DNA of 64,000 nt from Candidatus Dojkabacteria bacterium (lineage in GTDB: Bacteria; Patescibacteriota; Dojkabacteria; JAOAGR01), in contig AP026679.1 of NCBI GenBank assembly GCA_025999155.1, positions 291,996 through 355,995 of the forward strand, in the 5' to 3' direction. Under the pieces are notes generated by a model, which did no database searches, was not told the origin of the DNA, and was given only the letters and a program-made list of their open reading frames with translations. Of this stretch, positions 1 through 64,000 are shown one piece after another (the stretch's first letter is position 1; every line of letters starts with the position of its first letter). The translations under genes were made by a program, and so were the position numbers.

Positions 1-71
1 CTACCACATAATCACCTCCTTGTTAAAAAGATATGAGATTTTAAAACAAACTCACACAAAAAGTAAAGGGC

Positions 72-1535
72 TTAATCACCTGCATATGATAAATCACACA
101 CAAATGGGACCTCTCTTGATTCATTACAAAAAATTTTCCGTAAGGAAGTAAAGCGAATGATATCCAAATAGGTGATCACAATCATTAAGAAAAGCAATAG
201 AGCAAAACCAGCTAAAGTAAGGTAATTATACCATTTTGTATTTAGTCTTTTACGTGTGATTAACTCCACTAATGTAAAGAGTACATGCCCTCCATCCAGC
301 GCTGGGATAGGAAGCATGTTAATCACAGCTAAATTGATTGAGAACAAAATCATTAATTCTATAATTCCCCAAAAGCCGACTTCTTTTAGAACCCGATCCA
401 AAATTCCAAATAAACCGACAGCACCACTCACATTATCAGCCAGAGGTAGAGCAGATCCTACATTTACAGAGATTTGTAACAACTCACTTATAGCAAAACC
501 AAAATATTGAATATTATTCAACGCCTGTGCGAAACCTGCAAACCATACAGATAAGCCTTTGAATTCTATCAAACTGATAGGGCTAGTTGTGATACCAAAT
601 AAAAACGAGGGCGATAAAGTTGTTGTTAAAATTATACCTAGCGGCCTCTCTTGGTCTCGAACATATATTTCGATTTCTCTTTCATTATTACCACTAGAAT
701 CCAGTACGGTTAGCTTGATATTTTGCCCTCTAAAAGAACTGATGGTTTGTACAAAATTATCAGGCTCATAACTCTTGCCATTGATGTATTTGATAATAGC
801 GCCAGGTTGAACTTTACCCTCTAACACTGAATCTTCGGTAAAACCACTAATAACAATTAAAGGACCACCATTCTGTCCCAATAAGTTAGACGACAATTCG
901 GGGAATTGTATTACGACATTTTTTATATCATCGGAGGCATATCCTACAAAAGTTAAATTGATCTGTTGGCCAGAATATTTAATCGCTTTTTCTGACCAAT
1001 TAGATAAAGAATAATCTTCTCCATTGATTTTCGTCAAAATATCTAATTTATCAATTTTACCAGACAAGGGGGACGATGGTTTAACCTCTTGTACAACTAA
1101 TAAACTTTCACTCTTTTCGCCAAACCATGGCCGATATTCATTCTTAAAATATCCATCCGGTACTCTATATTCAAAACCTAAATTGAAACCCTGTACATAC
1201 AAAAGAATGATGGCAAGGAGCACGTTCATCATGACACCAGCTACTAGTACAAAAAGCCTCTGTAATGGACTTTTGCCCCCGTAACTATCCGAAGCTAGGT
1301 TATCGTAGTCCCCTTCGCCAAACATTTTTACAAATCCTCCAATAGGTAAAAGCCTAATATTGTATTCGGTATCATTCCGACTAAATCCACATACCTTTGG
1401 CCCCATACCTATGGCGAATTCTTCCACCCGAATGCCCACAAGACGTGCAGCCAAGAAATGTCCTAATTCGTGGACAAAAACTAAAACACCAATAACAAAA
1501 ACGAAAACAACTAGAGTTGATAAAAATTCTATCAT
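72..1535 (-). CDS. rseP: RseP-like site-2 protease (M50 zinc metalloprotease with PDZ domains)
   Basis: HELGH zinc motif in the N-terminal TM helix, central PDZ-like regions, C-terminal TM segments; lies directly downstream of frr as in the conserved frr...rseP neighbourhood. Confidence 0.8.
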   Translation of the reverse strand: MIEFLSTLVVFVFVIGVLVFVHELGHFLAARLVGIRVEEFAIGMGPKVCGFSRNDTEYNIRLLPIGGFVKMFGEGDYDNLASDSYGGKSPLQRLFVLVAGVMMNVLLAIILLYVQGFNLGFEYRVPDGYFKNEYRPWFGEKSESLLVVQEVKPSSPLSGKIDKLDILTKINGEDYSLSNWSEKAIKYSGQQINLTFVGYASDDIKNVVIQFPELSSNLLGQNGGPLIVISGFTEDSVLEGKVQPGAIIKYINGKSYEPDNFVQTISSFRGQNIKLTVLDSSGNNEREIEIYVRDQERPLGIILTTTLSPSFLFGITTSPISLIEFKGLSVWFAGFAQALNNIQYFGFAISELLQISVNVGSALPLADNVSGAVGLFGILDRVLKEVGFWGIIELMILFSINLAVINMLPIPALDGGHVLFTLVELITRKRLNTKWYNYLTLAGFALLLFLMIVITYLDIIRFTSLRKIFCNESREVPFVCDLSYAGD

Positions 1536-1581
1536 ATCTGATAACTAGAAAGTATAGTTAAAAACGGTTGAAAAATAAAAT

Positions 1582-2148
1582 TCATATCGTCATGATTTCT
1601 TCTTCCTTGCGCTTTGCTATCGCATCTATCTGCTGATTATACGACTTTACTTCTTTTTCTACTACCTCTTCTGTCCTTCTTAATTGATCTTCGGACCATT
1701 TCTCATCACTAGCACGTTTTTTCAGTTCATTCAAGATATCTTTTCTCAGGTTTCGTATAATAACTTTTGCTTCTTCAGCTTTTTTCCAAACAATCTTTAC
1801 AAGTTCTTTACGCCTCTCCTCCGTCATTGGAGGAATGTACAAACGAATGACAGAACCCTCAACCTGAGGATTTAGCCCTAAATCACTCGTATTTAAAGCA
1901 TGTACTACAGCTTCAATCAAATCTTTATCCCACACAGATATAGTGATTAGTCTAGGTTCTGGAGTTGCTAGAGTAGCCAATTGAATCAAGGGAATCTTAG
2001 ACCCGTATGCCATCACAGGAATATTTTCCACTAGACTTATAGATGCTCTACCTACACGTAAAGTCCTCAAAAAATCTGCGTAGTACGTGATTGCTTTATT
2101 TGCATTGTCTTTTAAATCGTTAAGACTCATAATCTCGAGTATGTACAT
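1582..2148 (-). CDS. frr: ribosome recycling factor
   Basis: 188 aa; typical RRF sequence (VRVGRASISLV..., EERRKELVK...) and position after tsf. Confidence 0.9.
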   Translation of the reverse strand: MYILEIMSLNDLKDNANKAITYYADFLRTLRVGRASISLVENIPVMAYGSKIPLIQLATLATPEPRLITISVWDKDLIEAVVHALNTSDLGLNPQVEGSVIRLYIPPMTEERRKELVKIVWKKAEEAKVIIRNLRKDILNELKKRASDEKWSEDQLRRTEEVVEKEVKSYNQQIDAIAKRKEEEIMTI

Positions 2149-2160
2149 GATGTGTTAGGA

Positions 2161-2751
2161 TTACTCCCCCACCTCGAATCTGACAAATCGTCTTATCCTG
2201 ATTGCTTCGCCCAATTTTCCACTAACAGATTTAAGCAAATCCTCGATTGTTTGCGTACCATCTTTAAAAAATACTTGTTTCAAAAGGCAGTACTGTGCCG
2301 CATAATTTTTCATCTTTGAATCGATAATATTTGTTTTTACCTGCTCAGGTTTATCTGCAAAATTAGGATCGTTCATGACCTCTCTTTCAAACTCCTGCCT
2401 AATCGATGCAGGAATATCAACTTCATCGATATACAGAGGCGACATAGCACAGACTTGCATGGCTATATCCTTCCCTAACTGATTAAATTCCTCAGTTTTT
2501 GCGACAAAGTCAGTCTCGCAATTTATCTCAACTAAAACGCCAATTTTATTATTTGAGTGTATATAACTCGCTATTATACCTTGTTTAGTCTCCTTATCTG
2601 ATCTCTTTTCTGCCTTTGCCATACCTTTTTTACGTAAGTAAGCTCTAGCTGCCTCTAAATCACTCTTAGCAATAACTAATGCCTCCTTTATATCAGCCAA
2701 ACTAGCACCGGTTTCAGATCTTAATTGTTTTATTAATTCTATATTTGACAT
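2161..2751 (-). CDS. tsf: elongation factor Ts (short form)
   Basis: N-terminal UBA-like IKQLRSETGASLADIKEAL and EF-Ts core; follows rpsB. Confidence 0.9.
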   Translation of the reverse strand: MSNIELIKQLRSETGASLADIKEALVIAKSDLEAARAYLRKKGMAKAEKRSDKETKQGIIASYIHSNNKIGVLVEINCETDFVAKTEEFNQLGKDIAMQVCAMSPLYIDEVDIPASIRQEFEREVMNDPNFADKPEQVKTNIIDSKMKNYAAQYCLLKQVFFKDGTQTIEDLLKSVSGKLGEAIRIRRFVRFEVGE

Positions 2752-2782
2752 AGCTTCATGATAATACGGATTTAAATAAATT

Positions 2783-3682
2783 TTACCCCACTATCTTTTT
2801 GGCCTGCTCGCGAGATACACGAACAACTCTTGGTTGCCCTTTTCCTTGATCGGTACCAGCCGCAAGGTTTCTTAATTTCTTCTGCTCAAGCATCTTAGCC
2901 ATGTTTTGAATAGCTGCCTCTAATTCTGCCTGATCAATCTCCACATATTCTACACCTTTACCACCATTTCCAAGAAGTACTGTATCCCCCAACCTATTTA
3001 AAATCAAATCGATAGAACTAATAGAATCATCATTAGCAGGAATCACATGTGTGATCATATCTGTAGATGAATTCGTATCCACCACAGCAATAACAGGAAT
3101 ATTCATTTTATAAGCTTCACGAATAGCTATCCTAGATTTTTTAGCATCAACTACAATAAGACAGGCAGGCCTTTTATTGAAACTTTTTAACCCTCCATAT
3201 AAACTATCCAAACGTTTAAGCTCGGCAAACATTTTCAATAATTCTTTTTTCGTTCTATTTTCTATGCCCTCTTTAAATGCTCTAATATAATCATTGAGTT
3301 TCTTGATAGATTTTCTTGTCACCATGTAATTTGTGAGTAGTCCTCCAGGCCATCTGTTGATAACAAAGTGCGATTTGGTTCTAATAGCAACATTTTTCAC
3401 AATATCTTGTGCTTGAGGTTTCGTACCTACAAAAATAATTTCGCCTTTGGACGCATAATGATATGCCGCCTCAATAGCCTCATTGAGCTTTCGAATAGTT
3501 TTCACCAGATCTATGATATGGATCCCGTCCCGATGGGCATATATATATTCGCGCATGGAAGGGTGCCATCTTTGAGTTTTATGCCCAAAATGCACGCCAG
3601 CCTTTAACAATAATTCAATAGACTCATCACTCTCTTCGAGTAACGGTAATACCACTTTTTGTTTATTGTTTTCCTCGTTCAT
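2783..3682 (-). CDS. rpsB: 30S ribosomal protein S2
   Basis: GVHFGHKTQRWHP..IHIIDLVKT S2 signature; rpsB-tsf operon. Confidence 0.9.
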   Translation of the reverse strand: MNEENNKQKVVLPLLEESDESIELLLKAGVHFGHKTQRWHPSMREYIYAHRDGIHIIDLVKTIRKLNEAIEAAYHYASKGEIIFVGTKPQAQDIVKNVAIRTKSHFVINRWPGGLLTNYMVTRKSIKKLNDYIRAFKEGIENRTKKELLKMFAELKRLDSLYGGLKSFNKRPACLIVVDAKKSRIAIREAYKMNIPVIAVVDTNSSTDMITHVIPANDDSISSIDLILNRLGDTVLLGNGGKGVEYVEIDQAELEAAIQNMAKMLEQKKLRNLAAGTDQGKGQPRVVRVSREQAKKIVG

Positions 3683-3828
3683 AAGTCCTAATTTACAGAC
3701 CTCCCCGGTAAACGCCGCAAAGCAACGCTTAGGACAAAACCGGGTGCTAGGTTAGTATATATGCAAACTACATTTGCCTCCGCAATTTTATCACGAGTCT
3801 TATATTTCGCAAACGTTTTTAAAACACT

Positions 3829-4269
3829 CTACTTTTTTTCCCACCAGAAAATGGACAAAGTTGTATGAATCAAAGCTCCTACGGAAGACTGAATCAAAAT
3901 ACTACTCTCAATGTTAAAACCATTAAACGTTATTATAACGATAAAATTAAAAATGTAATTCACCAAATATAACACAAACTTATTGCCACGAAACCTTACA
4001 TACAACAAATAAAAAAAATACAATGAAATAACCAATACAAGGGACGATAATCCGAGTAAACCCTTATTATACCAATCATAGCAAAGACCTGCTAAAACAA
4101 AAATAACTAAAAAACTACTCTCCGATCTAATACTTAGTATGTAGTTCAGCAATAAAGCAGATAAAATTAATAAATTCTTCCAGAATGCCAATTCTCCCAG
4201 ACCCAAATCCAACAAAAATAATCCTATAAATAACGAAAAAATACCAACATGTATATATATTTTACTCAT
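3829..4269 (-). CDS. mreD: rod shape-determining protein MreD-like polytopic membrane protein
   Basis: 146 aa with about 5 TM helices; overlaps the mreC stop by 8 nt in the mreB-mreC-mreD order. Confidence 0.5.
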   Translation of the reverse strand: MSKIYIHVGIFSLFIGLFLLDLGLGELAFWKNLLILSALLLNYILSIRSESSFLVIFVLAGLCYDWYNKGLLGLSSLVLVISLYFFYLLYVRFRGNKFVLYLVNYIFNFIVIITFNGFNIESSILIQSSVGALIHTTLSIFWWEKK

Positions 4270-5086
4270 ATCTTAAATAAACCATAGTTATAGATGTTAA
4301 ATCTAATGTTGGTACAATAACGAGCTCTTTAAACCCTGACTCTACATCATCCCGTACAGCCTTTACTTTACCTATTATGAGCCCTGGAGGCACCTCAACC
4401 ACATCATTTGTTGTTACCCAAATATCACCTTTTGGGATATCAACATCCTTTGGGACATTACGAATAAGAATATCACTTGTGTCTCTTTTACTGACAAATC
4501 CCTTGATGGAAGGATTTGAAATACTTTGCACAGGTATACTAAAAGGAATAGCTTTCGAATATAAAGGAGAAACCACAGCAGTGCTGCTTTCCACATCTGT
4601 GATAAAACCGAAAAGTGTCACCCTATCAAGATAAACAGGATCCCACTTCTCCACTATGAAATCGTGTGGTATCAGAATTTTTACCTTTGGGCTTAAGGAA
4701 TATAAATCTTGTATTCCAAAAACATCAACAGCCACCAATTTAGGAGCCGTTGGACTAATAATATTATATTTCTGTGAAATATGTTCGATTTGTTTTTTCA
4801 GTTTTTCGTTCTCAACAAGAATTTGTTCATACTCGGAGATCTGTCTTTTTAATTCTAAATTCTCCCTTGCTAGAAAAGGACGATTCATCAACTCATCCCA
4901 TACTAACTGCACATATATACCATTATTTCTAATCAGAATTACAAAAGGTATCAGGATCTGATCTAATTTAGAGTACAATACGCTATGTAAACCTAAAATA
5001 TCAATCCCAAAAATCATACCTATAACAACAAAAGCAGCTAAATATTTCCTAAAATCCGTTTTTGATTGTATAATTTCCGGATTCAT
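4262..5086 (-). CDS. mreC: rod shape-determining protein MreC
   Basis: N-terminal TM, coiled-coil (LELKRQISEYEQIL..), C-terminal beta domain with GDIWVTT..GLIIGKV; immediately downstream of mreB. Confidence 0.7.
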   Translation of the reverse strand: MNPEIIQSKTDFRKYLAAFVVIGMIFGIDILGLHSVLYSKLDQILIPFVILIRNNGIYVQLVWDELMNRPFLARENLELKRQISEYEQILVENEKLKKQIEHISQKYNIISPTAPKLVAVDVFGIQDLYSLSPKVKILIPHDFIVEKWDPVYLDRVTLFGFITDVESSTAVVSPLYSKAIPFSIPVQSISNPSIKGFVSKRDTSDILIRNVPKDVDIPKGDIWVTTNDVVEVPPGLIIGKVKAVRDDVESGFKELVIVPTLDLTSITMVYLRYE

Positions 5087-5095
5087 CGATGCATT

Positions 5096-6148
5096 TTAGT
5101 AGTTACCATAATTCTGTTTTACTTTGGCAAGTAAATCAATATCTTCAAGCAACATCTGTGTACCTTTGACAACACATTCGATTGGGTTATCTCCTATTAT
5201 AAACTTCATTTTTAGTTTATCCTCAAAAAGATCTTTAATACCTCTAATCAAAGCTCCACCACCAGCAACAACAATCCCATTTACACTCAAGTCGGCAAGT
5301 ATTTCCGGAGGAGCTTCTTCCAATGCATCCGAAATTGCAGAAATAATTTTACTTAAAGAAGGCATGATTGCTTCCCGAACCTCAATCGAAGATATTGATA
5401 AAGTTTTTGGCACACCTTGAATAAGATCACGTCCACTGACTTCCATATTAATTTCCTTTTTGAGCGGGTACGCAGAACCAATTTGTATCTTGATTTCTTC
5501 TGCAGTTCTTTCTCCAATCAGTAAATTATATTTATGACGTATATAGTGTACTATGTCTTGATCCATTTGATCGCCAGCAACAGGAATAGTCTTATCAACA
5601 ACAATACCACCTAAAGAAATAATGGCTATATCTGTAGTACCGCCGCCTATATCTATAATCATCGAACCTTCAGCTTCATTGACTGGTAAACCAGACCCAA
5701 TTGCTGCAGCCATAGGTTCTTCAATCACGAAAACTTCTCTTGCGCCTGCACTTCTAGCAGCATCGTATACAGCTTTGCGTCCAATTTCAGAGGCTGATGA
5801 TGGTACACCAATCACAGTTCGCGGAATCGGAATTTTTATAAATTTATCGGATTTTTGGTAAGCAAGGTTGATAAAGTATTGAATCATATCTCGTGTTGCT
5901 TCAAAATCGGAAATTACTCCGTCTCTCAAAGGTCTTACAGCGACAATATTTGCAGGAGTACGGCCTAACATTTTTTTTGCAGGAGTACCTACAGCAAGAA
6001 TTTCCTTTGTATTTTTATTAATTGCAACAACAGATGGTTCGGTAGCAATTAGACCTACACCAGCAATAGCCACCTTTGTATTAGCAGTGCCAAGATCAAT
6101 ACCAATATCATCAGTCACTAACCGCCACAAATCATTTATTATATTCAT
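5096..6148 (-). CDS. mreB: rod shape-determining protein MreB (actin-like ATPase)
   Basis: IGIDLGTANT phosphate-1 motif, DIGGGTTD phosphate-2, full-length actin fold. Confidence 0.9.
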   Translation of the reverse strand: MNIINDLWRLVTDDIGIDLGTANTKVAIAGVGLIATEPSVVAINKNTKEILAVGTPAKKMLGRTPANIVAVRPLRDGVISDFEATRDMIQYFINLAYQKSDKFIKIPIPRTVIGVPSSASEIGRKAVYDAARSAGAREVFVIEEPMAAAIGSGLPVNEAEGSMIIDIGGGTTDIAIISLGGIVVDKTIPVAGDQMDQDIVHYIRHKYNLLIGERTAEEIKIQIGSAYPLKKEINMEVSGRDLIQGVPKTLSISSIEVREAIMPSLSKIISAISDALEEAPPEILADLSVNGIVVAGGGALIRGIKDLFEDKLKMKFIIGDNPIECVVKGTQMLLEDIDLLAKVKQNYGNY

Positions 6149-6230
6149 ATCTAGAAGTATAACACTTTAGATGATCTATAGAATCAGAGATGGTGAAAAC
6201 AGATTGACCAAAAGTACGGCTCGCCAAACT

Positions 6231-6503
6231 TTATTCAACTGGTATGGGCCTCACGAGTTCGATTTTACCCATATTATTTCTAAAGTAAGTTTTATACTCT
6301 TTCATCGTCATTTTAATCTTACCAAAAGGAGTCTTTACTGTACGAAGATTTAACCTCTGTACTTTGAGCTTTTTTACTCCATGTAATCCATGTGGACCTC
6401 TAGGAGCAAAAGCACGTGTCCCGGATCGCGACTTACCCGACTTATGTCGACCCGACCTCTGAATATTAGATTTTTTACCACTTATATCACTAACTCTAGC
6501 CAT
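6231..6503 (-). CDS. rpmB: 50S ribosomal protein L28-like (Cys-less variant)
   Basis: 90 aa, very basic, MARVSDISGKK..N..RSGRH start resembles the bL28 N-terminus (MAR.C.ITGKK..GNN.SH) with Cys replaced. Confidence 0.5.
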   Translation of the reverse strand: MARVSDISGKKSNIQRSGRHKSGKSRSGTRAFAPRGPHGLHGVKKLKVQRLNLRTVKTPFGKIKMTMKEYKTYFRNNMGKIELVRPIPVE

Positions 6504-6617
6504 AAAAGTACAACAAAATGTTAAACGCTACCAATGATAATACAAAATTACAATTTGTGCAAAAACTTTATAATTTTGAGTTGATTACAAATTTTAAAAA
6601 ATATAACCTTTAGACGT

Positions 6618-7850
6618 ATGAAGATATATTTAGACACCGTAAATGAATTTAAATCTCTGCATATACAAAAAGATACTCCACTTGCATTGGTTTTGTTTCT
6701 TGTGAAAGTTGGTACTCGTTACGAAACTTCTGATGTATCTGGGATTGCACATTTTATAGAGCACATGATGTTTAAACAAACTCAGAAACGTTCTACATCC
6801 GATATAGCAATTGAAATTGAATCTTTAGGCAGCCAAACAAACGCATTTACATCCCATCAATATACCGGTTTTTTTATAAAAATGCTTGGTACAAAATTTG
6901 ACGAATCTTTTGAGATTCTAGCGGATATCTTTCAAAACGGTAAGTTCGATAAGAATGATTTAGATATAGAACGTGGTAATATAATCGAAGAAATCAAACT
7001 CACACAAGATACCCCATCAGATCTAGTATGGGATTATGCGCAATCTAATATTTTCCCTAATAATACATTAGGGTGGCCTATTTTAGGTACTGAAGACTCT
7101 GTAAACAAGATTAATCAAGGTGATATTTTAAAATTTTTAGAACAGAAATATCTACAAGATGATATTCTGATAGTGTCTGTTGGTGATTTTGATCATGATA
7201 GAGTAAAAGACAACATCACAAAACACCTACGTCCTCGTAAACCAGGCCGATTAGAATTTGAGCCAGCCGAATTCAAACCAAAATCTAAGATTAATTTTCA
7301 TCACAAAGAATCATGTAATCAGGCGCATGTAGTGATTTCTTTTCCAGGAGTGAAAGATACCGATGAGGATTTTTTTAAATATGAAATTTTAGCCGAAATT
7401 CTTGGTGGTGGTATGGGATCGATTTTATTTTTATTGCTAAGAGAACAACTAGGAGTAGCTTATTATGTAGGTGCATTGCATCCAAGTTATCAAGATGTTG
7501 GAACTTTGCAAATTTATTTCGGAACAAATACAGATAAAACCTCCATGGTAATACAGGAAGTCTTCAAAACTTTAGAAGATATTAAAACCAAAGGAGTATC
7601 TAAACGAGATTTAGAACGCGCCCAAAATTATTATTTCTCGCAAATTACCATGGCCCAAGAGAACATTTTATTCTTAGGACGCCACTACGGTCTAGATTAT
7701 CTACTACATGGCAAAATAGATACTATCGAAGACATAAAGCGGAAAATTTATTCAATTACCGAAGACGATATCAAAAATTTAGCTAAAAAGGTGTTTAGTG
7801 ATCATTTCAACATCACATATATTGCGAATTCAGATTTAATCAAGATTTAA
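6618..7850 (+). CDS. M16 family zinc peptidase (pitrilysin/insulinase-like)
   Basis: HFIEH inverted zinc motif (HxxEH) plus downstream conserved Glu region; 410 aa. Confidence 0.75.
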   Translation: MKIYLDTVNEFKSLHIQKDTPLALVLFLVKVGTRYETSDVSGIAHFIEHMMFKQTQKRSTSDIAIEIESLGSQTNAFTSHQYTGFFIKMLGTKFDESFEILADIFQNGKFDKNDLDIERGNIIEEIKLTQDTPSDLVWDYAQSNIFPNNTLGWPILGTEDSVNKINQGDILKFLEQKYLQDDILIVSVGDFDHDRVKDNITKHLRPRKPGRLEFEPAEFKPKSKINFHHKESCNQAHVVISFPGVKDTDEDFFKYEILAEILGGGMGSILFLLLREQLGVAYYVGALHPSYQDVGTLQIYFGTNTDKTSMVIQEVFKTLEDIKTKGVSKRDLERAQNYYFSQITMAQENILFLGRHYGLDYLLHGKIDTIEDIKRKIYSITEDDIKNLAKKVFSDHFNITYIANSDLIKI

Positions 7851-7885
7851 GATAAGATATGAGAATTTTATAACGTATTTACGTT

Positions 7886-8395
7886 TTACTGGAAACTAAA
7901 AAACAAATCTTGATTGAATATTTCTCTGGGTAGAAAGCCAGCTTGAGTCTCTAAAACATACTGAACTGGTACATCAGCCGAATAAGTAGGACAAACAGCG
8001 TCTATCTCTCCACAAGGTTGCGCGTTTGCTGCAACATGGACAAATTTTTTATTTGCATCAAAAAATATAATGTCGAGTGGAATGTACGTGTTTTTCATCC
8101 AAAAACTTTGATTAGCCTCGTACGGAAATACAAATAGCATTCCATCAATATTTTCTAAATTACGCCTAAACATAAGACCTTGAGATCTTTCATGTACTTC
8201 GTCTGCTATTTCTACATTAAGAATACGAATAAAATTAGTATTCTGATGCTGAATAATTATTTTAGTACTACTAGAATAGTTAGTAGAAGAATTAAAACCT
8301 ACAGACTCGTTTATCAAATAAATCACACTCAAACACACAAAAATTGATATAATCAGAAAAAGGTGAATTATTTTGAAAATTAGTTTATTATTCAT
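7886..8395 (-). CDS. DUF192 domain protein (secreted/membrane-anchored)
   Basis: N-terminal hydrophobic anchor; GLMFR...LDIIFFD...V motif pattern typical of DUF192 (COG1430). Confidence 0.5.
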   Translation of the reverse strand: MNNKLIFKIIHLFLIISIFVCLSVIYLINESVGFNSSTNYSSSTKIIIQHQNTNFIRILNVEIADEVHERSQGLMFRRNLENIDGMLFVFPYEANQSFWMKNTYIPLDIIFFDANKKFVHVAANAQPCGEIDAVCPTYSADVPVQYVLETQAGFLPREIFNQDLFFSFQ

Positions 8396-8524
8396 ATGTT
8401 CAAATTATTCATATGTTCAAATTTTACTTCATTATTTAAACAATTAAAAAACTCTTAAAGACAGGAATTATCAATCAGTGTGAAATATTGACTTTTAAAT
8501 CGATATTTTATATAACGAATTGTT

Positions 8525-9043
8525 ATGGGTTTATTTAGAAACAATCCTGGAGATCAAAATCCTATTGAAATAAGGTTTCATGATGCTGTAAAAGAAATAA
8601 TGGGCAAACCGTCTCCTGGTTTTGAATGGGGACGATTTGATATACCGGTTCCAGGCGCCAAATTTTCTATACACGCTCACTTACTAGTACCAGTAACCAA
8701 TAAAACCCTTGAGCTAGTAACAGCAGGGTCTACTCTGATGGCTCTGCTAACGAACGAAGATATATCAAACATTGTGGAAACAAAAACAAACCTTCTGATC
8801 CCATCACGCAAATGTATAAAAGTACGATTGGGGGATGCAAATGGGATAATAGTCAACCTTCCATCAAAGTTATGGGTAAAATATCTTCCAGGATATGCTT
8901 TGTTTGCTGAAATAAACCCTACGCCTGGTAACCAAAACCTGATAGCCCCTCTTATTGTAAGGCCTATGAATGAAAATAAGCCGTTTATGGGTATGTATCC
9001 TTATACTTGGAGCAAGGGGTTTCCGAGACTTTTCCGTCGTTAA
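8525..9043 (+). CDS. hypothetical protein
   Basis: 172-aa ORF with plausible composition; no recognised motifs. Confidence 0.35.
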   Translation: MGLFRNNPGDQNPIEIRFHDAVKEIMGKPSPGFEWGRFDIPVPGAKFSIHAHLLVPVTNKTLELVTAGSTLMALLTNEDISNIVETKTNLLIPSRKCIKVRLGDANGIIVNLPSKLWVKYLPGYALFAEINPTPGNQNLIAPLIVRPMNENKPFMGMYPYTWSKGFPRLFRR

Positions 9044-9169
9044 AATTGATCCGGAGGAGACCGAACGATGTGCCTGATATCGTGTGAATTCTAATTATCT
9101 CTAACACCAAATAACTCCCGATCTGCGTCATCAGTGCCCGGTGTACTTTTTTAATCTACATGCTTATCG

Positions 9170-9310
9170 GTATACCATCTCTGCTACAACAAATCGAAAT
9201 ACAAACAGCATACCATCGGTATTTACTAGATCTTGTCAGAACATAAGACCTTGAGATTTTTCGTGTGCCTCATCAGCTGTTTCGAAATTTAAATCCACAG
9301 AATAGTTATT
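9170..9310 (-). pseudogene. degraded fragment of a DUF192 paralog
   Basis: about 140 nt of clear nucleotide homology to the middle of the DUF192 gene at 8100-8230 (e.g. acataagaccttgagat.tttc.tg...tc.tc.gct.tttc.a.atttaa) with no intact ORF. Confidence 0.5.
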
Positions 9311-9637
9311 ATTTTTGTGAAGACTTTTCGCATCATGTGACTCATTTTTATCAGAAGAAAAATCAAATTTTAGCGACTTATATGAAATACCAACACGGTA
9401 AAACATACAATAACTACAAGGATCAATAGTATATACAAAGAGTTTATAAAGATTTTAGTCTTCATGTACATTGTATTTTATAGAAATATTAGTTTCAAAA
9501 CATAGTCCTAAATGAAGCCCACATATATTTCTAATTCAAAAAAATGATATAATACCGCACACGTATGATAAGAACCGACACACCGGTAGGTTGCGAGGAC
9601 CCAGATGACGTAAAAAAAAATAGGTAAAATACAAAGT

Positions 9638-10021
9638 TTGTTTGCTAAAGTCGTGGAAATGACGAAACAAGACTATAGAGGTCGTCTATCATGGTTTTGT
9701 CGTCAGTATGAGAACGGCAGTTCTTTATACATACCGATAAAAACGGACCTTAATAATATCACTCTTGGATCAAGTTCATTAGGGTATATTTTAGTAGGCG
9801 TCAATTACAAAATGCCTACAACATTTAGGCAAATAAAATCTGAATATGTCGACGACGAATCTCTCTTTACACATTTGAATCATTCTTCTATTCAAGTTAA
9901 AACAGGCGAAAGTTTATATTTAGAATTCAAACAGGGAAAGTATCAGTCCCTTCTAGCTTCACTGTCTATCGAACACCTTCAAAAGGAGGTGAAAAGGAGT
10001 ATATTTATACAAGTAATCTAG
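9638..10021 (+). CDS. hypothetical protein
   Basis: 127-aa ORF; no TM and no motif recognised. Confidence 0.3.
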   Translation: MFAKVVEMTKQDYRGRLSWFCRQYENGSSLYIPIKTDLNNITLGSSSLGYILVGVNYKMPTTFRQIKSEYVDDESLFTHLNHSSIQVKTGESLYLEFKQGKYQSLLASLSIEHLQKEVKRSIFIQVI

Positions 10022-10439
10022 AAGTACTAAAGGTACCTATTTTTAGAAGAATTGAACCTAGATTTAATTGGCTCATGAGAGATCCTAAAGATCCTTTAGC
10101 CTATGGTTTAGGCACGGTTGTGTACACTCTCCAAGGAAAGTAGAAAAATTTAAGTTTTGACTCTGACAGCTAAAGTACTGCTAAAAACAAAGATAACAAA
10201 GTGTCAACTACTGTTGCGAATACCTCCAATGATAAGTCGCATGTAAATAGAAGAAACACAGACAAGACACAATGCTCACAATATACATCTGTTGATCCTC
10301 TCTACAGCTCTACATACAACACTATATTTACAAGCCTTTCTACTTATTCAATAAACGTTTAATAAACTCAGCTGATGTTATATTTCACTATTCTTTCGTC
10401 TTGATACAATTCAATTAAATCGTACAGGTACGATTATTG

Positions 10440-12044
10440 TTACTCTGATCTTAAAGCATTTACTACATTGTTTCTAGAGGAAATTAGCACTGGAAATAAT
10501 CCTGCTAAAAATCCCATAGACATCAATATAATAAAGAATACTGTTACTTCTACAATCGGGAACCCTACAAAAACAAATAAAGGTTTACTTACTGAAACCT
10601 GAGACGAACCAGCTGCAAGCAAATAATAAATAGTATCACCAAAAAGTAAAGATAAAACTATATTAATTGCAACTGCTAGCACCAGCCCAGCAATAAAACC
10701 CCCTGCCAAAACGATAAATATATAAGACATAAATATTTTTACAATGTCAATTTTTTGAGCACCTATAGCTCGAAAAATTCCTATTTCTTTTTTACTATCT
10801 GCTAGTATCTTGAAGACATTCATATTTACAAAAGCTATTGCAACTATTAGCAGTAATGAGGTTACACATATAACTAAATATTGTATGGAATTCAATATAT
10901 CTTCAAAGTACTCTTTTACACTTTTTAAAGGATAAACATAATAGTGAAAACTCAAGTTATCTATAGTTTCATTCGAGAAACCGTTATCTGAAGCTGTAAA
11001 AGATTCCTCATTTGAAGCAGGCGGAGCAAAACATCTCACACCATCACTGTCACACCTTCCGTTAGGGCTCAATACATTTTTGTTTTGTAAATTTGTCATA
11101 TCATCAACAAAAACATCTCGTTTTTTTGCACTATCAAACTCAACAATGTAAACAATATCTTGTTTTTTAGCTTGACTAAATAAGGTACCTATTTGTGTAT
11201 TCACTGATAGAGCCCATTCTGGGATAATAGCACCTACCGTACCCCACGTACTATAATTAAGTCCAAAAAGATCATTACCAATTTGAAATGGTTGTATGCT
11301 GCCAGCATAACCAACAATTAAACCCTGAAAAGATAAAACTTCAGAACCATTTAAACCGACAGAAACTGTAACTTCCTGCCCTATATATTTATAAAGCTTT
11401 TTATGTATATCACCCAACTTTTCACTGAACCTTGTATCAAATGATTCGAAACTTCTATCTTGCATGAAAAAATTTTGCAGCTCATTATTCAACAACATAG
11501 CATCAGCGTATGCTGGATTAAGAAGAATGGGAACTCTACCATTATATAGATTCTCAAACGAATAACCTCCCAAAACCGACTCTTTACTCAAATAAGGGTC
11601 AATAGATACGATACTATAATTATTTTCCACTGACGATTGTCTATTGTTATTTAAATCACCTTTCCCTTCAAAATCTTTCAGCATAACGGTTGGACCAACA
11701 AGTACAGTCTTTTTGTATATACCCTTAATTTTATACTTATCACCATACATAGACTTAAATTCTGGTACACTTGGAATAGATAACGGTATATGAATGTTTT
11801 CAGCAAGATCTGTACTTTTTATCTCCCCTACTACCGACATAGACCAATTAATTGCTGCAAAATACGTCTGATATCGATCAGGGTATGCTTCCCACAGTAT
11901 ACTGCGAATTGAACTAACTCCTATTAGAAATATCAAAATCGATACAACACCAAATGCAAACATAACCATAGAAAGAACACTGCGCACCTTGCGAGCTTTA
12001 AACTTAATCAAACCCAGCCTTAATGAGTCTTGTATCGTTATCAT
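10440..12044 (-). CDS. ABC transporter permease, FtsX/MacB-like with a large extracytoplasmic domain
   Basis: N-terminal TM, about 330-aa external domain, C-terminal FtsX-type 3-TM bundle (FRAIGAQKIDIVKIF...). Confidence 0.8.
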   Translation of the reverse strand: MITIQDSLRLGLIKFKARKVRSVLSMVMFAFGVVSILIFLIGVSSIRSILWEAYPDRYQTYFAAINWSMSVVGEIKSTDLAENIHIPLSIPSVPEFKSMYGDKYKIKGIYKKTVLVGPTVMLKDFEGKGDLNNNRQSSVENNYSIVSIDPYLSKESVLGGYSFENLYNGRVPILLNPAYADAMLLNNELQNFFMQDRSFESFDTRFSEKLGDIHKKLYKYIGQEVTVSVGLNGSEVLSFQGLIVGYAGSIQPFQIGNDLFGLNYSTWGTVGAIIPEWALSVNTQIGTLFSQAKKQDIVYIVEFDSAKKRDVFVDDMTNLQNKNVLSPNGRCDSDGVRCFAPPASNEESFTASDNGFSNETIDNLSFHYYVYPLKSVKEYFEDILNSIQYLVICVTSLLLIVAIAFVNMNVFKILADSKKEIGIFRAIGAQKIDIVKIFMSYIFIVLAGGFIAGLVLAVAINIVLSLLFGDTIYYLLAAGSSQVSVSKPLFVFVGFPIVEVTVFFIILMSMGFLAGLFPVLISSRNNVVNALRSE

Positions 12045-12082
12045 AATATTAGTCCAATCTTTCTTAACACTTTTATTCTTAA

Positions 12083-12886
12083 CTATACGATTTTTCCATC
12101 TGATATTTCAATAACCCTATGAGCGTGTTTTGCTACATTCAAATCATGGGTAACAATAACCATAGTGGTATGCAAATTCGCATTGATTTGTTTAAGCAAA
12201 TTAATAATCTCAGTACCAGTATTCATATCGAGATTTCCAGTTGGTTCATCAGCTAAAATGATTTTTGGGCTGTTTACAAGGGCCCTCGCTATAGCAACTC
12301 TCTGCACTTGTCCCCCACTTAATTGGTTAGGTAAGTACGAAATACGAGCAGACAAACCAACTTGCTCTAATACTCGACGAGCTTTCTGCGAGCGTACAGC
12401 ACGAGATTCACCTCTAAATACTAAAGGAATTTCCACATTTTCTTGTGCTGTTAAATAAGGTTGCAGATAGAAAAATTGAAAAACAAAACCAATGGTCTGG
12501 TTCCTAAACACTGATAATTCGTTATCATTGAGACCACCTAAATTACGACCATCTACAATCACATCTCCCGAATCTGGTTGATCTAAACCCCCTATCAGAT
12601 TGAGCAGTGTACTTTTCCCACTACCGCTTGGTCCTACCAAAGCAACAATTTCACCAGTATAAATATTTAGATTTATGTTTTGTAGCACGACGACTTCCTG
12701 CTTGATCTTGCCATATTTTTTGTAAACAGATCTCAACTCTATGATCTTGGAAACATTATTTTGCTCCTGATCAACTGTATCAGAAAATTTTGGTTCTACT
12801 ACATGATTGGAATTACACCGACCGAGTTGGTCTGAATCAGACGAGAACATATATCCGATTTTAGTATAGTCATATGGGTATATCAA
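12083..12886 (-). CDS. ABC transporter ATP-binding protein (MacB/LolD type) with a roughly 45-aa N-terminal extension
   Basis: Walker A GPSGSGKST, signature LSGGQVQRVAIARAL, Walker B ILADEPTGNLD. Confidence 0.85.
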   Translation of the reverse strand: MIYPYDYTKIGYMFSSDSDQLGRCNSNHVVEPKFSDTVDQEQNNVSKIIELRSVYKKYGKIKQEVVVLQNINLNIYTGEIVALVGPSGSGKSTLLNLIGGLDQPDSGDVIVDGRNLGGLNDNELSVFRNQTIGFVFQFFYLQPYLTAQENVEIPLVFRGESRAVRSQKARRVLEQVGLSARISYLPNQLSGGQVQRVAIARALVNSPKIILADEPTGNLDMNTGTEIINLLKQINANLHTTMVIVTHDLNVAKHAHRVIEISDGKIV

Positions 12887-13010
12887 TATTCAAGAGTTCT
12901 GACTTTCCTATTAGTTACATAGCCAAAGAACACATTCGATAATTTTTTATTTTCTGTACATTTTTGATGAGTTTCGGAAGACCTGAAAAAGATCTATTTT
13001 AAAGTACTTT

Positions 13011-13084
13011 TGGCTTCTCCGCTAGGATTCGAACCTAGACCTGGTGATTAACAGTCACCCACGCTACCATTACGCCACAGAGAA
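13011..13084 (-). tRNA. tRNA-Asn (GTT)
   Basis: minus-strand cloverleaf by hand folding: acceptor TTCTCTG/CGGAGAA, anticodon loop CT-GTT-AA, T-loop GGTTCGAATCC, CCA encoded. Confidence 0.8.
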
Positions 13085-13378
13085 ATAAAAAATCTCCCTC
13101 GATTACGAGGGAGATTTTCTTTAAACCCAAATAACAATCCCCCTCAGACCGAGGAATTAAGATTATTATTTGAGTTTAGATTGAATAACACCATTTTTTG
13201 ATTTATGAATTTATTTATATTTACACCAACAGTTTATATCATCCTTACAACATAGTCAAGTATTGAATTAGGAAAAAAGTAAAGCAATAACTAAAGGTAT
13301 TGGGATTGTCTGAGAAGAAATTAATTTTAGAATAAAAACAAATAAAGACAAAACAGACACATAATGTCATCTATTTAT

Positions 13379-13812
13379 TGGTGGAGATGGCGGGAATCGA
13401 ACCCGCGTCCGAAAAGTTCTTAAACAAACATCTACAAGCTTAGTAGGTTTCATATGTAGCTTTTGTCTTTAAAACCTACAAAATGACAAAGGCTTTTGGC
13501 CTTTAACTTGATCAAGACTGCCGGCCCGCAACCTTGACGGTCAACTTAGAAGTAAAGATCAATAGTAAGCTACGTTGACCTGCTCACTTACTACTCTACC
13601 CGAACAACTACTCTTCGTAGTGTCCGGAAGTTAGGCAGCTAATTGCACAACTTGTTGTGGGGTAATTGCACTAATTATAGATCTACCTAACTCGCTTAAT
13701 TTATTTTCTGCACTTTTTGATGAGCGATATTCTAGTACGTGTCATCGCCAAACACGACTTGCAGTTTGTTCAAGAACATCCCGTCAAGTCCAATACATCC
13801 CCATATAACGTC
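13379..13812 (-). ncRNA. ssrA: tmRNA (ssrA)
   Basis: 5' end GGGGAUGUAUUGGACUUGACGGGAU matches the tmRNA 5' consensus; 3' end UUUCGGACGCGGGUUCGAUUCCCGCCAUCUCCACCA is near-identical to the E. coli tmRNA 3' end; internal tag reading frame ends ...VVQLAA-UAA. Confidence 0.8.
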
Positions 13813-14199
13813 AAGTAACCATACTTAACGTAATTAAGTATACCATACCTGACCGAATCTGAGTCAAGTATACCGTAATTTGCTGAGTTCATTACAAATA
13901 TTTCTCTCCATCTAACATATTCAGATATCTAATTCATTCAAAGATCCAAAGATCACGCCCATATTCATAAGGCTTTTAATATTCGAAAGCTTAAAATAGT
14001 TATTAAAACAATTCAAAGATCACTCTCAACCTATAGAATTAAACAGACAAAGGATTATTTATAGTTTTCCACATCACAGAAGGAAGACCAACAAAGCGAG
14101 TTATATATTAATATATGAGGATTTTTGTTAATTAATGTTTTATAGGACTTGACACGTATCGTATATGGGATATAATCATATCGCAATATAGGATTAGGG

Positions 14200-14370
14200 T
14201 ACCAACCGGACCCAAAACCCCCAAGTCTGGTTCGGTAAAAGAAGCCTACTGGACTTTGGGGTGTTGGGTTCGAGACTGACCTAGAATATCGATTCAAATG
14301 TTGGAATCTCATAAATGGGAATTCGGCATTGGGGTCGGTTGGGGCAGTACCGATCCCTTTTTGATTTTTT
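14200..14370 (+). ncRNA. candidate structured ncRNA (identity unknown) ending in an intrinsic terminator
   Basis: local GC-rich island in a gene-free AT-rich spacer; stems CCCCAAGUC/GACUUUGGGG and GGGGUCGGU/ACCGAUCCC; the only overlapping ORFs are implausible. Confidence 0.3.
14331..14368 (+). terminator. Rho-independent terminator (9-bp GC stem, 9-nt loop, T-tract)
   Basis: GGGGTCGGT-TGGGGCAGT-ACCGATCCC followed by TTTTTGATTTTTT. Confidence 0.5.
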
Positions 14371-14824
14371 AATTGTCTCTATTTTAATCAGCTTATTACA
14401 CAAGCAGCAGGAATTAATCGAAAAATCTCAAATTACCATAACATACTTTGATCACTACCTTGCAGATACTGAAACAAATTACAGTAGCTTTAATGTTGAC
14501 TTTAGAGTGTACAAAGTCTCAACTAGCATAAAGCCAGATAAATAGAAAAAGTTTTTAAAATAATCGTACGCGAAACTTATCGACTATCGATAAAAAACTA
14601 TTAGCTTCGTAAGACACGGCCCAGACAACAAAGCATGTATTCAAGCATCTACCAGCAAAGGGTCGCTCCATCCAATCAGCAAAATGTTAAAGACAAAATA
14701 TTACAATATTTCAACTATTTGTTTGCGTGATTCTTTACGGTAATTCTGCATTCCTCATGGCAAAAGAGAAAATGTCGTCAGACATACGCAAATTACTGTA
14801 ATAGCAACTCAAGAATAAATAGAT

Positions 14825-16060
14825 CTATACCAAATACCTATATAGCATGTCATTACTATCAATTTTGAAGTATCTGAATCCTGATTTATTTAATCCTTCA
14901 ATAAAAGAATTATAATCTTCCTTATTATGTAATTCGATTCCTACAAGTGCTGGTCCAAATTCTTTATTTGTTTTTTTAAGATATTCAAATCTTACTATAT
15001 CAAAGTTGACACCTACAGTATCCAAAAACAATTTTAACTGGCCTGGTTTTTGAGCAAACTCAATGATGAAATAATGCTTTAAACCTTCGTAAATCAGACT
15101 TCTCTCCATGATTTCAGGATAGCGAGAGATATCATTATTTCCCCCACTGATTATACACACGACATTTTTACCCTGTGTATCACTTTCCACTGAATCTAAA
15201 GCAGCAACAGCCAATGCCCCAGCAGGCTCAGCAATTATCCCTTCTTCTTGGTACAACTCTATCATCGACGTACAGACCTTACCTTCAGGGACAACGAAAA
15301 CTTTGTCCACTTTTTCTTTTATAATATTAAATGTAATAGTACCTATTTTTTTTATGGCAGCACCATCAATAAATGTGTCAATATTAGTTAATTCTACCGG
15401 ATGACCCACATTAAGAGCTTCTACAGCTTTTGGAGCCCCCGCTGGATCGACTCCAAAAACCTTAATCCCCGAAATAACAGACTTAGCATAAGTAGAAATA
15501 CCAGAAATCAACCCTCCACCGCCTATTGGAACAATGATGATATCGGTATCAGGTAAATCCTCCAAAATTTCAATACCCACAGTCCCTTGGCCAGCAATAG
15601 TCCTTTCGTCATCGAATGGGTGTACATAAACTAGACCATCATCTTCAGCTCTTCTTTTTGAAGCTTGAAATGCCTCGTCAAAAGTTCTGCCAACTAATTC
15701 AATGTGTACAAATTGTCCTCCAAACTTTTTAACTTTATTAATCTTTTGGACAGGAGTAACCTCCGGCATGTAGACAATTCCTCGTATCCCCAAAGATGCA
15801 CATGCATAAGCAAAACCTTGAGCATGATTTCCGGCACTAGCACAAATAACTCCCCTACTTTTTTCTTCTTCTGAGAGTGAACTGATAAGATTATAAGCAC
15901 CACGAATTTTATACGAACGCACAGTTTGTAAATCCTCTCTTTTAAGATAAATTTTGGCTTTGTATTTATTTGATAACCTTGCTGAATATTGCAGCGGGGC
16001 ATGATTCACTACATTTTTTATGTTTTGATAGGCTTTTTGAATGGTCTCTGCGGTCAACAT
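14825..16060 (-). CDS. ilvA: threonine dehydratase (threonine ammonia-lyase), PLP-dependent, single ACT-like C-terminal domain
   Basis: PLP-lysine region YLKREDLQTVRSYKIRGAYN, GNHAQG motif, GGGGLISG; C-terminal regulatory domain. Confidence 0.85.
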   Translation of the reverse strand: MLTAETIQKAYQNIKNVVNHAPLQYSARLSNKYKAKIYLKREDLQTVRSYKIRGAYNLISSLSEEEKSRGVICASAGNHAQGFAYACASLGIRGIVYMPEVTPVQKINKVKKFGGQFVHIELVGRTFDEAFQASKRRAEDDGLVYVHPFDDERTIAGQGTVGIEILEDLPDTDIIIVPIGGGGLISGISTYAKSVISGIKVFGVDPAGAPKAVEALNVGHPVELTNIDTFIDGAAIKKIGTITFNIIKEKVDKVFVVPEGKVCTSMIELYQEEGIIAEPAGALAVAALDSVESDTQGKNVVCIISGGNNDISRYPEIMERSLIYEGLKHYFIIEFAQKPGQLKLFLDTVGVNFDIVRFEYLKKTNKEFGPALVGIELHNKEDYNSFIEGLNKSGFRYFKIDSNDMLYRYLV

Positions 16061-16066
16061 AAAAAT

Positions 16067-16447
16067 TTATTTATAAGCTATACATGCAATTTCTATTTTT
16101 GCATTTTTTGGTAGGCTCGACACTACCACGGTAAATCTTGCAGGTTTTACACCTGCATCAAAATATTGTGCATACACTTCATTAAACAAAACAAAATCAT
16201 CTAGATTAACTAGAAACACCTGCATTTGCAGAACTTTATCAAGTGCAGAACCGGCAGCCTCTAAAATATTTCGTATATTTGTAATGACTTGCTGAGTTTG
16301 TAATTGGATATCATCACTGATCAGATCACCCGTTTGGTAATTTATACCAATCTGCCCGGAACAGAAAATCAGATTTCCGTACTCTACAGCTTGTGAATAG
16401 GGCCCTATTGCTTGAGGCGCCAATTGAGTTTTAATTTCCTTTTTCAT
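16067..16447 (-). CDS. ridA: RidA family reactive enamine/imine deaminase (YjgF/TdcF)
   Basis: 126 aa, APQAIGPYSQAV...RFTVVVSSLPKNAKIEI typical of RidA. Confidence 0.85.
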   Translation of the reverse strand: MKKEIKTQLAPQAIGPYSQAVEYGNLIFCSGQIGINYQTGDLISDDIQLQTQQVITNIRNILEAAGSALDKVLQMQVFLVNLDDFVLFNEVYAQYFDAGVKPARFTVVVSSLPKNAKIEIACIAYK

Positions 16448-16575
16448 GGATAGACTTTACTACTTTAGTCTTTGTTTGACAATTTTGTAAAATTTCACTC
16501 CCAAAAAAGTACTAAGATAGTTTGAATAAAAAGCTAGATTTTGGTACACTCACCTTAGTAATGTAATCAAAGTAA

Positions 16576-16651
16576 GCCAGAGTAGCTCAGTCGGTAGAGC
16601 AGCGGTTTTGTAAACCGCGGGTCGTGGGTTCAAGTCCCACCTTTGGCTCCA
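16576..16651 (+). tRNA. tRNA-Thr (TGT)
   Basis: acceptor GCCAGAG/CTTTGGC, D-arm TAGCTCAGTCGGTAGAGC, anticodon loop TT-TGT-AA, T-loop GGTTCAAGTCC, CCA encoded. Confidence 0.85.
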
Positions 16652-17694
16652 CTACAAAAATTTTTATGTTTTTCACTATTTATTTCTTTTGTGTATTAGA
16701 TTTAAGACACAATATATCACGAATATCAGACTAATCTGTAGTTTTTGAAATTTTGATGACATCCGTACAAAAATTTTATATCAATACTGCTCGCTGATAA
16801 ATCCAATTGAACAAGGGTATTTTCGGAAACATAGAATAATCACAGCTAAGGATAGAAAATGTTATATTAATAATCTTTATCCAGATACTGTACATTGAAT
16901 TTAAACATATCTCTTGATTCTGAGTAAATACGGAGGCTTACTTATTCTCTAATACATGAATAATATTGACGAATCAAAAATAAGGTATAGCCAATTGATG
17001 ATACTAGTAAAATTTTTATTCGGATACATAATTCCGATCGTTTTGATTAGCTGAATTCTCATAAGTGACCAATATTCTGTCGAATAGCCGGACATAAGTT
17101 TATTATTGATCCCTTAACAGGAGGATCATTTATGTTAAAAAAAAATTATTAGAAAAATTAAAAGTATGAATATGTTTATTTAAGCAAAATACTTACATTA
17201 TAGAAAATACCAACAAACATATGAATTTAAAGTACAAATAATAAAGCTTATATTCTTTAGTTTTGCCAGTCTTCCGGAAAAATGAGTATTAAAATGTAGA
17301 ATTTTATTCAGTTTATAACATAGATCAATGCTTAAAACATGTGACCACAGATCCCAAAATAAACAACGAAAAATCAGGACTTTAAAACATCAACACCAAA
17401 AACAGGCACAAGATATTTCTTACATTTTATAAAATACTATTAATAGGCTGCAGTTTATATTCTGCTTACATCTCTATATTTAATTTTTAGGAGAAAACTC
17501 GCTAATCGACTTACAGCCCTAAAAATTCTATATTAGAAATGTCCTAGTTCAGATAGACTTAAGCCATCCAAACGCTCCTAGATAATATTCAATGATACAA
17601 GATTATTATTATTTATATAATTATATCAACCCTAAACGTAACTAGGACGACCTTCTACAGACAAATAACCTAATTATAAGGATAAGCGGACTAC

Positions 17695-18912
17695 CTAATC
17701 AGCTTTATACACGAAAGTCAATGCCCTATTTAGAACCTCTTCACGTTTCGAGGGGTCACCGTACTCGTCTAGATCAGAAGGTTTATCAGTATATTTAAAC
17801 TCAATACGACCATCAGGGTAAACAACAGTATCACCTTCGAATATAAATATTTCCCTTCCGACCATGTCTTGACTTAATATGGTCTCTATACTTCCGTCAT
17901 CTAGATTAACTCTCAGAACCGATTGTGAATATGCTGGAGGTTCAAACGACTCACCATGAAGAATAACATAATTTTCCCCTCTATAAACGGCAGAACCAAA
18001 AGTCCTGACGAGTTCGACATTACTACCGTTAATCCTGTACAGACTAGGACCAATGAAACCTCTACCTAGGCCATTAGCATCTGAAGCTGTGATAAAATAA
18101 TTATCACCAAACTCAATAATACCCTCGAAGGAAGTAAGTTTACGGCCATCATATATTTTGTACGTTTTGCCATTGATCAAATGATAGCCGGTCACCTCAG
18201 CCCATGGATCATTCTCTTGACGCTGACAATCTATAGGATTCTTATCTAGTATTGTATAAGCTAAATCATTTTTCTTATTCACGGCAATATAAGCTATAAA
18301 ATTCTCGCGTTGTGGAGCAGTATATACAACACTAACATTCTTATTTGTGTCCATCATTTTTACTTTATTAGGTTCATCTGTATCAACAAAGTATAATCGC
18401 ATACCATCCATACTAACCACAGGATGTGCAGGCAACCTACGTGGACAGGTATCGGAATTATTTCCCCAATCAAGAAAATTGTACAAAGGATCCATGACTA
18501 ACTCACTACCTAACCTATACTCTAACTTAGAGGACTCTTTATTAAAACGAATATTAAATTTACCCGAAACTGGACTCACATCCTTAGACACAAGGTCTGA
18601 CATATATAAAAGGTAATATGGTGGCAGTACAGAATAATCCATACCTGCTGATAAACTAGAATTATTTGTATCGACGGTATTTTGATTAATACTGTTTGAA
18701 GGTACATCTGAAAGGTTTTTACCAGAACCAGAATATGCTAAATATACTAGTACAATAGCTACAACAAACAATACTCCTAATGTAATAGCTAGAAATTTCT
18801 TATTCTGAAGTATACTCGAGTAATCTGAATCAACAGTATTTAGATTAGTAGCTTCGCTATTACTGGATTGATTTAATTTACTGGATTGATTTAATTCTTT
18901 TTCATTTGACAT
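17695..18912 (-). CDS. membrane-anchored surface protein, beta-propeller-like ectodomain (DUF5050/TolB-like blades), paralog A
   Basis: S/N-rich N-terminus, one TM helix, then repeated ..LYRINGSN.E.. / RLYFVDTDEPNKVKMMDTNKNVSVVY blade-like motifs; two paralogs in the window. Confidence 0.6.
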   Translation of the reverse strand: MSNEKELNQSSKLNQSSNSEATNLNTVDSDYSSILQNKKFLAITLGVLFVVAIVLVYLAYSGSGKNLSDVPSNSINQNTVDTNNSSLSAGMDYSVLPPYYLLYMSDLVSKDVSPVSGKFNIRFNKESSKLEYRLGSELVMDPLYNFLDWGNNSDTCPRRLPAHPVVSMDGMRLYFVDTDEPNKVKMMDTNKNVSVVYTAPQRENFIAYIAVNKKNDLAYTILDKNPIDCQRQENDPWAEVTGYHLINGKTYKIYDGRKLTSFEGIIEFGDNYFITASDANGLGRGFIGPSLYRINGSNVELVRTFGSAVYRGENYVILHGESFEPPAYSQSVLRVNLDDGSIETILSQDMVGREIFIFEGDTVVYPDGRIEFKYTDKPSDLDEYGDPSKREEVLNRALTFVYKAD

Positions 18913-19287
18913 GTTTTATTGTATATTAATTGTAGGCATGCTGTAAACTGCTGTCAATGTAAAGACAGAAAACATCAAAAAATATAAGATTTCCATTTTT
19001 TGTTAACTATTGATTAGAAGTACTGCAATTTTTTATTTTATATGTAGTAAAATAAAATTTTTTATCTCACCCACCAGGACAACTGTGATAAGACTTATAC
19101 TCTAAATAGTTTAATCATCCACTAGGAAGATAAAATTGATATATCGATATATGTAATAACAGGTCATCGTGCTAGTAAGTTCAAAAGTGATGGATTAATC
19201 TAAATGCTTAGATGCAGAAATTTTTATATAAAGACATTATCTAATATAGTGTACTAGAAAATTACTCACAATAATCTACATCAAATA

Positions 19288-19992
19288 TTATTTTTGTTTT
19301 TGTAAGACAAACAAAATGTCCTCAAAGTTTCTTTCTCGGATTAGTCTTCGATGTAAATTAACTACAAAATCAAGTAGCTTTAGACTAAAAACATAATATG
19401 AAGGATCTGATAAAAATTTTAGATCAACAATATCAAAACCGTACTTGCTTGAATAGTTTCTGATTGATACACCATCATTTAATTTATAGTAGACAGGATA
19501 AGTATCTTGTTCATCTCTTCCCCATACCAGCTTTACTATTTTTTTATGAAATATATTTGGGATCAATCTGCTAATTGTTGTGACAATTGAATATTTATTT
19601 GGAGTAATAGAAATGAAATAACCTCCTTTTTTCAAAACCCTTACCAGGTGTCTAAACATAAAATCGGGATCATTGATGTGTTCCATCACCCAACTACTGA
19701 CTACTATGTCAACACTTTCTTCTTCTAACAACTCTAATTTATCAAAAGTCCCGATGATTTTTGTATTTACAACTTTATTTGCTTCTATTGCGGCAGCATC
19801 AGGATCAAGCCCAATGACTTCTCCAGCCTGAGTATAGGCATCTATCATAAACTCCGACCTACCACATCCGATTTCTAGGACACGCTCTCCACCCTTTATA
19901 TAGTTTATTACTGTAAATTTATATACATCGGCAGGAATAGAAAAGTCAGTATATCGACTTTTGATAATATGCTGAATATCGTGAATATACAT
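19288..19992 (-). CDS. class I SAM-dependent methyltransferase
   Basis: motif I VLEIGCG, post-I acidic GLD, motif II/III region (VDIVVSS...LKKGGYF). Confidence 0.7.
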   Translation of the reverse strand: MYIHDIQHIIKSRYTDFSIPADVYKFTVINYIKGGERVLEIGCGRSEFMIDAYTQAGEVIGLDPDAAAIEANKVVNTKIIGTFDKLELLEEESVDIVVSSWVMEHINDPDFMFRHLVRVLKKGGYFISITPNKYSIVTTISRLIPNIFHKKIVKLVWGRDEQDTYPVYYKLNDGVSIRNYSSKYGFDIVDLKFLSDPSYYVFSLKLLDFVVNLHRRLIRERNFEDILFVLQKQK

Positions 19993-20061
19993 CTACTAGT
20001 CCTTATTAAAGAAACAAAGAAAAACTCAATTATGACAAAAACCACAAGAGAAATCGCACAA

Positions 20062-20229
20062 CTACTTCTTTTCAACAAACTCTACATGCTGTCGCACATT
20101 GGGATCATATTTTTTCAAAGTCAACTTACCCTCAGCTTTACGGCTCTTATAGGTATAATACACATAACCCGAAGCAGATACTAATTTAACTAAGTTTTTC
20201 TTCTTTTTTTTGCCTTTTTTACCAGCCAT
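20062..20229 (-). CDS. rpmG: 50S ribosomal protein L33 (Cys-less form), 55 aa; absent from the supplied ORF track (below size cut-off)
   Basis: hand translation MAGKKGKKKKKNLVKLVSASGYVYYTYKSRKAEGKLTLKKYDPNVRQHVEFVEKK; C-terminal LTLKKYDP..R.HV.F.E.K matches the L33 family. Confidence 0.75.
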   Translation of the reverse strand: MAGKKGKKKKKNLVKLVSASGYVYYTYKSRKAEGKLTLKKYDPNVRQHVEFVEKK

Positions 20230-20500
20230 CTGTGTAAACGATACAATTAGTATTATACATGAAAATAAAAGAATAACAAAACACGCTAATTACAACCGAA
20301 ATATATAACCAAAATTACCGCGAATATTCCGTATAAAGTCAATTTTTCAAATCAAGATCTTTTATTAGGTATACTATTATAAAAATATAAAAAAAAACAG
20401 ATTAAACAGATCCACCAAACCTGTGCTGCAAATCTTTTTACACTGACATAGTCAAAAGAACAAATATGTGAATTAGAATAGATTATAAATTACTCCAAAA

Positions 20501-20576
20501 TGGAGCTAGAAGCGGGACTTGAACCCGCGACCCCTTCCTTACCATGGAAGCGCTCTACCAACTGAGCTATTCCAGC
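20501..20576 (-). tRNA. tRNA-Thr (GGT), copy 1
   Basis: acceptor GCTGGAA/TTCTAGC, anticodon loop AT-GGT-AA, T-loop GGTTCAAGTCC, CCA encoded. Confidence 0.85.
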
Positions 20577-20699
20577 ACCACACTGCGCATAAGCTACACC
20601 ACAAACTTCGCATAGACTATCCTCAACAAAACGAAGGAATACAAGACACGTACACCATCTAAAACCCTCACAATGGAATCACCTACCACTAAAAAACCT

Positions 20700-21343
20700 T
20701 TACTCGACACTAAACTCCTCTATCGTAAAGCCCTCTTCTGTATTACCAACCATTGTAATAACCACTACATTATTACGATAATTGAACGCTATTAATTTCA
20801 TCGTGTTAACGCCAGTATTGTAAGGAGATTCCCCATCAATCTTAAATAACACAAACTGCAATAACAAATCAGCTGAAGACTTACTTTCTAAATAATCACA
20901 AAAATCACTTATCTTTTTTGCCTGTTCTATAAACTCTGCTTCTGTAGTATCCTGCCTAAACTTTTCAAGAGTCCTAGTTCGATAAGTATTCGATAATTCA
21001 GAATCAGATTTTTCGCAGACTGTCTTATCCAACTGCGATACAAAAACTTTTTTTGTTCATCCGCAAAGGCTAACTCATTAGCAACTAGCAAAAACGAACA
21101 AACAGTACATACACAACAAACTATGACCAAAACAATACAAGATATTAAAACAAAAGACTTCATCTTACTTCCAGATTTACTCTGAGGTACACCATACACA
21201 GCCTGGGGTGCCGAACCTGACACCGAGCCCACAGCAGGTGGTGCATTAACACGCATAGCCGGAGGATTGGTGGGAGAATATTGCGGTAGATTATGATTAA
21301 CAGAGACTACGTTTTGCGGATTTACTTGAGTGTTCATAAACAA
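20700..21343 (-). pseudogene. small membrane-anchored protein, paralog B, disrupted by a 1-nt frameshift (two overlapping ORFs 20927-21343 and 20700-21032)
   Basis: N-part and C-part align with the N- and C-halves of the intact 219-aa paralog at 23322-23981; B is 1 nt shorter within an A7GT5 homopolymer (forward A5CT7 at about 21043-21054). Confidence 0.55.
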
Positions 21344-21475
21344 CTATTCTTAAAAATTAAAAGACCCAAGCCATTCTAAAACTACATACCACATTCGTCA
21401 ACGTCTACAAGAAAAACCAAACACAACCCTCCCTTAATTTGAACTAACTATTTATTGCTAAGTTACAAATTTAAT

Positions 21476-22768
21476 TTATCTATTCACATAATACACAAAA
21501 GTAGAAGCCCTATTCATAACATCATTCTGTTTAGAAGAATCCTCAAAATCGTCTACATCAGAAAGTTTATCAATATACCTAAACTCAATACGACCATCAG
21601 GGTAAGCAACAGGACTAAAATCTCCAAAATTGAATATAAAAATTTCCTTTCCAACAGTGTCCTTGCCAAGTACGGTCTCTACACTGCCATCATCAAGATT
21701 AATCTTTAGAACCGACTTAAAAAAACCCAGTCGTACGAGAGATTCTCCATAAAGAATAACATAATTCCTCCCTCTATAAACAACCGAACCAAAGGTCATA
21801 ACAAGATTGGTATCATCGCCGTTAATCCGGTACAGACTAGGACCTACAGGACCAACACCCAAGCCGTTGAAATCTGGTGCAGCAATAAAATAATTATCAC
21901 CAAACTCAATAATACGCTGGAAAGATAAAGATCTCTGACCATCATTTATTTTATAAGTTTTTCCGTTTATCAAATGATAGCCGGCTACACTAACCCATGG
22001 ACCTTGATCCCCAAGTTGACAATCTAAAGGATTTTTCTCCAATATCGTATAAGCTAGGTCATTATTCTTATTGAGAGCGATGGAAGCTACAAAGTTCTCA
22101 GGTTCCGGAGCTGTATATATAACACTTACGTTCTTATTTGTATCCATCATCTTCACTTTATTTGGCTCATTAGTATCAACATAGTACAATCGCGTACCAT
22201 CCATACTGACCACAGGATGAGCAGGCAATCTACGCAGACAAGTATCATAATCGGAATAGTCCACAAAACCGTAAGGACGATCCATGACTAGTTCATTACC
22301 CAATCTGTACTCCAACTTAGAAGACTCACTATCGTAATGAACATTAAATTTATCCGAAGCAATAGGTACATTGGAATACAAAACTTTTGATACGTAATAA
22401 AAATAATATGAAGACATTACGAAATAATCCTTGCTTTCAGATGAATCAGATTTACTCGTACCAGACGAATCAGATGGACTTGTATTAGGCATACTTTGAC
22501 TAGAATTATTTGAAGAAAGCCCGAACGGAATCTTACTAGAATAAACCAAAGATACTAAAACAACAGAAACACACAGAACTCCCAGAGCAATTACTAAAAT
22601 ACTAATAACTAAAAATTGCTTGTTTTGAAGCATACCAGAGTCATTACTCACATTTAAGTGTGAAGTACTTGTACCTCTATCTGCTTGATTTTCCTCAGAG
22701 GTATTTAGTCCGCTTGAATTTAACATGATTGATTCTATCAAATTACATGACTCTAATCTAGACATCAA
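21476..22768 (-). CDS. membrane-anchored beta-propeller-like surface protein, paralog B
   Basis: collinear with 17695-18912 and 24122-25384 (SKLEYRLG.ELVMD, CLRRLPAHPVVSMDGTRLYYVDTNEPNKVKMMDTNKNVSVIYTAP, GYHLINGKTYKI, LYRING..). Confidence 0.6.
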   Translation of the reverse strand: MMSRLESCNLIESIMLNSSGLNTSEENQADRGTSTSHLNVSNDSGMLQNKQFLVISILVIALGVLCVSVVLVSLVYSSKIPFGLSSNNSSQSMPNTSPSDSSGTSKSDSSESKDYFVMSSYYFYYVSKVLYSNVPIASDKFNVHYDSESSKLEYRLGNELVMDRPYGFVDYSDYDTCLRRLPAHPVVSMDGTRLYYVDTNEPNKVKMMDTNKNVSVIYTAPEPENFVASIALNKNNDLAYTILEKNPLDCQLGDQGPWVSVAGYHLINGKTYKINDGQRSLSFQRIIEFGDNYFIAAPDFNGLGVGPVGPSLYRINGDDTNLVMTFGSVVYRGRNYVILYGESLVRLGFFKSVLKINLDDGSVETVLGKDTVGKEIFIFNFGDFSPVAYPDGRIEFRYIDKLSDVDDFEDSSKQNDVMNRASTFVYYVNR

Positions 22769-22861
22769 TTACATCAACAATAAAGAAAACACAAGATCTA
22801 CAGGCCCTATTATCGATACAGGATAATTATAAACCGACATCAAAAAACCAATATAATTATT

Positions 22862-23016
22862 TCTTTTCAACAAAATCTACATGCTTACATACATTAGGGT
22901 CACATTTTCTTTCTCAGAGCTAACTTACATCGGCTTTAGGGCTTTTATAAGTATAATATACGTAACCAAAAGCAGATACTAACCTGATTAAGTTTTTTTA
23001 CCTTTATTACAAGACA
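22862..23016 (-). pseudogene. rpmG (L33) pseudogene, copy B
   Basis: nucleotide homology to the rpmG gene at 20062-20229 but with in-frame stops after codon 9 and altered frame. Confidence 0.55.
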
Positions 23017-23149
23017 TCTGTCGAAAGTAGGTATGACCTAAGCACGAAACATGAAAATAAAAGAATAAAAAACACAGATAACGCAATAAAAACAAACAAA
23101 CCTAGCGATCGAAAGAAAAATATGAAAAAGGATCATGCACTACCTAAAA

Positions 23150-23225
<76 letters not shown>

Positions 23226-23321
23226 ACCGTATTGCGCACAAATAACGTCACATAAACTATCCCCGACAAAACAACAAAATATAAACATAAGGACCTGTCC
23301 ACCATCCAAAACTCTTACAAC

Positions 23322-23981
23322 CTATTTTGATGCAACTTCTGCTATAACAAAATTCTTTATTTTAAAACCTTCTTGTGTATTACCAACCATTACAATACTC
23401 ACTCCATCACCATTGTAATTAGATACCACTAATGCCATTTTGTTCACACCAGTGTCATACGGACTCACCCCCTCAATTCCCAAAATTATACCTTGAGAAT
23501 ATAAATCAATCGCCGATTTACCTTCTAAATGATTACAAATACCACTGATCTTTTTAGCTTGTTTTACAAAATCTGCTTCTGTAGTACTTTGCCTAAACTC
23601 TTCCAGAGTCTTAGTTCTATAAACCCTCGATAGATCAGAGTCAGATTTTTCGCAGACTGTCTTATCCAACTCCGACACTATAATCTTTTTATGTTGTTCT
23701 ACAGCCGTAACATTACCATTAACCAGAACAGATAGAAAAACAGTACACACACAACAAACTACAAACAAAACAATACCAGATATTAAAAAACAGGACTTGT
23801 TTTTACTTCCAGCTTTATTCTGAGGTACACCATACACAGCCTGGGGTGCCGAACCTGACACCGACCCCACAGTAGGCTGTACATTGACACCCATAGCCGA
23901 AGGACCGGCGGGATAATGCTGTGGCAGATTATGATTAACAGAGACTACGTTTTGCGGATTTACTTGAGTGTTCATAAACAA
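23322..23981 (-). CDS. small membrane-anchored protein, paralog C (intact, 219 aa)
   Basis: Pro/Gln-rich N-terminus, Cys-rich TM helix (CFLISGIVLFVVCCVCTVFL), conserved C-domain VCEKSDSDLS..YRTKTLEEFRQ..TEA.F..QAKKI...GNTEEGFKIK. Confidence 0.6.
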   Translation of the reverse strand: MFMNTQVNPQNVVSVNHNLPQHYPAGPSAMGVNVQPTVGSVSGSAPQAVYGVPQNKAGSKNKSCFLISGIVLFVVCCVCTVFLSVLVNGNVTAVEQHKKIIVSELDKTVCEKSDSDLSRVYRTKTLEEFRQSTTEADFVKQAKKISGICNHLEGKSAIDLYSQGIILGIEGVSPYDTGVNKMALVVSNYNGDGVSIVMVGNTQEGFKIKNFVIAEVASK

Positions 23982-24121
23982 CTATTCTTAAAAATTAAAA
24001 GACCCAAGCCATTCTAAAACTACATTCAATACTCGTCAATATGCATAAGAAAAATTACAAACAACGCGATCTCCATATAATTTTAACTAACTTATTGCAA
24101 AGTTAACAATTAAATAAACAT

Positions 24122-25384
24122 TTATCTATCAATATCATACACAAAAGTAGAAGCTGTATTCCGAGCCTCATCCAGTCTAGAAGGATCTTCAGAATCCTCA
24201 ACATCATCTATAGAAATTTTATCAGTATACTTAAACTCGATACGACCATCAGAGTAAACAACGGGACCAAAATCAATAAAATCAAATATGAGAATCTCCT
24301 TTCCAACAGTATCTGGACCTAGTAAGGTCTCTATACTACCGTCATCAAGATTCACCTTTAAAACAGACTTAGCAACACCCGAAAGAAAATATTGTCCGTA
24401 AAGAATAATATAATTACTTCCCCTATAAACCACTGGACCAAAAGTCATGACATGTTCGACATTAGCTTCGTTAATCCGGTATAAAATAGGGCCTACAGGA
24501 CTAAACTCTGCAGCAGCGATAAAGTAATTATCTCCGAAATCAATAATAACCTCATCAGACGCAGCAACAAACCTCTCACCATTATTTATTTTATACATGT
24601 TTCCATTTATTAAATGATAGCCAGTTACACCACCATCCGATTGACAAAATAATACAGGTCTTTTTTCAAATATTGTATAAGCTAAATCGTTATTCTTGTT
24701 GATAGCAATAGAAGCTATAAAATTCTCAGGTTCAGGGGTAGTATATATAACACTTACGTTCTTATTTGTATCCATCATTTTTACTTTATTAGGATCCTCA
24801 ATATCAACAAAGTATAACCGTGTACCATCCGTACTAGTCACAGGATAGGCAGGCAACCTCGGTCGACAACTATCATTTCCATTAAGTGTTAAATCATAAA
24901 AGCCGTAAGAACGATCCATGACTAGCTCACTACCCAACCTATATTCAAACTTAGAGGACCCACTATCATAATAAACATTAAACCTATCGGAATCTGGAAC
25001 ACCTCGAAGATAAAATAAAGAATTCGCATAATAAAAAGAATATGAAGGAGATAGGAAATAACCCCCACCTCCAGGTGAATCAGATGTACCATTACTAGAC
25101 ATCTCGTGATCATAATTGTTTGAAAAAACTCCTGGATGAATCTCACTAAAATAAGAATCGAAAACCCTCATAATAATATCTAAAGATACCAGAGTAATAT
25201 CACGACCATACATAAGTCCGACGGGACATAATACACTTAATAGAAAAACAACAGTTAAACAGTTACCTAAAAATTGCATCTTTTGAGGCAGACCATAGTC
25301 ACCATTCACATTTAAATGTGAAGTATTTGTACTTTTATCCTCTTGATTTTCCTTAGAAGTATTTTGATCCTCTGCAGTCAACAT
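24122..25384 (-). CDS. membrane-anchored beta-propeller-like surface protein, paralog C
   Basis: same motif series as paralogs A and B. Confidence 0.6.
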   Translation of the reverse strand: MLTAEDQNTSKENQEDKSTNTSHLNVNGDYGLPQKMQFLGNCLTVVFLLSVLCPVGLMYGRDITLVSLDIIMRVFDSYFSEIHPGVFSNNYDHEMSSNGTSDSPGGGGYFLSPSYSFYYANSLFYLRGVPDSDRFNVYYDSGSSKFEYRLGSELVMDRSYGFYDLTLNGNDSCRPRLPAYPVTSTDGTRLYFVDIEDPNKVKMMDTNKNVSVIYTTPEPENFIASIAINKNNDLAYTIFEKRPVLFCQSDGGVTGYHLINGNMYKINNGERFVAASDEVIIDFGDNYFIAAAEFSPVGPILYRINEANVEHVMTFGPVVYRGSNYIILYGQYFLSGVAKSVLKVNLDDGSIETLLGPDTVGKEILIFDFIDFGPVVYSDGRIEFKYTDKISIDDVEDSEDPSRLDEARNTASTFVYDIDR

Positions 25385-25550
25385 AATTAATTTTATTCAA
25401 TTACGTAACTTTAATCCATAAATCAACTTACATAAAAATAAAGAAAACATTAGATCTACAACGTACTGTTATCGATGCAAGGTAGGAGAAAAAACTAATT
25501 TAATTAGAAACCTACATCAAAAAGCAAAAAGCTAATATAAACTATTTCGT

Positions 25551-25690
25551 TACAACAAAATCCATATACTTACATACATTAGAGCCGTATTTTCTCAGAG
25601 AGAACGTACCATCAGCTTTACGGCTTTTATAAGTATAAACATACATAGCTAGAAGCAGATACCAATTTGATTAATTTTTATATCTTTTTA
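25551..25690 (-). pseudogene. rpmG (L33) pseudogene, copy C (more degraded)
   Basis: recognisable nucleotide similarity to rpmG (..ttacatacattag.gc..tattttct....ga..tacc.tcagctttacggcttttataagtata..) without an ORF. Confidence 0.45.
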
Positions 25691-25819
25691 ATCTTATCAC
25701 GTTTAATTTATCGAAAAGTAGTATGATCTAGTATTGTCATCAAAAATAAAGATCTTGTACCATCTAAATACGTCTATCATCCAAGATCGTTACAACCAAA
25801 GGATTTATTGTGTAAAAAT

Positions 25820-26380
25820 TTAATCACGACTTAATGCTTCTTCAACAACGCTATGTTCCGCTGCAAGAAACCTCTTTATTTTAAAACCTTCTTCTGTATT
25901 ACCATAGAATCGAATAAATACTAAATGACCATCATAATCAAATGACACTAATATCCTAGAGTGATTAGTACCTCTACTACTAACTGTACAAACAGATCCA
26001 ACGAATGTAAATTGCGAGTACAAAGTCAACGCCGAGTTATTTTCCAAATAATCACAAATCTTACGGACTTTTCTTGCCTGTTCTATAAACTCTGCTTCTG
26101 TCATATTTTGTCTAAGCTCTTCGAAAGTCCTAGTTCGATAAGTCTTAGATAGATCAGAATCTGATTTGTCACAGACTGTATCATATAACTCTGATACCAA
26201 ACTTCTTTTCTCTAATTCCGAACATCGAACAAACATGCCGCCAAAACATCCACCAAAAAGTAAAGCCAAGGTAAAAACTTTGGTAATCGCAAAAAAAGAC
26301 TGTAAAAAAAGATGGATTTTATCTCTAGATTTCTTCTTGGACATACCACACACGGCCTGCTGGAGTGATGGATCCGACAC
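25820..26380 (-). CDS. small membrane-anchored protein, divergent paralog D
   Basis: shares the C-domain (VCDKSDSDLSKTYRTRTFEELRQNMTEAEFIEQARK...YGNTEEGFKIKRF) and a TM helix; different N-terminus; no adjacent large partner. Confidence 0.5.
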   Translation of the reverse strand: MSDPSLQQAVCGMSKKKSRDKIHLFLQSFFAITKVFTLALLFGGCFGGMFVRCSELEKRSLVSELYDTVCDKSDSDLSKTYRTRTFEELRQNMTEAEFIEQARKVRKICDYLENNSALTLYSQFTFVGSVCTVSSRGTNHSRILVSFDYDGHLVFIRFYGNTEEGFKIKRFLAAEHSVVEEALSRD

Positions 26381-26718
26381 CTGACCAGTAACAGACCGCT
26401 CATTAATTATAGCAGAAGCATAGGGAGAGAGTGATTATATCCCATATTCGTCAATGTGCATCAGAAAATTTATACAGGATCAACTTTATGGCTGATTTAC
26501 ACTAAATTATTGGAAAATCAATAGTCGGGAATTTATATACGTAATCTGAAAAATAACCTTTACATCAAAATAAAAAACGATTGACACACGAAATTCTAAA
26601 ACGTGTATTAATTCTCAATTTTAACCCGAGTTCACATCAGAAACCTTAAAACTCATTTAGCTGGGTAAACTATGAACAAAGAGATAGAAAAAGTAAGAAA
26701 AAAGAAAAACGTACGGCA

Positions 26719-26805
26719 GTGGTGCAAGCGGGTGGATTTGAACCACCGTAGACACAAGGTCGCCAGATTTACAGTCTGGTGCGTTTGACCACTCCGCCAC
26801 ACTTG
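26719..26805 (-). tRNA. tRNA-Tyr (GTA), type II with long variable arm
   Basis: acceptor GCAAGTG/CGCTTGC, anticodon stem-loop CCAGA-CTGTAAA-TCTGG, 15-nt variable arm, T-loop GGTGGTTCAAATCCACC, CCA encoded. Confidence 0.8.
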
Positions 26806-26944
26806 CACGACACATCATTTTACATCGATAAAGTCAATTGTTCAATACAAAGGATTATCAAGCAATATAAATATAACCACGTATAGAACAAAACTAATGC
26901 TAAAAAGGTTTTTAATTAGCCGACTAAAATTAATAAGAAAAACT

Positions 26945-27328
26945 TCATTCTATAGATGTACTAGAATTATTGATACATTGTGTAAGTTCTTCATTTGGAG
27001 TCCACCCACATTTGCCATCACTTTGTAATTCACACTTAGCAAAAGGCTGTTTATAACAAGCAAATTCTTCTTTCCAAATGCACATTGAAGAGACATCCTC
27101 ACCAGCTTTCACACATAATTCACCACTACATCCAGCAACGACACATGCACTACTACCATCACTAGGTTGATTTAATTGATCTGGTTCTTCGATCTTAGAA
27201 ACATCCGACTTCATATCGTCATTCATCACATTATAGAAAATCACTCCCGCAAGCAAAGATACAGATAAAAATAGGACAACAATAGTGATTAATTTTTTTT
27301 GAGATATGTTATTTACAATATTTGACAT
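26945..27328 (-). CDS. small secreted/anchored cysteine-rich protein (8 Cys in about 60 aa)
   Basis: N-terminal hydrophobic signal/anchor, then CVVAGCSGELC...CIWKEEFAC...C...GKCGW...QC. Confidence 0.5.
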   Translation of the reverse strand: MSNIVNNISQKKLITIVVLFLSVSLLAGVIFYNVMNDDMKSDVSKIEEPDQLNQPSDGSSACVVAGCSGELCVKAGEDVSSMCIWKEEFACYKQPFAKCELQSDGKCGWTPNEELTQCINNSSTSIE

Positions 27329-27468
27329 GTAAATAGTAAATCAAGATATTGACGTTTTGTAAAGTAGTGACATTCTAAAACAAAATTCGAGGAAAAATGA
27401 TGACGTGAACCTATTCAAGATTATTTAATTAAAAAATGTAGAGCTAAGTCCGAATTTATAAAGGAAAA

Positions 27469-27543
27469 TGGTGACTCTACGGGGAATCGAACCCCGGTTT
27501 CATGGCTGAAAACCATGCGTACTAACCGCTGTACGATAGAGTC
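27469..27543 (-). tRNA. tRNA-Glu (TTC)
   Basis: acceptor GACTCTA/TAGAGTC, anticodon stem-loop CATGG-TTTTCAG-CCATG, T-loop GGGGTTCGATTCCCC, CCA encoded. Confidence 0.85.
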
Positions 27544-27687
27544 AAGCAGTTTATCTTAACATAAGAATTCAATTTTGAGAATAAATAATCAAGGTACTGT
27601 ATCGGATAAAAGAGGGTATTCAAATTAATACTAAAGAGGCAGACTACCAATCCGAGAGTGTTTAAAATCATCGGCGGAATACTTATT

Positions 27688-27993
27688 TCAATGCTTATCA
27701 AACTTCGAAATACGACCCGAAATCTGAGATTCAATCTTATCAATTAAGCTATATAATTCTTCTCCTGAAGAAGTAAAAAATAATGACTTATTGTGATAAA
27801 CAATACTTACCGAAATAGAAAAAGCCTCCCGCCCGCTATCATGCAGTTTCTTTAGATGGACCTCCTTCAAGACAATATTTCTGTTTACAAATTTTGGCTT
27901 ACTAAATTTCTGTCGAATATATTCTGTAATTGCGTCTGTATGTGTTACATTCTCAAAATTTATAACGAAATTTGTTGTATTTTCCATATTCAT
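27688..27993 (-). CDS. hpf: ribosome hibernation promoting factor / RaiA (short HPF)
   Basis: about 100 aa; VINFENVTHTDAITEYIRQKF...VHLKK...SISVSIVYHNKSLFF matches the YfiA/HPF fold signature. Confidence 0.7.
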   Translation of the reverse strand: MNMENTTNFVINFENVTHTDAITEYIRQKFSKPKFVNRNIVLKEVHLKKLHDSGREAFSISVSIVYHNKSLFFTSSGEELYSLIDKIESQISGRISKFDKH

Positions 27994-28100
27994 TATTTAA
28001 GTTAACAAAGGGTACAGTTCATGATAAACGTATATTAGTAAAAAAACAAACTCACTTCTAGCAAATCACCATCGATGAAATATTTCTGTAACCCTATTTT

Positions 28101-28174
28101 TGGCAGGGGCGGAGAGACTCGAACTCCCGTTGGCGGTTTTGGAGACCGCAGTCCTACCACTGAACGACACCCCC
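28101..28174 (-). tRNA. tRNA-Trp (CCA)
   Basis: 3' half GGGAGTTCGAGTCTCTCCGCCCCTGCCA identical to E. coli tRNA-Trp; anticodon loop CT-CCA-AA. Confidence 0.85.
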
Positions 28175-28368
28175 AGTATGCCTATGCTGACTATCTATAC
28201 TGATTATAACGGAAAAATATTGATTAACAAATGGATCCTAATAATCGCGATTTTTTTATATCTTGAAATACTTATCATCACTCAAAAATTTGTTTTTCAA
28301 TAACATCAATTAATGAATTGGCGAGCTGGATTGAGACCAAATTATATCCCCTACTCCATGATCAGCAT

Positions 28369-28855
28369 TCAATCTACGTGCCAAAATAAAGAAATAATCA
28401 GAGAGTCTATTAAGTAATACACCAAAAGTTTTATTGAAACACTTTCTCCTAGTGGAAAACCGAACAAAAATTCTTTCAGTAGTGCGAGTTTTAGTACGAC
28501 AAATGTGACAAATTGCAGCAGAATCGTGCCCCCAGGTAATATAAAATTACGCAAATCTTCAAGAATTTATCATATGCATAAATCTTAGACTCTAAATGCT
28601 TAGTCAAACTACCAAAATCTACAAAACTTACACATTTTGGATTTGCAATTTCTGATCCTGCCACAAAAAGCGTTTCTTGTATAAGTCGTAACTCCAAATG
28701 ATATTTATCCGATACCTTACTAATTAATAAACCAATAAAAGAATTTAGCTCATCAATTTGTCCTAACAATTTATCCGTTGACTACATTTCATGACCCGAG
28801 AACCATCAAATAAAGATGTTTCTCCTTCATCTCCCAATTTTGTGTAAATCTTCAT
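28369..28855 (-). pseudogene. PduO-type ATP:cob(I)alamin adenosyltransferase homolog, disrupted by at least two frameshifts
   Basis: hand translation of 28855 downward gives MKIYTKLGDEGETSLFDGSRV then a frame change to STDKLLGQIDELNSFIGLL (PduO N-terminal signature), then a second break before ..ILPGG..; the ATG lies 1 nt after the stop of the upstream ORF. Confidence 0.55.
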
Positions 28856-28856
28856 T

Positions 28857-30107
28857 TTACTCTTCTAAATAAGGTAATTCAATATCGTTGATTTTAGGTA
28901 AAGCGTTACCCATAATACCCTGCATATCTCCGAGTATAGATAATGTTCCTTCAGTCATTCTCTTAATCTGCATTTCGCGCTCCGCCCAAATCTTCATGTA
29001 TGCTTTTTTTTCCTTATCCAACTGTAATTGCATGGACTTATAACTTTCTAAAACGGAAATGATCTTATTTCGAAAAAGATCAGAAGACAAATAATGATAA
29101 ATCTGAGACATTTTTGCTTCTTTCCCTTCTAATAATCTTTCTATACGTTTTATTTCGAATAAGTTCATCCGTAATACATTGGCTAGTTGTAAACAATTAT
29201 CGAAGTTTGTTATCCATACACCATCTTTCAAATCAAAACTCTGAATTTCATCAGGTAATGTATAAGTGACAAGAATACCGAAGTTTCCTTGTGCCTTGAT
29301 CACATCATCCTTTAACTTACTAATCCAATCATAATTAAATGTTTTTGTGCGTTTACTTTCCCAAACTATCTTGCCATACACACGACCGGTTTTATCTTTT
29401 ACAATCTGAATTATGTCTGCACCCATAGTACCTTTGGGAACTTCTTGGATTTCATCGTAAGGGAAAAATTCTCTCATCCTTTGTTCGAGATCTATTTCTT
29501 GTAATTCACCAACAAATCTCTCAGATTTCGTAGTGGCCTTACGTTGGGCTTCCTCTAGAGCTTTTTGCATATCTGAAAGTTTTTTTTCATATTCTAAAGA
29601 CTGAAGCCTTATGCGTTCCTGAAATTCTTTTTGTACTGAAGCTATAAGCTTCTCTCTTTCTTCATCTAATCTACGAGCAAGAGCTAATTCGATATTACGT
29701 TTTTCTTCTTCGATTTTACGGCGCTCTGATCTCAATTCTAATTCCACTTTTTGAGCAGCCTGCAGTTGCTCTAGATATTCCTGATTCTGTCTCTTTAAAT
29801 CCTCTAGCTCAAGTTCGATATTAGCTCTCGCTTGCTTTTCTAATTCTGATTTTAATTTTTTTTGGATATCAAGTAATTCTTGATCAAATTTTTCTCTTAA
29901 TTCTTTTTCTTTTCTTTGTAGAATCTCATTTAGAGACTTTTCTTTTTCTTCTAATTTGACCGATAATTCTGCCTTCTGCCGGTTTAAATCTTCAAGTTTT
30001 TTCTGTAATTCATTTTCAAACTGTTGACGAATCTGTTGAGTTAAAGCTTCGCTTATAGGGATTTTTGTCCCACATTCAGGACAGACAATAAACTGTATTT
30101 CGGACAT
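28857..30107 (-). CDS. zinc-ribbon plus long coiled-coil protein with globular C-domain (DUF2130-like)
   Basis: N-terminal CPECG..(zinc ribbon), about 200 aa heptad-rich E/K/Q coiled coil, C-terminal GTMGADIIQIVKDKTGRVYGKIVWESKRTK domain. Confidence 0.5.
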   Translation of the reverse strand: MSEIQFIVCPECGTKIPISEALTQQIRQQFENELQKKLEDLNRQKAELSVKLEEKEKSLNEILQRKEKELREKFDQELLDIQKKLKSELEKQARANIELELEDLKRQNQEYLEQLQAAQKVELELRSERRKIEEEKRNIELALARRLDEEREKLIASVQKEFQERIRLQSLEYEKKLSDMQKALEEAQRKATTKSERFVGELQEIDLEQRMREFFPYDEIQEVPKGTMGADIIQIVKDKTGRVYGKIVWESKRTKTFNYDWISKLKDDVIKAQGNFGILVTYTLPDEIQSFDLKDGVWITNFDNCLQLANVLRMNLFEIKRIERLLEGKEAKMSQIYHYLSSDLFRNKIISVLESYKSMQLQLDKEKKAYMKIWAEREMQIKRMTEGTLSILGDMQGIMGNALPKINDIELPYLEE

Positions 30108-30199
30108 AATCGATTATAGATTATTTTGTGATCGATACATGATATGTAAATACTAAAAAATATCATATAAATTGAGAAATAAAATTAGTAGAATCTCCT

Positions 30200-30715
30200 A
30201 TGAAAAAGTTAAGCAAAAAAGAGATCAAAAAATTTTTTAAGGAGGAACGATATCGTAAACAAAACATTGTAATCATACTTGATAATCTACAATATACAAG
30301 AAATGTAGCATCTATTTTTAGAACTGCAGAAGCAGCGGGTGTCAAAAAAATCTATCTTACAGGTATTACCCCTCAACCCCAATTCGATCAAGAATTTCAG
30401 CACGTATCACGTAAAAAAGAAAAACTCGTTGATTGGGAATATGAACAAAATGCTTATTGGGTCTTAGAACAATTAAAGAAACAAGGATTTATACGTATTG
30501 CAGTTGAACTGACCAATACCGCTATACCCTTATATAAATTAAAAGATATAGTTAATGCCAACGATAAAATATGCTTTGTATTTGGTAGTGAAATACATGG
30601 ATTATCAAAAACAACACTCAAAAACTGTGATGAGTCAGTGTTTATTCCAATGTACGGTAAAGGGGCCAGCTTAAATGTCGCTGTTTGTGCAGGTATAATA
30701 TTGTATAGTTTCTAA
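30200..30715 (+). CDS. SpoU/TrmH-family RNA 2'-O-methyltransferase (SPOUT)
   Basis: [14 protein letters not shown] (motif 1), FGSEIHGLS (motif 2), [15 protein letters not shown] (motif 3). Confidence 0.75.
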
Positions 30716-31329
30716 TTTTCAAACATTAACTCCTCAACCCTTTTCCAATCAACTACATTCCAAAAAGCATCAATATAGTCTGCTCTGCGATTTTGATATC
30801 TTAAATAATATGCATGTTCCCAAACATCCAGACCTAATACGGGTTTGCCAGATTCCTCTGCAATATCCATAAGAGGATTATCTTGATTTGGTGTAGACAC
30901 AAGCTTTAATTTGTTTTCCGAATCTTTGATCAACCAGGCCCACCCAGAACCAAATCTGTCAAGAGCAACTTTTTTAAACTCAGTTTTGAAATTATCAAAA
31001 TTACCGAAAAATTCCTTGATTTTATCCAGTAATTGTTCTGAAGGATTTGACAACTCGGGCGTCAAAATATCCCAGAAAAAAGAGTGATTCCAGTGTCCTC
31101 CTCCATTGTTTCTCACCTTCATACGGATATCTGCCGGTAAATCTCCTATACGTTGTAATAATTGTTCTAAAGAGAGACCAAGCAAGTTCGGATACTGCTC
31201 CAATGCTTTATTAAGATTATCAACATAAGCTTGATGATGTTTGGAGTGATGTATTTCCATAGTCATTGGATCTATACTTCGCTCCAATGTATTGTATTGA
31301 TATTTTAACTTTGGTAATTGGAATGCCAT
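30712..31329 (-). CDS. sodA: Fe/Mn superoxide dismutase
   Basis: [10 protein letters not shown], metal ligands, DVWEHAYYL signature. Confidence 0.9.
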
Positions 31330-31456
31330 GATTTAATCTACCATAAACTCATATCTATGTCACCATTCAAAAATTCATGAAGTGTACCTAGTGAATTGAG
31401 ATATGTAAGTAAAATCACTAAAATATTTAAGATTTTTAATCATAAAATACACGACT

Positions 31457-31861
31457 ATGAACAAATCAGTTTTTGCAAAAATTATTGACCGAGAAATTCC
31501 AGCTGAAATAGTCTGGGAAAATGATAAATTCATAATGATTTTGGATATTAACCCGATAGCAAGAGGACATGCCTTATTAATACCCAAAGTCCAAGTTGAT
31601 AAATTCTATGATTTAGATGATGAAACGTACAGTGAACTATTCAGGCTAACTAAATTATTTGCAAAAAAAATGGAAAAAACTTTTAAATGTGTGCGCACAG
31701 GTATAATAATAGAAGGATTTGGTGTACCACATGTACATGTGCATCTCATACCACTTGATCATGGTGGTATCATAGAAACAGGACACAAATACCAACCTAA
31801 AGAAGGGGAATTTAAAGAAGTAGGAGATTTAATGAGAAAATCCTTTGTAAATATTTACTAA
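31457..31861 (+). CDS. HIT family protein (histidine triad nucleotide-binding)
   Basis: histidine triad HVHVHLIP; N-terminal FAKII..EIPA..V.E.D. Confidence 0.85.
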   Translation: MNKSVFAKIIDREIPAEIVWENDKFIMILDINPIARGHALLIPKVQVDKFYDLDDETYSELFRLTKLFAKKMEKTFKCVRTGIIIEGFGVPHVHVHLIPLDHGGIIETGHKYQPKEGEFKEVGDLMRKSFVNIY

Positions 31862-31946
31862 AAACAAATTAGACAGCACACACCAGATAATCAAATCTAG
31901 AGGAAGAATTTGATAGTTTATTTTATTTTTTCGTATATAAAAATTA

Positions 31947-32291
31947 TTGTATAATCCTACGAATTTATTTGTGTTATACTTACATTACATGAATTGGGCA
32001 ACTGAACTAGTCAAAACTATATCCGGTCTCGAACTGACACCTAACTACGCGTATCTGTATTTAGGCTTCATCGCTGTAACAATAGGATTCGTAGCTTGGA
32101 TGATATATTACGCATTATTCAAAGGAGCAGTCAAAGAACTAGATCATGTAGAATGGTTATCTTTTAAAAATACAGTAAAATATACCGTAATCACTCTGGT
32201 AGCTATAGTATTCTTTAGTTCTCTTTTATTTGGCTACGACTTTCTTTTAGATCAATTAGTTAGTACAATAATACAGTATGCAAACAAATAG
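31947..32291 (+). CDS. secE: preprotein translocase subunit SecE
   Basis: C-terminal SecE TM/amphipathic region (ELDHVEWLSFKNTVKYTVITLVAIVFFSSLLFGYDFLLD); immediately upstream of nusG. Confidence 0.65.
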   Translation: MYNPTNLFVLYLHYMNWATELVKTISGLELTPNYAYLYLGFIAVTIGFVAWMIYYALFKGAVKELDHVEWLSFKNTVKYTVITLVAIVFFSSLLFGYDFLLDQLVSTIIQYANK

Positions 32292-32820
32292 CGATAAAAA
32301 AGCGAAATGGTACGTAGTTTACTGTAATAGCGGGCAAGAAGATACGGTGTCCGGTCTTATCAAAATAAGGGCACAAAATGCCGGTTTATCAGATCAAATA
32401 CAGGATTTTCTAGTCCCTACTGTGGAAAAGATTACCATACGTAAAGGGGAGAAAAAAACAGTAAAAGAAAAAGTTTACAAAGGCTATATTTTCATAAAAA
32501 TGGTGTTGAATGATCAGACATGGCCTTTGGTTAAAGATACTCCAGGAGTCATTAGATTTGCTGGTACAGGTAAAGAACCTACCCCCATACCAGAATCAGA
32601 AATCAAGGCGATTCAAGAAATTTCGGGCCAACAAATTTCCTCTTATAAACTTAATATTTCAGAAGGAGATAAAGTCAAAATCACATCAGGAGATTTCAAA
32701 GACTTTACTGGTACAGTTACAAAAATAGATTACGAAAATGGTAAAGTTACTGTCAATGTGATATTTCTAAACCGTGAAGTTCCAGTCGAACTGGATGTCA
32801 CACACATAGTACATCAATAA
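32278..32820 (+). CDS. nusG: transcription termination/antitermination factor NusG
   Basis: NGN domain (KWYVVYCNSGQEDTV) and C-terminal KOW (GDKVKITSGDFKDFTGTVTKID). Confidence 0.85.
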   Translation: MQTNSDKKAKWYVVYCNSGQEDTVSGLIKIRAQNAGLSDQIQDFLVPTVEKITIRKGEKKTVKEKVYKGYIFIKMVLNDQTWPLVKDTPGVIRFAGTGKEPTPIPESEIKAIQEISGQQISSYKLNISEGDKVKITSGDFKDFTGTVTKIDYENGKVTVNVIFLNREVPVELDVTHIVHQ

Positions 32821-32966
32821 AAATTTTATTAATGATTTATAGACCGAAGACTTTAGTCTATAAATATAATTATAACGTATAATTGTCTTTATCAAGTGTT
32901 ATATTCATTCTATAATAATTAATAATAAAGAGAATGATTTATAATTTATATTAAAATAAAAAAAGA

Positions 32967-33716
32967 ATGGCAGAAGCTAATACAAACAATCAAAACAATC
33001 AAAACAATCAAAACGATCAAAACAATCAGAAATCCAAGAAAAAATGGTTCACAATACCTGAAAGTTTTAAATATAAGCTTGTTATCTTTTTCTTAGTATT
33101 GTTATTAATTGGAGTAATTGGTGGAGGTGGTTATTTAGGCTATGTTGGTTATAAGACGCTGGGAGATAAAGATAGTGAAATACAAAATTTAAGAAAAGAG
33201 CTTGATAAATTGAACGCTGAGAGAGATTTGGGCATTGTAGATTTGCAGAAAAAATTAGATGAGAAAAATGCTAAGGTTGCAGAACTAGAAAACGAAGTTA
33301 ATTCACTAAAGACCGAGCTTAATGCAGCTCGAGCGAGAATAGATGAGTTAACGCCAAAAGACATACGTAATGTGGACTACAAAAAATTAATAAGAAATAA
33401 TGAGCTTAACGGTGATGTTTGGCTAAATCCGAGCTATGTTGACGTAAATGGTGATGGTAGGTTAGATGGTATATTCGCATATCGTACTGGAGGACCAGGT
33501 GAATTTCTTAATGTCTATGTTTACAGCTATTTTAACAACAATAATCTAACTCAAATTCTTAAAGCTGAAGGTTATTTATACGGAAAATATACTTTCGATA
33601 CAAATGAAAATGTTTTAGAAATACATTCACAAGCGGGAACTCCAGATGATCCAAGAATAGCAGTAAGTAGATTTAAATGGGACCCTGCACAAAGTAAAAT
33701 GGTGAAAGTATCGTAA
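32967..33716 (+). CDS. hypothetical membrane-anchored coiled-coil protein with N-terminal (N-N-Q)n repeat
   Basis: NNQNNQNNQNDQNNQ low-complexity, TM helix, heptad coiled coil, C-terminal globular domain; inserted between nusG and rplK. Confidence 0.5.
   Translation: MAEANTNNQNNQNNQNDQNNQKSKKKWFTIPESFKYKLVIFFLVLLLIGVIGGGGYLGYVGYKTLGDKDSEIQNLRKELDKLNAERDLGIVDLQKKLDEKNAKVAELENEVNSLKTELNAARARIDELTPKDIRNVDYKKLIRNNELNGDVWLNPSYVDVNGDGRLDGIFAYRTGGPGEFLNVYVYSYFNNNNLTQILKAEGYLYGKYTFDTNENVLEIHSQAGTPDDPRIAVSRFKWDPAQSKMVKVS
32986..33030 (+). repeat. 9-nt tandem repeat (caaaacaat)x5, in-frame, encoding (NNQ)n
   Basis: aacaatcaaaacaatcaaaacaatcaaaacgatcaaaacaatcag. Confidence 0.8.
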
Positions 33717-33860
33717 TTACTGGATTAGATTTTAAACATTTTCATGTCTAATAATTATTTGATTTAGAATTATTCATGAGTTTTTATTGGATTTTAATGT
33801 GTTCACCTATATCTTCTATATTTCAGTGTTTTTATATATAATCTTCAAGTCTATTTATTT

Positions 33861-34289
33861 ATGGCAAAAAAAATAAAGGCGGTAATCAAGATACAAGCCC
33901 CGGCTGGAAAGGCTACGCCTGCCCCTCCGATAGGACCAGCTTTAGGAGCAACTGGTATCGCGATCGGTGAGTTTGTCAAACAGTTCAATGATAGAACGGC
34001 TAATATGGGTGATTTGATAGTGCCTGCTGTCATCACAGTTTATGAAGACCGTTCGTTTACATTTGTGTTAAAAACTCCCCCTGCTTCTGAATTACTCAAA
34101 AAAGCAGCACAAATTCCAAAGGGATCTGGTAAACCAAATCGTGATAAAGTTGGCAAAATCACCAAAGCCCAAATCCGTGAAATAGCAGAAAAAAAGCTTC
34201 CGGATTTGAATACTACTGACATTGAAAAAGCTATGAAAATCATAGAAGGTACAGCAAAAAATATGGGATTGGAGGTGGTCGAGTCATGA
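33861..34289 (+). CDS. rplK: 50S ribosomal protein L11
   Basis: [12 protein letters not shown]...F signature. Confidence 0.9.
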
Positions 34290-34969
34290 AAAGGGCAAAA
34301 AATTACAAAAAGATTTTAAACTCAATGAAAAAAGCTTCGGATCTGCGAAGCTATTTAGAAATAGCTTGTCAAACAAATCCCTATAAGTTTGACCAATCGA
34401 TAGAATTAAAGATAGCGATTAAAAGATCAGCAAAAAATGTTACACCTTATAAGGTATCGGTAACTTATCCTCATAATTTTGGTAAAAATGTAAAAATTCT
34501 GGTATTTGCCGAACAAGACGATGCAAAAAAAGCTATTGAGGCAGGGGCGGATTATGCAGGATTAGATGAATATATAAATAAGATAGCAAATGAGAGCTGG
34601 TTTGACTTTGACGTAGTAATTGCTACTCCGGCAGTAATGCCACAAATAGCCCGATTAGGAAGATTCTTAGGAGCAAAAGGACTAATGCCTAACCCAAAAA
34701 CAGGTACTGTAGTCAGCGATGTAGAAACTGCGGTAAAAGAATTTAAATCTGGTCGCAAGAACTACAAAGAAGATAAAACAGGAGTAATCAACACGGTCGT
34801 GGCAAAAGTATCGCAAGGACCAGAAAAAGCTATCGAGAATATAAAGACTTTAATTGATTCGCTAAAAGAAGTTAATCCAAATATAGCAAGAGAAATAAAA
34901 TCTATCCATATCAAAACGACAATGGGGCCAAGTATGAAATTGTCTACATTGGATGTAATGAATTTATAA
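34286..34969 (+). CDS. rplA: 50S ribosomal protein L1
   Basis: typical L1 sequence; 4-nt overlap with rplK. Confidence 0.9.
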
Positions 34970-35000
34970 TAATTTAATTTAACAATCGTTTTGAAGTATA

Positions 35001-35027
35001 AAAAGCCTGGTTGTCCAGGCTTTTTAT
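35001..35027 (+). terminator. Rho-independent terminator after rplA
   Basis: AAAAGCCTGG-TTGT-CCAGGCTTTTT. Confidence 0.7.
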
Positions 35028-35129
35028 GTTACAAGTTTAAATTATTTAGACTGTAATCCTTTCTGTAGTATGAAAGAAACTTTAATTTAGATCGTTAGTC
35101 TGATACAATTCCTAAGGGTAAGGATAATT

Positions 35130-35999
35130 ATGGCACTTTCTATCAAAGCAGAAGAGTTATTTCACATTGGAGAATTGACGGTTACAAATTCTATGTTGTC
35201 AGCTTTTATTATCGTTATTGTATTAATAACTTTTTATGCTATTTATACTAAAAAATTAAATTTAATCCCGTCATCCTTCCAGCTATTTTTAGAGTGGATT
35301 ATTGAATCCATATACTCACTTGTACATAATGTTTTAGGACAACACAAGGCAAAACGTGTTTTCCCTATAATATTCAGTCTTTTTAGTTTGATAATAATAT
35401 CAAACTGGTTTGGACTACTCCCTACTACCGGTTCCATAGGTATAGCGGAAAAGAGTTATAAAGAAGGTGGCAGTCTTGGACAATTAATAGTATTTAACAT
35501 AGGTCAATCAAAGGAAGAAATTCACGAGTCTGATATCGCAGAAGAAAATAAAAAATTTCATTATGAGTTAATCCCCTTCTTCCGATCGCCATCCGCAGAT
35601 CTAAACTTCACAATTGCCTTAGCAATAATAGCGTTCGTATTAATACAATATAACGCTATAAAAGAAGGCGGATTACATTATTTAGGGAAATTTTTCGATT
35701 ACAGAGTGTCCATACCCACAGGTTGGAAAGTTGCTTTAGTACCATTCGCATTTTTAATCAATTTTCTATGGAAAACTCTAGAGCTAGTTTTAGAATTTTC
35801 CAAAATTTTGTCATTCTCATTCCGTTTGTTTGGAAATATATTTGCCGGTGAGGTTTTGCTTGTCGTTATAACAAGCTTATCGTTAGGAATCATAACTTTA
35901 CCCTTCCTAGGATTTGAGCTTTTTGTCGGATTTATACAATCAATAGTGTTTATATTCTTGACTATGGTGTTTATCCGAGTATCTCTTGATACTCATTAA
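35130..35999 (+). CDS. atpB: F0F1 ATP synthase subunit a
   Basis: polytopic; conserved Arg helix FSFRLFGNIFAGE. Confidence 0.85.
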   Translation: MALSIKAEELFHIGELTVTNSMLSAFIIVIVLITFYAIYTKKLNLIPSSFQLFLEWIIESIYSLVHNVLGQHKAKRVFPIIFSLFSLIIISNWFGLLPTTGSIGIAEKSYKEGGSLGQLIVFNIGQSKEEIHESDIAEENKKFHYELIPFFRSPSADLNFTIALAIIAFVLIQYNAIKEGGLHYLGKFFDYRVSIPTGWKVALVPFAFLINFLWKTLELVLEFSKILSFSFRLFGNIFAGEVLLVVITSLSLGIITLPFLGFELFVGFIQSIVFIFLTMVFIRVSLDTH

Positions 36000-36049
36000 A
36001 ATTAAGTAGAAGAACTTGGCAATTTGTTAAATTTGAAAGATTAGGTTAG

Positions 36050-36307
<258 letters not shown>

Positions 36308-36310
36308 AAA

Positions 36311-36799
36311 ATGGAAGAATTAGGAATAAATCTAGTGCAGATAATATCCTATGTTGTTATATTCCTATTGCTTTATTATTTTACGAGAAGATTTGTAAAA
36401 CGTGTCCTAGACAATATTGAAAAAAGAAAAAATATTATTGAGGAAGGCATACACAACGCGGCTAAAGCTCAAGAATTAAAAGAAGAAAAACTCAAAGAAG
36501 CAGAAGAAGAAAAGAAAGAAATCTTACGTAAAGCATTTATCGAGTCTGAAGATATTTTAGCAAAAGCAAAATCACAAGCAGAAAGTATCCTCGAAAAAGC
36601 AAAAACAGAAAAAGAAATAGTATTATCGAATGCAAAGAAGGAAATCGAAAATCTAAAGAATCAAGCAACTTTAGAAGGTTTGAACCGTGCTAATGAAATC
36701 ATTGCATTAGCAATGCAAAAGGCATTTGAAGGTGTTCAGCTAAGTGATGCAGATCACGCTCGCATCATTCAACAAGCTCTGGAAAAAATACGCAAATGA
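36311..36799 (+). CDS. atpF: F0F1 ATP synthase subunit b
   Basis: N-terminal TM plus long charged helix; operon position. Confidence 0.75.
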   Translation: MEELGINLVQIISYVVIFLLLYYFTRRFVKRVLDNIEKRKNIIEEGIHNAAKAQELKEEKLKEAEEEKKEILRKAFIESEDILAKAKSQAESILEKAKTEKEIVLSNAKKEIENLKNQATLEGLNRANEIIALAMQKAFEGVQLSDADHARIIQQALEKIRK

Positions 36800-37017
36800 T
36801 AACCGTTTTTACAAAAATTGAACTTAACGAAAATCTTAAGAAAATTGTGGTTCAAGCGTTAGGCAGTTATCTTGGCCATGCAATAAATATTGATGACGTG
36901 GTGTTCAATGTAGATAAATCCATAATTGCAGGACTCAAGATAAATATAGATTCGGAAATTATAGATCTGACCATTAATTACAAATTGCAAGAAATTATTA
37001 ATATATTGAAGTCATAA
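36796..37017 (+). CDS. atpH: F0F1 ATP synthase subunit delta, truncated (C-terminal domain only, 73 aa)
   Basis: VDKSIIAGLKINIDSEIIDLTI matches the delta/OSCP C-terminal beta domain; sits between atpF and atpA with 4-nt and 1-nt overlaps. Confidence 0.55.
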   Translation: MITVFTKIELNENLKKIVVQALGSYLGHAINIDDVVFNVDKSIIAGLKINIDSEIIDLTINYKLQEIINILKS

Positions 37018-38564
37018 TGGTCGAAAGCATAAAAAATAAAATAAATCAAATAGATTTTAGTAAGCCAGGTATATACTCAGAGGGAGAGGTAATATCTTAC
37101 GGCGATGGTATAGCTACAATTAATGGTCTTAAGAATGTAGCTATGGGTGAAGTGGTGCATATTTATGAATATGGCAGCCATGGAAAGTACGCACCAGCTC
37201 TCGCATTTAACCTAAGCTATGATACAGTCGGAGTCATATTACTGGATGAAACTTTGAATATTCAAACAGGTTGTATAGCAAAAACGACGGGAGAAACTCT
37301 AAATATTGAAGTAAGTGATGCTTTTTTAGGTAGAGTTATCGATATATTTGGTCGTCCAATTGATGGAAAAGGTAATATATTTCACCCGAATCCTAAAAAA
37401 CAACCAGTCGAGCGTAAGGCGTATGGTGTTATAGATAGAGAAAGTGTTAATGTACCACTTCAAACAGGCATTATTGCTATAGATGCACTTATACCTATAG
37501 GACGAGGACAAAGAGAGTTAATTATTGGAGATCGTCAAACAGGCAAAACTGCTCTTGCATTAGATATCATTATTAATCAAGGTAGAATCAACCAGAGAAT
37601 TGAAAATGGTGAAATTGAAGGTAAACCAGTATATTCAATTTATGTTGCAATAGGGCAAAAACAATCAAAAGTTGCCCAAATAATACGTAAACTTGAAGAA
37701 TTAAATGTATTAAAGTATACGATAGTACTTTCGGCTAGTAGTTCTGATTCTGCAAGTGTCCAATATCTAGCACCTTATGTGGGTACAGCAATAGGTGAAT
37801 ACTTTATGGAAATAGGTGATGACGCTCTAATAGTATATGATGACTTATCTAAACATGCACGGGCCTACAGGCAAATATCATTATTACTACACAGACCCCC
37901 TGGACGGGAAGCCTACCCTGGTGATATTTTTTATTTACACTCAAGGCTACTTGAGCGTAGTGCCAGACTAAATAAGTCTTTGGGAGGAGGATCTCTTACT
38001 TCCCTACCAATAATAGAAACTCTTGCAGGAGATATATCTGCTTACATTCCTACCAATGTAATATCTATTACTGACGGACAAATTTATCTCAAATCTGAAC
38101 TATTTAATAGTGGAATAAAACCTGCCATTGATATAGGAAACTCGGTATCACGTGTAGGAGGAAGTGCACAAATTAAGGCTATGAAGCAAGTGGCTGGACC
38201 TCTAAAACTAAATTTAGCACAGTTTAGAGAATTGCAGACTTTTGTTCAATTTGGCGTGGAAGTAGATCCAACAACACAAAAGAAAATAGATTTAGGGCTT
38301 AGATTAGTCGAAATATTAAAACAAGATCAATATTCGAGCATGCCAGTTGAAGAGGAAGTTGTGTTATTATGGGCAGTAACGCAAGGCTATGCTAACGATA
38401 TAGATTTAGAAAAGGTCCAGCCTTGGAGTAAAAGCTTATTACAATTTTTCCGTGATTATTATGCTGATACTCTACTCCATATCAACAAAGAAAAGGTTCT
38501 CAGTTCAGAAATAGAAATTAAACTTAGACAAGCAATTGACGAATTTAAAACCAAGGGAGAGTAA
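37017..38564 (+). CDS. atpA: F0F1 ATP synthase subunit alpha
   Basis: GDRQTGKT P-loop, full length. Confidence 0.95.
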   Translation: MVESIKNKINQIDFSKPGIYSEGEVISYGDGIATINGLKNVAMGEVVHIYEYGSHGKYAPALAFNLSYDTVGVILLDETLNIQTGCIAKTTGETLNIEVSDAFLGRVIDIFGRPIDGKGNIFHPNPKKQPVERKAYGVIDRESVNVPLQTGIIAIDALIPIGRGQRELIIGDRQTGKTALALDIIINQGRINQRIENGEIEGKPVYSIYVAIGQKQSKVAQIIRKLEELNVLKYTIVLSASSSDSASVQYLAPYVGTAIGEYFMEIGDDALIVYDDLSKHARAYRQISLLLHRPPGREAYPGDIFYLHSRLLERSARLNKSLGGGSLTSLPIIETLAGDISAYIPTNVISITDGQIYLKSELFNSGIKPAIDIGNSVSRVGGSAQIKAMKQVAGPLKLNLAQFRELQTFVQFGVEVDPTTQKKIDLGLRLVEILKQDQYSSMPVEEEVVLLWAVTQGYANDIDLEKVQPWSKSLLQFFRDYYADTLLHINKEKVLSSEIEIKLRQAIDEFKTKGE

Positions 38565-39448
38565 TGTCTAGTTTTTATGAATTAAAAAACCGTATAAATA
38601 CAGTTAAAAACACAGGACAGGTAACTAAGGCTCTAAAAATAGTTGCAGCGGCAAAACAAAAAAAATCCCAAACGAATTTAAAAAACTCTAGATACATACG
38701 TGATGCCTTACAAAAAATTATAGCTCAAATTCGCAAAGAATTAGGTAATGCTATCGAAAAAAACTACTTGCCGCTATTGTTTATTCCAAATCTTGAATCC
38801 AATAAGGTATTGATGGTCACGGTGATGTCAAAAAGAGGACTATGTGGCCCCCTAAACTCTAAATTGTTTTACAAAATTCTACTTAAAAAATCTGAATTAG
38901 AAGGCAAAGGCTATCATGTTCATTTTATCTCAGTCAATAAATTAGCCCAAAAATTCTTACGTAATTTTAACGAAGATGTTATCGCGTTTTTTTCTGATAT
39001 ATCAGAAAACCCTAGTCTGGACGATGTCAGCCCAATTATTAATCTAGTCAAAGAATCATATACTAAATATAGATATGTATTTTTGTGCTATTCTGACTTT
39101 GTGAAAAGCGGAATATATGAGCAAAAGATAAACCAATTACTGCCAATTGATTTACCTGAAAACAGTAATGATAATCATGATAAAAACCGTAATCTTCTGT
39201 ATTCTCAATATATAATCGAGCCAGATCCAGTCTATGTACTAGATCAAATGTCAAATTTATATGTTGATTTAGAGATTTACGAAGCTATATTGTCAAGTAT
39301 AGCATCAGAAAATACGGCCCGAATGATATCCATGAGTAAAGCTACTGATAATATCCAAAAACTTGTATACCAGCTAACTTTGAAGCTCAATAAGGAAAGA
39401 CAGGCAAGAATAACCAAACAAGTCGCAGAAATTAGTGCAAACTTATAA
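38564..39448 (+). CDS. atpG: F0F1 ATP synthase subunit gamma
   Basis: N-terminal RI.TVKNT..T.ALK.VAAAK and C-terminal helix ITKQVAEISANL. Confidence 0.85.
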   Translation: MSSFYELKNRINTVKNTGQVTKALKIVAAAKQKKSQTNLKNSRYIRDALQKIIAQIRKELGNAIEKNYLPLLFIPNLESNKVLMVTVMSKRGLCGPLNSKLFYKILLKKSELEGKGYHVHFISVNKLAQKFLRNFNEDVIAFFSDISENPSLDDVSPIINLVKESYTKYRYVFLCYSDFVKSGIYEQKINQLLPIDLPENSNDNHDKNRNLLYSQYIIEPDPVYVLDQMSNLYVDLEIYEAILSSIASENTARMISMSKATDNIQKLVYQLTLKLNKERQARITKQVAEISANL

Positions 39449-39486
39449 ATGATGTATATATTTAGGATATTTTAATAAGGCTTTAA

Positions 39487-40950
<1,464 letters not shown>

Positions 40951-40972
40951 AATATTTTTTGTATCAAGATAA

Positions 40973-41347
40973 ATGAAAGTCTATATCAGTACAGAGAAAA
41001 ATATATTATTAGATGGATTAGAATGTGAATCAGTCACCCTCCCTACTCTAAGTGGTGAAATTACCATTTTAGATGATCATAATCCTATAATAGGAGTCTT
41101 ATCAAAAGGTAAAATTCGCATACTGATAGAAAATACCAATGTCATACCCGAAATTGATGTAGATAGTGGCTACTTTGAACTAAATAATAATAATCTAACA
41201 ATATTAGTGACTAAGACTGGGCTTTCATTGGATGAAATTTCTGATATTAAACAAAAGGCCATACAGGCACGAACAAAAACTATTGGTCAAGAAGATAAAA
41301 TCAGTGAAAAAGAGTTTATAGAACGTCAAACAAGTGAAGGTTTTTGA
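40973..41347 (+). CDS. atpC: F0F1 ATP synthase subunit epsilon
   Basis: 124 aa, N-terminal beta-sandwich sequence, operon terminal position. Confidence 0.8.
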   Translation: MKVYISTEKNILLDGLECESVTLPTLSGEITILDDHNPIIGVLSKGKIRILIENTNVIPEIDVDSGYFELNNNNLTILVTKTGLSLDEISDIKQKAIQARTKTIGQEDKISEKEFIERQTSEGF

Positions 41348-41349
41348 TC

Positions 41350-41590
41350 ACTGATACGTTTTGTCTAAATATACTTTGAAATATATCTTTGAAAATATCT
41401 GCAAATTCGTTATAATTCGTTAGCGGTCTAAGAAATCAGGCATAGTTAGATAAATGCTTTTTTGTCTAACTAATAAGACCTGACGAGACTATACAAATGC
41501 CAATTAAGTCATTATATTTTCCGGTCTCGTATTTCTTAGTGCTGCGCACCTTTCGGGGGAGGTGTAATATTTATTTTGTAAAAAAATCGA
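41350..41590 (+). promoter_or_regulatory. rplJ 5' leader (possible L10/L12 autoregulatory leader)
   Basis: 240-nt untranslated spacer upstream of the MAKTKAQK start; the track ORF start at 41497 is probably not the true start. Confidence 0.3.
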
Positions 41591-42096
41591 TGGCAAAGAC
41601 AAAAGCTCAAAAAAGCCAATTACTAGCTCAATACGAACAGTATCTCAGAGAAGCTAAAGCTGTTTATTTAGCTTCGATGAATTTGACTGCTAATGAGACC
41701 GTTGAGTTAAAGCGTCGTTTAAAAAATCATGATGCTGTTTATACTGTGATTAAAAACACTTTATTTCGTATTGCTGTTCAAAATACGCTGAACAAAGAAA
41801 TTGATTTGAAAGGTCCCATTAGCGCAGTAACTGTCAAAGGAGATATTGTAGAGGTCGCAAAAGAGTTAGCTAAGTTAAAAAAAGAAGACAAAGCTCATTT
41901 TATTTCGATGATTTTAGATGGTAATATTGATGATGGTACGAAGATAGATCAAATATCGAAGCTTGAATCAAAAGAACAGTTACTAGGTAAGTTGATGTAC
42001 TTACTCAATTATCCAACGGCAGGGCTTGCTAGAGCTCTTGCTAACAATATTCAAAAATTATTATATGCACTTAATGCAGTAAAAAATTTAAAATAA
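41591..42096 (+). CDS. rplJ: 50S ribosomal protein L10
   Basis: L10 N-terminal signature from MAKTKAQKSQLLAQY... Confidence 0.85.
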
Positions 42097-42102
42097 ACGA
42101 CT

Positions 42103-42492
42103 ATGGCAGATAAAAAATTAACTATACAAGAAATAGTAGATGCAGTTGCTGAGCTCAATGTACTTGAGCTTTCAGAACTTGTTAAAGCAATTGAAGATAA
42201 ATTTGGGGTTACTGCAGCTGCTCCTGTTGCAGTAGCTGCGGCTGCTCCTGTAGCTGCTGAAGCTCCAGCAGAAGAGAAATCAGAATTTGATGTAGAAATC
42301 ACGGAAGCTGGGGCAAATAAGATTGCAGTAATCAAAGCTCTTCGAGAATTAGACCAGACTCTAGGTCTCGCTGAGGCAAAAGCAAAAGTAGATGCTGCAC
42401 CAACAGTTGTTGCAAGTGAGGTTGCAAAAGACAAGGCTGAAGCTATGAAAAAGAAACTCGAAGAAGCAGGTGCAAAAGTAACATTGAAGTAA
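42103..42492 (+). CDS. rplL: 50S ribosomal protein L7/L12
   Basis: Ala-rich hinge and C-terminal domain [16 protein letters not shown]. Confidence 0.9.
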
Positions 42493-42518
42493 AAGATACA
42501 TTATTACATATCAAGTTA

Positions 42519-42547
42519 AAACCGCCATGTAAACATGGCGGTTTTTC
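42519..42547 (+). terminator. Rho-independent terminator after rplL
   Basis: AAACCGCCATG-TAAA-CATGGCGGTTTTT. Confidence 0.75.
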
Positions 42548-42736
42548 ATTACACTATTAGTAGTGTAAATTTAATTTTGTGTACACATTTAAATCATATA
42601 CGAATTCAAACAGTAAAATTTCGAGTAGAGCACAATATTATTAAATTGAGGAAAAATTACGAACATACCTACTATACATAGCTATGTATTAGCATCAATA
42701 CGTTGACAATTCTATTCCAATTTATTATCGTGTCGT

Positions 42737-45700
42737 ATGCCGAATGTACCATATAACTCCACACAAGCGAGTCTGTATAACCAAGATACTTATAATGGAA
42801 GTAATTATGAGATACCTAAATCTCGGTATCTAACAGATGAAGAAAGAAGCCTGAAGCGTTGGGTATTGCCTACCATACTTGTATTATTAATTGTCATAAT
42901 CTTGTTGTTATGTAACAGTAGTGGTCTTATAGCTGAGGTATTACCATTTTTAAACCGTAATGTTTCTAATGGAAGTACGAGTAAAAGCCTTACTCCTGGA
43001 ATCAATTCCGATGATATATCAAATTGGAATAAAGCATTCTCGTGGGGGGATCATCGAGAAGCTGGATATCTGACAAAAGAATCTGATCCCTTGTATTCTT
43101 CAAGTCCTGCTGCCAAAATCACAGAAGATGACTTGAAAAAAATACAGGATGCCTACTCCTGGGGCAATCACACCACAGCCGGATATCTGAAGTCATATAA
43201 TGAGACTGATCCAAAATATTCATCAAGTCCTGCAAGTAGTATCACATCAAGCGATATTGCTAAATGGAACTCGAATGTTCTACCTACAGGAAATGCTTCA
43301 CAATACTTAAGGGGTGATAAAACCTGGCAAACTTTTCCTACATGTACTCCTTCACAAGCTTTAGCATGGAATGGGACAAATCTAGTTTGTGTAAACTTCC
43401 CCACCTATACAGAAACTGATCCAATTTTTACAGCAAGCCCGGCAAACTCTATTACAAACACTATGATATCTAACTGGAATACTGCTTTCTCCTGGGGGAA
43501 TCACACTACCGCCGGATATCTTACATCAGAATCTGATCCTGTGTTCTCTGCTAGTGTTGCTGCTTCAATTACTGCTGCTGATATAACTAACTGGAATAAT
43601 AAAGAGAATGCCATCTCTCTTGGCACTACATCACAATTCCTCCGTGGAGATAAAACTTGGCAAACCATTCCTACTTGTGCCGGTAATGATCGACTAATAT
43701 GGAATGGAACTAGTTTTGTTTGTTCACCTACTGGGACTTTAACTACAGAGAATGACCCTATATTTACTGGTAGCCCTGCTGCAGCTATTACCTCTGCTGA
43801 CATCACTAACTGGAACACTGCTTTCTCATGGGGAAATCATGCTACCGCTGGGTATTTAACATCAGAATCTGATCCTGTATTTGCTGCCAGTGTTGCTGCT
43901 GGTATTACATCTGCAAATATCACCAGTTGGAACAATAAAGAAAATGCTATCGCTCCCGGAACGACTTCACAATTCTTCCGTGGTGATAAAACTTGGCAAA
44001 CTATTCCTACTTGTACCGGGAATGATCGACTAATATGGAATGGAACTAGTTTTGTTTGTTCACCTACTGGGACTTTAACTACAGAGAATGACCCTATATT
44101 TACTGGTAGCCCTGCTGCAGCTATTACCTCTGCTGACATCACTAACTGGAACACTGCTTTCTCATGGGGAAATCATGCTACCGCTGGGTATTTAACATCA
44201 GAATCTGATCCTGTATTTGCTGCCAGTGTTGCTGCTGGTATTACATCTGCAAATATCACCAGTTGGAACAATAAAGAAAATGCTATCGCTCCCGGAACGA
44301 CTTCACAATTCTTCCGTGGTGATAAAACTTGGCAAACTATTCCTACTTGCCCCATCAATAACGCATTGTTATGGAATGGTAGTAATTTTATGTGCCAAAG
44401 CTTTGTATCCTCCAATAGTACGCTAAGATTGGGTACTAATGCCGGTCTGAATCTCACATCAGGTGTAAATAACACATTTCTCGGACACTGGAGCGGATAT
44501 TCAAATACAACAGCACATGCAAACACATTTGTTGGTGCACTTAGCGGTCAAGCAACCACAACGGGAGGCTGGAATACTTTTATTGGTGAATGGAGTGGTC
44601 TGTCGAACGCAACAGGAGGAGCAAACGTTTATATTGGGCATGCTAGTGGGTACTGGGCAAACGGCAGCTATAATGTTTTTTTAGGCGTGTCTGCTGGTAG
44701 GCATTTCGGCACCGGCAGCAATGCTAATACAAATCCTCTAAACTCTATTATGATCGGTTACGACACCAGACCTCAAGCGAACAATCAGGCCAATCAGATC
44801 GTCATAGGGGATTCAGCCATAGGTGCTGGTTCTAATACCACAACTATTGGAAATACTAGTGTTACTGCTACTTATTTACGAGGAAGCCTAGTAGCAAGTG
44901 ATAATATTGCAAATGGCACAACAAGAGTTGATATTACTGGTACTGGTACAGGTTGGGCAGTCTGTCACTCTGGATCAAATACGGATACAAATGATGTCTT
45001 CTTGGTCGATTGTGCGGGTACTCCCTCTGCCGACTACATGGAGATGTACCCTGTAGAATTAAATGCTCAAATAGGTGATATTCTTATGGCTTCTAATGAT
45101 TATGTTATGACACAAGATAATGAAAGAATTGTAAGACTTGTGAAAAGTGATGGAATTCATAATACCCGTGTCATTGGTGTAATGTCTGATATTAATAAAG
45201 CTGGTGATTTTAATAGCATCGGACATAATATCAGTGCATCTGATAATCCTCAACCTGTAGCACTATCTGGACGTGTCTATGTGAACATAGATCCTAGCTC
45301 TCCTGATATCGAACCTGGGGATATGATTACCATATCTAATATTCCCGGTAAAGGTAAAAAGCTTACTGGTAGTGGTTTTGTAGTTGGTAAAGCTCTAGAA
45401 GCATGGACTAGCTCATCAGGCCAGACTAAAGTCATGGTTTACATCATGAATTTTTATTACAATTCATTAGGAATAAATGATTACTTTACACTTAGTGGTA
45501 CTACACTGACTACGGATTATTTACTTGTTGTAAATGGTAGTATTACAGCAAATAACCTAGCTATAGCATCGGGCAAGTTTACAGTTGCAACCAATGGTGA
45601 CACAGTCATCGACGCTGTATTGCAAGCTAATCAAGCAGTGATAAGAAATTTAACTGTAGACAAACTAACAATCAATACAACTCCTCTCGTTGGTGATCCG

Positions 45701-45913
45701 GTTGTTGGATCAGGGACAATTACTGCAGGACAGACACGTGTTGTGATAAACAATTCCAATGTACAATCAACAAGTAAAATATTCATTACTTTGACGAGTT
45801 CAAGTACGCAAGTAATTTCTGTGATCAATAAAACCCCTGGAGTAAGTTTTGAAGTATCTATTCTAACACAACAAACAGAAGATATTACTTTTGACTATTG
45901 GATAATAAATTAA
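42737..45913 (+). CDS. large N-terminally anchored surface protein with about 112-aa tandem repeats and a tail-fiber/YadA-head-like Gly/Asn repeat region
   Basis: cytoplasmic N-terminus, one TM helix, then at least 4 repeats (..NWN.AFSWGNH.TAGYL..SDP.F..S.A..IT..DI..WN..), then NTF.G..SG..N.TGG.N..IG repeats and a Thr/Ser-rich C-terminus. Confidence 0.6.
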   Translation: MPNVPYNSTQASLYNQDTYNGSNYEIPKSRYLTDEERSLKRWVLPTILVLLIVIILLLCNSSGLIAEVLPFLNRNVSNGSTSKSLTPGINSDDISNWNKAFSWGDHREAGYLTKESDPLYSSSPAAKITEDDLKKIQDAYSWGNHTTAGYLKSYNETDPKYSSSPASSITSSDIAKWNSNVLPTGNASQYLRGDKTWQTFPTCTPSQALAWNGTNLVCVNFPTYTETDPIFTASPANSITNTMISNWNTAFSWGNHTTAGYLTSESDPVFSASVAASITAADITNWNNKENAISLGTTSQFLRGDKTWQTIPTCAGNDRLIWNGTSFVCSPTGTLTTENDPIFTGSPAAAITSADITNWNTAFSWGNHATAGYLTSESDPVFAASVAAGITSANITSWNNKENAIAPGTTSQFFRGDKTWQTIPTCTGNDRLIWNGTSFVCSPTGTLTTENDPIFTGSPAAAITSADITNWNTAFSWGNHATAGYLTSESDPVFAASVAAGITSANITSWNNKENAIAPGTTSQFFRGDKTWQTIPTCPINNALLWNGSNFMCQSFVSSNSTLRLGTNAGLNLTSGVNNTFLGHWSGYSNTTAHANTFVGALSGQATTTGGWNTFIGEWSGLSNATGGANVYIGHASGYWANGSYNVFLGVSAGRHFGTGSNANTNPLNSIMIGYDTRPQANNQANQIVIGDSAIGAGSNTTTIGNTSVTATYLRGSLVASDNIANGTTRVDITGTGTGWAVCHSGSNTDTNDVFLVDCAGTPSADYMEMYPVELNAQIGDILMASNDYVMTQDNERIVRLVKSDGIHNTRVIGVMSDINKAGDFNSIGHNISASDNPQPVALSGRVYVNIDPSSPDIEPGDMITISNIPGKGKKLTGSGFVVGKALEAWTSSSGQTKVMVYIMNFYYNSLGINDYFTLSGTTLTTDYLLVVNGSITANNLAIASGKFTVATNGDTVIDAVLQANQAVIRNLTVDKLTINTTPLVGDPVVGSGTITAGQTRVVINNSNVQSTSKIFITLTSSSTQVISVINKTPGVSFEVSILTQQTEDITFDYWIIN
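43660..44345 (+). repeat. two DNA-identical 336-bp (112-codon) tandem units within the surface-protein gene, with older divergent units upstream (about 43000-43660)
   Basis: 43685-43996 is identical to 44021-44332; the period is exactly 336 nt; the minus-strand ORFs 43501-44526 are mirror artefacts of these repeats. Confidence 0.85.
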
Positions 45914-46055
45914 ATGAATTCTTGATTGCTAATAAGAAGTATTAGCTAAACGCTGCTTATGTACACTAGATTTCTGTCTTACAGTAATGCTTTTAAAAAT
46001 GGCTACTTTACTCTAGAATATCAATACTCGTTATTTGAGTCTTTACTATATAACG

Positions 46056-47531
46056 ATGCTCAAAATTTACAATACAGCTAGTCGTAAACAAGAAGTTTTT
46101 GCCCCCCTCGATCCAAATAAGGTCACTATGTATAATTGCGGTCTTACGGTGTATGATCGAGCTCATATAGGCAACCTTAGGTCATTCACAATGGCCGATA
46201 TTATTCGACGCACGTTAGAATACTTAGGGTATAAAATCATACAAGTACAAAATTTTACAGATGTAGGACATGAAACTTTCACTGACGAACAAAAAGCTAA
46301 ATTATCTCAGGCTACACAATCGTCAATAGAAATTACAGATACAGATGTAGGTATAGATCGCCTTGAAAAAACATCAAAACGTACTGGCATGACACCCTGG
46401 GAAGTGGCCGAACTTTACATTCGTTTAGCAATACAAGACTATCAAGCTATGAATTTTCTTGAGCCAGCACATCGTCCTAGAGCTACAGAACATATCAAAG
46501 AACAACAAGATCTAATTTTAAAATTATTAGCAAAAGGTTATGCATATATTACAAACTCAGCGATCTATTATGATACAAACAAATTTGAAAAATACTGGAA
46601 CTTTGCAGGACAAAAAGCAGAGGACAAAAAAGTCGGCGTAAGAACAGAAATAGAAGTCGATCCTGAAAAACGTAATCCTAGCGATTTTCGTCTTTGGCAG
46701 TTTAATAGGCCTGATCACACAATGCAATGGGATTTTATTATAGACGGGGTGAATTATAGAGGGTACCCTGGTTGGCATATTGAATGCTCAGCCATGGCAC
46801 ATACATATTTAGGTCACCCAATAGATATACATACCGGCGGTGCTGATCATATTGCGGTACATCATCCCAATGAAATAGCACAAAGTGAACCTATATACGG
46901 CGAACCATATGTGAGATACTGGTACCACAATGCCTTTCTTACCGTAGACAATAAAAAAATGGGCAAGTCTTTAGGTAATGCATACAATCTCGATGACATA
47001 CGCGCTAAAGGTTTTGACCCTCTTGATTTAAGATACTTTTATCTGACAGCAGATTTTCGTACTCCTCAGAACTTTACTTGGCAATCTCTTAAAGCCTCTC
47101 AAGTTGCACGAAACAAAATCATTCGTACTATGAAAGAATTAAAGCAATCCTTATCAGAAAAGGATAATAATCAAGATCACGTTACATATCAATATGAAGA
47201 GAAATTTAAAGAAGCAATAGAAGATAGCTTCAATATGCCAAAAGCTCTATCTGTTCTTTGGGAGGTCATAAATAGCGAAATAAGTGTAAAACAAAAGCTA
47301 CATCTTATTTATGACTTTGATAGAGTATTTGGTCTAAAATTATCAGAGACAGAACCAGATACAATTGATCCGGATATACATAAAAAATTGCTTACGATTA
47401 TAGCGCAGCGTGATAAAGCCAAAAGTAAAAAAGATTTTCAACAAGCAGATGAATTAAGAGAAAAAGCAAGGAAATTAGGTTTTGAACTAATCGACACTCC
47501 AAAAGGCACTAAATATCAACAGATTATATAA
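46056..47531 (+). CDS. cysS: cysteine--tRNA ligase (start placed at MLKIYNT)
   Basis: class I HIGH-like motif (CGLTVYDRAHIGN), KMGKS, zinc-binding Cys/His pattern of CysRS. Confidence 0.9.
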   Translation: MLKIYNTASRKQEVFAPLDPNKVTMYNCGLTVYDRAHIGNLRSFTMADIIRRTLEYLGYKIIQVQNFTDVGHETFTDEQKAKLSQATQSSIEITDTDVGIDRLEKTSKRTGMTPWEVAELYIRLAIQDYQAMNFLEPAHRPRATEHIKEQQDLILKLLAKGYAYITNSAIYYDTNKFEKYWNFAGQKAEDKKVGVRTEIEVDPEKRNPSDFRLWQFNRPDHTMQWDFIIDGVNYRGYPGWHIECSAMAHTYLGHPIDIHTGGADHIAVHHPNEIAQSEPIYGEPYVRYWYHNAFLTVDNKKMGKSLGNAYNLDDIRAKGFDPLDLRYFYLTADFRTPQNFTWQSLKASQVARNKIIRTMKELKQSLSEKDNNQDHVTYQYEEKFKEAIEDSFNMPKALSVLWEVINSEISVKQKLHLIYDFDRVFGLKLSETEPDTIDPDIHKKLLTIIAQRDKAKSKKDFQQADELREKARKLGFELIDTPKGTKYQQII

Positions 47532-47546
47532 AATTGTATAAATTCG

Positions 47547-48323
47547 ATGTTCGAAACAATTGTTTTAGGATTAATACAAGGATTGGCAGAATTTCTTCCT
47601 ATATCTAGCTCAGGCCATGTGTTAATAGTAGAATATTTATTGAATATTCAAAACAATAAAGGCTTCGATGCGGCAATACATTTAGCAACATGTCTTGCCG
47701 CTATAATTTACTTTAACAGAGATATGATAGCCATATTCAAGAGTTTTATTCATTGGGGCGATAAAAGTCTTAATACGGATAAACAGCTTGGGCTGTATGT
47801 TGTTGCAGCGACTATACCAGCTATAATACTTGGATTTATCGCTAAGACACTTAACATTGATGAGTTATTTGATTCACCAGTGTCTATAGGTCTTTCATCC
47901 ATTTTCTTTGCGACACTTCTCTACTTTACCTACACACACACACAAGGACATGGAAAACTGAATTTGTTCAGCTCAGTCTTAATAGGTGCAAGCCAAATCA
48001 TAGCTGCTATTTTTCCTGGAGCTTCACGCTCGGGTATTACAATAACTACAGCATTAGCTTTTAATATAGAACGAGAAGCTGCAGCTAAATTTGTATTTTT
48101 GATTTCTATACCGGTTACTGCACTCGCTGCATTAAATGAACTGGTATTAGAAAAAACTGTTGCAATAAATTTACAATTCTTAATTGCCTTTATAACGGCA
48201 TTTATATCAGGTTTGTTTGCCATTCATTTTCTTTTATATTTTATTAAAAACAGATCTTTAGAATGGATAATCGGTTACCGAATTTTATTCGGTATATTTG
48301 CAATAATTATATCTATGATTTGA
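47547..48323 (+). CDS. uppP: undecaprenyl-diphosphatase (BacA/UppP)
   Basis: EFLPISSSGH and PGASRSG motifs, 8 TM. Confidence 0.85.
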   Translation: MFETIVLGLIQGLAEFLPISSSGHVLIVEYLLNIQNNKGFDAAIHLATCLAAIIYFNRDMIAIFKSFIHWGDKSLNTDKQLGLYVVAATIPAIILGFIAKTLNIDELFDSPVSIGLSSIFFATLLYFTYTHTQGHGKLNLFSSVLIGASQIIAAIFPGASRSGITITTALAFNIEREAAAKFVFLISIPVTALAALNELVLEKTVAINLQFLIAFITAFISGLFAIHFLLYFIKNRSLEWIIGYRILFGIFAIIISMI

Positions 48324-48332
48324 AATCCCAAC

Positions 48333-49337
48333 TTATAGTTTTACTTTGCTAGCATACTTATCGAAGTTCTCGATAACTTCCTGTATTCCATATGCTGTAG
48401 CAAGTTCCGGATTCTCTGCAATAACGACAGGTATTCCCAAAGCTTTTGTCATGAGATTTAAAAGATTATCAAGATAAATACCTGCACCGGTAGCCATTAT
48501 ACCGTTATCTACTATATCTGATGAAAGTTCTGGAGGTGTCATTTCTAAGACTTTACGTACGGACAATATTATCTCTGTAACTGTGGGTCTAATAGCATCA
48601 ACTAAATCATTGGTTTGTACAGTGAAAGATTTTGGCATACCACTACTAGCATCACGACCTCTAACTTCTATACTTTTCTGATTTTCTACAGGGATAACAC
48701 TACAAATTCTCAATTTAATAATTTCGCTCATGTTTTCACCTATAATCACGCCATATACCTTTTTAAAATAATTCACTAAGGCTTCATTAATAGCGGAAGA
48801 TCCAATTTTTATTGAATTTGATACAACTATTCCATTAAAAGATAAAACAGCACTTTCTGTGCTACCTGCTCCTAAATTCACTACCATATTACCAATAGGT
48901 TTATGTATTTCGAGGTTTGCACCTAAAGCACTCAAGTAGCTAACAGGAAATAAAAAAACATCACTAGCGCCAGCATTGATAGTTGCCTCTTCTAAAGCTC
49001 TTTTTTCTACTGATGTAATCGATGAAGGAACCGCAAGTACTACAAATGGTTTTACAAAAGTAAAACGCCCAAAGGATTCCTGTATCAAATACTTAATAAA
49101 AGACTCCGTGCCCTTATAGTTGGCAATTACGCCATTTTTTATTGGTTTTATGATACTAATATTGCTTGGAGCCTTCCCAGACATTTCTTCTGCTTCAATA
49201 CCTACAGTAATTAACTTCTGTGTCTGGTTATCAACAGCGATAATAGTCGGTTGTTCTAAAACAATACCTTTCTGAGGAATCACGACCCTCGACTTATGCG
49301 AACCTAGATCTATACCAATAACCTTTTTGAAAAACAT
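48333..49337 (-). CDS. MreB/Mbl-like actin-family protein (second paralog, unlinked to mreCD)
   Basis: IGIDLGSHKS phosphate-1, NLGAGSTE phosphate-2, C-terminal ..TGAGIYLDNL...GIPVVIAENP like MreB. Confidence 0.65.
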   Translation of the reverse strand: MFFKKVIGIDLGSHKSRVVIPQKGIVLEQPTIIAVDNQTQKLITVGIEAEEMSGKAPSNISIIKPIKNGVIANYKGTESFIKYLIQESFGRFTFVKPFVVLAVPSSITSVEKRALEEATINAGASDVFLFPVSYLSALGANLEIHKPIGNMVVNLGAGSTESAVLSFNGIVVSNSIKIGSSAINEALVNYFKKVYGVIIGENMSEIIKLRICSVIPVENQKSIEVRGRDASSGMPKSFTVQTNDLVDAIRPTVTEIILSVRKVLEMTPPELSSDIVDNGIMATGAGIYLDNLLNLMTKALGIPVVIAENPELATAYGIQEVIENFDKYASKVKL

Positions 49338-49452
49338 ATAAGAAATTATAAGAATTACTAGATCTCAGTTAAAGACAGAAATCCGGAGAAAGCAACCGAA
49401 AAATTAGTTCATAGCTCTACATAACCCCACTAACAATGTTAGCTGGGATTGT

Positions 49453-49845
49453 TTATTGATATAGCACAGGAAGCCTGTCAAAAAATGGCAAAGGCTCCAT
49501 CTTTCCCTGCCAAGCATTTATTAGACCAAGCACCATATACACCAGACTAGCAATAATAAGTACTGGCAAAATAACACAATTAACAAACGGGATCATAGCT
49601 ATAATATAGCCTGACACCTGAAACAAAATAAACACCCACAAAGACTGATTCACGTGAAATTTAATATAAGGTGAATTCTCCGCAAGCAATGCACTGAGTA
49701 TGAACAACAGCCATATATAAGATATAAAAGCAAGCCACTTTTCTCTATCTGTCATATTATAAACCGAAACTGATGGTTGTTGTGAGTCTGAAGCAGGGTT
49801 TTGCCCACTCACTTGTTGCTCGTTGTTCTGTGTTTCTGTGCTCAT
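49453..49845 (-). CDS. DUF4870-like small membrane protein
   Basis: ..YIKFHVNQSLW.. and C-terminal ..INAWQGKMEPLPF pattern of DUF4870 (Tic20-like). Confidence 0.55.
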   Translation of the reverse strand: MSTETQNNEQQVSGQNPASDSQQPSVSVYNMTDREKWLAFISYIWLLFILSALLAENSPYIKFHVNQSLWVFILFQVSGYIIAMIPFVNCVILPVLIIASLVYMVLGLINAWQGKMEPLPFFDRLPVLYQ

Positions 49846-49939
49846 AATTTTACTTAGGGATTATAATAACATAGCTATATCTAGAAAACAATAGCATTGA
49901 TTATTTAGATTGACCAATCAGCACAAATACTGTGCGACA

Positions 49940-50272
49940 TTATTTTTTATTGTGTTCAAAAAATTCGCTTATTATCTGGAAATTTTTATAGTGACTCCTA
50001 TAAATAATATCATAAAAATCACCTACCACTGGAATCAAACCCACAATAGCATCAACTAACATATTTATGCACATATGAAATATGCGACTTTTAGGTATTT
50101 TAAGCTTTATACCAATCCATATAAAATACAAAGACACCATAATTGGTATTACATCACCAATCAAAGGCACTGATCCAATCAGAGGATCCAAACCAAATTT
50201 GACACCTAAAAATTCAAATTTATTATCAAGTAAATCAGATATATTCTTTGCGAACTTTATATGCCTATCCAC
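49940..50272 (-). CDS. DUF4112 family membrane protein
   Basis: duplicated GLDPLIGSVPLIGD / GLIPVVGD motif. Confidence 0.55.
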   Translation of the reverse strand: MDRHIKFAKNISDLLDNKFEFLGVKFGLDPLIGSVPLIGDVIPIMVSLYFIWIGIKLKIPKSRIFHMCINMLVDAIVGLIPVVGDFYDIIYRSHYKNFQIISEFFEHNKK

Positions 50273-50342
50273 GACAATCTTTAATTCATTTTGTTATAAT
50301 AATACACATTTTATACGTAATAAATTTTATTAAAATCGAAGT

Positions 50343-50933
50343 ATGGGACAAAATTTCCAAAAAATAGTTGGAATTATTATCATTATTTTCTCTATCACTG
50401 GACTTCTGGCTTCTTTGATATTAAGCATCGAAAAAGTTAATCGTCTAAAAGACCCGCAAATCCATCTATCCTGCTCAATTAATTCAGCATTTAATTGTGT
50501 TAGCGTAATGGATTCACCACAAGCTGAGTTATTTGGTTTTCCAAATTCTTTTTTAGGCTTAATGGGGTTTAGTTTTACACTCATATATGGTGTAAATCTG
50601 TTACTGCTCAAAGAAAGATCTAAATTACTCGATCTAGGTTTTTTTGCTGGCATTACGCTTGCTTTTATTTTCTCGTATTGGCTACTTTTTCAAAGTGCTT
50701 ATGTTATTAAATCATTATGCATTTATTGCTTATTATCCTGCTTATCATCCACTAATATATACTTTTCCTTATTCATACTTTTACTTAAAGATGGTACCAT
50801 CCGACTAGAAAAAAAATTCAATAACATAATTCAAATGTTTATCGAGAAACAATACTACTACTACTTAATTGGACTATGGTACTTTGTTGTAATTCTACTA
50901 ATTTTACACGAAATGAAAGACATGTTCATATAA
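50343..50933 (+). CDS. vitamin K epoxide reductase (VKOR) family protein
   Basis: loop Cys pair (LSCS..NCV) and active-site CIYC in a TM helix. Confidence 0.6.
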   Translation: MGQNFQKIVGIIIIIFSITGLLASLILSIEKVNRLKDPQIHLSCSINSAFNCVSVMDSPQAELFGFPNSFLGLMGFSFTLIYGVNLLLLKERSKLLDLGFFAGITLAFIFSYWLLFQSAYVIKSLCIYCLLSCLSSTNIYFSLFILLLKDGTIRLEKKFNNIIQMFIEKQYYYYLIGLWYFVVILLILHEMKDMFI

Positions 50934-51022
50934 AAATGCGTTTTTGTCAAAAGTGTGGTAGAATATTCAGTAAATGCCATTTTATGGACTTACACCTAAG
51001 ATTTATCAAATAAAAACTAATA

Positions 51023-51457
51023 ATGGATCCCAGACTATTCAAGAGATTAACTCCGTTTTCAGGATACACGCCTCTTGGATCGGTAATACCTTATGATTTG
51101 CCTTACAATGCAACGATAGTAACCGGAGAAGGATATGAGGTTACTTCTATACCTATGAATCTCAGTGAGGATGAAACTGGATATTACGCAGAATTTCAGA
51201 TTAACGGAGTAGATCCTGAACAAGTAGATATTCGAATAGATGATACTTATATTACTGTATCCTACGAACGAATTGAGAGAAATAACGGAAAAACATACTT
51301 AAATAAAGAGATATATGGCGGATTGTTTATAAGGTCGTTTTTATTACCGTCACAAGTCAATACTGAAAGAATCGAAGCGTTTTATAATAACGGGATTCTC
51401 ACTTTAATACTTCCGAAAAACATAAATAAAAAATCCAAAAAAATTAATATTAGCTGA
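51023..51457 (+). CDS. Hsp20/alpha-crystallin family small heat-shock protein
   Basis: alpha-crystallin domain (YYAEFQINGVDPEQVDIRIDD..L.V.....GILTLILPK). Confidence 0.85.
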   Translation: MDPRLFKRLTPFSGYTPLGSVIPYDLPYNATIVTGEGYEVTSIPMNLSEDETGYYAEFQINGVDPEQVDIRIDDTYITVSYERIERNNGKTYLNKEIYGGLFIRSFLLPSQVNTERIEAFYNNGILTLILPKNINKKSKKINIS

Positions 51458-52166
51458 TCAATTTAGTTACCACAATAGACTTTCGCTCACTTCTCTACTC
51501 TATTATGTGCTTTAGATTTACTATAACTAAACATATTAATTCTTATAGTCAAATATATACTCAGTATTTGTGAATATTTCCTTTCTCTTAATATTTATTA
51601 TTATAAGATATAAAATTCTTGACTTAATTTTAATATATACTTTAATAGTACAAATATTTTTATATAGTTATTTTTAAGGTACGAACAATCCGTAAATTAA
51701 TTTTGAATACTTAGCAATTCTCACCAAAAATCTTCATAGAAAAAGTAATAAAACTGCCTAAATTGATACATATTAACATAATCATAAAATTGGATCTTTA
51801 TATATCAATATAGTATAAAAATATTGGAGTATAAATAGCCTCATTTAATATTTAGACTAATACATAACTACATAAATAACAAAGATTTAAATAACGTCGT
51901 TTATAATAATTTAATTACAAAATTTGCTTCTATGGTCGGCTATAGAACTAAAACTACTTATAATGTAGTAAAACAAGATAATATTTTGTTGTATGAAACA
52001 ATTACAAGTACCCAAGCAAATGGCACACAAAATACACAAAACAAACTAATGAATTAATGAAAAGAAATAAGAATATCAAGATAAAAATAAAACTTTTTCT
52101 GATATAACTCTCATCTAAATATTTTTTCTACTTCTTTAATACTTAGGCAAAACTTTAAATCAAGAT

Positions 52167-54533
52167 CTATAAATGCTCAGAATACATCATTGGTATCTCA
52201 TACTTCCCATCTTCTACAAGATTTTGCCAGATTTCCTCCGTTATAAACGGAATAAACGGATGAAGCATTTTCAGATATGACTTCAAACTATAAAACAAAA
52301 CTATTTGGGCGGCTTTGCGAGATTCATGATCAGAAGCATTCTCAGCATTTACTTTAACTCTGGATTTGACACTCTCAAGATACACATCACAAAATGTATG
52401 CCAGAAACTAGCATATAATTTTTCTGTAATCTTACCAAACCTAAAATTATCAAAACTGCTATGAAATTCGTGATCAAGTTTATCTAAATGATCTAACATA
52501 TCCAAATCTTCCTGACTAAATTCAATTGTCCCTTCGAATCTATTACGCAGCTCAGTAACGGACTTTATGCTGTTAATACTAGATATATCCAGATCCCCAA
52601 TATTCATCATTACAAATTTTGAAGCATTCCATATTTTATTATTGAAATTACGAAAAGTCTTCAAAGTAGCTTCTGTAATAGCATAATCGCGTCCTGCTCG
52701 GTTTTGATAGTAACAATTCATTCGAAACGCATCCACCCCATAATTTTCTATAATCTTGTCAATAGGTACAAAATTTCCTCGTGACTTACTCATTTTTTGA
52801 CCGTCGGTACCCTTTACTAAACCAGTCAAATATAAGTTTTTAAACGGAGGTTTATTAGTCTTATAAATACCAAACAAAATCATAAATAAGTCCCATTTTA
52901 TCAATAAATCGTATCCTGAAACCAACACATCAGTAGGATATGCAACATCCATCAACCCATGAGTACTTAGACAAATTAATGGCCATTGACCCGAACTAAA
53001 CCATGTATCCAAAATATTTTCGTCCTGTATCCAACCATCTCCCGGAGATTCTATTTGGACTCTCATTTGATCCGGATTATTAGGATCTAAGTCCTCCCAA
53101 TCTCCTGCTATATTGATACGTACTCTCACCTTTCCACTGTCATCGATAAACTCCTCTACTACACCTCGATACCATACTGGAAGACGATAACCCCACCATA
53201 AATTACGAGATATAGCCCAATCCCTTAGATTAGTCACCCACGATATATATTTATTTGCGGCATATTTTGGATATATCCTAAGTTCGCCTGTCTTTATTAT
53301 ATCTAGCATCCTTTGCTTGAATCTAGAGACACTGATAAACCATTGCGAAGCCATCAATGGTTCGATGACAGCTCCAGTCCTTTCACTTACCAATATGTTT
53401 TGTGTTATCTCTTCCTCTTTAACCAGTAAGCCTAAGTGTCTTAAATCCTCAACTATCACCTCACGTGCTTCTTTTGTTGTAAGACCCTTGTATTTATCTG
53501 GTATGGGGCCACAAAGTCTTGCATTATGATCAATGATATTAACATAATCTATAATAACCTTATCGGCATTTAGCAAATCTTCCTGGCTCTTATTCCATTC
53601 AAGCATGATTTCATAATCCTCGGAGGAATGAGCAGGCGTTAATTTTAAAACTCCAGTACCAAAATCCTTCTCTACTCGACCGCTAGTGATAATAGGAATT
53701 TCTCGATTGACTATTGGTAGTATAGCTTTCCGACCTACTAAAGACTTATATCTATCATCCGTTGGATTGACTACCACTCCTGTATCTCCTAGCATCGTTT
53801 CTGGGCGAGTTGTAGCTATCACCAAATGATCAATACCCAACGAGTTAGAAACTAAAGGATATTTGATGTAATACAGTTTACCTTGTACTTTTTTTCTCTC
53901 GCACTGTGAATCTGATATTGCGCTTTGAGATTTCGTATCCCAATTGACTATTCTCACACCTCTATAAATTAGTCCATCCTTATACATCTGTACAAAAGTA
54001 GATAAAACTTCATTTATTACTTTCGGATCCATGGTGTACAGGTCCCTATCAAAATCTGCCGATAGACCTACTCTTTGTTCATCGTCTCGAATCAACTGAA
54101 TAAAATGCTGCTGATTTTGATACACTTGGTTAAAGAATTCCTCTCTAGTAAAGTCGAACTTTGATTTACCTTGAGGCTCTAAAAAGTACTTTATATAAGA
54201 TACTTCCCCTTCTATTCCTGCGTGATCTTTACCTGGAATGAGTAATACTCGGTTTCCCAACATACGCTGGAACCTTCCCATAGCATCCATATACTGATAC
54301 CCCGATAAATTACCCATATGAGGCCTATCATAAGCATTCGGCGGAGGACATACCAACGTCCATTTTGGAGTTGAATCTCGTGTATATTCTTCAAAATTAT
54401 CTACTTTGCGTGTTTTCGGATTAAACTCAGGCTTAAAAAAAGGTCCACTATACCAAAACTTTAAAATTTTGTTCTCTGTATCCTTGAAGTTATACTGTCC
54501 TTGAGGTAATTGTTTCATACTTGTAATTATCAA
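52167..54533 (-). CDS. valS: valine--tRNA ligase (compact, no C-terminal coiled coil)
   Basis: PPPNAYDRPHMGN (ValRS PPPN..HMGH region), KMSKS, editing/CP1 insertion; 788 aa. Confidence 0.8.
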   Translation of the reverse strand: MIITSMKQLPQGQYNFKDTENKILKFWYSGPFFKPEFNPKTRKVDNFEEYTRDSTPKWTLVCPPPNAYDRPHMGNLSGYQYMDAMGRFQRMLGNRVLLIPGKDHAGIEGEVSYIKYFLEPQGKSKFDFTREEFFNQVYQNQQHFIQLIRDDEQRVGLSADFDRDLYTMDPKVINEVLSTFVQMYKDGLIYRGVRIVNWDTKSQSAISDSQCERKKVQGKLYYIKYPLVSNSLGIDHLVIATTRPETMLGDTGVVVNPTDDRYKSLVGRKAILPIVNREIPIITSGRVEKDFGTGVLKLTPAHSSEDYEIMLEWNKSQEDLLNADKVIIDYVNIIDHNARLCGPIPDKYKGLTTKEAREVIVEDLRHLGLLVKEEEITQNILVSERTGAVIEPLMASQWFISVSRFKQRMLDIIKTGELRIYPKYAANKYISWVTNLRDWAISRNLWWGYRLPVWYRGVVEEFIDDSGKVRVRINIAGDWEDLDPNNPDQMRVQIESPGDGWIQDENILDTWFSSGQWPLICLSTHGLMDVAYPTDVLVSGYDLLIKWDLFMILFGIYKTNKPPFKNLYLTGLVKGTDGQKMSKSRGNFVPIDKIIENYGVDAFRMNCYYQNRAGRDYAITEATLKTFRNFNNKIWNASKFVMMNIGDLDISSINSIKSVTELRNRFEGTIEFSQEDLDMLDHLDKLDHEFHSSFDNFRFGKITEKLYASFWHTFCDVYLESVKSRVKVNAENASDHESRKAAQIVLFYSLKSYLKMLHPFIPFITEEIWQNLVEDGKYEIPMMYSEHL

Positions 54534-54715
54534 ACTTTTATGACAAAAGTTAAAAATACAACCTACACTTATCGCATCAAATTCAACAAATATGCTATCC
54601 TAACGGCACCACTACCTACCAACATCATGACAGCCCAAATATGTAATATTGCTTTAAAGCGCATTTTACCATAAAAATCTGTACATACAAACGAAAGAGA
54701 TACAATACACTTCAT

Positions 54716-55447
54716 CTAATCTAACAAACTTTCCAATTCCATCAATTGTTCCGGAGTATTAACTCCCAAGACTTCACGAGAGTGTGTCGCAGTGAACGCG
54801 CATACCTTATAACCTTTATTTACAAGAATCTCAATAGCGTCTGTCAAATAATATTCTCCTTTGGCATTATTATTTTTAATCTGATCTAATACATCAAATA
54901 AATAACGTCCATCAAATACCATTATACCTGAATTGATTTCTTTGATGAGTTTTTCATCATCTGTAGCATCCTTTTCCTCGACAATTTTTCGAATACTGCC
55001 GTCATGATATCGTACAATTCTTCCGTAATTGAAAGGAACATCTAATACGGCAGTCAGGACGGTACAGGCAGCTTTTTTGTCGGCGTGAAAACGCAATAAA
55101 TTTGTTAAGGTCTCTAATGATATGAGAGGCACATCCCCTAATAAAATTAAAATATTCCCCTCGAAGTCTTTCAATAAAGGCTGTGTCGCTTTGACAGCAT
55201 GCCCGGTGCCTAATTGTTCTGTTTGTATAGCATATTCTAAATTATGAAATTTACTAGTTGCTTGTATCACGTCATCTTTTTTATAACCCACTACAAGAAT
55301 AAGCTTTCTTGGATTAAGTTGAGATGCCGCTTCAATCGTGTACTCAATCATAGGTTTACCCTTGAGAGCGTGTAGTACTTTCGGTAACTCTGAACGCATC
55401 CTCGTACCCTTGCCAGCAGCTAATATTACAATACCGATATTCTCCAT
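54716..55447 (-). CDS. sugar-1-phosphate nucleotidyltransferase resembling the GlmU N-terminal (UDP-GlcNAc pyrophosphorylase) domain only
   Basis: GIVILAAGKGTRMRS.LPKVLH signature; no left-handed beta-helix acetyltransferase domain; start placed at MENIG. Confidence 0.7.
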   Translation of the reverse strand: MENIGIVILAAGKGTRMRSELPKVLHALKGKPMIEYTIEAASQLNPRKLILVVGYKKDDVIQATSKFHNLEYAIQTEQLGTGHAVKATQPLLKDFEGNILILLGDVPLISLETLTNLLRFHADKKAACTVLTAVLDVPFNYGRIVRYHDGSIRKIVEEKDATDDEKLIKEINSGIMVFDGRYLFDVLDQIKNNNAKGEYYLTDAIEILVNKGYKVCAFTATHSREVLGVNTPEQLMELESLLD

Positions 55448-55610
55448 TATTCCATTGTATGCGAAAACCCATAAAGCTACAAACTTCAAAGACAACTATA
55501 ATCTAATCCTAAAATCTTTTGTTTAATGATTTACTACTATAAAAATCATAATTTCCGTATAGAGTATAAATTAATATTTTACGAATAGCTATAAATTCCT
55601 ATAATATAAC

Positions 55611-56204
55611 ATGTCTATCTTAGATCTACTCCACACTCATATATGTACGGCCTTTGATAAACAAGTTGCTCTGTCAGAATTCTTAGGTCAGAATTATTTA
55701 TGGGAAATAGATTTGAATAAATGCGTTATAAAATTTTCAGAAACAGCCTATAAGAAAAGAGTTTCACCATCTATACAAGTACTAGGCACAGAGTCCAAAA
55801 TTGATAATTCCTGGTTATGGGCATGGGCAAATCCTGAATTACAAAATCTTCCGAAACTTATCGAGAAATCCCATCAATTAAACACTGTAGGCATAGAAAA
55901 TTCCATCCCGTTGTTGACTAACAGCATAATCGCACTCGATAAATTTCCTTACATCGGACATTTGGTTAGTTTGATAGCGGTATCTTATTTTAACATGTCA
56001 GGTTATTTCCGCGCTGAAATCAAAGATGGCTTCGCCTATGTACTACTAGAAAATTTGCCTTTAGAATTGAAAATAACACCTCAAAAAATCATTAACAACT
56101 TCAACAAACTGACAAAGATTTTTGACTTCGACCATAAACTAGCATTGAGAGTATATCTACCTCATCATGGGTACATCATCGAAGAAGAAACAAACCAACA
56201 ATGA
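55611..56204 (+). CDS. hypothetical protein
   Basis: 197-aa ORF; no motif recognised. Confidence 0.35.
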   Translation: MSILDLLHTHICTAFDKQVALSEFLGQNYLWEIDLNKCVIKFSETAYKKRVSPSIQVLGTESKIDNSWLWAWANPELQNLPKLIEKSHQLNTVGIENSIPLLTNSIIALDKFPYIGHLVSLIAVSYFNMSGYFRAEIKDGFAYVLLENLPLELKITPQKIINNFNKLTKIFDFDHKLALRVYLPHHGYIIEEETNQQ

Positions 56205-56382
56205 ATAGCCAAACATCAATTGAATCCAAGACTAATAATAATTTTTGATGCTGATAACAAAGTCAAAGAAATAAAATTAGCTTGATATATTCGACCACAA
56301 CAACACACAAATCCCCAACCATATTATTTAGAATCACGCAGCTATGCAAGACAATATAGACTAATGGTATAATCTAATGACA

Positions 56383-56456
56383 ATGCCAGATCGTCTAATG
56401 GTAGGACAAGGGACTCTGGATCCCTGTATCTAGGTTCGAATCCTAGTCTGGCAGCC
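56383..56456 (+). tRNA. tRNA-Gln (CTG)
   Basis: U1:A72 first pair and G73 as in bacterial tRNA-Gln; anticodon stem-loop AGGGA-CTCTGGA-TCCCT; T-loop GGTTCGAATCC; CCA encoded. Confidence 0.8.
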
Positions 56457-56569
56457 AGTAATAAGAAATAGGTCGAGATTTAGCGACTGTCTCACAGGCC
56501 TCTGCAACAAGTGTATAAAGTCCGCTTTCTTCTAATTTGCAGTCATCCACCGATTGATTTAAAAATTGA

Positions 56570-57120
56570 TTAATATTCCTGCTTTAGTGTGAATGTGTGT
56601 GTTGCATAGAATTGAGGAATTTTCAAAGGCTGTTTTACCATCTTCATGCTAAAGGATAATATGGTTGGGCTCCGTTTTTCAATGTCCCTTTTCTGTTTTC
56701 TTTTTCGCTTTTTAACGTTGATTATCCTTGACCAATCTAGCCGCTCTTTTTCTGTGCCTTCCAAAAAATAACTCATCAATTCATAGCCTAAAATTTGATT
56801 TTGTTCTTATTTTGTCAATTTATGGACATATTTTTCGTTTAGAAGCAATCACCTTTAATATATTCACTGATGCTGATAGTACGCTGTTGACCATACAGTA
56901 ATGCAGAGCAGCCATCTTCGTGCACCATCCAAATACATCACATTGAGCGGAAAGTTATTTTTGATAGTTTCTATCACGGCATTACGTTGCTTTTCTTTGT
57001 AAAGAAACTCACACTGGTATTTTGATTTTGGTCGAATATCCTGCTTCCTGCCGTAGGCCTCATCATCTTCTTCTGCGTTAGCCTTATAGTTAGCAATTAC
57101 TTCTTTTTAATTACTTTCTC
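56570..57120 (-). pseudogene. degraded ORF fragments of unknown origin (possibly a remnant of an integrated element)
   Basis: minus-strand reading gives ...NYKANAEEDDEAYGRKQDIRPKSKYQCEFLYKEKQRNAVIETIKNNFPLNVMYLDGARRWL... then stops, then a 69-aa very basic piece (KKRKRKQKRDIEKR); lies directly after tRNA-Gln. Confidence 0.25.
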
Positions 57121-57144
57121 TTCGCACGAGAAAAACTTAATAGC

Positions 57145-57690
57145 TTGATGAAGCAAAACCCTCAAACTACGGGACAGATTGAGCAAATTCTCAGGAAATA
57201 TTATCCCATTTCTTTTGACACCGTATGTAATTATTTGTCTCAAAAATCACAAAAATATCCACAGGACTCTATTGTATCTGTAGCGGAGATTAAAAAGTTG
57301 AATCTAGATTTGTTTAATAATTTGCATAGAGATTCGAATAATACCTATTTGTATAATTATCTAAAATCAGATGAAGACATACATGCATTAGACCGCGAAT
57401 TACATCTTCCTCTACCGTATTTTGAAGTACGTTATCCTGGTGTATTAGTAGCGTCATCCTATACATACTCTGCCTGTATACTTGAATTATTATTCACACA
57501 TACTGACCTTAAACTAGACACAATGCTACAATTAAGAACATTAGAAAATCCGATAGAGGCACGAAAAGAAATACGTCAGATAATTGGAGCAAAATTATTC
57601 AAGAGATTGTACCGACTAGACCTGCAATCCCGCGAGCAATGCAAACAAGCTCTACTCGATGTACAAAATCACTTCGGAGTTAGGTTATGA
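57145..57690 (+). CDS. hypothetical protein (paralog 1 of a tandem pair)
   Basis: 181 aa; C-terminus IRQIIGAKLFKRLYRLDLQSREQCKQALLDVQNHF resembles the C-terminus of the next ORF. Confidence 0.4.
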   Translation: MMKQNPQTTGQIEQILRKYYPISFDTVCNYLSQKSQKYPQDSIVSVAEIKKLNLDLFNNLHRDSNNTYLYNYLKSDEDIHALDRELHLPLPYFEVRYPGVLVASSYTYSACILELLFTHTDLKLDTMLQLRTLENPIEARKEIRQIIGAKLFKRLYRLDLQSREQCKQALLDVQNHFGVRL

Positions 57691-58364
57691 TTGGGGAAAT
57701 ACTGATTGCTCTAAAAAGTGAAAATATGCTCCCATACAGCACTGATGATAAATGGAAAAATATATGGGACAAATTACAGAATTTACCAGCCGAAACTCTT
57801 CGGTCTAGCTGTTCAAAACAGGGAATTATTGATTGGTTATTGAGGTTAATACCTACACGTTCACTAGCTACGAATCGTAAGTTAGGCAGTTCAAATACAT
57901 CGACTTACTCTAACATCCCTATAGCATACTTATATCCAGAAGAAATGGCTAAAAATCTACAGCAGCTCATTATCGAACAATTTACCGATCTCCCACTAAG
58001 GGAATATCTTTTACAAACGTTCACATTTGTTAAGGATAGATTATTCAGAGATGATATTCGTGATCCGGGAGATCCAACAAAAACACTCCCACCTCTGATA
58101 TACTGGACTATAAACAGTCGTGGTTTCTCTTTGGTCATTCCAACGTATGCAGCATATGCCGTGAGAATATTAGAAGCAAAATTCCCTGGAGTCCTGACAG
58201 ACTTGCTGGAAGGACTAAACAGCAATAACAAAAAAGAAGTATTAGACCGGATAAGAGACAGAATTGGTCATAAATTGTACGAAGGTTTAGCTGCTCAGGA
58301 TTATTCTAAACAAGGTTTCAATACAGCACTTAGCATGATACGAAAACACACTCGACAAAAGTAG
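57687..58364 (+). CDS. hypothetical protein (paralog 2 of a tandem pair)
   Basis: 225 aa; 4-nt overlap with the upstream ORF; C-terminus IRDRIGHKLYEGLAAQDYSKQGFNTALSMIRKH. Confidence 0.4.
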   Translation: MIGEILIALKSENMLPYSTDDKWKNIWDKLQNLPAETLRSSCSKQGIIDWLLRLIPTRSLATNRKLGSSNTSTYSNIPIAYLYPEEMAKNLQQLIIEQFTDLPLREYLLQTFTFVKDRLFRDDIRDPGDPTKTLPPLIYWTINSRGFSLVIPTYAAYAVRILEAKFPGVLTDLLEGLNSNNKKEVLDRIRDRIGHKLYEGLAAQDYSKQGFNTALSMIRKHTRQK

Positions 58365-58396
58365 TGACAGTCAAACATAATCTTACATTAATCCCC

Positions 58397-59068
58397 CTAT
58401 ACTTCTCTCCCCTTCCCTATCTTATATCTTCTCCAATACAGATAACCTAAAAGTACGACTAGTATACTAGCTATCACTTTAGACACTATACTTGTAATAC
58501 TTTCTAAAGAATCTGCTCCCTGTAAATAGGCAGAGCCCATCTGCCAACCAATAATCAGAAAAATTATATTCCTGACAATTCCTCCACAAAAAAAACTAAC
58601 AAAATAAGAAAGAGGATTTATTCTTAATACACCACAAGACACAGCAATAACCACACTCGGCATGACAGGCACAGATCGCAAAAACATTATTGTCAACTCA
58701 TCTTTTTTAGTACCATCTAATCTTGACTGCAAGTTTTGAATTTCATCCCAACTAACTCCAGTAAACTTCTTAGTTTTGTCAATAACAGGCTTACTTCCGA
58801 AATAACCTACAGCATACATGACATAAGATCCTAAAGTCGCACCAAAGCTCCCGACAATAGCCACTAAAAACATATTAGTGACAAGTCCTACAGAAATATC
58901 ATTATAATGTCCTAATAAAGCCGCTCCTGACGACATCATAACAAGAGGAGAAGGAATAGGTGCGATAATTTCTTCTACAGCCGACCCAATAAATACACCT
59001 AGTAAACCGTACTTAGCGATAATCTCCAAAACCCAATCTATAATATTTTTCACGATCTCCATGGTCAA
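58397..59068 (-). CDS. DedA/SNARE-associated (TVP38) family membrane protein
   Basis: VFIGSAVEEIIAPIPSPLVMMSSGA DedA signature, multi-TM. Confidence 0.75.
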   Translation of the reverse strand: MTMEIVKNIIDWVLEIIAKYGLLGVFIGSAVEEIIAPIPSPLVMMSSGAALLGHYNDISVGLVTNMFLVAIVGSFGATLGSYVMYAVGYFGSKPVIDKTKKFTGVSWDEIQNLQSRLDGTKKDELTIMFLRSVPVMPSVVIAVSCGVLRINPLSYFVSFFCGGIVRNIIFLIIGWQMGSAYLQGADSLESITSIVSKVIASILVVLLGYLYWRRYKIGKGREV

Positions 59069-59104
59069 AATGATACACGATATTATGTTTTTGCAAAATT
59101 ATTC

Positions 59105-59797
59105 TCACTTGACTGAGAATGATGCATCCCATTTTCGAAATAATGCTGCAGTTGCTAGTACATCTCCATAACAATATCGAGCAACCTCAAGACCCTTGCC
59201 TTCTTTTATCATTGTCGTAACATCATATCCACACATCGTTTCTTTTGGACTTTTTATACCAAAAGCCTTGCAATAGAAATCTAAATTAAACCTTTTAATT
59301 GTGCCGTTAAATGTCAACTCTTCAAGAAGATCTATATGTGGATTAAATCCATTTGAAGTACGAAATCTAGGTGTCATAAGTTCAATCGAACATTTAACCC
59401 CTAAAATTGCTGATCGAATCCGAATAAACGGAATATCAAACGCTCTACCATTAAATGTAATATATCTGTCGTACTTTACTATAGTCTCCCAAAAATGTTC
59501 TAATATTTCCTTTTCATCACAAGCATAGTATTTCACATTTTCTTCCTCAAATTCGCTTGTTTCAAACTCTCCTAGACTCGGAGTATAAAAAACTGCCCCT
59601 CTATCTGAATCAACGTTATACATAGCAACGGTGACTATTTTACCCGTAAGTGGATATAGTCCCAATCCCTCCTTTATTAAACGTATTTCTTCATCATCTT
59701 TTGCGTACTTGATTAAATACTCTTGCTGTACCTGATCTAGATCTTTATCGAAATCCAGCCCTACTGTTTCTATATCAAAAACTACTCTGCTTAACAT
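59105..59797 (-). CDS. DEDDy 3'-5' exonuclease, PolB-exonuclease-like (PF10108-type)
   Basis: Exo I FDIETVGLD, Exo II FNGRAFDIPF, Exo III YCYGDVLAT. Confidence 0.65.
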   Translation of the reverse strand: MLSRVVFDIETVGLDFDKDLDQVQQEYLIKYAKDDEEIRLIKEGLGLYPLTGKIVTVAMYNVDSDRGAVFYTPSLGEFETSEFEEENVKYYACDEKEILEHFWETIVKYDRYITFNGRAFDIPFIRIRSAILGVKCSIELMTPRFRTSNGFNPHIDLLEELTFNGTIKRFNLDFYCKAFGIKSPKETMCGYDVTTMIKEGKGLEVARYCYGDVLATAALFRKWDASFSVK

Positions 59798-59912
59798 AAG
59801 TCAATTATATTTATATCACCATAATCAAACAAAATTTTAATTAACAAACAAAAATATATCTACAATCGTAAAAATGCAAATTTAAAACGACTTTGTAAGT
59901 AAATGATTCTAC

Positions 59913-60392
59913 TTACTCACTAAATAATAGCATGAACCAAGTTTGCCAATTTGATCTGGCTGTATTTTCTTTATCATATTGACCACTAGCGGGAGTAGGC
60001 AATACTGTAGGATTAGGTTTTTCGATCAAATAAATTGCCTCACCAGGTTTTTTATAACCTAACGACCGATATAAAGATTCTGTCTCAGATTCACTAGCAA
60101 TAGCTTCATTTTCTTTTCTTAATATCCTGTTCTCATTTTCAAGCTCATTTACTTGTTGATACAAAAGCTGCAATCTATTCTCTGCCTGATAACCCTCCTC
60201 AAGAGAATTCAATAATCTCATCCCAAAGAAACTTATGATGAAAAAGAACACAAGAAACCAACCTAAAAGTTTTAATGGTTCGATCTCATTTGTCCCAATT
60301 TTTGCCCTGAGACGCTTCCACAGAAGATTGTGTCTATACACTATCATGAATATGCTAAATATATTACTTTTTACATGATATTTAAATGCCAA
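59913..60392 (-). CDS. septum formation initiator-like (FtsB/DivIC family) membrane coiled-coil protein
   Basis: single TM followed by a leucine-zipper-like coiled coil (LQLLYQQVNELENENRILRKENEAI). Confidence 0.45.
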   Translation of the reverse strand: MAFKYHVKSNIFSIFMIVYRHNLLWKRLRAKIGTNEIEPLKLLGWFLVFFFIISFFGMRLLNSLEEGYQAENRLQLLYQQVNELENENRILRKENEAIASESETESLYRSLGYKKPGEAIYLIEKPNPTVLPTPASGQYDKENTARSNWQTWFMLLFSE

Positions 60393-60512
60393 ATAAAAAA
60401 TCCTCTCTGTATCAGAGAGGATTTCGGTAAAAGAAGCCTGTATGATGATACCACAACACGCACATAATGCAATTAACCTATATCCTTACTATACAGCAGC
60501 GTGAACACGAGT

Positions 60513-60878
60513 TTATTTCCGGTAATTTCGTGAAACCAGTAGCTCAAAAAAACTAAATACGACGAATAAAGCGGCGAAAACTTGTATATCCAAAATCCCA
60601 TATATTTTGAGCATCACCAAAACAAAACTAAATATGCCAAAAACAAAAGCTCGCTTCACATAGACTTTTGTAATAATATCTTCATATAAATGTAGGTACC
60701 AATAAGCTAAAACCTGCAGGACCGCAAACAACGACCCTAACAAAACGCTTGTATTCAATGCAAAAATAAAAACATGTACATTATTCAAAAGACCACTATG
60801 ATTAATCGGATTCAACAAAAAAATAATTAATATTTCAACAATCAATGAAACAATAAACACAACTAACGTGATAAACAT
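60513..60878 (-). CDS. hypothetical polytopic membrane protein
   Basis: 121 aa, 4 predicted TM helices. Confidence 0.35.
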   Translation of the reverse strand: MFITLVVFIVSLIVEILIIFLLNPINHSGLLNNVHVFIFALNTSVLLGSLFAVLQVLAYWYLHLYEDIITKVYVKRAFVFGIFSFVLVMLKIYGILDIQVFAALFVVFSFFELLVSRNYRK

Positions 60879-61043
60879 ACTCTCTTTTCCTGATATTTAT
60901 TAGCTTAGTAGAATATTATTAACAATCCCGAATAAATCCAAGTCCTTTTGTTATAAAAGACAGTTTCGAAAAGTCAATACCCCAAAACGTACAGAATTTT
61001 TAGTCCTTCGATATATTGCCCACAGCCATAAAACTTCTTTAAA

Positions 61044-61439
61044 TTAATCACGAATCAGCAGCGGAACAAGATCATCAGGAACAGCCATCACCGACAGCCG
61101 AGGATTTCTGACCAGCAGAAAATCGCGAAATAAAATATTAGATTTAATCTCTTTTAGAAAAACAGGAGTTTTAAATTTTCTCTCGAACATTATCTCTACT
61201 GCATATGAGGGACGAGGAGCGTTCAAATCTTGAAAAGGCTCGCTACATACACTGCACATACCCACAATAGCTTTATCTTTTTGAGAATGATAAATCAACA
61301 CCTTATCACCAGTCTTCATTGATTTGATAAAATTAATAGCCTGAAAATTATATACCCCATCCCAAATAGTTTTTAACTCTCGAGCTAAATCGTCTATTGA
61401 GTAACAGTCTGGATCTGTTTTAAACAAAAAATATCTCAT
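61044..61439 (-). CDS. EVE (PUA-like) domain protein
   Basis: MRYFLFKTDPD...W.GV.N.QA.NF...K.GDKVLIYHS pattern of EVE/DUF55. Confidence 0.7.
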   Translation of the reverse strand: MRYFLFKTDPDCYSIDDLARELKTIWDGVYNFQAINFIKSMKTGDKVLIYHSQKDKAIVGMCSVCSEPFQDLNAPRPSYAVEIMFERKFKTPVFLKEIKSNILFRDFLLVRNPRLSVMAVPDDLVPLLIRD

Positions 61440-61481
61440 ACATGCTATTCATTTGTATCATTAATACTTTACCGTATAATT

Positions 61482-62960
61482 GTGAGAATGAAAAGTGAAT
61501 TTCCTGAAACTAAACTTACAAGATTGGGCAAGAAGCTAGGATGGCTTTTTTCACCTCTTCTATTTATCTCCTTACTCACATTTACCATTTTTTCTGTGAA
61601 TAATATAAGAATCGATTTTAATTCTGCAAAAATCGAGGAAATGGATTATATACATCTTCGTGATGTATCTAACTTTGATGTCTATCTAGACGACAAAAAA
61701 ATAGGTACGACTTCTCAAGTATTAGCTTTGCCACGAAAAGAAAACAGTAGTCATCCATTTAAGATCTATATAAAAACAAACGATAATCGATTCTGGGAAA
61801 AGACGATCAAATTTCAAAAAGGCTTCGTTTCAGTATACTACCCAATTCTCTACCCTCAGACTCTAGATTTTAAAGATCAGAGTATCGAAGCTAAGGCAGT
61901 TTATCCTACATCAAACCCGAACGTTTTTTTTTACGAGAAAATAGAAAATAACAGATTAATGCTTTATCGCTATTCTATCTCAAGATTAATTTTTAGACTC
62001 AATATCAAAAACGAGCAATTTATAGATTTAACCAGTATACTTAAACCAGATAATGTACTCAGACCAAAAAAAATACTTCCTAGTCATCTAGGCACACACG
62101 TTGCTATCATCATACCAAAAGAGAAAATATACATTATCCAAGAAGATGCAAGAGTATCAGAATTACCTGGTTACATCCCGCACGAAGATGACGAATATTA
62201 TTGGTCTCCAGACAACTCCTACTTTGTAATCCAAAATAATAGAGAAATACTTTCACGTAATATATCAACCAACACAACTCACTCCATATATAAACAAACA
62301 ACTCCTGAGGAAAGAGCCTCCATACACTTTTGTGCTGATGATTTTATTGTATACTCAGTCATACGACCAGAAAATATCGATCTAGTACAAAATACATATT
62401 TTGGTAATAACCCACAACAAATTGACATTCCCAATTTTGATAATATCAGGCGAAATAACCTATTAAAAGCATACAATTTTCTTAAAAAACAAAATATTAT
62501 CCTCATCCAAACTGAAACAAATATTTATACATTTAATCTTGCAAACTACGAACTTAGGAAATTCAATCTATATCCCAACGAAAAAATCGTTTATTTAGAC
62601 AGTGATAATCAAGTCATACTGACAAATAATACTTTGTCTCCCAATCAGTTTCGTTATTATAACTTAGATAGAAACGAGAACACCTCATTGTCTATCAATG
62701 GTATAAATCATGATGAGACACCCGCACGAATCATAGGATATAATTACAGTCAAAATCTTTTTATAGAGTATTCTGACAAACTCATCTTATCTGACATCAA
62801 TGGAGAAAATCAAAAGGAAATCGCAAAATCAACAAAACTAGATTCCATACTCACAGCAATCAAAGAAAATCGTGAGGTATTGCTAGGAATGATTGTGTTA
62901 AACCAACAAACTGAATCCCCAAACAAATTGCTGATTAATATTGAAATATTTGATATTTAG
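61482..62960 (+). CDS. hypothetical N-terminally anchored beta-rich extracytoplasmic protein
   Basis: 492 aa, N-terminal TM, Y/N-rich repetitive beta-strand-like segments; no motif recognised. Confidence 0.4.
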   Translation: MRMKSEFPETKLTRLGKKLGWLFSPLLFISLLTFTIFSVNNIRIDFNSAKIEEMDYIHLRDVSNFDVYLDDKKIGTTSQVLALPRKENSSHPFKIYIKTNDNRFWEKTIKFQKGFVSVYYPILYPQTLDFKDQSIEAKAVYPTSNPNVFFYEKIENNRLMLYRYSISRLIFRLNIKNEQFIDLTSILKPDNVLRPKKILPSHLGTHVAIIIPKEKIYIIQEDARVSELPGYIPHEDDEYYWSPDNSYFVIQNNREILSRNISTNTTHSIYKQTTPEERASIHFCADDFIVYSVIRPENIDLVQNTYFGNNPQQIDIPNFDNIRRNNLLKAYNFLKKQNIILIQTETNIYTFNLANYELRKFNLYPNEKIVYLDSDNQVILTNNTLSPNQFRYYNLDRNENTSLSINGINHDETPARIIGYNYSQNLFIEYSDKLILSDINGENQKEIAKSTKLDSILTAIKENREVLLGMIVLNQQTESPNKLLINIEIFDI

Positions 62961-63688
62961 AAAGTCTGCATTGCGATTAATCTTCCTCTTACAATAAGTC
63001 GTTGTTTGTTAGAACCCGGCGGATGACAAGTCTGTAGTGTCACTATCCTACCATCTGCAGCTCCTGTCACATAACTAACATCGTCAGGATCGACAATAGT
63101 CTTTTCAAAGACTATAAAATCATACTGCCGGCCTTGATATACAACGGTAAAAAGATCATCAAACTCCAGTTTATTGAGTAATGTGAATTCTGCATTATAT
63201 CTCGGTATATCCCAAACATTACGTGATGAATGTGAAAATAACAAAGAATTACCATACTGACCAGGCTCCACAGTACCTCTAGCCCAGCCAATACCTTGCT
63301 TTAAAGCTTCTTGAACAGCTACTTCATCTGTAATGTCTACATCCTTAATGACTTTCTTATTTACATTAATTTTTGGAATGATTACAGAAAAATCACGATC
63401 CACAGGTTCAGGAATAGGATTGACCGGTTCTAAGAGTATTTCGGATTCTTTCAAAAGCTTTGGTACATCATTTGCTACTATTAATCTTTTCTTATAATCT
63501 TCATTAAATACATTATCGTAAGCATATAAGATCTCGTGCCACATTATAGGACCATATAATACAAGAATCACCAATAAAGAGATTATCATCAAAAAATTCA
63601 AAATCATCAACGCAAATAATTTGCTTGCAGATCTCTTTTTGCGGCGATGTACATGAGCATATGAATATGTTGGTAGTCTTGTATTCAT
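62957..63688 (-). CDS. sortase family transpeptidase
   Basis: N-terminal anchor, catalytic His region (LLFSHSS), TLQTC active-site Cys motif, downstream conserved Arg (RLIVRGR). Confidence 0.7.
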   Translation of the reverse strand: MNTRLPTYSYAHVHRRKKRSASKLFALMILNFLMIISLLVILVLYGPIMWHEILYAYDNVFNEDYKKRLIVANDVPKLLKESEILLEPVNPIPEPVDRDFSVIIPKINVNKKVIKDVDITDEVAVQEALKQGIGWARGTVEPGQYGNSLLFSHSSRNVWDIPRYNAEFTLLNKLEFDDLFTVVYQGRQYDFIVFEKTIVDPDDVSYVTGAADGRIVTLQTCHPPGSNKQRLIVRGRLIAMQTF

Positions 63689-63782
63689 ATCAATATTATA
63701 TCATATTATAGGCTAATTATCGAGTTTATTATAATTCTCCTGTATAATTCATATAATTATATACTTTAATAAGTGCAAGCAT

Positions 63783-63859
63783 GCGAGTGTAGCTCAGTAG
63801 GATAGAGCAAGGCACTCCTAACGCCTAGGTCACAGGTTCGAATCCTGTCACTCGCGCCA
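63783..63859 (+). tRNA. tRNA-Arg (CCT)
   Basis: acceptor GCGAGTG/CACTCGC, D-arm TAGCTCAGTAGGATAGAGC, anticodon loop CT-CCT-AA, T-loop GGTTCGAATCC, G73 + CCA. Confidence 0.8.
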
Positions 63860-64000
63860 TAATGATTCACGAGACTGGTTTTCGCAGTCAATATAGCAAA
63901 GTATGCTTCTGTGTTATCGGGTTAATATTTATCTTATCTTAAATCACACGAAACACGAATCTAAGAAGATGCTACTCTATTTTATCGACAGAGCTAGCCA

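Follow-up and report, generated by a model that had tools for sequence, protein, structure and literature searches.

The window analysed here is a 64,000-nucleotide stretch of the tiny genome of a Candidatus Dojkabacteria (CPR) bacterium, in which a cassette has been triplicated to give three collinear units (A, B and C) on the minus strand. In each unit, genes for a small and a large anchored protein enclose tRNA-Thr(GGU) and rpmG, though some of these elements are now relics or have been lost. The large proteins are encoded at 17695-18912 (A), 21476-22768 (B, probable true start at ATG 22726) and 24122-25384 (C), and the small proteins at 20700-21343 (A), 23322-23981 (B, intact, with a probable start at ATG 23975 giving 217 aa) and 25820-26380 (C). 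In the complete unit the small and large genes lie 1.5 kb apart, with tRNA-Thr, rpmG and a methyltransferase between them. A tRNA-Tyr(GTA) (26720-26806, minus strand; ARAGORN/Rfam) is the neighbour upstream of unit C. All elements named in an initial annotation, made from the sequence alone, were recovered in place by ORF, tRNA and profile checks. Its proposal of three collinear copies on the minus strand was borne out by self-alignment of the window, in which positions 20497-23005 and 23146-25687 form a single blastn alignment of 2618 columns at 73% identity. As this alignment spans intergenic DNA, the collinearity exceeds coding paralogy, and the duplication was indeed a segmental (tandem) one, of a module of four or five genes. 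The same three-unit array is present in a sister MAG from another project (GCA_017880035.1, hereafter L001), with unit-by-unit orthology to the window (B-B 84%, C-C 90% amino acid identity).

Decay of the passenger genes

The sole intact rpmG (ribosomal protein L33; 20062-20229) matches the Pfam family PF00471 (Ribosomal_L33, 4.3e1 bits, E 5.6e-11). The pseudogene in unit B (22855-23020) carries a 10-nt deletion and an early stop, that in unit C (25540-25700) aligns to rpmG and has no start codon, and both contain stops or frameshifts in all three frames. Zinc-independent alternative rpmG copies are under Zur regulation in Bacillus and Mycobacterium, and the locus resembles these in holding more than one rpmG-like sequence. 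However, the extra copies here are dead by-products of segmental duplication, and their broken frames rule out functional alternative L33 paralogues.

The two copies of tRNA-Thr(GGT) (A, 20501-20576; B, 23150-23225; both ARAGORN and Rfam) are identical save for a single substitution, at tRNA position 26. Copy B has the ancestral sequence, which is the same at this position as in the copies of L001 and of the related single-copy locus JGI Ga0401068_000059 (L003), whilst copy A carries A26G. Neither tRNA calls nor alignment revealed a tRNA-Thr in the 130-nt gap of unit C, and likewise in L001, where the tRNA has been lost from units A and C. In the two sister genomes it is different units that hold the functional tRNA and the functional rpmG. 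A class I SAM-dependent methyltransferase (19288-19992; Pfam Methyltransf_11/23/25/31) occurs in unit A only. It is also found in L003 and in unit A of L001; it belongs to the ancestral complete unit and has been retained in unit A alone. The tRNA, the one intact and two decayed rpmG copies and the restriction of the methyltransferase to copy A are thus as first described.

Age of the array and exchange between copies

Values of dS, which provide no clock here because the lineages are mosaic (units B and C show a four-fold dS difference between the window and L001), were 0.66-1.0 among the paralogous units and 0.07-0.4 between orthologues of the window and L001. The duplication is old, not recent, and the array is older than the split from L001. 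The locus had been called recent and expanding, and neither term survives these values and the sharing of the array; moreover, the visible changes are those of decay (rpmG dead in two units, tRNA-Thr missing from one, small A frameshifted and small C neutral). Copy number does differ between relatives, at one versus three units. In the large-protein tree the A clade has 88% support with the single-copy genes nested inside it and B+C has 60%, whilst the small-protein tree groups A+B at 92%. These gene trees suggest that two staggered duplications lie behind the array. The single-copy small genes stand at about the same distance from each of the three small types (50-62%), which fits an ancestral single-copy state as well; the large (B,C) node has support of only 60%.

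The initial annotation had reported blocks of identical DNA between copies, extending through about 60 codons of the small genes. An exact repeat is indeed present (21288-21387 = 23926-24025, minus strand, 100 nt), but it covers the promoter region (about 44 nt upstream) and only some 18 codons at the start of small A and small B, with the next ~200 nt being 86-89% identical. The tract is a gene-conversion patch in the direction B to A. As the N-terminus of small A in L001 is not B-like, the conversion is specific to the window lineage. In L001 itself, rpmG pseudogene B is 89.7% identical to rpmG A of the same genome versus 75.8% to pseudogene B of the window, a second exchange, from rpmG A to pseudogene B. 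The suggestion of gene conversion between copies is therefore upheld, in the form of short non-reciprocal patches such as the 100-nt tract. Exact repeats of at least 25 nt within 17600-26500 were limited to paralogous blocks.

Tandem surface-protein arrays with gene conversion are known from host-associated bacteria with reduced genomes, as at the variable lipoprotein loci of Mycoplasma, babA/babB of Helicobacter and msp2 of Anaplasma. The array resembles these in its tandem diverged anchored paralogues, its short conversion tracts and the homopolymer frameshift in one copy. It differs in having no expression site with silent cassettes, but full-length paralogues under purifying selection with a conserved ectodomain. 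Separate promoter-like sites serve small A, small B and large A, that of large A being strong (18957-18929). We considered a vls/msp2-type antigenic-variation system and rejected it, as all copies are full-length ORFs, omega of the large copies is below 1 and the ectodomain is the most conserved part. Unlike phase-variation loci, the array has no repeat-driven tract, since the A7 run in small A arose from the deletion itself.

The large and small anchored proteins

One TM segment was predicted in each of the three large ORFs; large C consists of an N-terminal tail, one TM helix, a linker and an all-beta ectodomain of ~300 aa. We infer that the large protein is an envelope protein that crosses the membrane once, with its N-terminus inside, and bears a stalk and a disulfide-containing ectodomain, a topology that would place it at the surface with a putative binding role. 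Its variable part is the N-terminal tail, TM helix and linker (41-47% amino acid identity between paralogues), whereas the ectodomain is best conserved (66-67%), with dN/dS (omega) between paralogues of 0.12-0.30. The idea that the ectodomains have diverged strongly and diversify fast must be reversed.

The beta-propeller-like character proposed for the large ectodomain is plausible. The structural model is all-beta with a propeller-like look, at low confidence (pLDDT 53), and sub-threshold sequence signals point the same way: a profile of the family matches six repeated stretches of one WD40-repeat protein, and we take the motif P-V-V-S-x-D-G-T-x-L-Y-F-V to resemble PD40. The likeness to TolB/PD40/WD40-type propellers thus lies in the all-beta fold, these profile matches and the motif; the large protein differs from them in having no significant Pfam, NCBIfam or PDB sequence match. 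Pfam and NCBIfam profiles, those for propellers included, matched none of 18 family members, save for the sigma domains of one (P0022), and the best propeller matches in a PDB sequence search (prolyl endopeptidase and tricorn) had E values of 0.34-0.38.

Small B comprises a Pro/Gln-rich tail, a TM helix with a CCxC motif and an NTF2-like ectodomain with two conserved cysteines. Small C has one TM helix and an NTF2-like domain, and its divergent N-terminal part has no CCxC motif. In the predicted structure the C-domain shows an alpha+beta cone fold, with a curved antiparallel beta-sheet against which the N-terminal helices pack, and on this model we are confident that the small ectodomain is NTF2-like. 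Searches against Pfam and NCBIfam, including the NTF2-clan families (SnoaL, DUF4878, VirB8 and others), matched no member, and Foldseek of the full-length model against PDB gave no match at E<=0.001. In these searches neither protein falls in a described family, in keeping with the initial view of the arrangement as undescribed, and both are membrane-anchored as it had proposed, being N-in single-pass with Cys-containing ectodomains. Known bitopic membrane proteins whose NTF2-like domain is extracytoplasmic include VirB8/TrwG of type IV secretion, TcpC, the Tim44 C-domain and ARC6/PARC6; the small protein differs from these in having no sequence similarity to them and no secretion-system genes nearby. 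A role as a VirB8-like component of a type IV secretion system would fit its bitopic N-in architecture and was rejected, there being no PF04335 match and no such secretion gene in the island or its flanks. At most, the small protein would be an accessory factor.

Large orthologue pairs from the window and L001 gave omega of 0.26-0.50 (P<0.01), with large C at the upper end (0.50, P(omega=1)=0.006), and housekeeping control genes gave 0.05-0.15. Purifying selection still acts on every one of the three large genes. Small A is split and inactivated by a 1-nt deletion at the A7 run (21048-21054), with the rest of the gene intact, and addition of one base restores a 212-aa protein. Its C-terminal part has a dN/dS of 0.33 against the intact L001 orthologue, and the frameshift may reflect an error in the consensus of the MAG. 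Small C evolves neutrally: its pN/pS of 1.55 against the L001 orthologue does not differ significantly from 1 (P=0.23) but exceeds that of small B and large C (P 0.02-0.03). In L001 all three small genes are intact, a small gene being kept in every unit.

The rival that follows from the initial annotation is a recently expanding locus in which the cognate large and small proteins of each unit form a two-component surface complex, with ectodomains that diversify rapidly under positive selection. The two genes are co-amplified in register, which would suit a real partnership, the N-in/C-out topology and Cys-containing ectodomains are shared by both proteins, the CCxC motif is conserved in the small TM helix, relatives differ in copy number, and the small genes of L001 are all intact. 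However, recent expansion is at odds with the paralogue dS and an array common to lineages, and positive selection with the low ectodomain omega. The partners are separated by 1.5 kb in the complete unit, and surplus small copies decay, as in frameshifted small A and neutral small C, yet all large copies are constrained. Distant large homologues stand without a small partner, even where they form tandem pairs (next to RNase H/secA), so that an obligate pair is not supported. On balance, we regard such a complex as unlikely.

Distribution of the large family

Among 1.8 billion cluster representatives just 18 belong to the large family, in which tandem duplication has occurred repeatedly; large and small proteins constitute two un-annotated, CPR-restricted envelope protein families. 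In P0022, an ECF sigma factor (Sigma70_r2 + r4; TIGR02937, 76.5 bits against a cut-off of 42.9) is fused to TM helices and a large-type ectodomain, a hint that transmembrane signalling may be a further role of this ectodomain. The large protein might accordingly be viewed not as an adhesin or receptor but as a membrane-tethered extracytoplasmic sensor, anti-sigma-like or otherwise signalling, whose paralogues sense different envelope or environmental cues; a short cytoplasmic tail, TM helix and extracytoplasmic domain are also the layout of single-pass anti-sigma factors. Against this, the fusion occurs in one of the 18 family members, and its gene is surrounded by surface-protein genes of the sortase, lectin and LamG kinds. 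Moreover, the large proteins of the window have a low-complexity tail of 35-45 aa with no anti-sigma domain, and neither ORFs nor annotation place a sigma factor gene in the island. We find a sensor role less probable still than the two-component complex.

A variable island bounded by tRNA genes

The array lies within a 10.8-kb island whose exact left and right boundaries are tRNA-Glu(TTC) (27469-27543, minus strand) and tRNA-Thr(TGT) (16576-16651, plus strand), both called by ARAGORN and Rfam. The flanks (30760-27515 and 16713-12729) are 97-100% identical to L003 and the interior 37-90%. At the 3′ end of tRNA-Glu identity, until then 100%, falls to 52-65%, and at tRNA-Thr(TGT) it rises from 37-67% to 100%, each switch occurring within 40 nt of the tRNA ends. 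Also inside the island is an eight-cysteine (heavy_Cys/CGP-type) small protein, secreted or anchored (26945-27328, minus strand; TIGR04292 and TIGR04289). Its NCBIfam match to TIGR04292 (E 5e-12) is below the cut-off, and its orthologues carry the precomputed Pfam annotation Heavy_Cys_CGP. Against L003 this gene is 65-90% identical in 40-nt windows, and the flank just outside 97-100%. Gene content also differs: L003 has a single-copy cassette versus the three units of the window, and glmS is inserted in one island haplotype. At the amino acid level, large A is 93% identical to its counterpart in L004 but only 56-58% to L003 and to unit A of L001, and therefore two deep haplotypes exist.

With near-identical flanks, a sharply divergent interior and gene-content differences from a close relative, the region is a flexible island. 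Such 'metagenomic' islands carry envelope determinants (O-antigen or surface-protein genes, as in the constant-diversity model) and are swapped between near-identical strains by homologous recombination in the flanks. The likeness extends to sharp tRNA break points, anchored or secreted cargo and variable copy number. The differences are that glycosyltransferases and an integrase are absent and essential genes (rpmG and two tRNAs) are aboard; the comparison covers four lineages. The duplication had been described as tRNA-flanked; instead, tRNA-Thr(GGU) is cargo within the unit, and the flanking tRNA-Glu and tRNA-Thr(UGU) bound the whole island.

Two tRNA genes that bound the island exactly, and the contrast with near-identical flanks, might also point to a mobile element or prophage that imported the cassette on integration at a tRNA gene and survives here as a remnant. 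We hold this to be very improbable: neither island ORFs nor family profiles reveal an integrase, transposase, recombinase or phage-like ORF, the cassette proteins have no PHROG or PADLOC matches, GC content does not shift, essential single-copy rpmG, tRNA-Tyr and tRNA-Thr(GGU) lie within, and all relatives have this locus occupied. An assembly artefact, in which variants of one cassette from different strains were joined in tandem (the genome is itself a MAG, and related short contigs do break in or near the locus), can be dismissed almost entirely, since the raw run DRR290133, as assembled in Logan, gives 2.8 kb across unit C (window 27548-24749) at 100% identity, L001 has orthologous units, and the units differ in tRNA, methyltransferase and pseudogene lesions, which strain chaining would not yield.

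Discussion

The best explanation overall, to which we assign a probability of about 0.72, is an old, staggered tandem triplication with passenger decay, in a tRNA-bounded island swapped by recombination with the large protein as its selected cargo. An ancestral segment of ~3.8 kb, carrying the small anchored protein, tRNA-Thr(GGU), rpmG, the SAM-methyltransferase and the large anchored protein, would have been triplicated in tandem long ago, probably in two steps in staggered register. Redundant housekeeping passengers have since decayed, leaving rpmG dead in B and C, tRNA-Thr lost and the methyltransferase kept once. Surplus small genes are likewise eroding (A by frameshift, C neutrally) with all large genes constrained, and short non-reciprocal exchanges patch the copies. 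Homologous recombination, anchored in the tRNA genes on either side, may carry the island between lineages, which would account for the one-copy and three-copy haplotypes and for the two deep alleles of the rpmG-methyltransferase-large A segment. Selection would act to retain the large protein as cargo, several diverged paralogues of which may provide extra or alternative surface binding specificities, for host contact or phage-receptor variation.

The gene-family expansion is real but fairly ordinary. As genome evolution it is textbook material, from the tandem duplication and the decay of passengers made redundant to the patchy gene conversion and the swapped envelope-protein island, and it makes no new class of system. 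The locus is nevertheless an unusually clean natural example of retention versus loss after a segmental duplication that included essential genes (rpmG and tRNA-Thr), and a concrete candidate for a site of surface variation between strains of Dojkabacteria. More speculatively, and with odds that we rate as low, the large family could be a Dojkabacteria-specific cell-contact or receptor module, with a small NTF2-like helper in this clade, in which the paralogue set and island haplotype set host or phage specificity. If so, the tRNA-bounded island would be the specificity locus of an episymbiotic CPR bacterium.

Organisation of the array

Three collinear units (C, B and A in the direction of transcription) were located on the minus strand, each with a gene for one large and one small anchored protein. 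Upstream of them, on the same strand, lie tRNA-Trp (28174-28101), a hibernation-factor-like gene (27993-27688), tRNA-Glu (27543-27469) and tRNA-Tyr (26806-26720). Unit C consists of small C (26380-25820), an rpmG relic (about 25700-25540) and large C (25384-24122), and is followed by unit B, with small B (23981-23322), tRNA-Thr(GGU) (23225-23150), a second rpmG relic (about 23020-22855) and large B (22768-21476). Unit A contains a split small A (21343-20700), tRNA-Thr(GGU) (20576-20501), rpmG (20229-20062), a SAM-methyltransferase gene (19992-19288) and large A (18912-17695). Beyond the array, tRNA-Thr(UGU) (16576-16651) is encoded on the opposite, plus strand, with RidA and IlvA further on. 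When the region was compared with itself, 20497-23005 and 23146-25687 formed one collinear alignment of 2618 columns at 73% identity, and units A and C were joined by further collinear matches. The anatomy proposed in the initial annotation is therefore borne out, with collinearity running through coding and non-coding DNA, beyond the paralogy of the genes themselves. An assembly artefact was rejected because independent assemblies agree: the Logan assembly of run DRR290133 matches the window base for base over 27548-24749 (100% identity), and three units are also found in an independent MAG, the sister genome L001 (GCA_017880035.1).

The two tRNA-Thr(GGU) genes differ by a single base, at tRNA position 26. 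Both rpmG relics carry stops or frameshifts in all frames; a role for the extra copies as Zn-independent L33 paralogues was thus rejected, as they are dead. In small A the loss of one base, at what is now an A7 run (21048-21054; alternative run AAAAGAAA), shifts the frame; with one base put back, the gene encodes a 212-aa protein matching the intact L001 orthologue. An Rfam search at a permissive threshold returned nothing but tRNAs. The stretch of approximately 1 kb 3′ of large A (16652-17694) has no ORF of at least 60 aa and no Rfam match. It shares only 37-67% identity with L003 (JGI contig Ga0401068_000059), in which the flank starting at 16651 matches at 100%, and could be the remains of a decayed cassette or a regulatory or ncRNA region. 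In most bacteria rpmG, secE and nusG are adjacent and co-directional. Here rpmG (20062-20229) lies some 11.7 kb from secE-nusG (31947-32820) and on the opposite strand, and since L003 shares this arrangement an old inversion probably parted them.

Elsewhere in the window, the tmRNA (13379-13802, minus strand) encodes an unusually long tag peptide of 26 residues (AENKLSELGRSIISAITPQQVVQLAA), which is kept with small changes in relatives. A 1058-aa ORF on the plus strand (42737-45913) has no Pfam family and includes a tandem array of a 336-nt (112-aa) unit (2.6 copies, 93% identity; 43470-44349), within the highest-GC stretch of the window (0.38-0.39). It was considered as a SecA candidate because distant large homologues adjoin secA, and was rejected for want of SecA domains. 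Its product is probably a large surface protein of repetitive sequence.

Duplication history and gene conversion

In a tree of the large genes with distant homologues as outgroup, bootstrap support reached 88% for an A clade and only 60% for a B+C clade. The small gene tree instead grouped A with B (92%). Two duplications, the second in a shifted register, would reconcile these groupings. Under this model a complete unit would have been duplicated first, the methyltransferase would then have been lost, and a second duplication would have copied a segment running roughly from tRNA through rpmG relic and large gene to small gene. We infer this order from the trees and from the 2.6-kb self-alignment, which has the same register.

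Superimposed on this history is gene conversion. A perfect 100-nt repeat (21288-21387 and 23926-24025) spans a promoter-like TTGACG-17-TAGAAT site and the first 18 or so codons of small A and small B. The next 200 nt or so are 86-89% identical, against a background of 67-75%. A promoter and terminator scan found 55 sites overall, not above the shuffled expectation of 53.8; the placement of the best promoter-like sites, and that alone, is suggestive. As the N-terminus of L001 small A is not B-like, the conversion between small A and small B is confined to the window lineage. In L001, the unit B rpmG relic matches the functional rpmG of its own genome at 89.7% identity and its positional orthologue in the window at only 75.8%. 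Concerted evolution among the units is patchy. L001 retains its sole tRNA-Thr(GGU) in unit B and its sole rpmG in unit A, a differential resolution of redundancy.

Large and small protein families

The window proteins are identical to hypothetical proteins KatS3mg084_0281-0284 from a 738-kb contig of a Candidatus Dojkabacteria MAG. Close homologues of both were confined to a handful of related contigs. A large-family profile searched against 1.84 billion cluster representatives retrieved 18 proteins, the distant members sharing 18-33% identity. Scanning GTDB species representatives with the large-family alignment revealed no relatives, and a metagenome scan found only three loci. Neither protein has a family in Pfam, NCBIfam, PADLOC or PHROGs, and the large-family profile had no significant match among PDB sequences. 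It did match six repeated stretches in a WD40-repeat protein, and the large ectodomain was therefore treated as beta-propeller-like, which on this profile evidence is likely but unproven. A match of approximately 40 residues in small C to HigB_toxin and PD-Lambda-2_A (E 5e-3 and 1e-4) was rejected as chance, since it falls below the cut-off, is not shared by the paralogues and cannot be reconciled with an NTF2 domain outside the cytoplasm.

The architecture of the large family, distant members included, comprises a short N-terminal tail, one TM helix, a Ser/Thr/Pro-rich linker and a beta-rich domain of approximately 270-300 aa with two near-invariant cysteines. Large and small proteins each have one hydrophobic segment preceded by basic residues, together with conserved ectodomain cysteines, features consistent with a predicted N-in/C-out topology. 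The small proteins have a CCxC cluster within the TM helix (small B 23740-23790, small A 21100-21150), which is kept in small A, small B and both single-copy orthologues although dS exceeds 0.7, and is lost in small C; it may serve in oligomerisation, metal binding or lipidation. In large A, a perfect 18-nt tandem duplication (18860-18896, 2.1 copies, peptide LNQSSK/LNQSSN) in the N-terminal cytoplasmic tail, where the protein is least constrained, arose by recent slippage.

Age of the array and selection

Synonymous divergence (dS) between paralogues is 0.66-1.0, whereas orthologous units of the window and GCA_017880035.1 differ by only 0.07-0.4. The triplication is therefore older than the split of these lineages, and the initial description of the locus as recent and expanding does not hold. 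Large orthologues show omega of 0.26-0.50 (P(omega=1) <0.01), compared with 0.05-0.15 for housekeeping controls, and are under purifying selection. Their ectodomains, which had been thought strongly diverged, turned out to be the best-conserved part and not hypervariable: omega is 0.12-0.30 in the ectodomain as opposed to 0.5-0.7 in the tail, TM helix and linker, and paralogues share 66-67% amino acid identity in the former and 41-47% in the latter. Small B is weakly constrained (omega 0.52). Small C (1.55, P=0.23) is indistinguishable from neutral evolution, and both small B and large C are under significantly stronger constraint than it (Fisher P 0.02-0.03). In L001, small C has acquired a 12-nt tandem repeat (L001 6704-6738, peptide GRVIGRVIGR) within an NTF2-like domain loop, consistent with relaxed constraint on this gene. 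Small A, for its part, is frameshifted. Of the surplus copies that amplification produced, those of rpmG, tRNA-Thr, the methyltransferase and the small gene are gone or in decay, while all three large copies are kept. The tRNA and rpmG copies are hitch-hikers.

A variable island between tRNA genes

The window and L003 are 97-100% identical over 30760-27515 and 16713-12729, but only 37-90% in between, and the switches fall at most 40 nt from the 3′ ends of tRNA-Glu and tRNA-Thr(UGU). Cassette number, which the initial annotation had singled out for comparison among relatives, does vary. In this interval L003 has one cassette (small, tRNA-Thr, rpmG, methyltransferase, large), and the tiling of a fourth lineage (GCA_008362845.1/SRR8613699) is apparently single-copy, as opposed to three cassettes in the window and L001. 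The tRNA-rpmG-methyltransferase segment of the fourth lineage is 97% identical to window unit A. On VSSL01000661.1 (372-1318) its large A orthologue reads as two ORFs of 154 and 169 aa that overlap, owing to a frameshift or a sequencing error; in the Logan assembly (L004) the gene is intact.

The rpmG-methyltransferase-large A segment occurs as two deep haplotypes, one in the window and the fourth lineage (large A 93% identical) and the other in L001 and L003 (89%), with 56-58% identity between them. Both copy-number states occur in each haplotype, a mosaic that could only arise if lineages recombined. The simplest mechanism would be homologous exchange with the flanking tRNA genes as anchors; a mobile element as origin of the island was rejected, as there is no integrase. 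Single-copy large genes are nested in the A clade, so an array that secondarily lost or exchanged units B and C is no less likely than a locus that was single-copy from the start. Small genes from single-copy loci lie at roughly equal distances from the A, B and C types and are compatible with either direction of change.

The locus has a second fast-evolving envelope protein, a small secreted or anchored protein with eight cysteines (heavy_Cys/CGP-type) encoded inside the island (26945-27328, minus strand). Its amino acid identity to the L001 orthologue is 75.6% (omega 0.34), and 40-nt windows of its DNA match L003 at 65-90%. L001 also has a glmS-like gene (GATase and SIS, 604 aa; L001 2908-4722) between the hibernation factor and tRNA-Glu. 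This is missing in the window and L003, and gene content therefore varies further just beyond the island.

Association of large and small proteins

The initial annotation had suggested a two-component surface complex, an idea that proved weak. The small and large genes of a complete unit are 1.5 kb apart, with tRNA-Thr, rpmG and methyltransferase between them, and close large-to-small adjacency occurs only at duplication junctions. Moreover, surplus small genes decay whereas large genes do not. Distant relatives carry the large gene with RNase H on one side and secA on the other, frequently as a tandem pair of paralogues, and no small homologue is present. The evidence thus leans against an obligate pair; the small protein may have a looser, accessory role. 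The conserved position, with RNase H on the opposite strand and the large homologue or homologues leading into secA, was seen on L006, L007, L012, L013 and L014/L015. Three of these contigs (L006, L012, L013) carry two tandem paralogues, so the family has duplicated in tandem repeatedly.

One distant member, P0022 (L011 5603-7351), is an ECF sigma factor (regions 2 and 4) fused via TM helices to a large-family ectodomain; its neighbours are sortase, C-type-lectin and LamG-domain genes. It may be a one-component transmembrane sigma factor. Both the fusion and these neighbours suggest a setting in the envelope or in sensing, and not a pairing with the small protein.

Literature searches returned no description of the locus or of either family, and the large and small proteins constitute two undescribed CPR protein families. 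The locus itself is of a kind already known, a tandem paralogue array in a flexible island swapped by recombination. It is a real, strain-variable and lineage-restricted envelope-protein array.

Follow-up and report, generated by a model that had tools for sequence, protein, structure and literature searches.

A probable membrane-anchored surface fibre with phage-fibre-type parts and a recombining stalk in a Dojkabacteria-like bacterium

Several described systems resemble the protein analysed here. Phage fibres of the phrog_9729 type, found in cyanophages S-RSM4, ACG-2014 and S-H9-1 and as minor tail proteins of Arthrobacter phages, contain tandemly repeated modules that our protein has in common with them. 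They are encoded in virion gene clusters and have no N-terminal transmembrane (TM) helix. Bacteroidota 'tail fiber domain-containing proteins' are likewise cellular proteins made from phage-fibre parts. Many have a stalk of the short (S) and long (L) modules described below, they end in Peptidase_S74 (PF13884) and some carry PF18962, the T9SS sorting domain. The phi29 protein gp12 has a Peptidase_G2 auto-chaperone (PDB 3suc, 3gq7), and the last residue of its mature form, gp12*, is 691 (PMC6542822). The K1-lyase_C domain (PF24146) occurs in tailspikes of Klebsiella and other phages. Among bacterial adhesins, the YadA-family trimeric autotransporters are elongated and built from repeats. Gram-positive fibrillar adhesins consist of an anchor, a repeat stalk of variable length and a distal binding domain; DNA-identical repeats and changes in copy number are typical of them. 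Epibiotic growth of cultivated Saccharibacteria requires adhesins and extracellular proteins that bind glycans; the few cultivated members cannot do without type IV pili and glycan-binding surface proteins to recognise and hold their partner cells (PMC10633639).

Here we analyse a 1058-residue protein encoded within a 64,000-nucleotide stretch of DNA (the window). We consider it probable that the protein is a membrane-anchored surface fibre of a Dojkabacteria-like (CPR) bacterium, trimeric and adhesive, with phage-fibre-type parts and a recombining stalk. A surface fibre of this sort is an interesting, though not unprecedented, kind of protein. The locus is a concrete, domain-resolved candidate for partner-cell attachment in Dojkabacteria. 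Features are listed in Table 1.

Table 1. Positions of features at the fibre locus (window coordinates).
Feature	Position	Strand	Basis or remarks
Intrinsic terminator hairpin 3' of rplL	42518..42545	+	12-bp stem then U-run
Promoter-like site TTGACA-17-TATCGT	42703..42731	+	Consensus scan, 10/12 matches; consensus match only
Fibre CDS, 1058 aa	42737..45913	+	ATG start; ORF list, orthologue P0001
N-terminal segment, aa 1-41	42737..42859	+	Tyr/Asn/Gln-rich; K/R cluster aa 28-41
Predicted TM anchor helix, aa 42-60 (WVLPTILVLLIVIILLLCN)	42860..42916	+	Kyte-Doolittle
Stalk, aa 85-555, modules S S L S L S L S L	42989..44401	+	Motif map
Repeat unit U1, ~112 aa	43073-43405	+	
Repeat unit U2, ~112 aa	43406-43741	+	
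Repeat unit U3, ~112 aa	43742-44077	+	
Repeat unit U4, ~112 aa	44078-44413	+	
Identical 329-bp tract, first copy	43685..44013	+	End of U2 and most of U3
Identical 329-bp tract, second copy	44021..44349	+	End of U3 and most of U4
Antisense ORF, 105 aa	43501-43818	-	ORF list; 336-nt spacing
Antisense ORF, 105 aa	43837-44154	-	ORF list; 336-nt spacing
Antisense ORF, 117 aa	44173-44526	-	ORF list; 336-nt spacing
Gly/Asn-rich block, aa 556-720	44402..44896	+	Motif positions; cap 'NQIVIGDSAIGAGSNTTTIGNTS' at end
Conserved CPR-type domain, aa ~740-910	44954..45466	+	Cys pair C743/C759, motif A-D-Y-x-E-M-Y, β-rich core
Candidate autoprocessing site A765-D766-Y-M-E769	45029..45043	+	Hypothetical; gp12 profile alignment
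Linker, aa 911-987	45467..45697	+	AF2 monomer pLDDT 46-63, without secondary structure
Predicted C-terminal β-sandwich, aa 988-1058, K1-lyase_C / tailspike-tip type	45698..45910	+	AF2 pLDDT 82-96

Genomic setting and membrane anchor

As originally predicted, the fibre gene lies directly 3' of rplL (42103..42492). The rplL terminator (-18.1 kcal/mol by RNA folding, z = -5.5 against shuffled sequences) separates it from the ribosomal-protein operon. The promoter-like site ends 5 nt upstream of the ATG; hence, the fibre mRNA may be leaderless or carry a very short leader. The GC content of the gene (0.38-0.39) is only slightly higher than that of its flanks (0.33-0.36).

The orthologue P0001 (1496 aa), from an 88%-identical genome, has 61% identity to the fibre protein over 95% of the length. 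Its context matches that of the window (rplK-rplA-atp operon-rplJ-rplL-[X]-cysS-uppP-mreB), on a 723-kb contig with housekeeping neighbours only. P0002 also lies upstream of cysS-uppP-mreB, and the slot rplJ-rplL-[X]-cysS-uppP-mreB is kept in L001 and L084. Because of this housekeeping synteny, the rplL terminator with the gene's own promoter-like site, and a C-terminal domain concentrated in CPR genomes (see below), we judge from sequence that the gene is chromosomal and cellular, not part of a prophage.

For every module of the protein, an HMM match or the predicted fold points to relatives in tail fibres or tailspikes. This would be expected if the gene, or the tail-fibre gene of which it is a remnant, belonged to a phage or prophage and served a virion rather than the cell. 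We regard such an origin as highly improbable. The neighbourhood contains no phage genes, and genomes only ~88% identical keep the gene at its place between rplL and cysS. GC is barely raised, and the C-terminal module is common in CPR genomes and absent from phage and viral collections. Similarly, a phage tail fibre proper was rejected; the gene is not among virion genes, and the N-terminus comprises 41 aa and a TM anchor where a tail- or baseplate-attachment domain would be. Compared with phrog_9729 phage fibres, the window's fibre is chromosomal, syntenic and membrane-anchored, with a CPR-specific C-terminus.

The hydrophobicity of the protein peaks at aa 43-59 (Kyte-Doolittle maximum 3.38), within its sole strongly hydrophobic segment. 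An N-terminal hydrophobic segment is also present in P0001, P0002 and 15 of the 27 complete CPR homologues (median length 1610 aa), and aa 1-41 are conserved in P0001 and P0004. All 10 ectodomain cysteines fall into five pairs with a spacing of 15-16 residues. A surface location is suggested by the hydrophobic N-terminal helix, the paired ectodomain cysteines and the hydrophobic N-termini of CPR homologues. The predicted topology had a cytoplasmic N-terminus, one TM helix and an exterior chain. The single N-terminal helix was recovered; the orientation is one that we infer from the K/R cluster at aa 28-41 and from extracellular-type cysteine pairs occurring only on the C-terminal side. With 5 K/R and 5 D/E in aa 1-41, the positive-inside signal is weak. 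We presume aa 1-41 to be cytoplasmic and the remainder of the chain to lie outside.

A sortase-anchored Gram-positive adhesin was rejected since no LP.TG motif is present and the only hydrophobic segment is N-terminal. The fibre resembles Gram-positive fibrillar adhesins in its anchor, variable repeat stalk and distal binding domain. Unlike them, it has no LPXTG signal, its stalk is of phage-fibre type rather than built of Ig-like domains, and it is probably trimeric with C-terminal nucleation. Where some Bacteroidota relatives carry PF18962, the window's fibre would be held by its N-terminal TM helix instead.

Domains of the predicted ectodomain

The stalk consists of S modules of 39 aa, with the terminus [FY]SWG[ND]H..AGYL, and L modules of ~73 aa, which carry ..QF[LF]RGDKTWQT.PTC-x14-C. 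It matched the phrog_9729 'tail fiber protein' HMM in 6 stretches (E 1.4e-66, 226.6 bits). Its modules also matched tail-fibre proteins of cyanophages and Arthrobacter phages (tblastn to annotated tail-fibre genes of cyanophages), the common modules being 39-aa [ED][ST]DP.F..S.A..IT...I..WN.A..WGNH..GYL and ..LRGD.TW... There were 1490 homologous proteins. The AF2 model of aa 224-375 contains helix pairs and two β-hairpins (pLDDT 73), and no PDB fold resembling it was found.

Beyond the stalk lie repeats of ~17 residues, N-T-F-[IVL]-G-x-x-S-G-x-x-N-T-T-G-x-x. Gly/Asn repeats had been predicted throughout the C-terminal half and likened to YadA heads or phage tail fibres. The repeats are present but confined to aa ~556-720, and only the likeness to phage fibres was upheld. 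The block and its cap are homologous to those of Bacteroidota proteins (35-45% identity), including the Bacteroidales 'tail fiber domain-containing protein' P0126, where the repeat block lies ~57 aa upstream of that protein's own Peptidase_S74 domain. The fibre protein also matched the phrog_4636 'tail spike' HMM (E 3.4e-7). Conversely, YadA_head (PF05658) gave no HMM match at E<=1 with the whole protein or with aa 556-720 alone. The distant relative P0012 does match YadA_head; BLASTP of the fibre protein against that region gave E 1.9. A YadA-like adhesin was also rejected for want of a C-terminal β-barrel anchor (Pfam); the model of the C-terminus shows a soluble β-sandwich of tailspike type, and the anchor is the N-terminal TM helix. 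The Gly/Asn likeness to YadA is superficial, and the block is probably a β-solenoid.

The domain that follows (aa ~740-910) belongs to a large family, with 4933 representative proteins at E<=1e-3 and motifs conserved across 186 sequences. It was detected in 94 bacterial genome stretches, almost all of them CPR, and was not found in INPHARED phages or IMG/VR contigs. By sequence, the module is nearly CPR-specific. On the fibre protein no curated Pfam or NCBIfam family reached threshold, Peptidase_S74 was absent by Pfam search, and a profile search of PDB sequences returned chance matches only. The original prediction had suggested structure prediction, and the C-terminal models matched parts of phage tailspikes and appendages. 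All models of the fibre are monomers of moderate confidence (pLDDT 73). For aa ~769-909 the AF2 pLDDT was 83-95. Foldseek matched the domain to 8pkh (E 9e-4) and pre-mature gp12, 3suc (E 7.7e-3), in the PDB and to a 'Preneck appendage protein' (E 5e-8) in BFVD; the PDB fold matches are weak (best E 9e-4, TM 0.26-0.6). In the model, the core resembles the phi29 gp12 auto-chaperone and the phage decoration ('cement') protein fold.

The match to gp12 covers the predicted fold of aa ~765-910. The motif order of the gp12 cleavage region, D-[FY]-x-E-x-[FY] ... G ... [IV]IGV[IM]S, also aligns with the fibre, so that A765-D766-Y-M-E769 stands opposite S691-D692-F-A-E695, where the C-terminal domain of gp12 is removed. 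An hhalign comparison of the 186-sequence family profile with the gp12 C-terminus was registered at this cleavage motif (E 7.9e-4, probability only 25%); with a 15-sequence profile, the probability was 0.2%. Significant sequence-family membership is lacking, no pectin-lyase-type β-helix 'tassel' was identified, and ~150 residues continue after the gp12-like domain.

The alignment raises the possibility, which we think doubtful, that the protein is a pro-protein. This variant is compatible with the main explanation. The gp12-like domain would be a true intramolecular chaperone, the C-terminal ~293 aa from D766 would be autocleaved after trimerisation and the Gly/Asn block would form the mature tip. 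The aligned D and E are >=80% conserved among the 186 family members, and Bacteroidales relatives have a Peptidase_S74 chaperone at the same place after the Gly/Asn block. However, Pfam Peptidase_G2 did not match the fibre protein, and uncleaved decoration proteins share the fold. In CPR homologues 200-500 more residues always follow the domain, including the tailspike-tip-like β-sandwich, which would be much to discard. Some tailspike C-terminal domains stay uncleaved (P22; PMC3357383).

The linker contains many β-prone T/V/I/N repeats and could form an intertwined trimeric neck. In the AF2 model, the final ~70 aa take the form of the small β-sandwich of K1-lyase_C tailspikes. Foldseek matches included the Klebsiella phage K64-1 depolymerase S2-4 (32% identity over 96 columns), the Pam1 and Sf6 tailspike C-termini and K1-lyase_C proteins in BFVD. 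Two relatives, P0124 with 29.7 bits and P0003 with 27.0 bits, reach the 27-bit cut-off of PF24146; for the fibre protein itself the family was absent from Pfam output at E<=1. In contrast to the tailspikes, the domain has no lyase or depolymerase β-helix in front of it, and the Bacteroidota proteins have Peptidase_S74 in place of the gp12-like domain and this tip. The β-sandwich is a candidate distal ligand-binding domain.

Taken together, the PHROG and cyanophage matches, the homology of the block preceding Peptidase_S74, the gp12, decoration and tailspike fold matches and the gp12 motif alignment argue for a fibre. The predicted anchored, adhesin- or tail-fibre-like protein is thus supported by phrog_9729, by the tailspike and appendage folds and by a TM helix conserved in the orthologue. 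In the proposed arrangement, one TM helix would hold the fibre in the cytoplasmic membrane with the remaining chain pointing outward. From the membrane, this chain would comprise the stalk, in which modules of 39 and 73 aa alternate and a Cys-x14-Cys pair pins each of the long ones, then the β-solenoid-like Gly/Asn block, and then the gp12-auto-chaperone/decoration-like domain, the probable intertwined neck and the K1-lyase_C-type β-sandwich. By analogy with phage fibres and tailspikes, trimerisation of the chains most likely starts at the C-terminal domain. The distal end would probably bind a glycan on the surface of a partner or host cell, and the fibre would therefore be an adhesin or attachment organ.

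An anchor, a variable stalk and a tip do not specify a ligand, and fast-varying surface repeats are typical of evasion functions too. The fibre could then be non-adhesive: an envelope spacer, an S-layer-associated fibre, or a phage decoy or shield. Variation of its repeats would in that case serve antigenic or phage evasion. We think this unlikely, since the distal domains belong to types that bind receptors or accompany depolymerases and the C-terminal module is concentrated in CPR, whose few cultivated members need host attachment (PMC10633639).

Two large domain families that lack curation emerge from the analysis: the modules of the S/L stalk and the gp12-like C-terminal domain of CPR (about 4900 cluster representatives). 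Searches with them could locate fibres of this sort throughout CPR genomes.

Tandem repeat and variation of the stalk

At least four ~112-aa repeats were expected in the stalk, and four units were found. Tandem Repeats Finder reported a period of 336 with 2.6 copies at 43470-44349 (93% matches, score 1494). Whole-unit DNA identity is 90.8% between U3 and U4, 81% between U2 and U3 and about 61% between U1 and the others. The predicted identity of 43685-43996 with 44021-44332 is true, and exact comparison at offset 336 lengthened the perfect tract to 329 bp. Across i = 43649-44013 (365 nt) only 3 positions are mismatched, so near-identity extends back to 43649. The 329-bp identity is beyond what chance can produce.

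Very recent duplication of a unit, or ongoing variation in repeat number, had been proposed. The syntenic orthologues lend support, as their module strings differ: SSLSLSLSL+5g in the window, SSLSSLSSSSSSSSLSLL+8g in P0001 and SSLSSL+19g in P0002. The tract is also consistent with unequal crossover of one period (336 bp). We suggest that unequal crossing-over or slippage added a 336-bp unit very recently, or that gene conversion homogenised the units. Among orthologues and paralogues, module number and order vary and the 5' and 3' ends are nearly identical; paralogues within one genome differ in the middle, whereas their two gene ends agree at 95% and 93% identity. The stalk would be a recombination hot-spot, with fibre length and cassettes changing by recombination. 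The locus displays a mechanism for fast fibre change, namely unit duplication together with variable middles between conserved ends. A diversity-generating retroelement target was rejected, there being no template repeat in the window by blastn (word size 9). The same search found no second site matching the fibre gene elsewhere in the window.

The identical units might instead be an assembly artefact, the copy number having been mis-resolved in the metagenome; the gene would still be real. Short reads or k-mers are too short to resolve a perfect 329-bp tandem repeat, paralogues have repeat modules in common at 80-95% identity, and the 336-bp units of P0001 are only 89% identical to each other. 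Furthermore, BPIX01000005.1, the sole other public contig with identical sequence, looks chimeric. Its identical part begins 22 bp past the array and is preceded by 341 nt of frameshifted, paralogue-like sequence, which is typical of assembly trouble here. Even so, we rate an artefact as improbable. The usual error of assemblers is to collapse identical tandem copies, not to create them. The reading frame is kept, the tract and its near-identical flanks fit exactly one period, as unequal crossover predicts, and the orthologues demonstrably vary in module number. Such fibre genes break or scramble metagenome assemblies, and their copy numbers and chimeric forms in MAGs are untrustworthy without long reads.

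A 1.7-kb tract is 100% identical to a Dojkabacteria contig that is otherwise ~88% identical. This tract bears on a bolder account, which we put forward tentatively. CPR bacteria would have taken over the whole phage receptor-binding fibre plan (modular stalk, β-solenoid, C-terminal auto-chaperone and tailspike-type tip) and fused it to an N-terminal membrane anchor as a main host-attachment organ. Specificity and reach would be re-tuned in a phage-like manner, as repeats are gained or lost and cassettes pass among paralogues and even between co-occurring species; the 1.7-kb tract would then record one exchange of this kind. If so, the C-terminal family, which counts at least 4900 cluster representatives and is not in Pfam, would define an extensive class of CPR adhesins that has yet to be described.

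The predicted ladder of antisense ORFs (43501-44526) is present, and all three are wholly contained in a sense ORF that has syntenic orthologues. P0001 has similar antisense ORFs with other boundaries and start codons. As the original prediction held, they are best read as by-products of the tandem repeat and not as genes.

Context and transcription of the fibre gene

As the original prediction stated, an ORF follows rplL. This fibre gene (42737-45913, + strand) has an ATG start, encodes 1058 aa and is separated from rplL (42103-42492) by a 244 nt spacer. The window also contains ribosomal-protein genes, the ATP synthase operon, cysS, nine tRNAs and tmRNA and is thus cellular DNA. The rplL gene has its own terminator and a separate promoter-like site precedes the fibre gene (see table). 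Hence, the fibre gene looks like its own transcription unit. No Shine-Dalgarno-like sequence was seen upstream of the ATG (42703-42737). Given this, and a promoter-like −10 element that ends only 5 nt upstream of the ATG, a leaderless mRNA is possible. Neither a paralogue of the fibre gene nor a DGR-like template repeat was found elsewhere in the window. Since a template-like repeat is missing from the window, we rejected a role for the gene as a DGR target.

The nearest relatives are in the Candidatus Dojkabacteria MAGs KatS3mg083 and KatS3mg084, and on a 723-kb contig of GCA_017880035.1. The latter encodes P0001, a syntenic orthologue of 1496 aa with 61% identity over 95% of the query. Its context is that of the window (nusG ... 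rplK-rplA-atpBEFHAGDC-rplJ-rplL-[fibre]-cysS-uppP-mreB); all neighbours are housekeeping genes and the flanks share 87-91% DNA identity. P0002, a relative of 1100 aa on a JGI contig, likewise precedes cysS-uppP-mreB. A prophage origin was rejected on the basis of this synteny and of a C-terminus without relatives in the phage genome collection and IMG/VR.

Several other features of the window were recorded. The genes rpoB and rpoC usually lie 3' of rplL. Here, rplL is followed by the fibre gene and cysS, and a complete F-type ATP synthase operon sits between rplK-rplA and rplJ-rplL (window ~32278-42492; positions 1-9759 of locus L001). This unusual operon order is also kept in GCA_017880035.1. 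Nearly all of rplL is spanned by an Ala/Ser-rich, 127-aa antisense ORF (42051-42434, − strand), which presumably arises spuriously by mirroring the Ala-rich linker of L7/L12. The linker also yields an 18-bp tandem repeat (42216-42258). The tmRNA gene (13379-13802, − strand; Rfam 131 bits) has a long predicted tag, AENKLSELGRSIISAITPQQVVQLAA. Finally, a tandem segmental duplication of ~2.65 kb (20060-21851 versus 22855-24500, 78-91% identity) takes in both tRNA-Thr(GGT) genes (20501-20576 and 23150-23225) and adjacent minus-strand ORFs of 138 and 430 aa versus 219 and 420 aa.

Features of the fibre gene, its protein and its relatives. Nucleotide positions are those of the window; aa, residues of the fibre protein.
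Feature	Position	Description
rplL terminator	42518-42545	12-bp hairpin and U-run; -18.1 kcal/mol; z = -5.5
Promoter-like site	42703-42731 (+)	TTGACA-17-TATCGT; ends 5 nt 5' of the fibre-gene ATG
Unit U1	43073-43405	
Unit U2	43406-43741	
Unit U3	43742-44077	
Unit U4	44078-44413	
Head	aa 1-41	Tyr/Asn/Gln-rich; K/R cluster at aa 28-41
Hydrophobic segment	aa 42-60	sole strongly hydrophobic segment of the protein; KD 3.4
Stalk	aa 85-555	module string S S L S L S L S L
S module (39 aa)		E[ST]DP.F..SPA..IT...I..WN.AFSWGNH..AGYL
L module (about 73 aa)		start as in S, then WNNKENAI..GT.SQF[LF]RGDKTWQT.PTC-x14-C
Gly/Asn block	aa 556-720	five to eight Gly/Asn-rich 17-residue repeats, N-T-F-[IVL]-G..SG..N.TG.., plus cap
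C-terminal region	aa 720-1058	
Window protein, module string		SSLSLSLSL + 5 Gly/Asn repeats
P0001, module string		SSLSSLSSSSSSSSLSLL + 8 Gly/Asn repeats
P0002, module string		SSLSSL + 19 Gly/Asn repeats

The repeat array and the stalk

Tandem Repeats Finder identified a single array (43470-44349: period 336, 2.6 copies, 93% matches, score 1494). At least four repeats of ~112 aa had been expected and four units could be delimited. The DNA identity claimed between 43685-43996 and 44021-44332 (312 bp) is genuine, and comparison at an offset of 336 extended the perfect tract to 329 bp (43685-44013 and 44021-44349). Across 43649-44013, only 3 of 365 nt (43666, 43679 and 43684) differ from the partner 336 nt downstream. 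Over whole units, U3 and U4 are 90.8% identical, with divergence confined to the U4 3' end. Identity is 81% for U2 and U3, and about 61% for U1 versus the other units. One round of unequal crossing-over or slippage, in an older and diverged array, would be predicted to leave such a near-identical stretch of just over one period. A gene-conversion tract would give the same 365-nt pattern. Three antisense ORFs, spaced by 336 nt, form the ladder described earlier. The orthologue has antisense ORFs of comparable size but with other limits and start codons, and their reading as by-products of the repeats stands.

All 10 ectodomain cysteines fall in five pairs spaced by 15-16 residues; each L module contributes one pair, and C743/C759 is the remaining one. 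This pairing fits an oxidising, extracytoplasmic location, and the protein is probably oriented N-in, C-out. The fibre protein contains no LPXTG motif, and its N-glycosylation sequons are not clearly enriched (27 observed versus ~22 expected). Exact look-up of the window protein, and of its relative P0003, matched no record.

The fibre protein had no NCBIfam match, and no Pfam family was above threshold for the stalk. We discarded sub-threshold Pfam hits (C4, Apicomplexa microprotein and DUF5831) as chance matches to Cys or repeat motifs. Among PHROGs, the stalk matched phrog_9729 'tail fiber protein' in six stretches (E 1.4e-66) and, among others, phrog_22284 (tail fiber). A tblastn search of 50,697 phage genomes located stalk modules in 'tail fiber(-like)' proteins of T4-like cyanophages (S-H9-1, S-RSM4 and the ACG-2014 series) and in Arthrobacter phage minor tail proteins. 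In a 5.8-billion-protein collection, 1490 proteins matched (Bacteroidota, SR1, Sumerlaeota, Nanoarchaeota and others), often accompanied by Peptidase_S74, Lcl_C or T9SS domains. AF2 modelled aa 224-375 (35-row alignment, pLDDT 73) with a short helix pair at each module start and, in L, two additional β-hairpins formed around RGDKTW and the Cys pair. Foldseek found no solved structure resembling the stalk unit. The RGD of L modules is part of a conserved structural motif and should not be taken as a sign of integrin-type binding.

The Gly/Asn block and the C-terminal region

The Gly/Asn block had been likened to both YadA heads and phage tail fibres. Its sequence shares 35-45% identity with the long repeat block that P0126 and other Bacteroidales 'tail fiber domain-containing proteins' carry. 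Conversely, Pfam YadA_head was absent from the whole protein and from the block scanned alone, and there is no β-barrel anchor. Hence, the tail-fibre resemblance holds, and a YadA head or trimeric autotransporter was rejected. True YadA_head repeats do occur in P0012, a distant relative. In the Bacteroidales proteins, block and cap stop about 57 residues upstream of the Peptidase_S74 intramolecular-chaperone domain. The fibre protein has a different domain at this position.

With aa 720-1058 as query, phmmer detected 4933 proteins (E<=1e-3) among 1.84 billion cluster representatives. The match (aa ~726-910) lies towards the C-terminus of these proteins, most of which are 1000-3400 aa long. In 185,579 species genomes, a combined pattern and tblastn scan recovered 94 relatives. 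The 80 kept were almost all from CPR (Saccharibacteria, Woese-, Nomura-, Uhr-, Levy-, Wolfe- and Peregrinibacteria, and Paceibacterota), plus some MAGs with other labels. The complete ORFs (27, median 1610 aa) have an N-terminal hydrophobic segment in 15 cases and always continue for 200-500 residues after the domain. Nothing was found by tblastn of the region against the phage genome collection or by pattern scan for the domain in IMG/VR.

For this region, AF2 (15-row alignment, pLDDT 73) gave a model with two confident parts, aa ~769-909 and aa ~989-1058, separated by a poorly modelled stretch. Foldseek against the PDB matched the first domain to decoration or cement proteins (Borrelia phage BB1, E 9e-4; XM1; the phi29 gp8.5 base) and to pre-mature gp12, the phi29 pre-neck appendage protein with a C-terminal auto-chaperone (3suc, E 7.7e-3). 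The last domain matched tailspike and depolymerase C-termini (Klebsiella phage K64-1 S2-4, 32% identity over 96 columns; also Pam1, phi297 and Sf6). The best matches among predicted viral structures were 'Preneck appendage protein' models (E 5e-8, TM 0.60 on target) and K1-lyase_C proteins. In relatives P0124 and P0003, the last ~60 residues reach the Pfam K1-lyase_C threshold. Protein and profile sequence searches of the PDB gave only chance matches (major tail protein, E 0.09; myosin light chain, E 0.1).

Across 186 sequences, the best-conserved stretch is A.C...DC..tp.aDyaEmYpv..GDiV ... iGivS ... gDF.S.G.NI...DnP.PvAL.GRV; the corresponding gp12 sequence is GGNTWSDFAEYFESLDGQVIETGYLVTLEKGKIRKAEKGEKIIGVISE. 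Aligned with gp12 640-854 by hhalign, this profile placed A765-D766-Y-M-E769 on S691-D692-F-A-E695 and RVIGVMSD on KIIGVISE (E 7.9e-4 for a single comparison, probability only 25%). A shallower 15-row profile found nothing in gp12. Mature gp12* ends at residue 691 (PMC6542822). The alignment, and the position equivalent to S74, led us to hypothesise that the domain nucleates the trimer from the C-terminus, with possible cleavage at A765|D766. By analogy, nucleation is likely. Autocleavage is possible but not probable; what always follows the domain, a large distal part that includes a tailspike-tip-like β-sandwich, would be expensive to lose, and the fold also occurs in uncleaved proteins.

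Taken together, we think it reasonably probable that the fibre protein is a membrane-anchored, phage-fibre-like adhesive surface fibre. The chain would be exported with its N-terminus kept in the membrane. Three chains would zip into a fibre starting from the C-terminal domain, and distal domains would bind glycan on another cell. Recombination would re-tune stalk length and cassettes. Surface adhesins built of many repeats, DNA-identical units included, are nothing unusual, and Bacteroidota cellular proteins annotated with phage tail-fibre domains are already known. The literature searched contained no account of this protein family in either Dojkabacteria or CPR. It likewise described neither the build (N-terminal TM anchor, S/L stalk, Gly/Asn block, gp12-like domain replacing S74 and K1-lyase_C-type tip) nor how large and CPR-biased the C-terminal domain family is. 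Epibiotic growth of cultivated Saccharibacteria needs extracellular glycan-binding proteins and adhesins (PMC10633639), which makes the adhesive-fibre reading biologically reasonable. More speculatively, and with considerable doubt, the host-attachment organ of CPR cells might be built on a domesticated phage receptor-binding-protein plan and vary through phage-like cassette swapping.

Variation among relatives

The suggestion of ongoing repeat-number variation is backed by module strings that differ sharply among close relatives, a comparison across species and not individuals of one population. Thus, the stalk changes through unit gain and loss. P0001 has 8.2 copies of a 117-bp S unit (80% identity) and 336-bp units at 89%. 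A metagenome scan with the N-terminal 223 aa returned only remote, motif-level matches and no orthologues, and so gave no population-level copy numbers.

GCA_017880035.1 has a second fibre gene at another locus (L085, 8001-12188), comprising two ORFs 54 nt apart (P0004, 771 aa; P0122, 605 aa). Either this split gene has become a pseudogene or is in a phase-off state, or the split stems from a sequencing error. The two fibre genes of this assembly differ in the middle but share 95% identity over the initial ~940 nt (counted from 7 nt upstream of the start codon) and 93% over the final ~910 nt. The near-identical ends suggest gene conversion between paralogues. Thus, the family has conserved ends and exchangeable middles. 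Directly upstream of P0002 on the JGI contig (locus L084, 25-501) is the 3' end of another fibre gene, with a K1-lyase_C-like terminus. Therefore, some relatives have two tandem fibre genes before cysS.

In public sequence data, identity to the window was confined to the beginning of contig BPIX01000005.1 (KatS3mg083). Nucleotides 342-2056 match window 44371-46084 with 100% identity and one indel, spanning the fibre-gene 3' half, the spacer and the first 50 nt of cysS. Since the match begins at 44371, the contig starts 22 bp past the repeat array. It therefore offers no check on unit number, which leaves some room for an assembly error in the copy number of the DNA-identical units. We consider such an error quite unlikely, and the fibre gene itself is not in doubt. 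Past nt 2056, identity falls abruptly to about 80-91% over the remaining 9.8 kb, and at its start, 341 nt copy a paralogue-type middle region with a frameshift. BPIX01000005.1 is thus either a chimeric MAG contig or the record of a very recent cassette exchange between populations.
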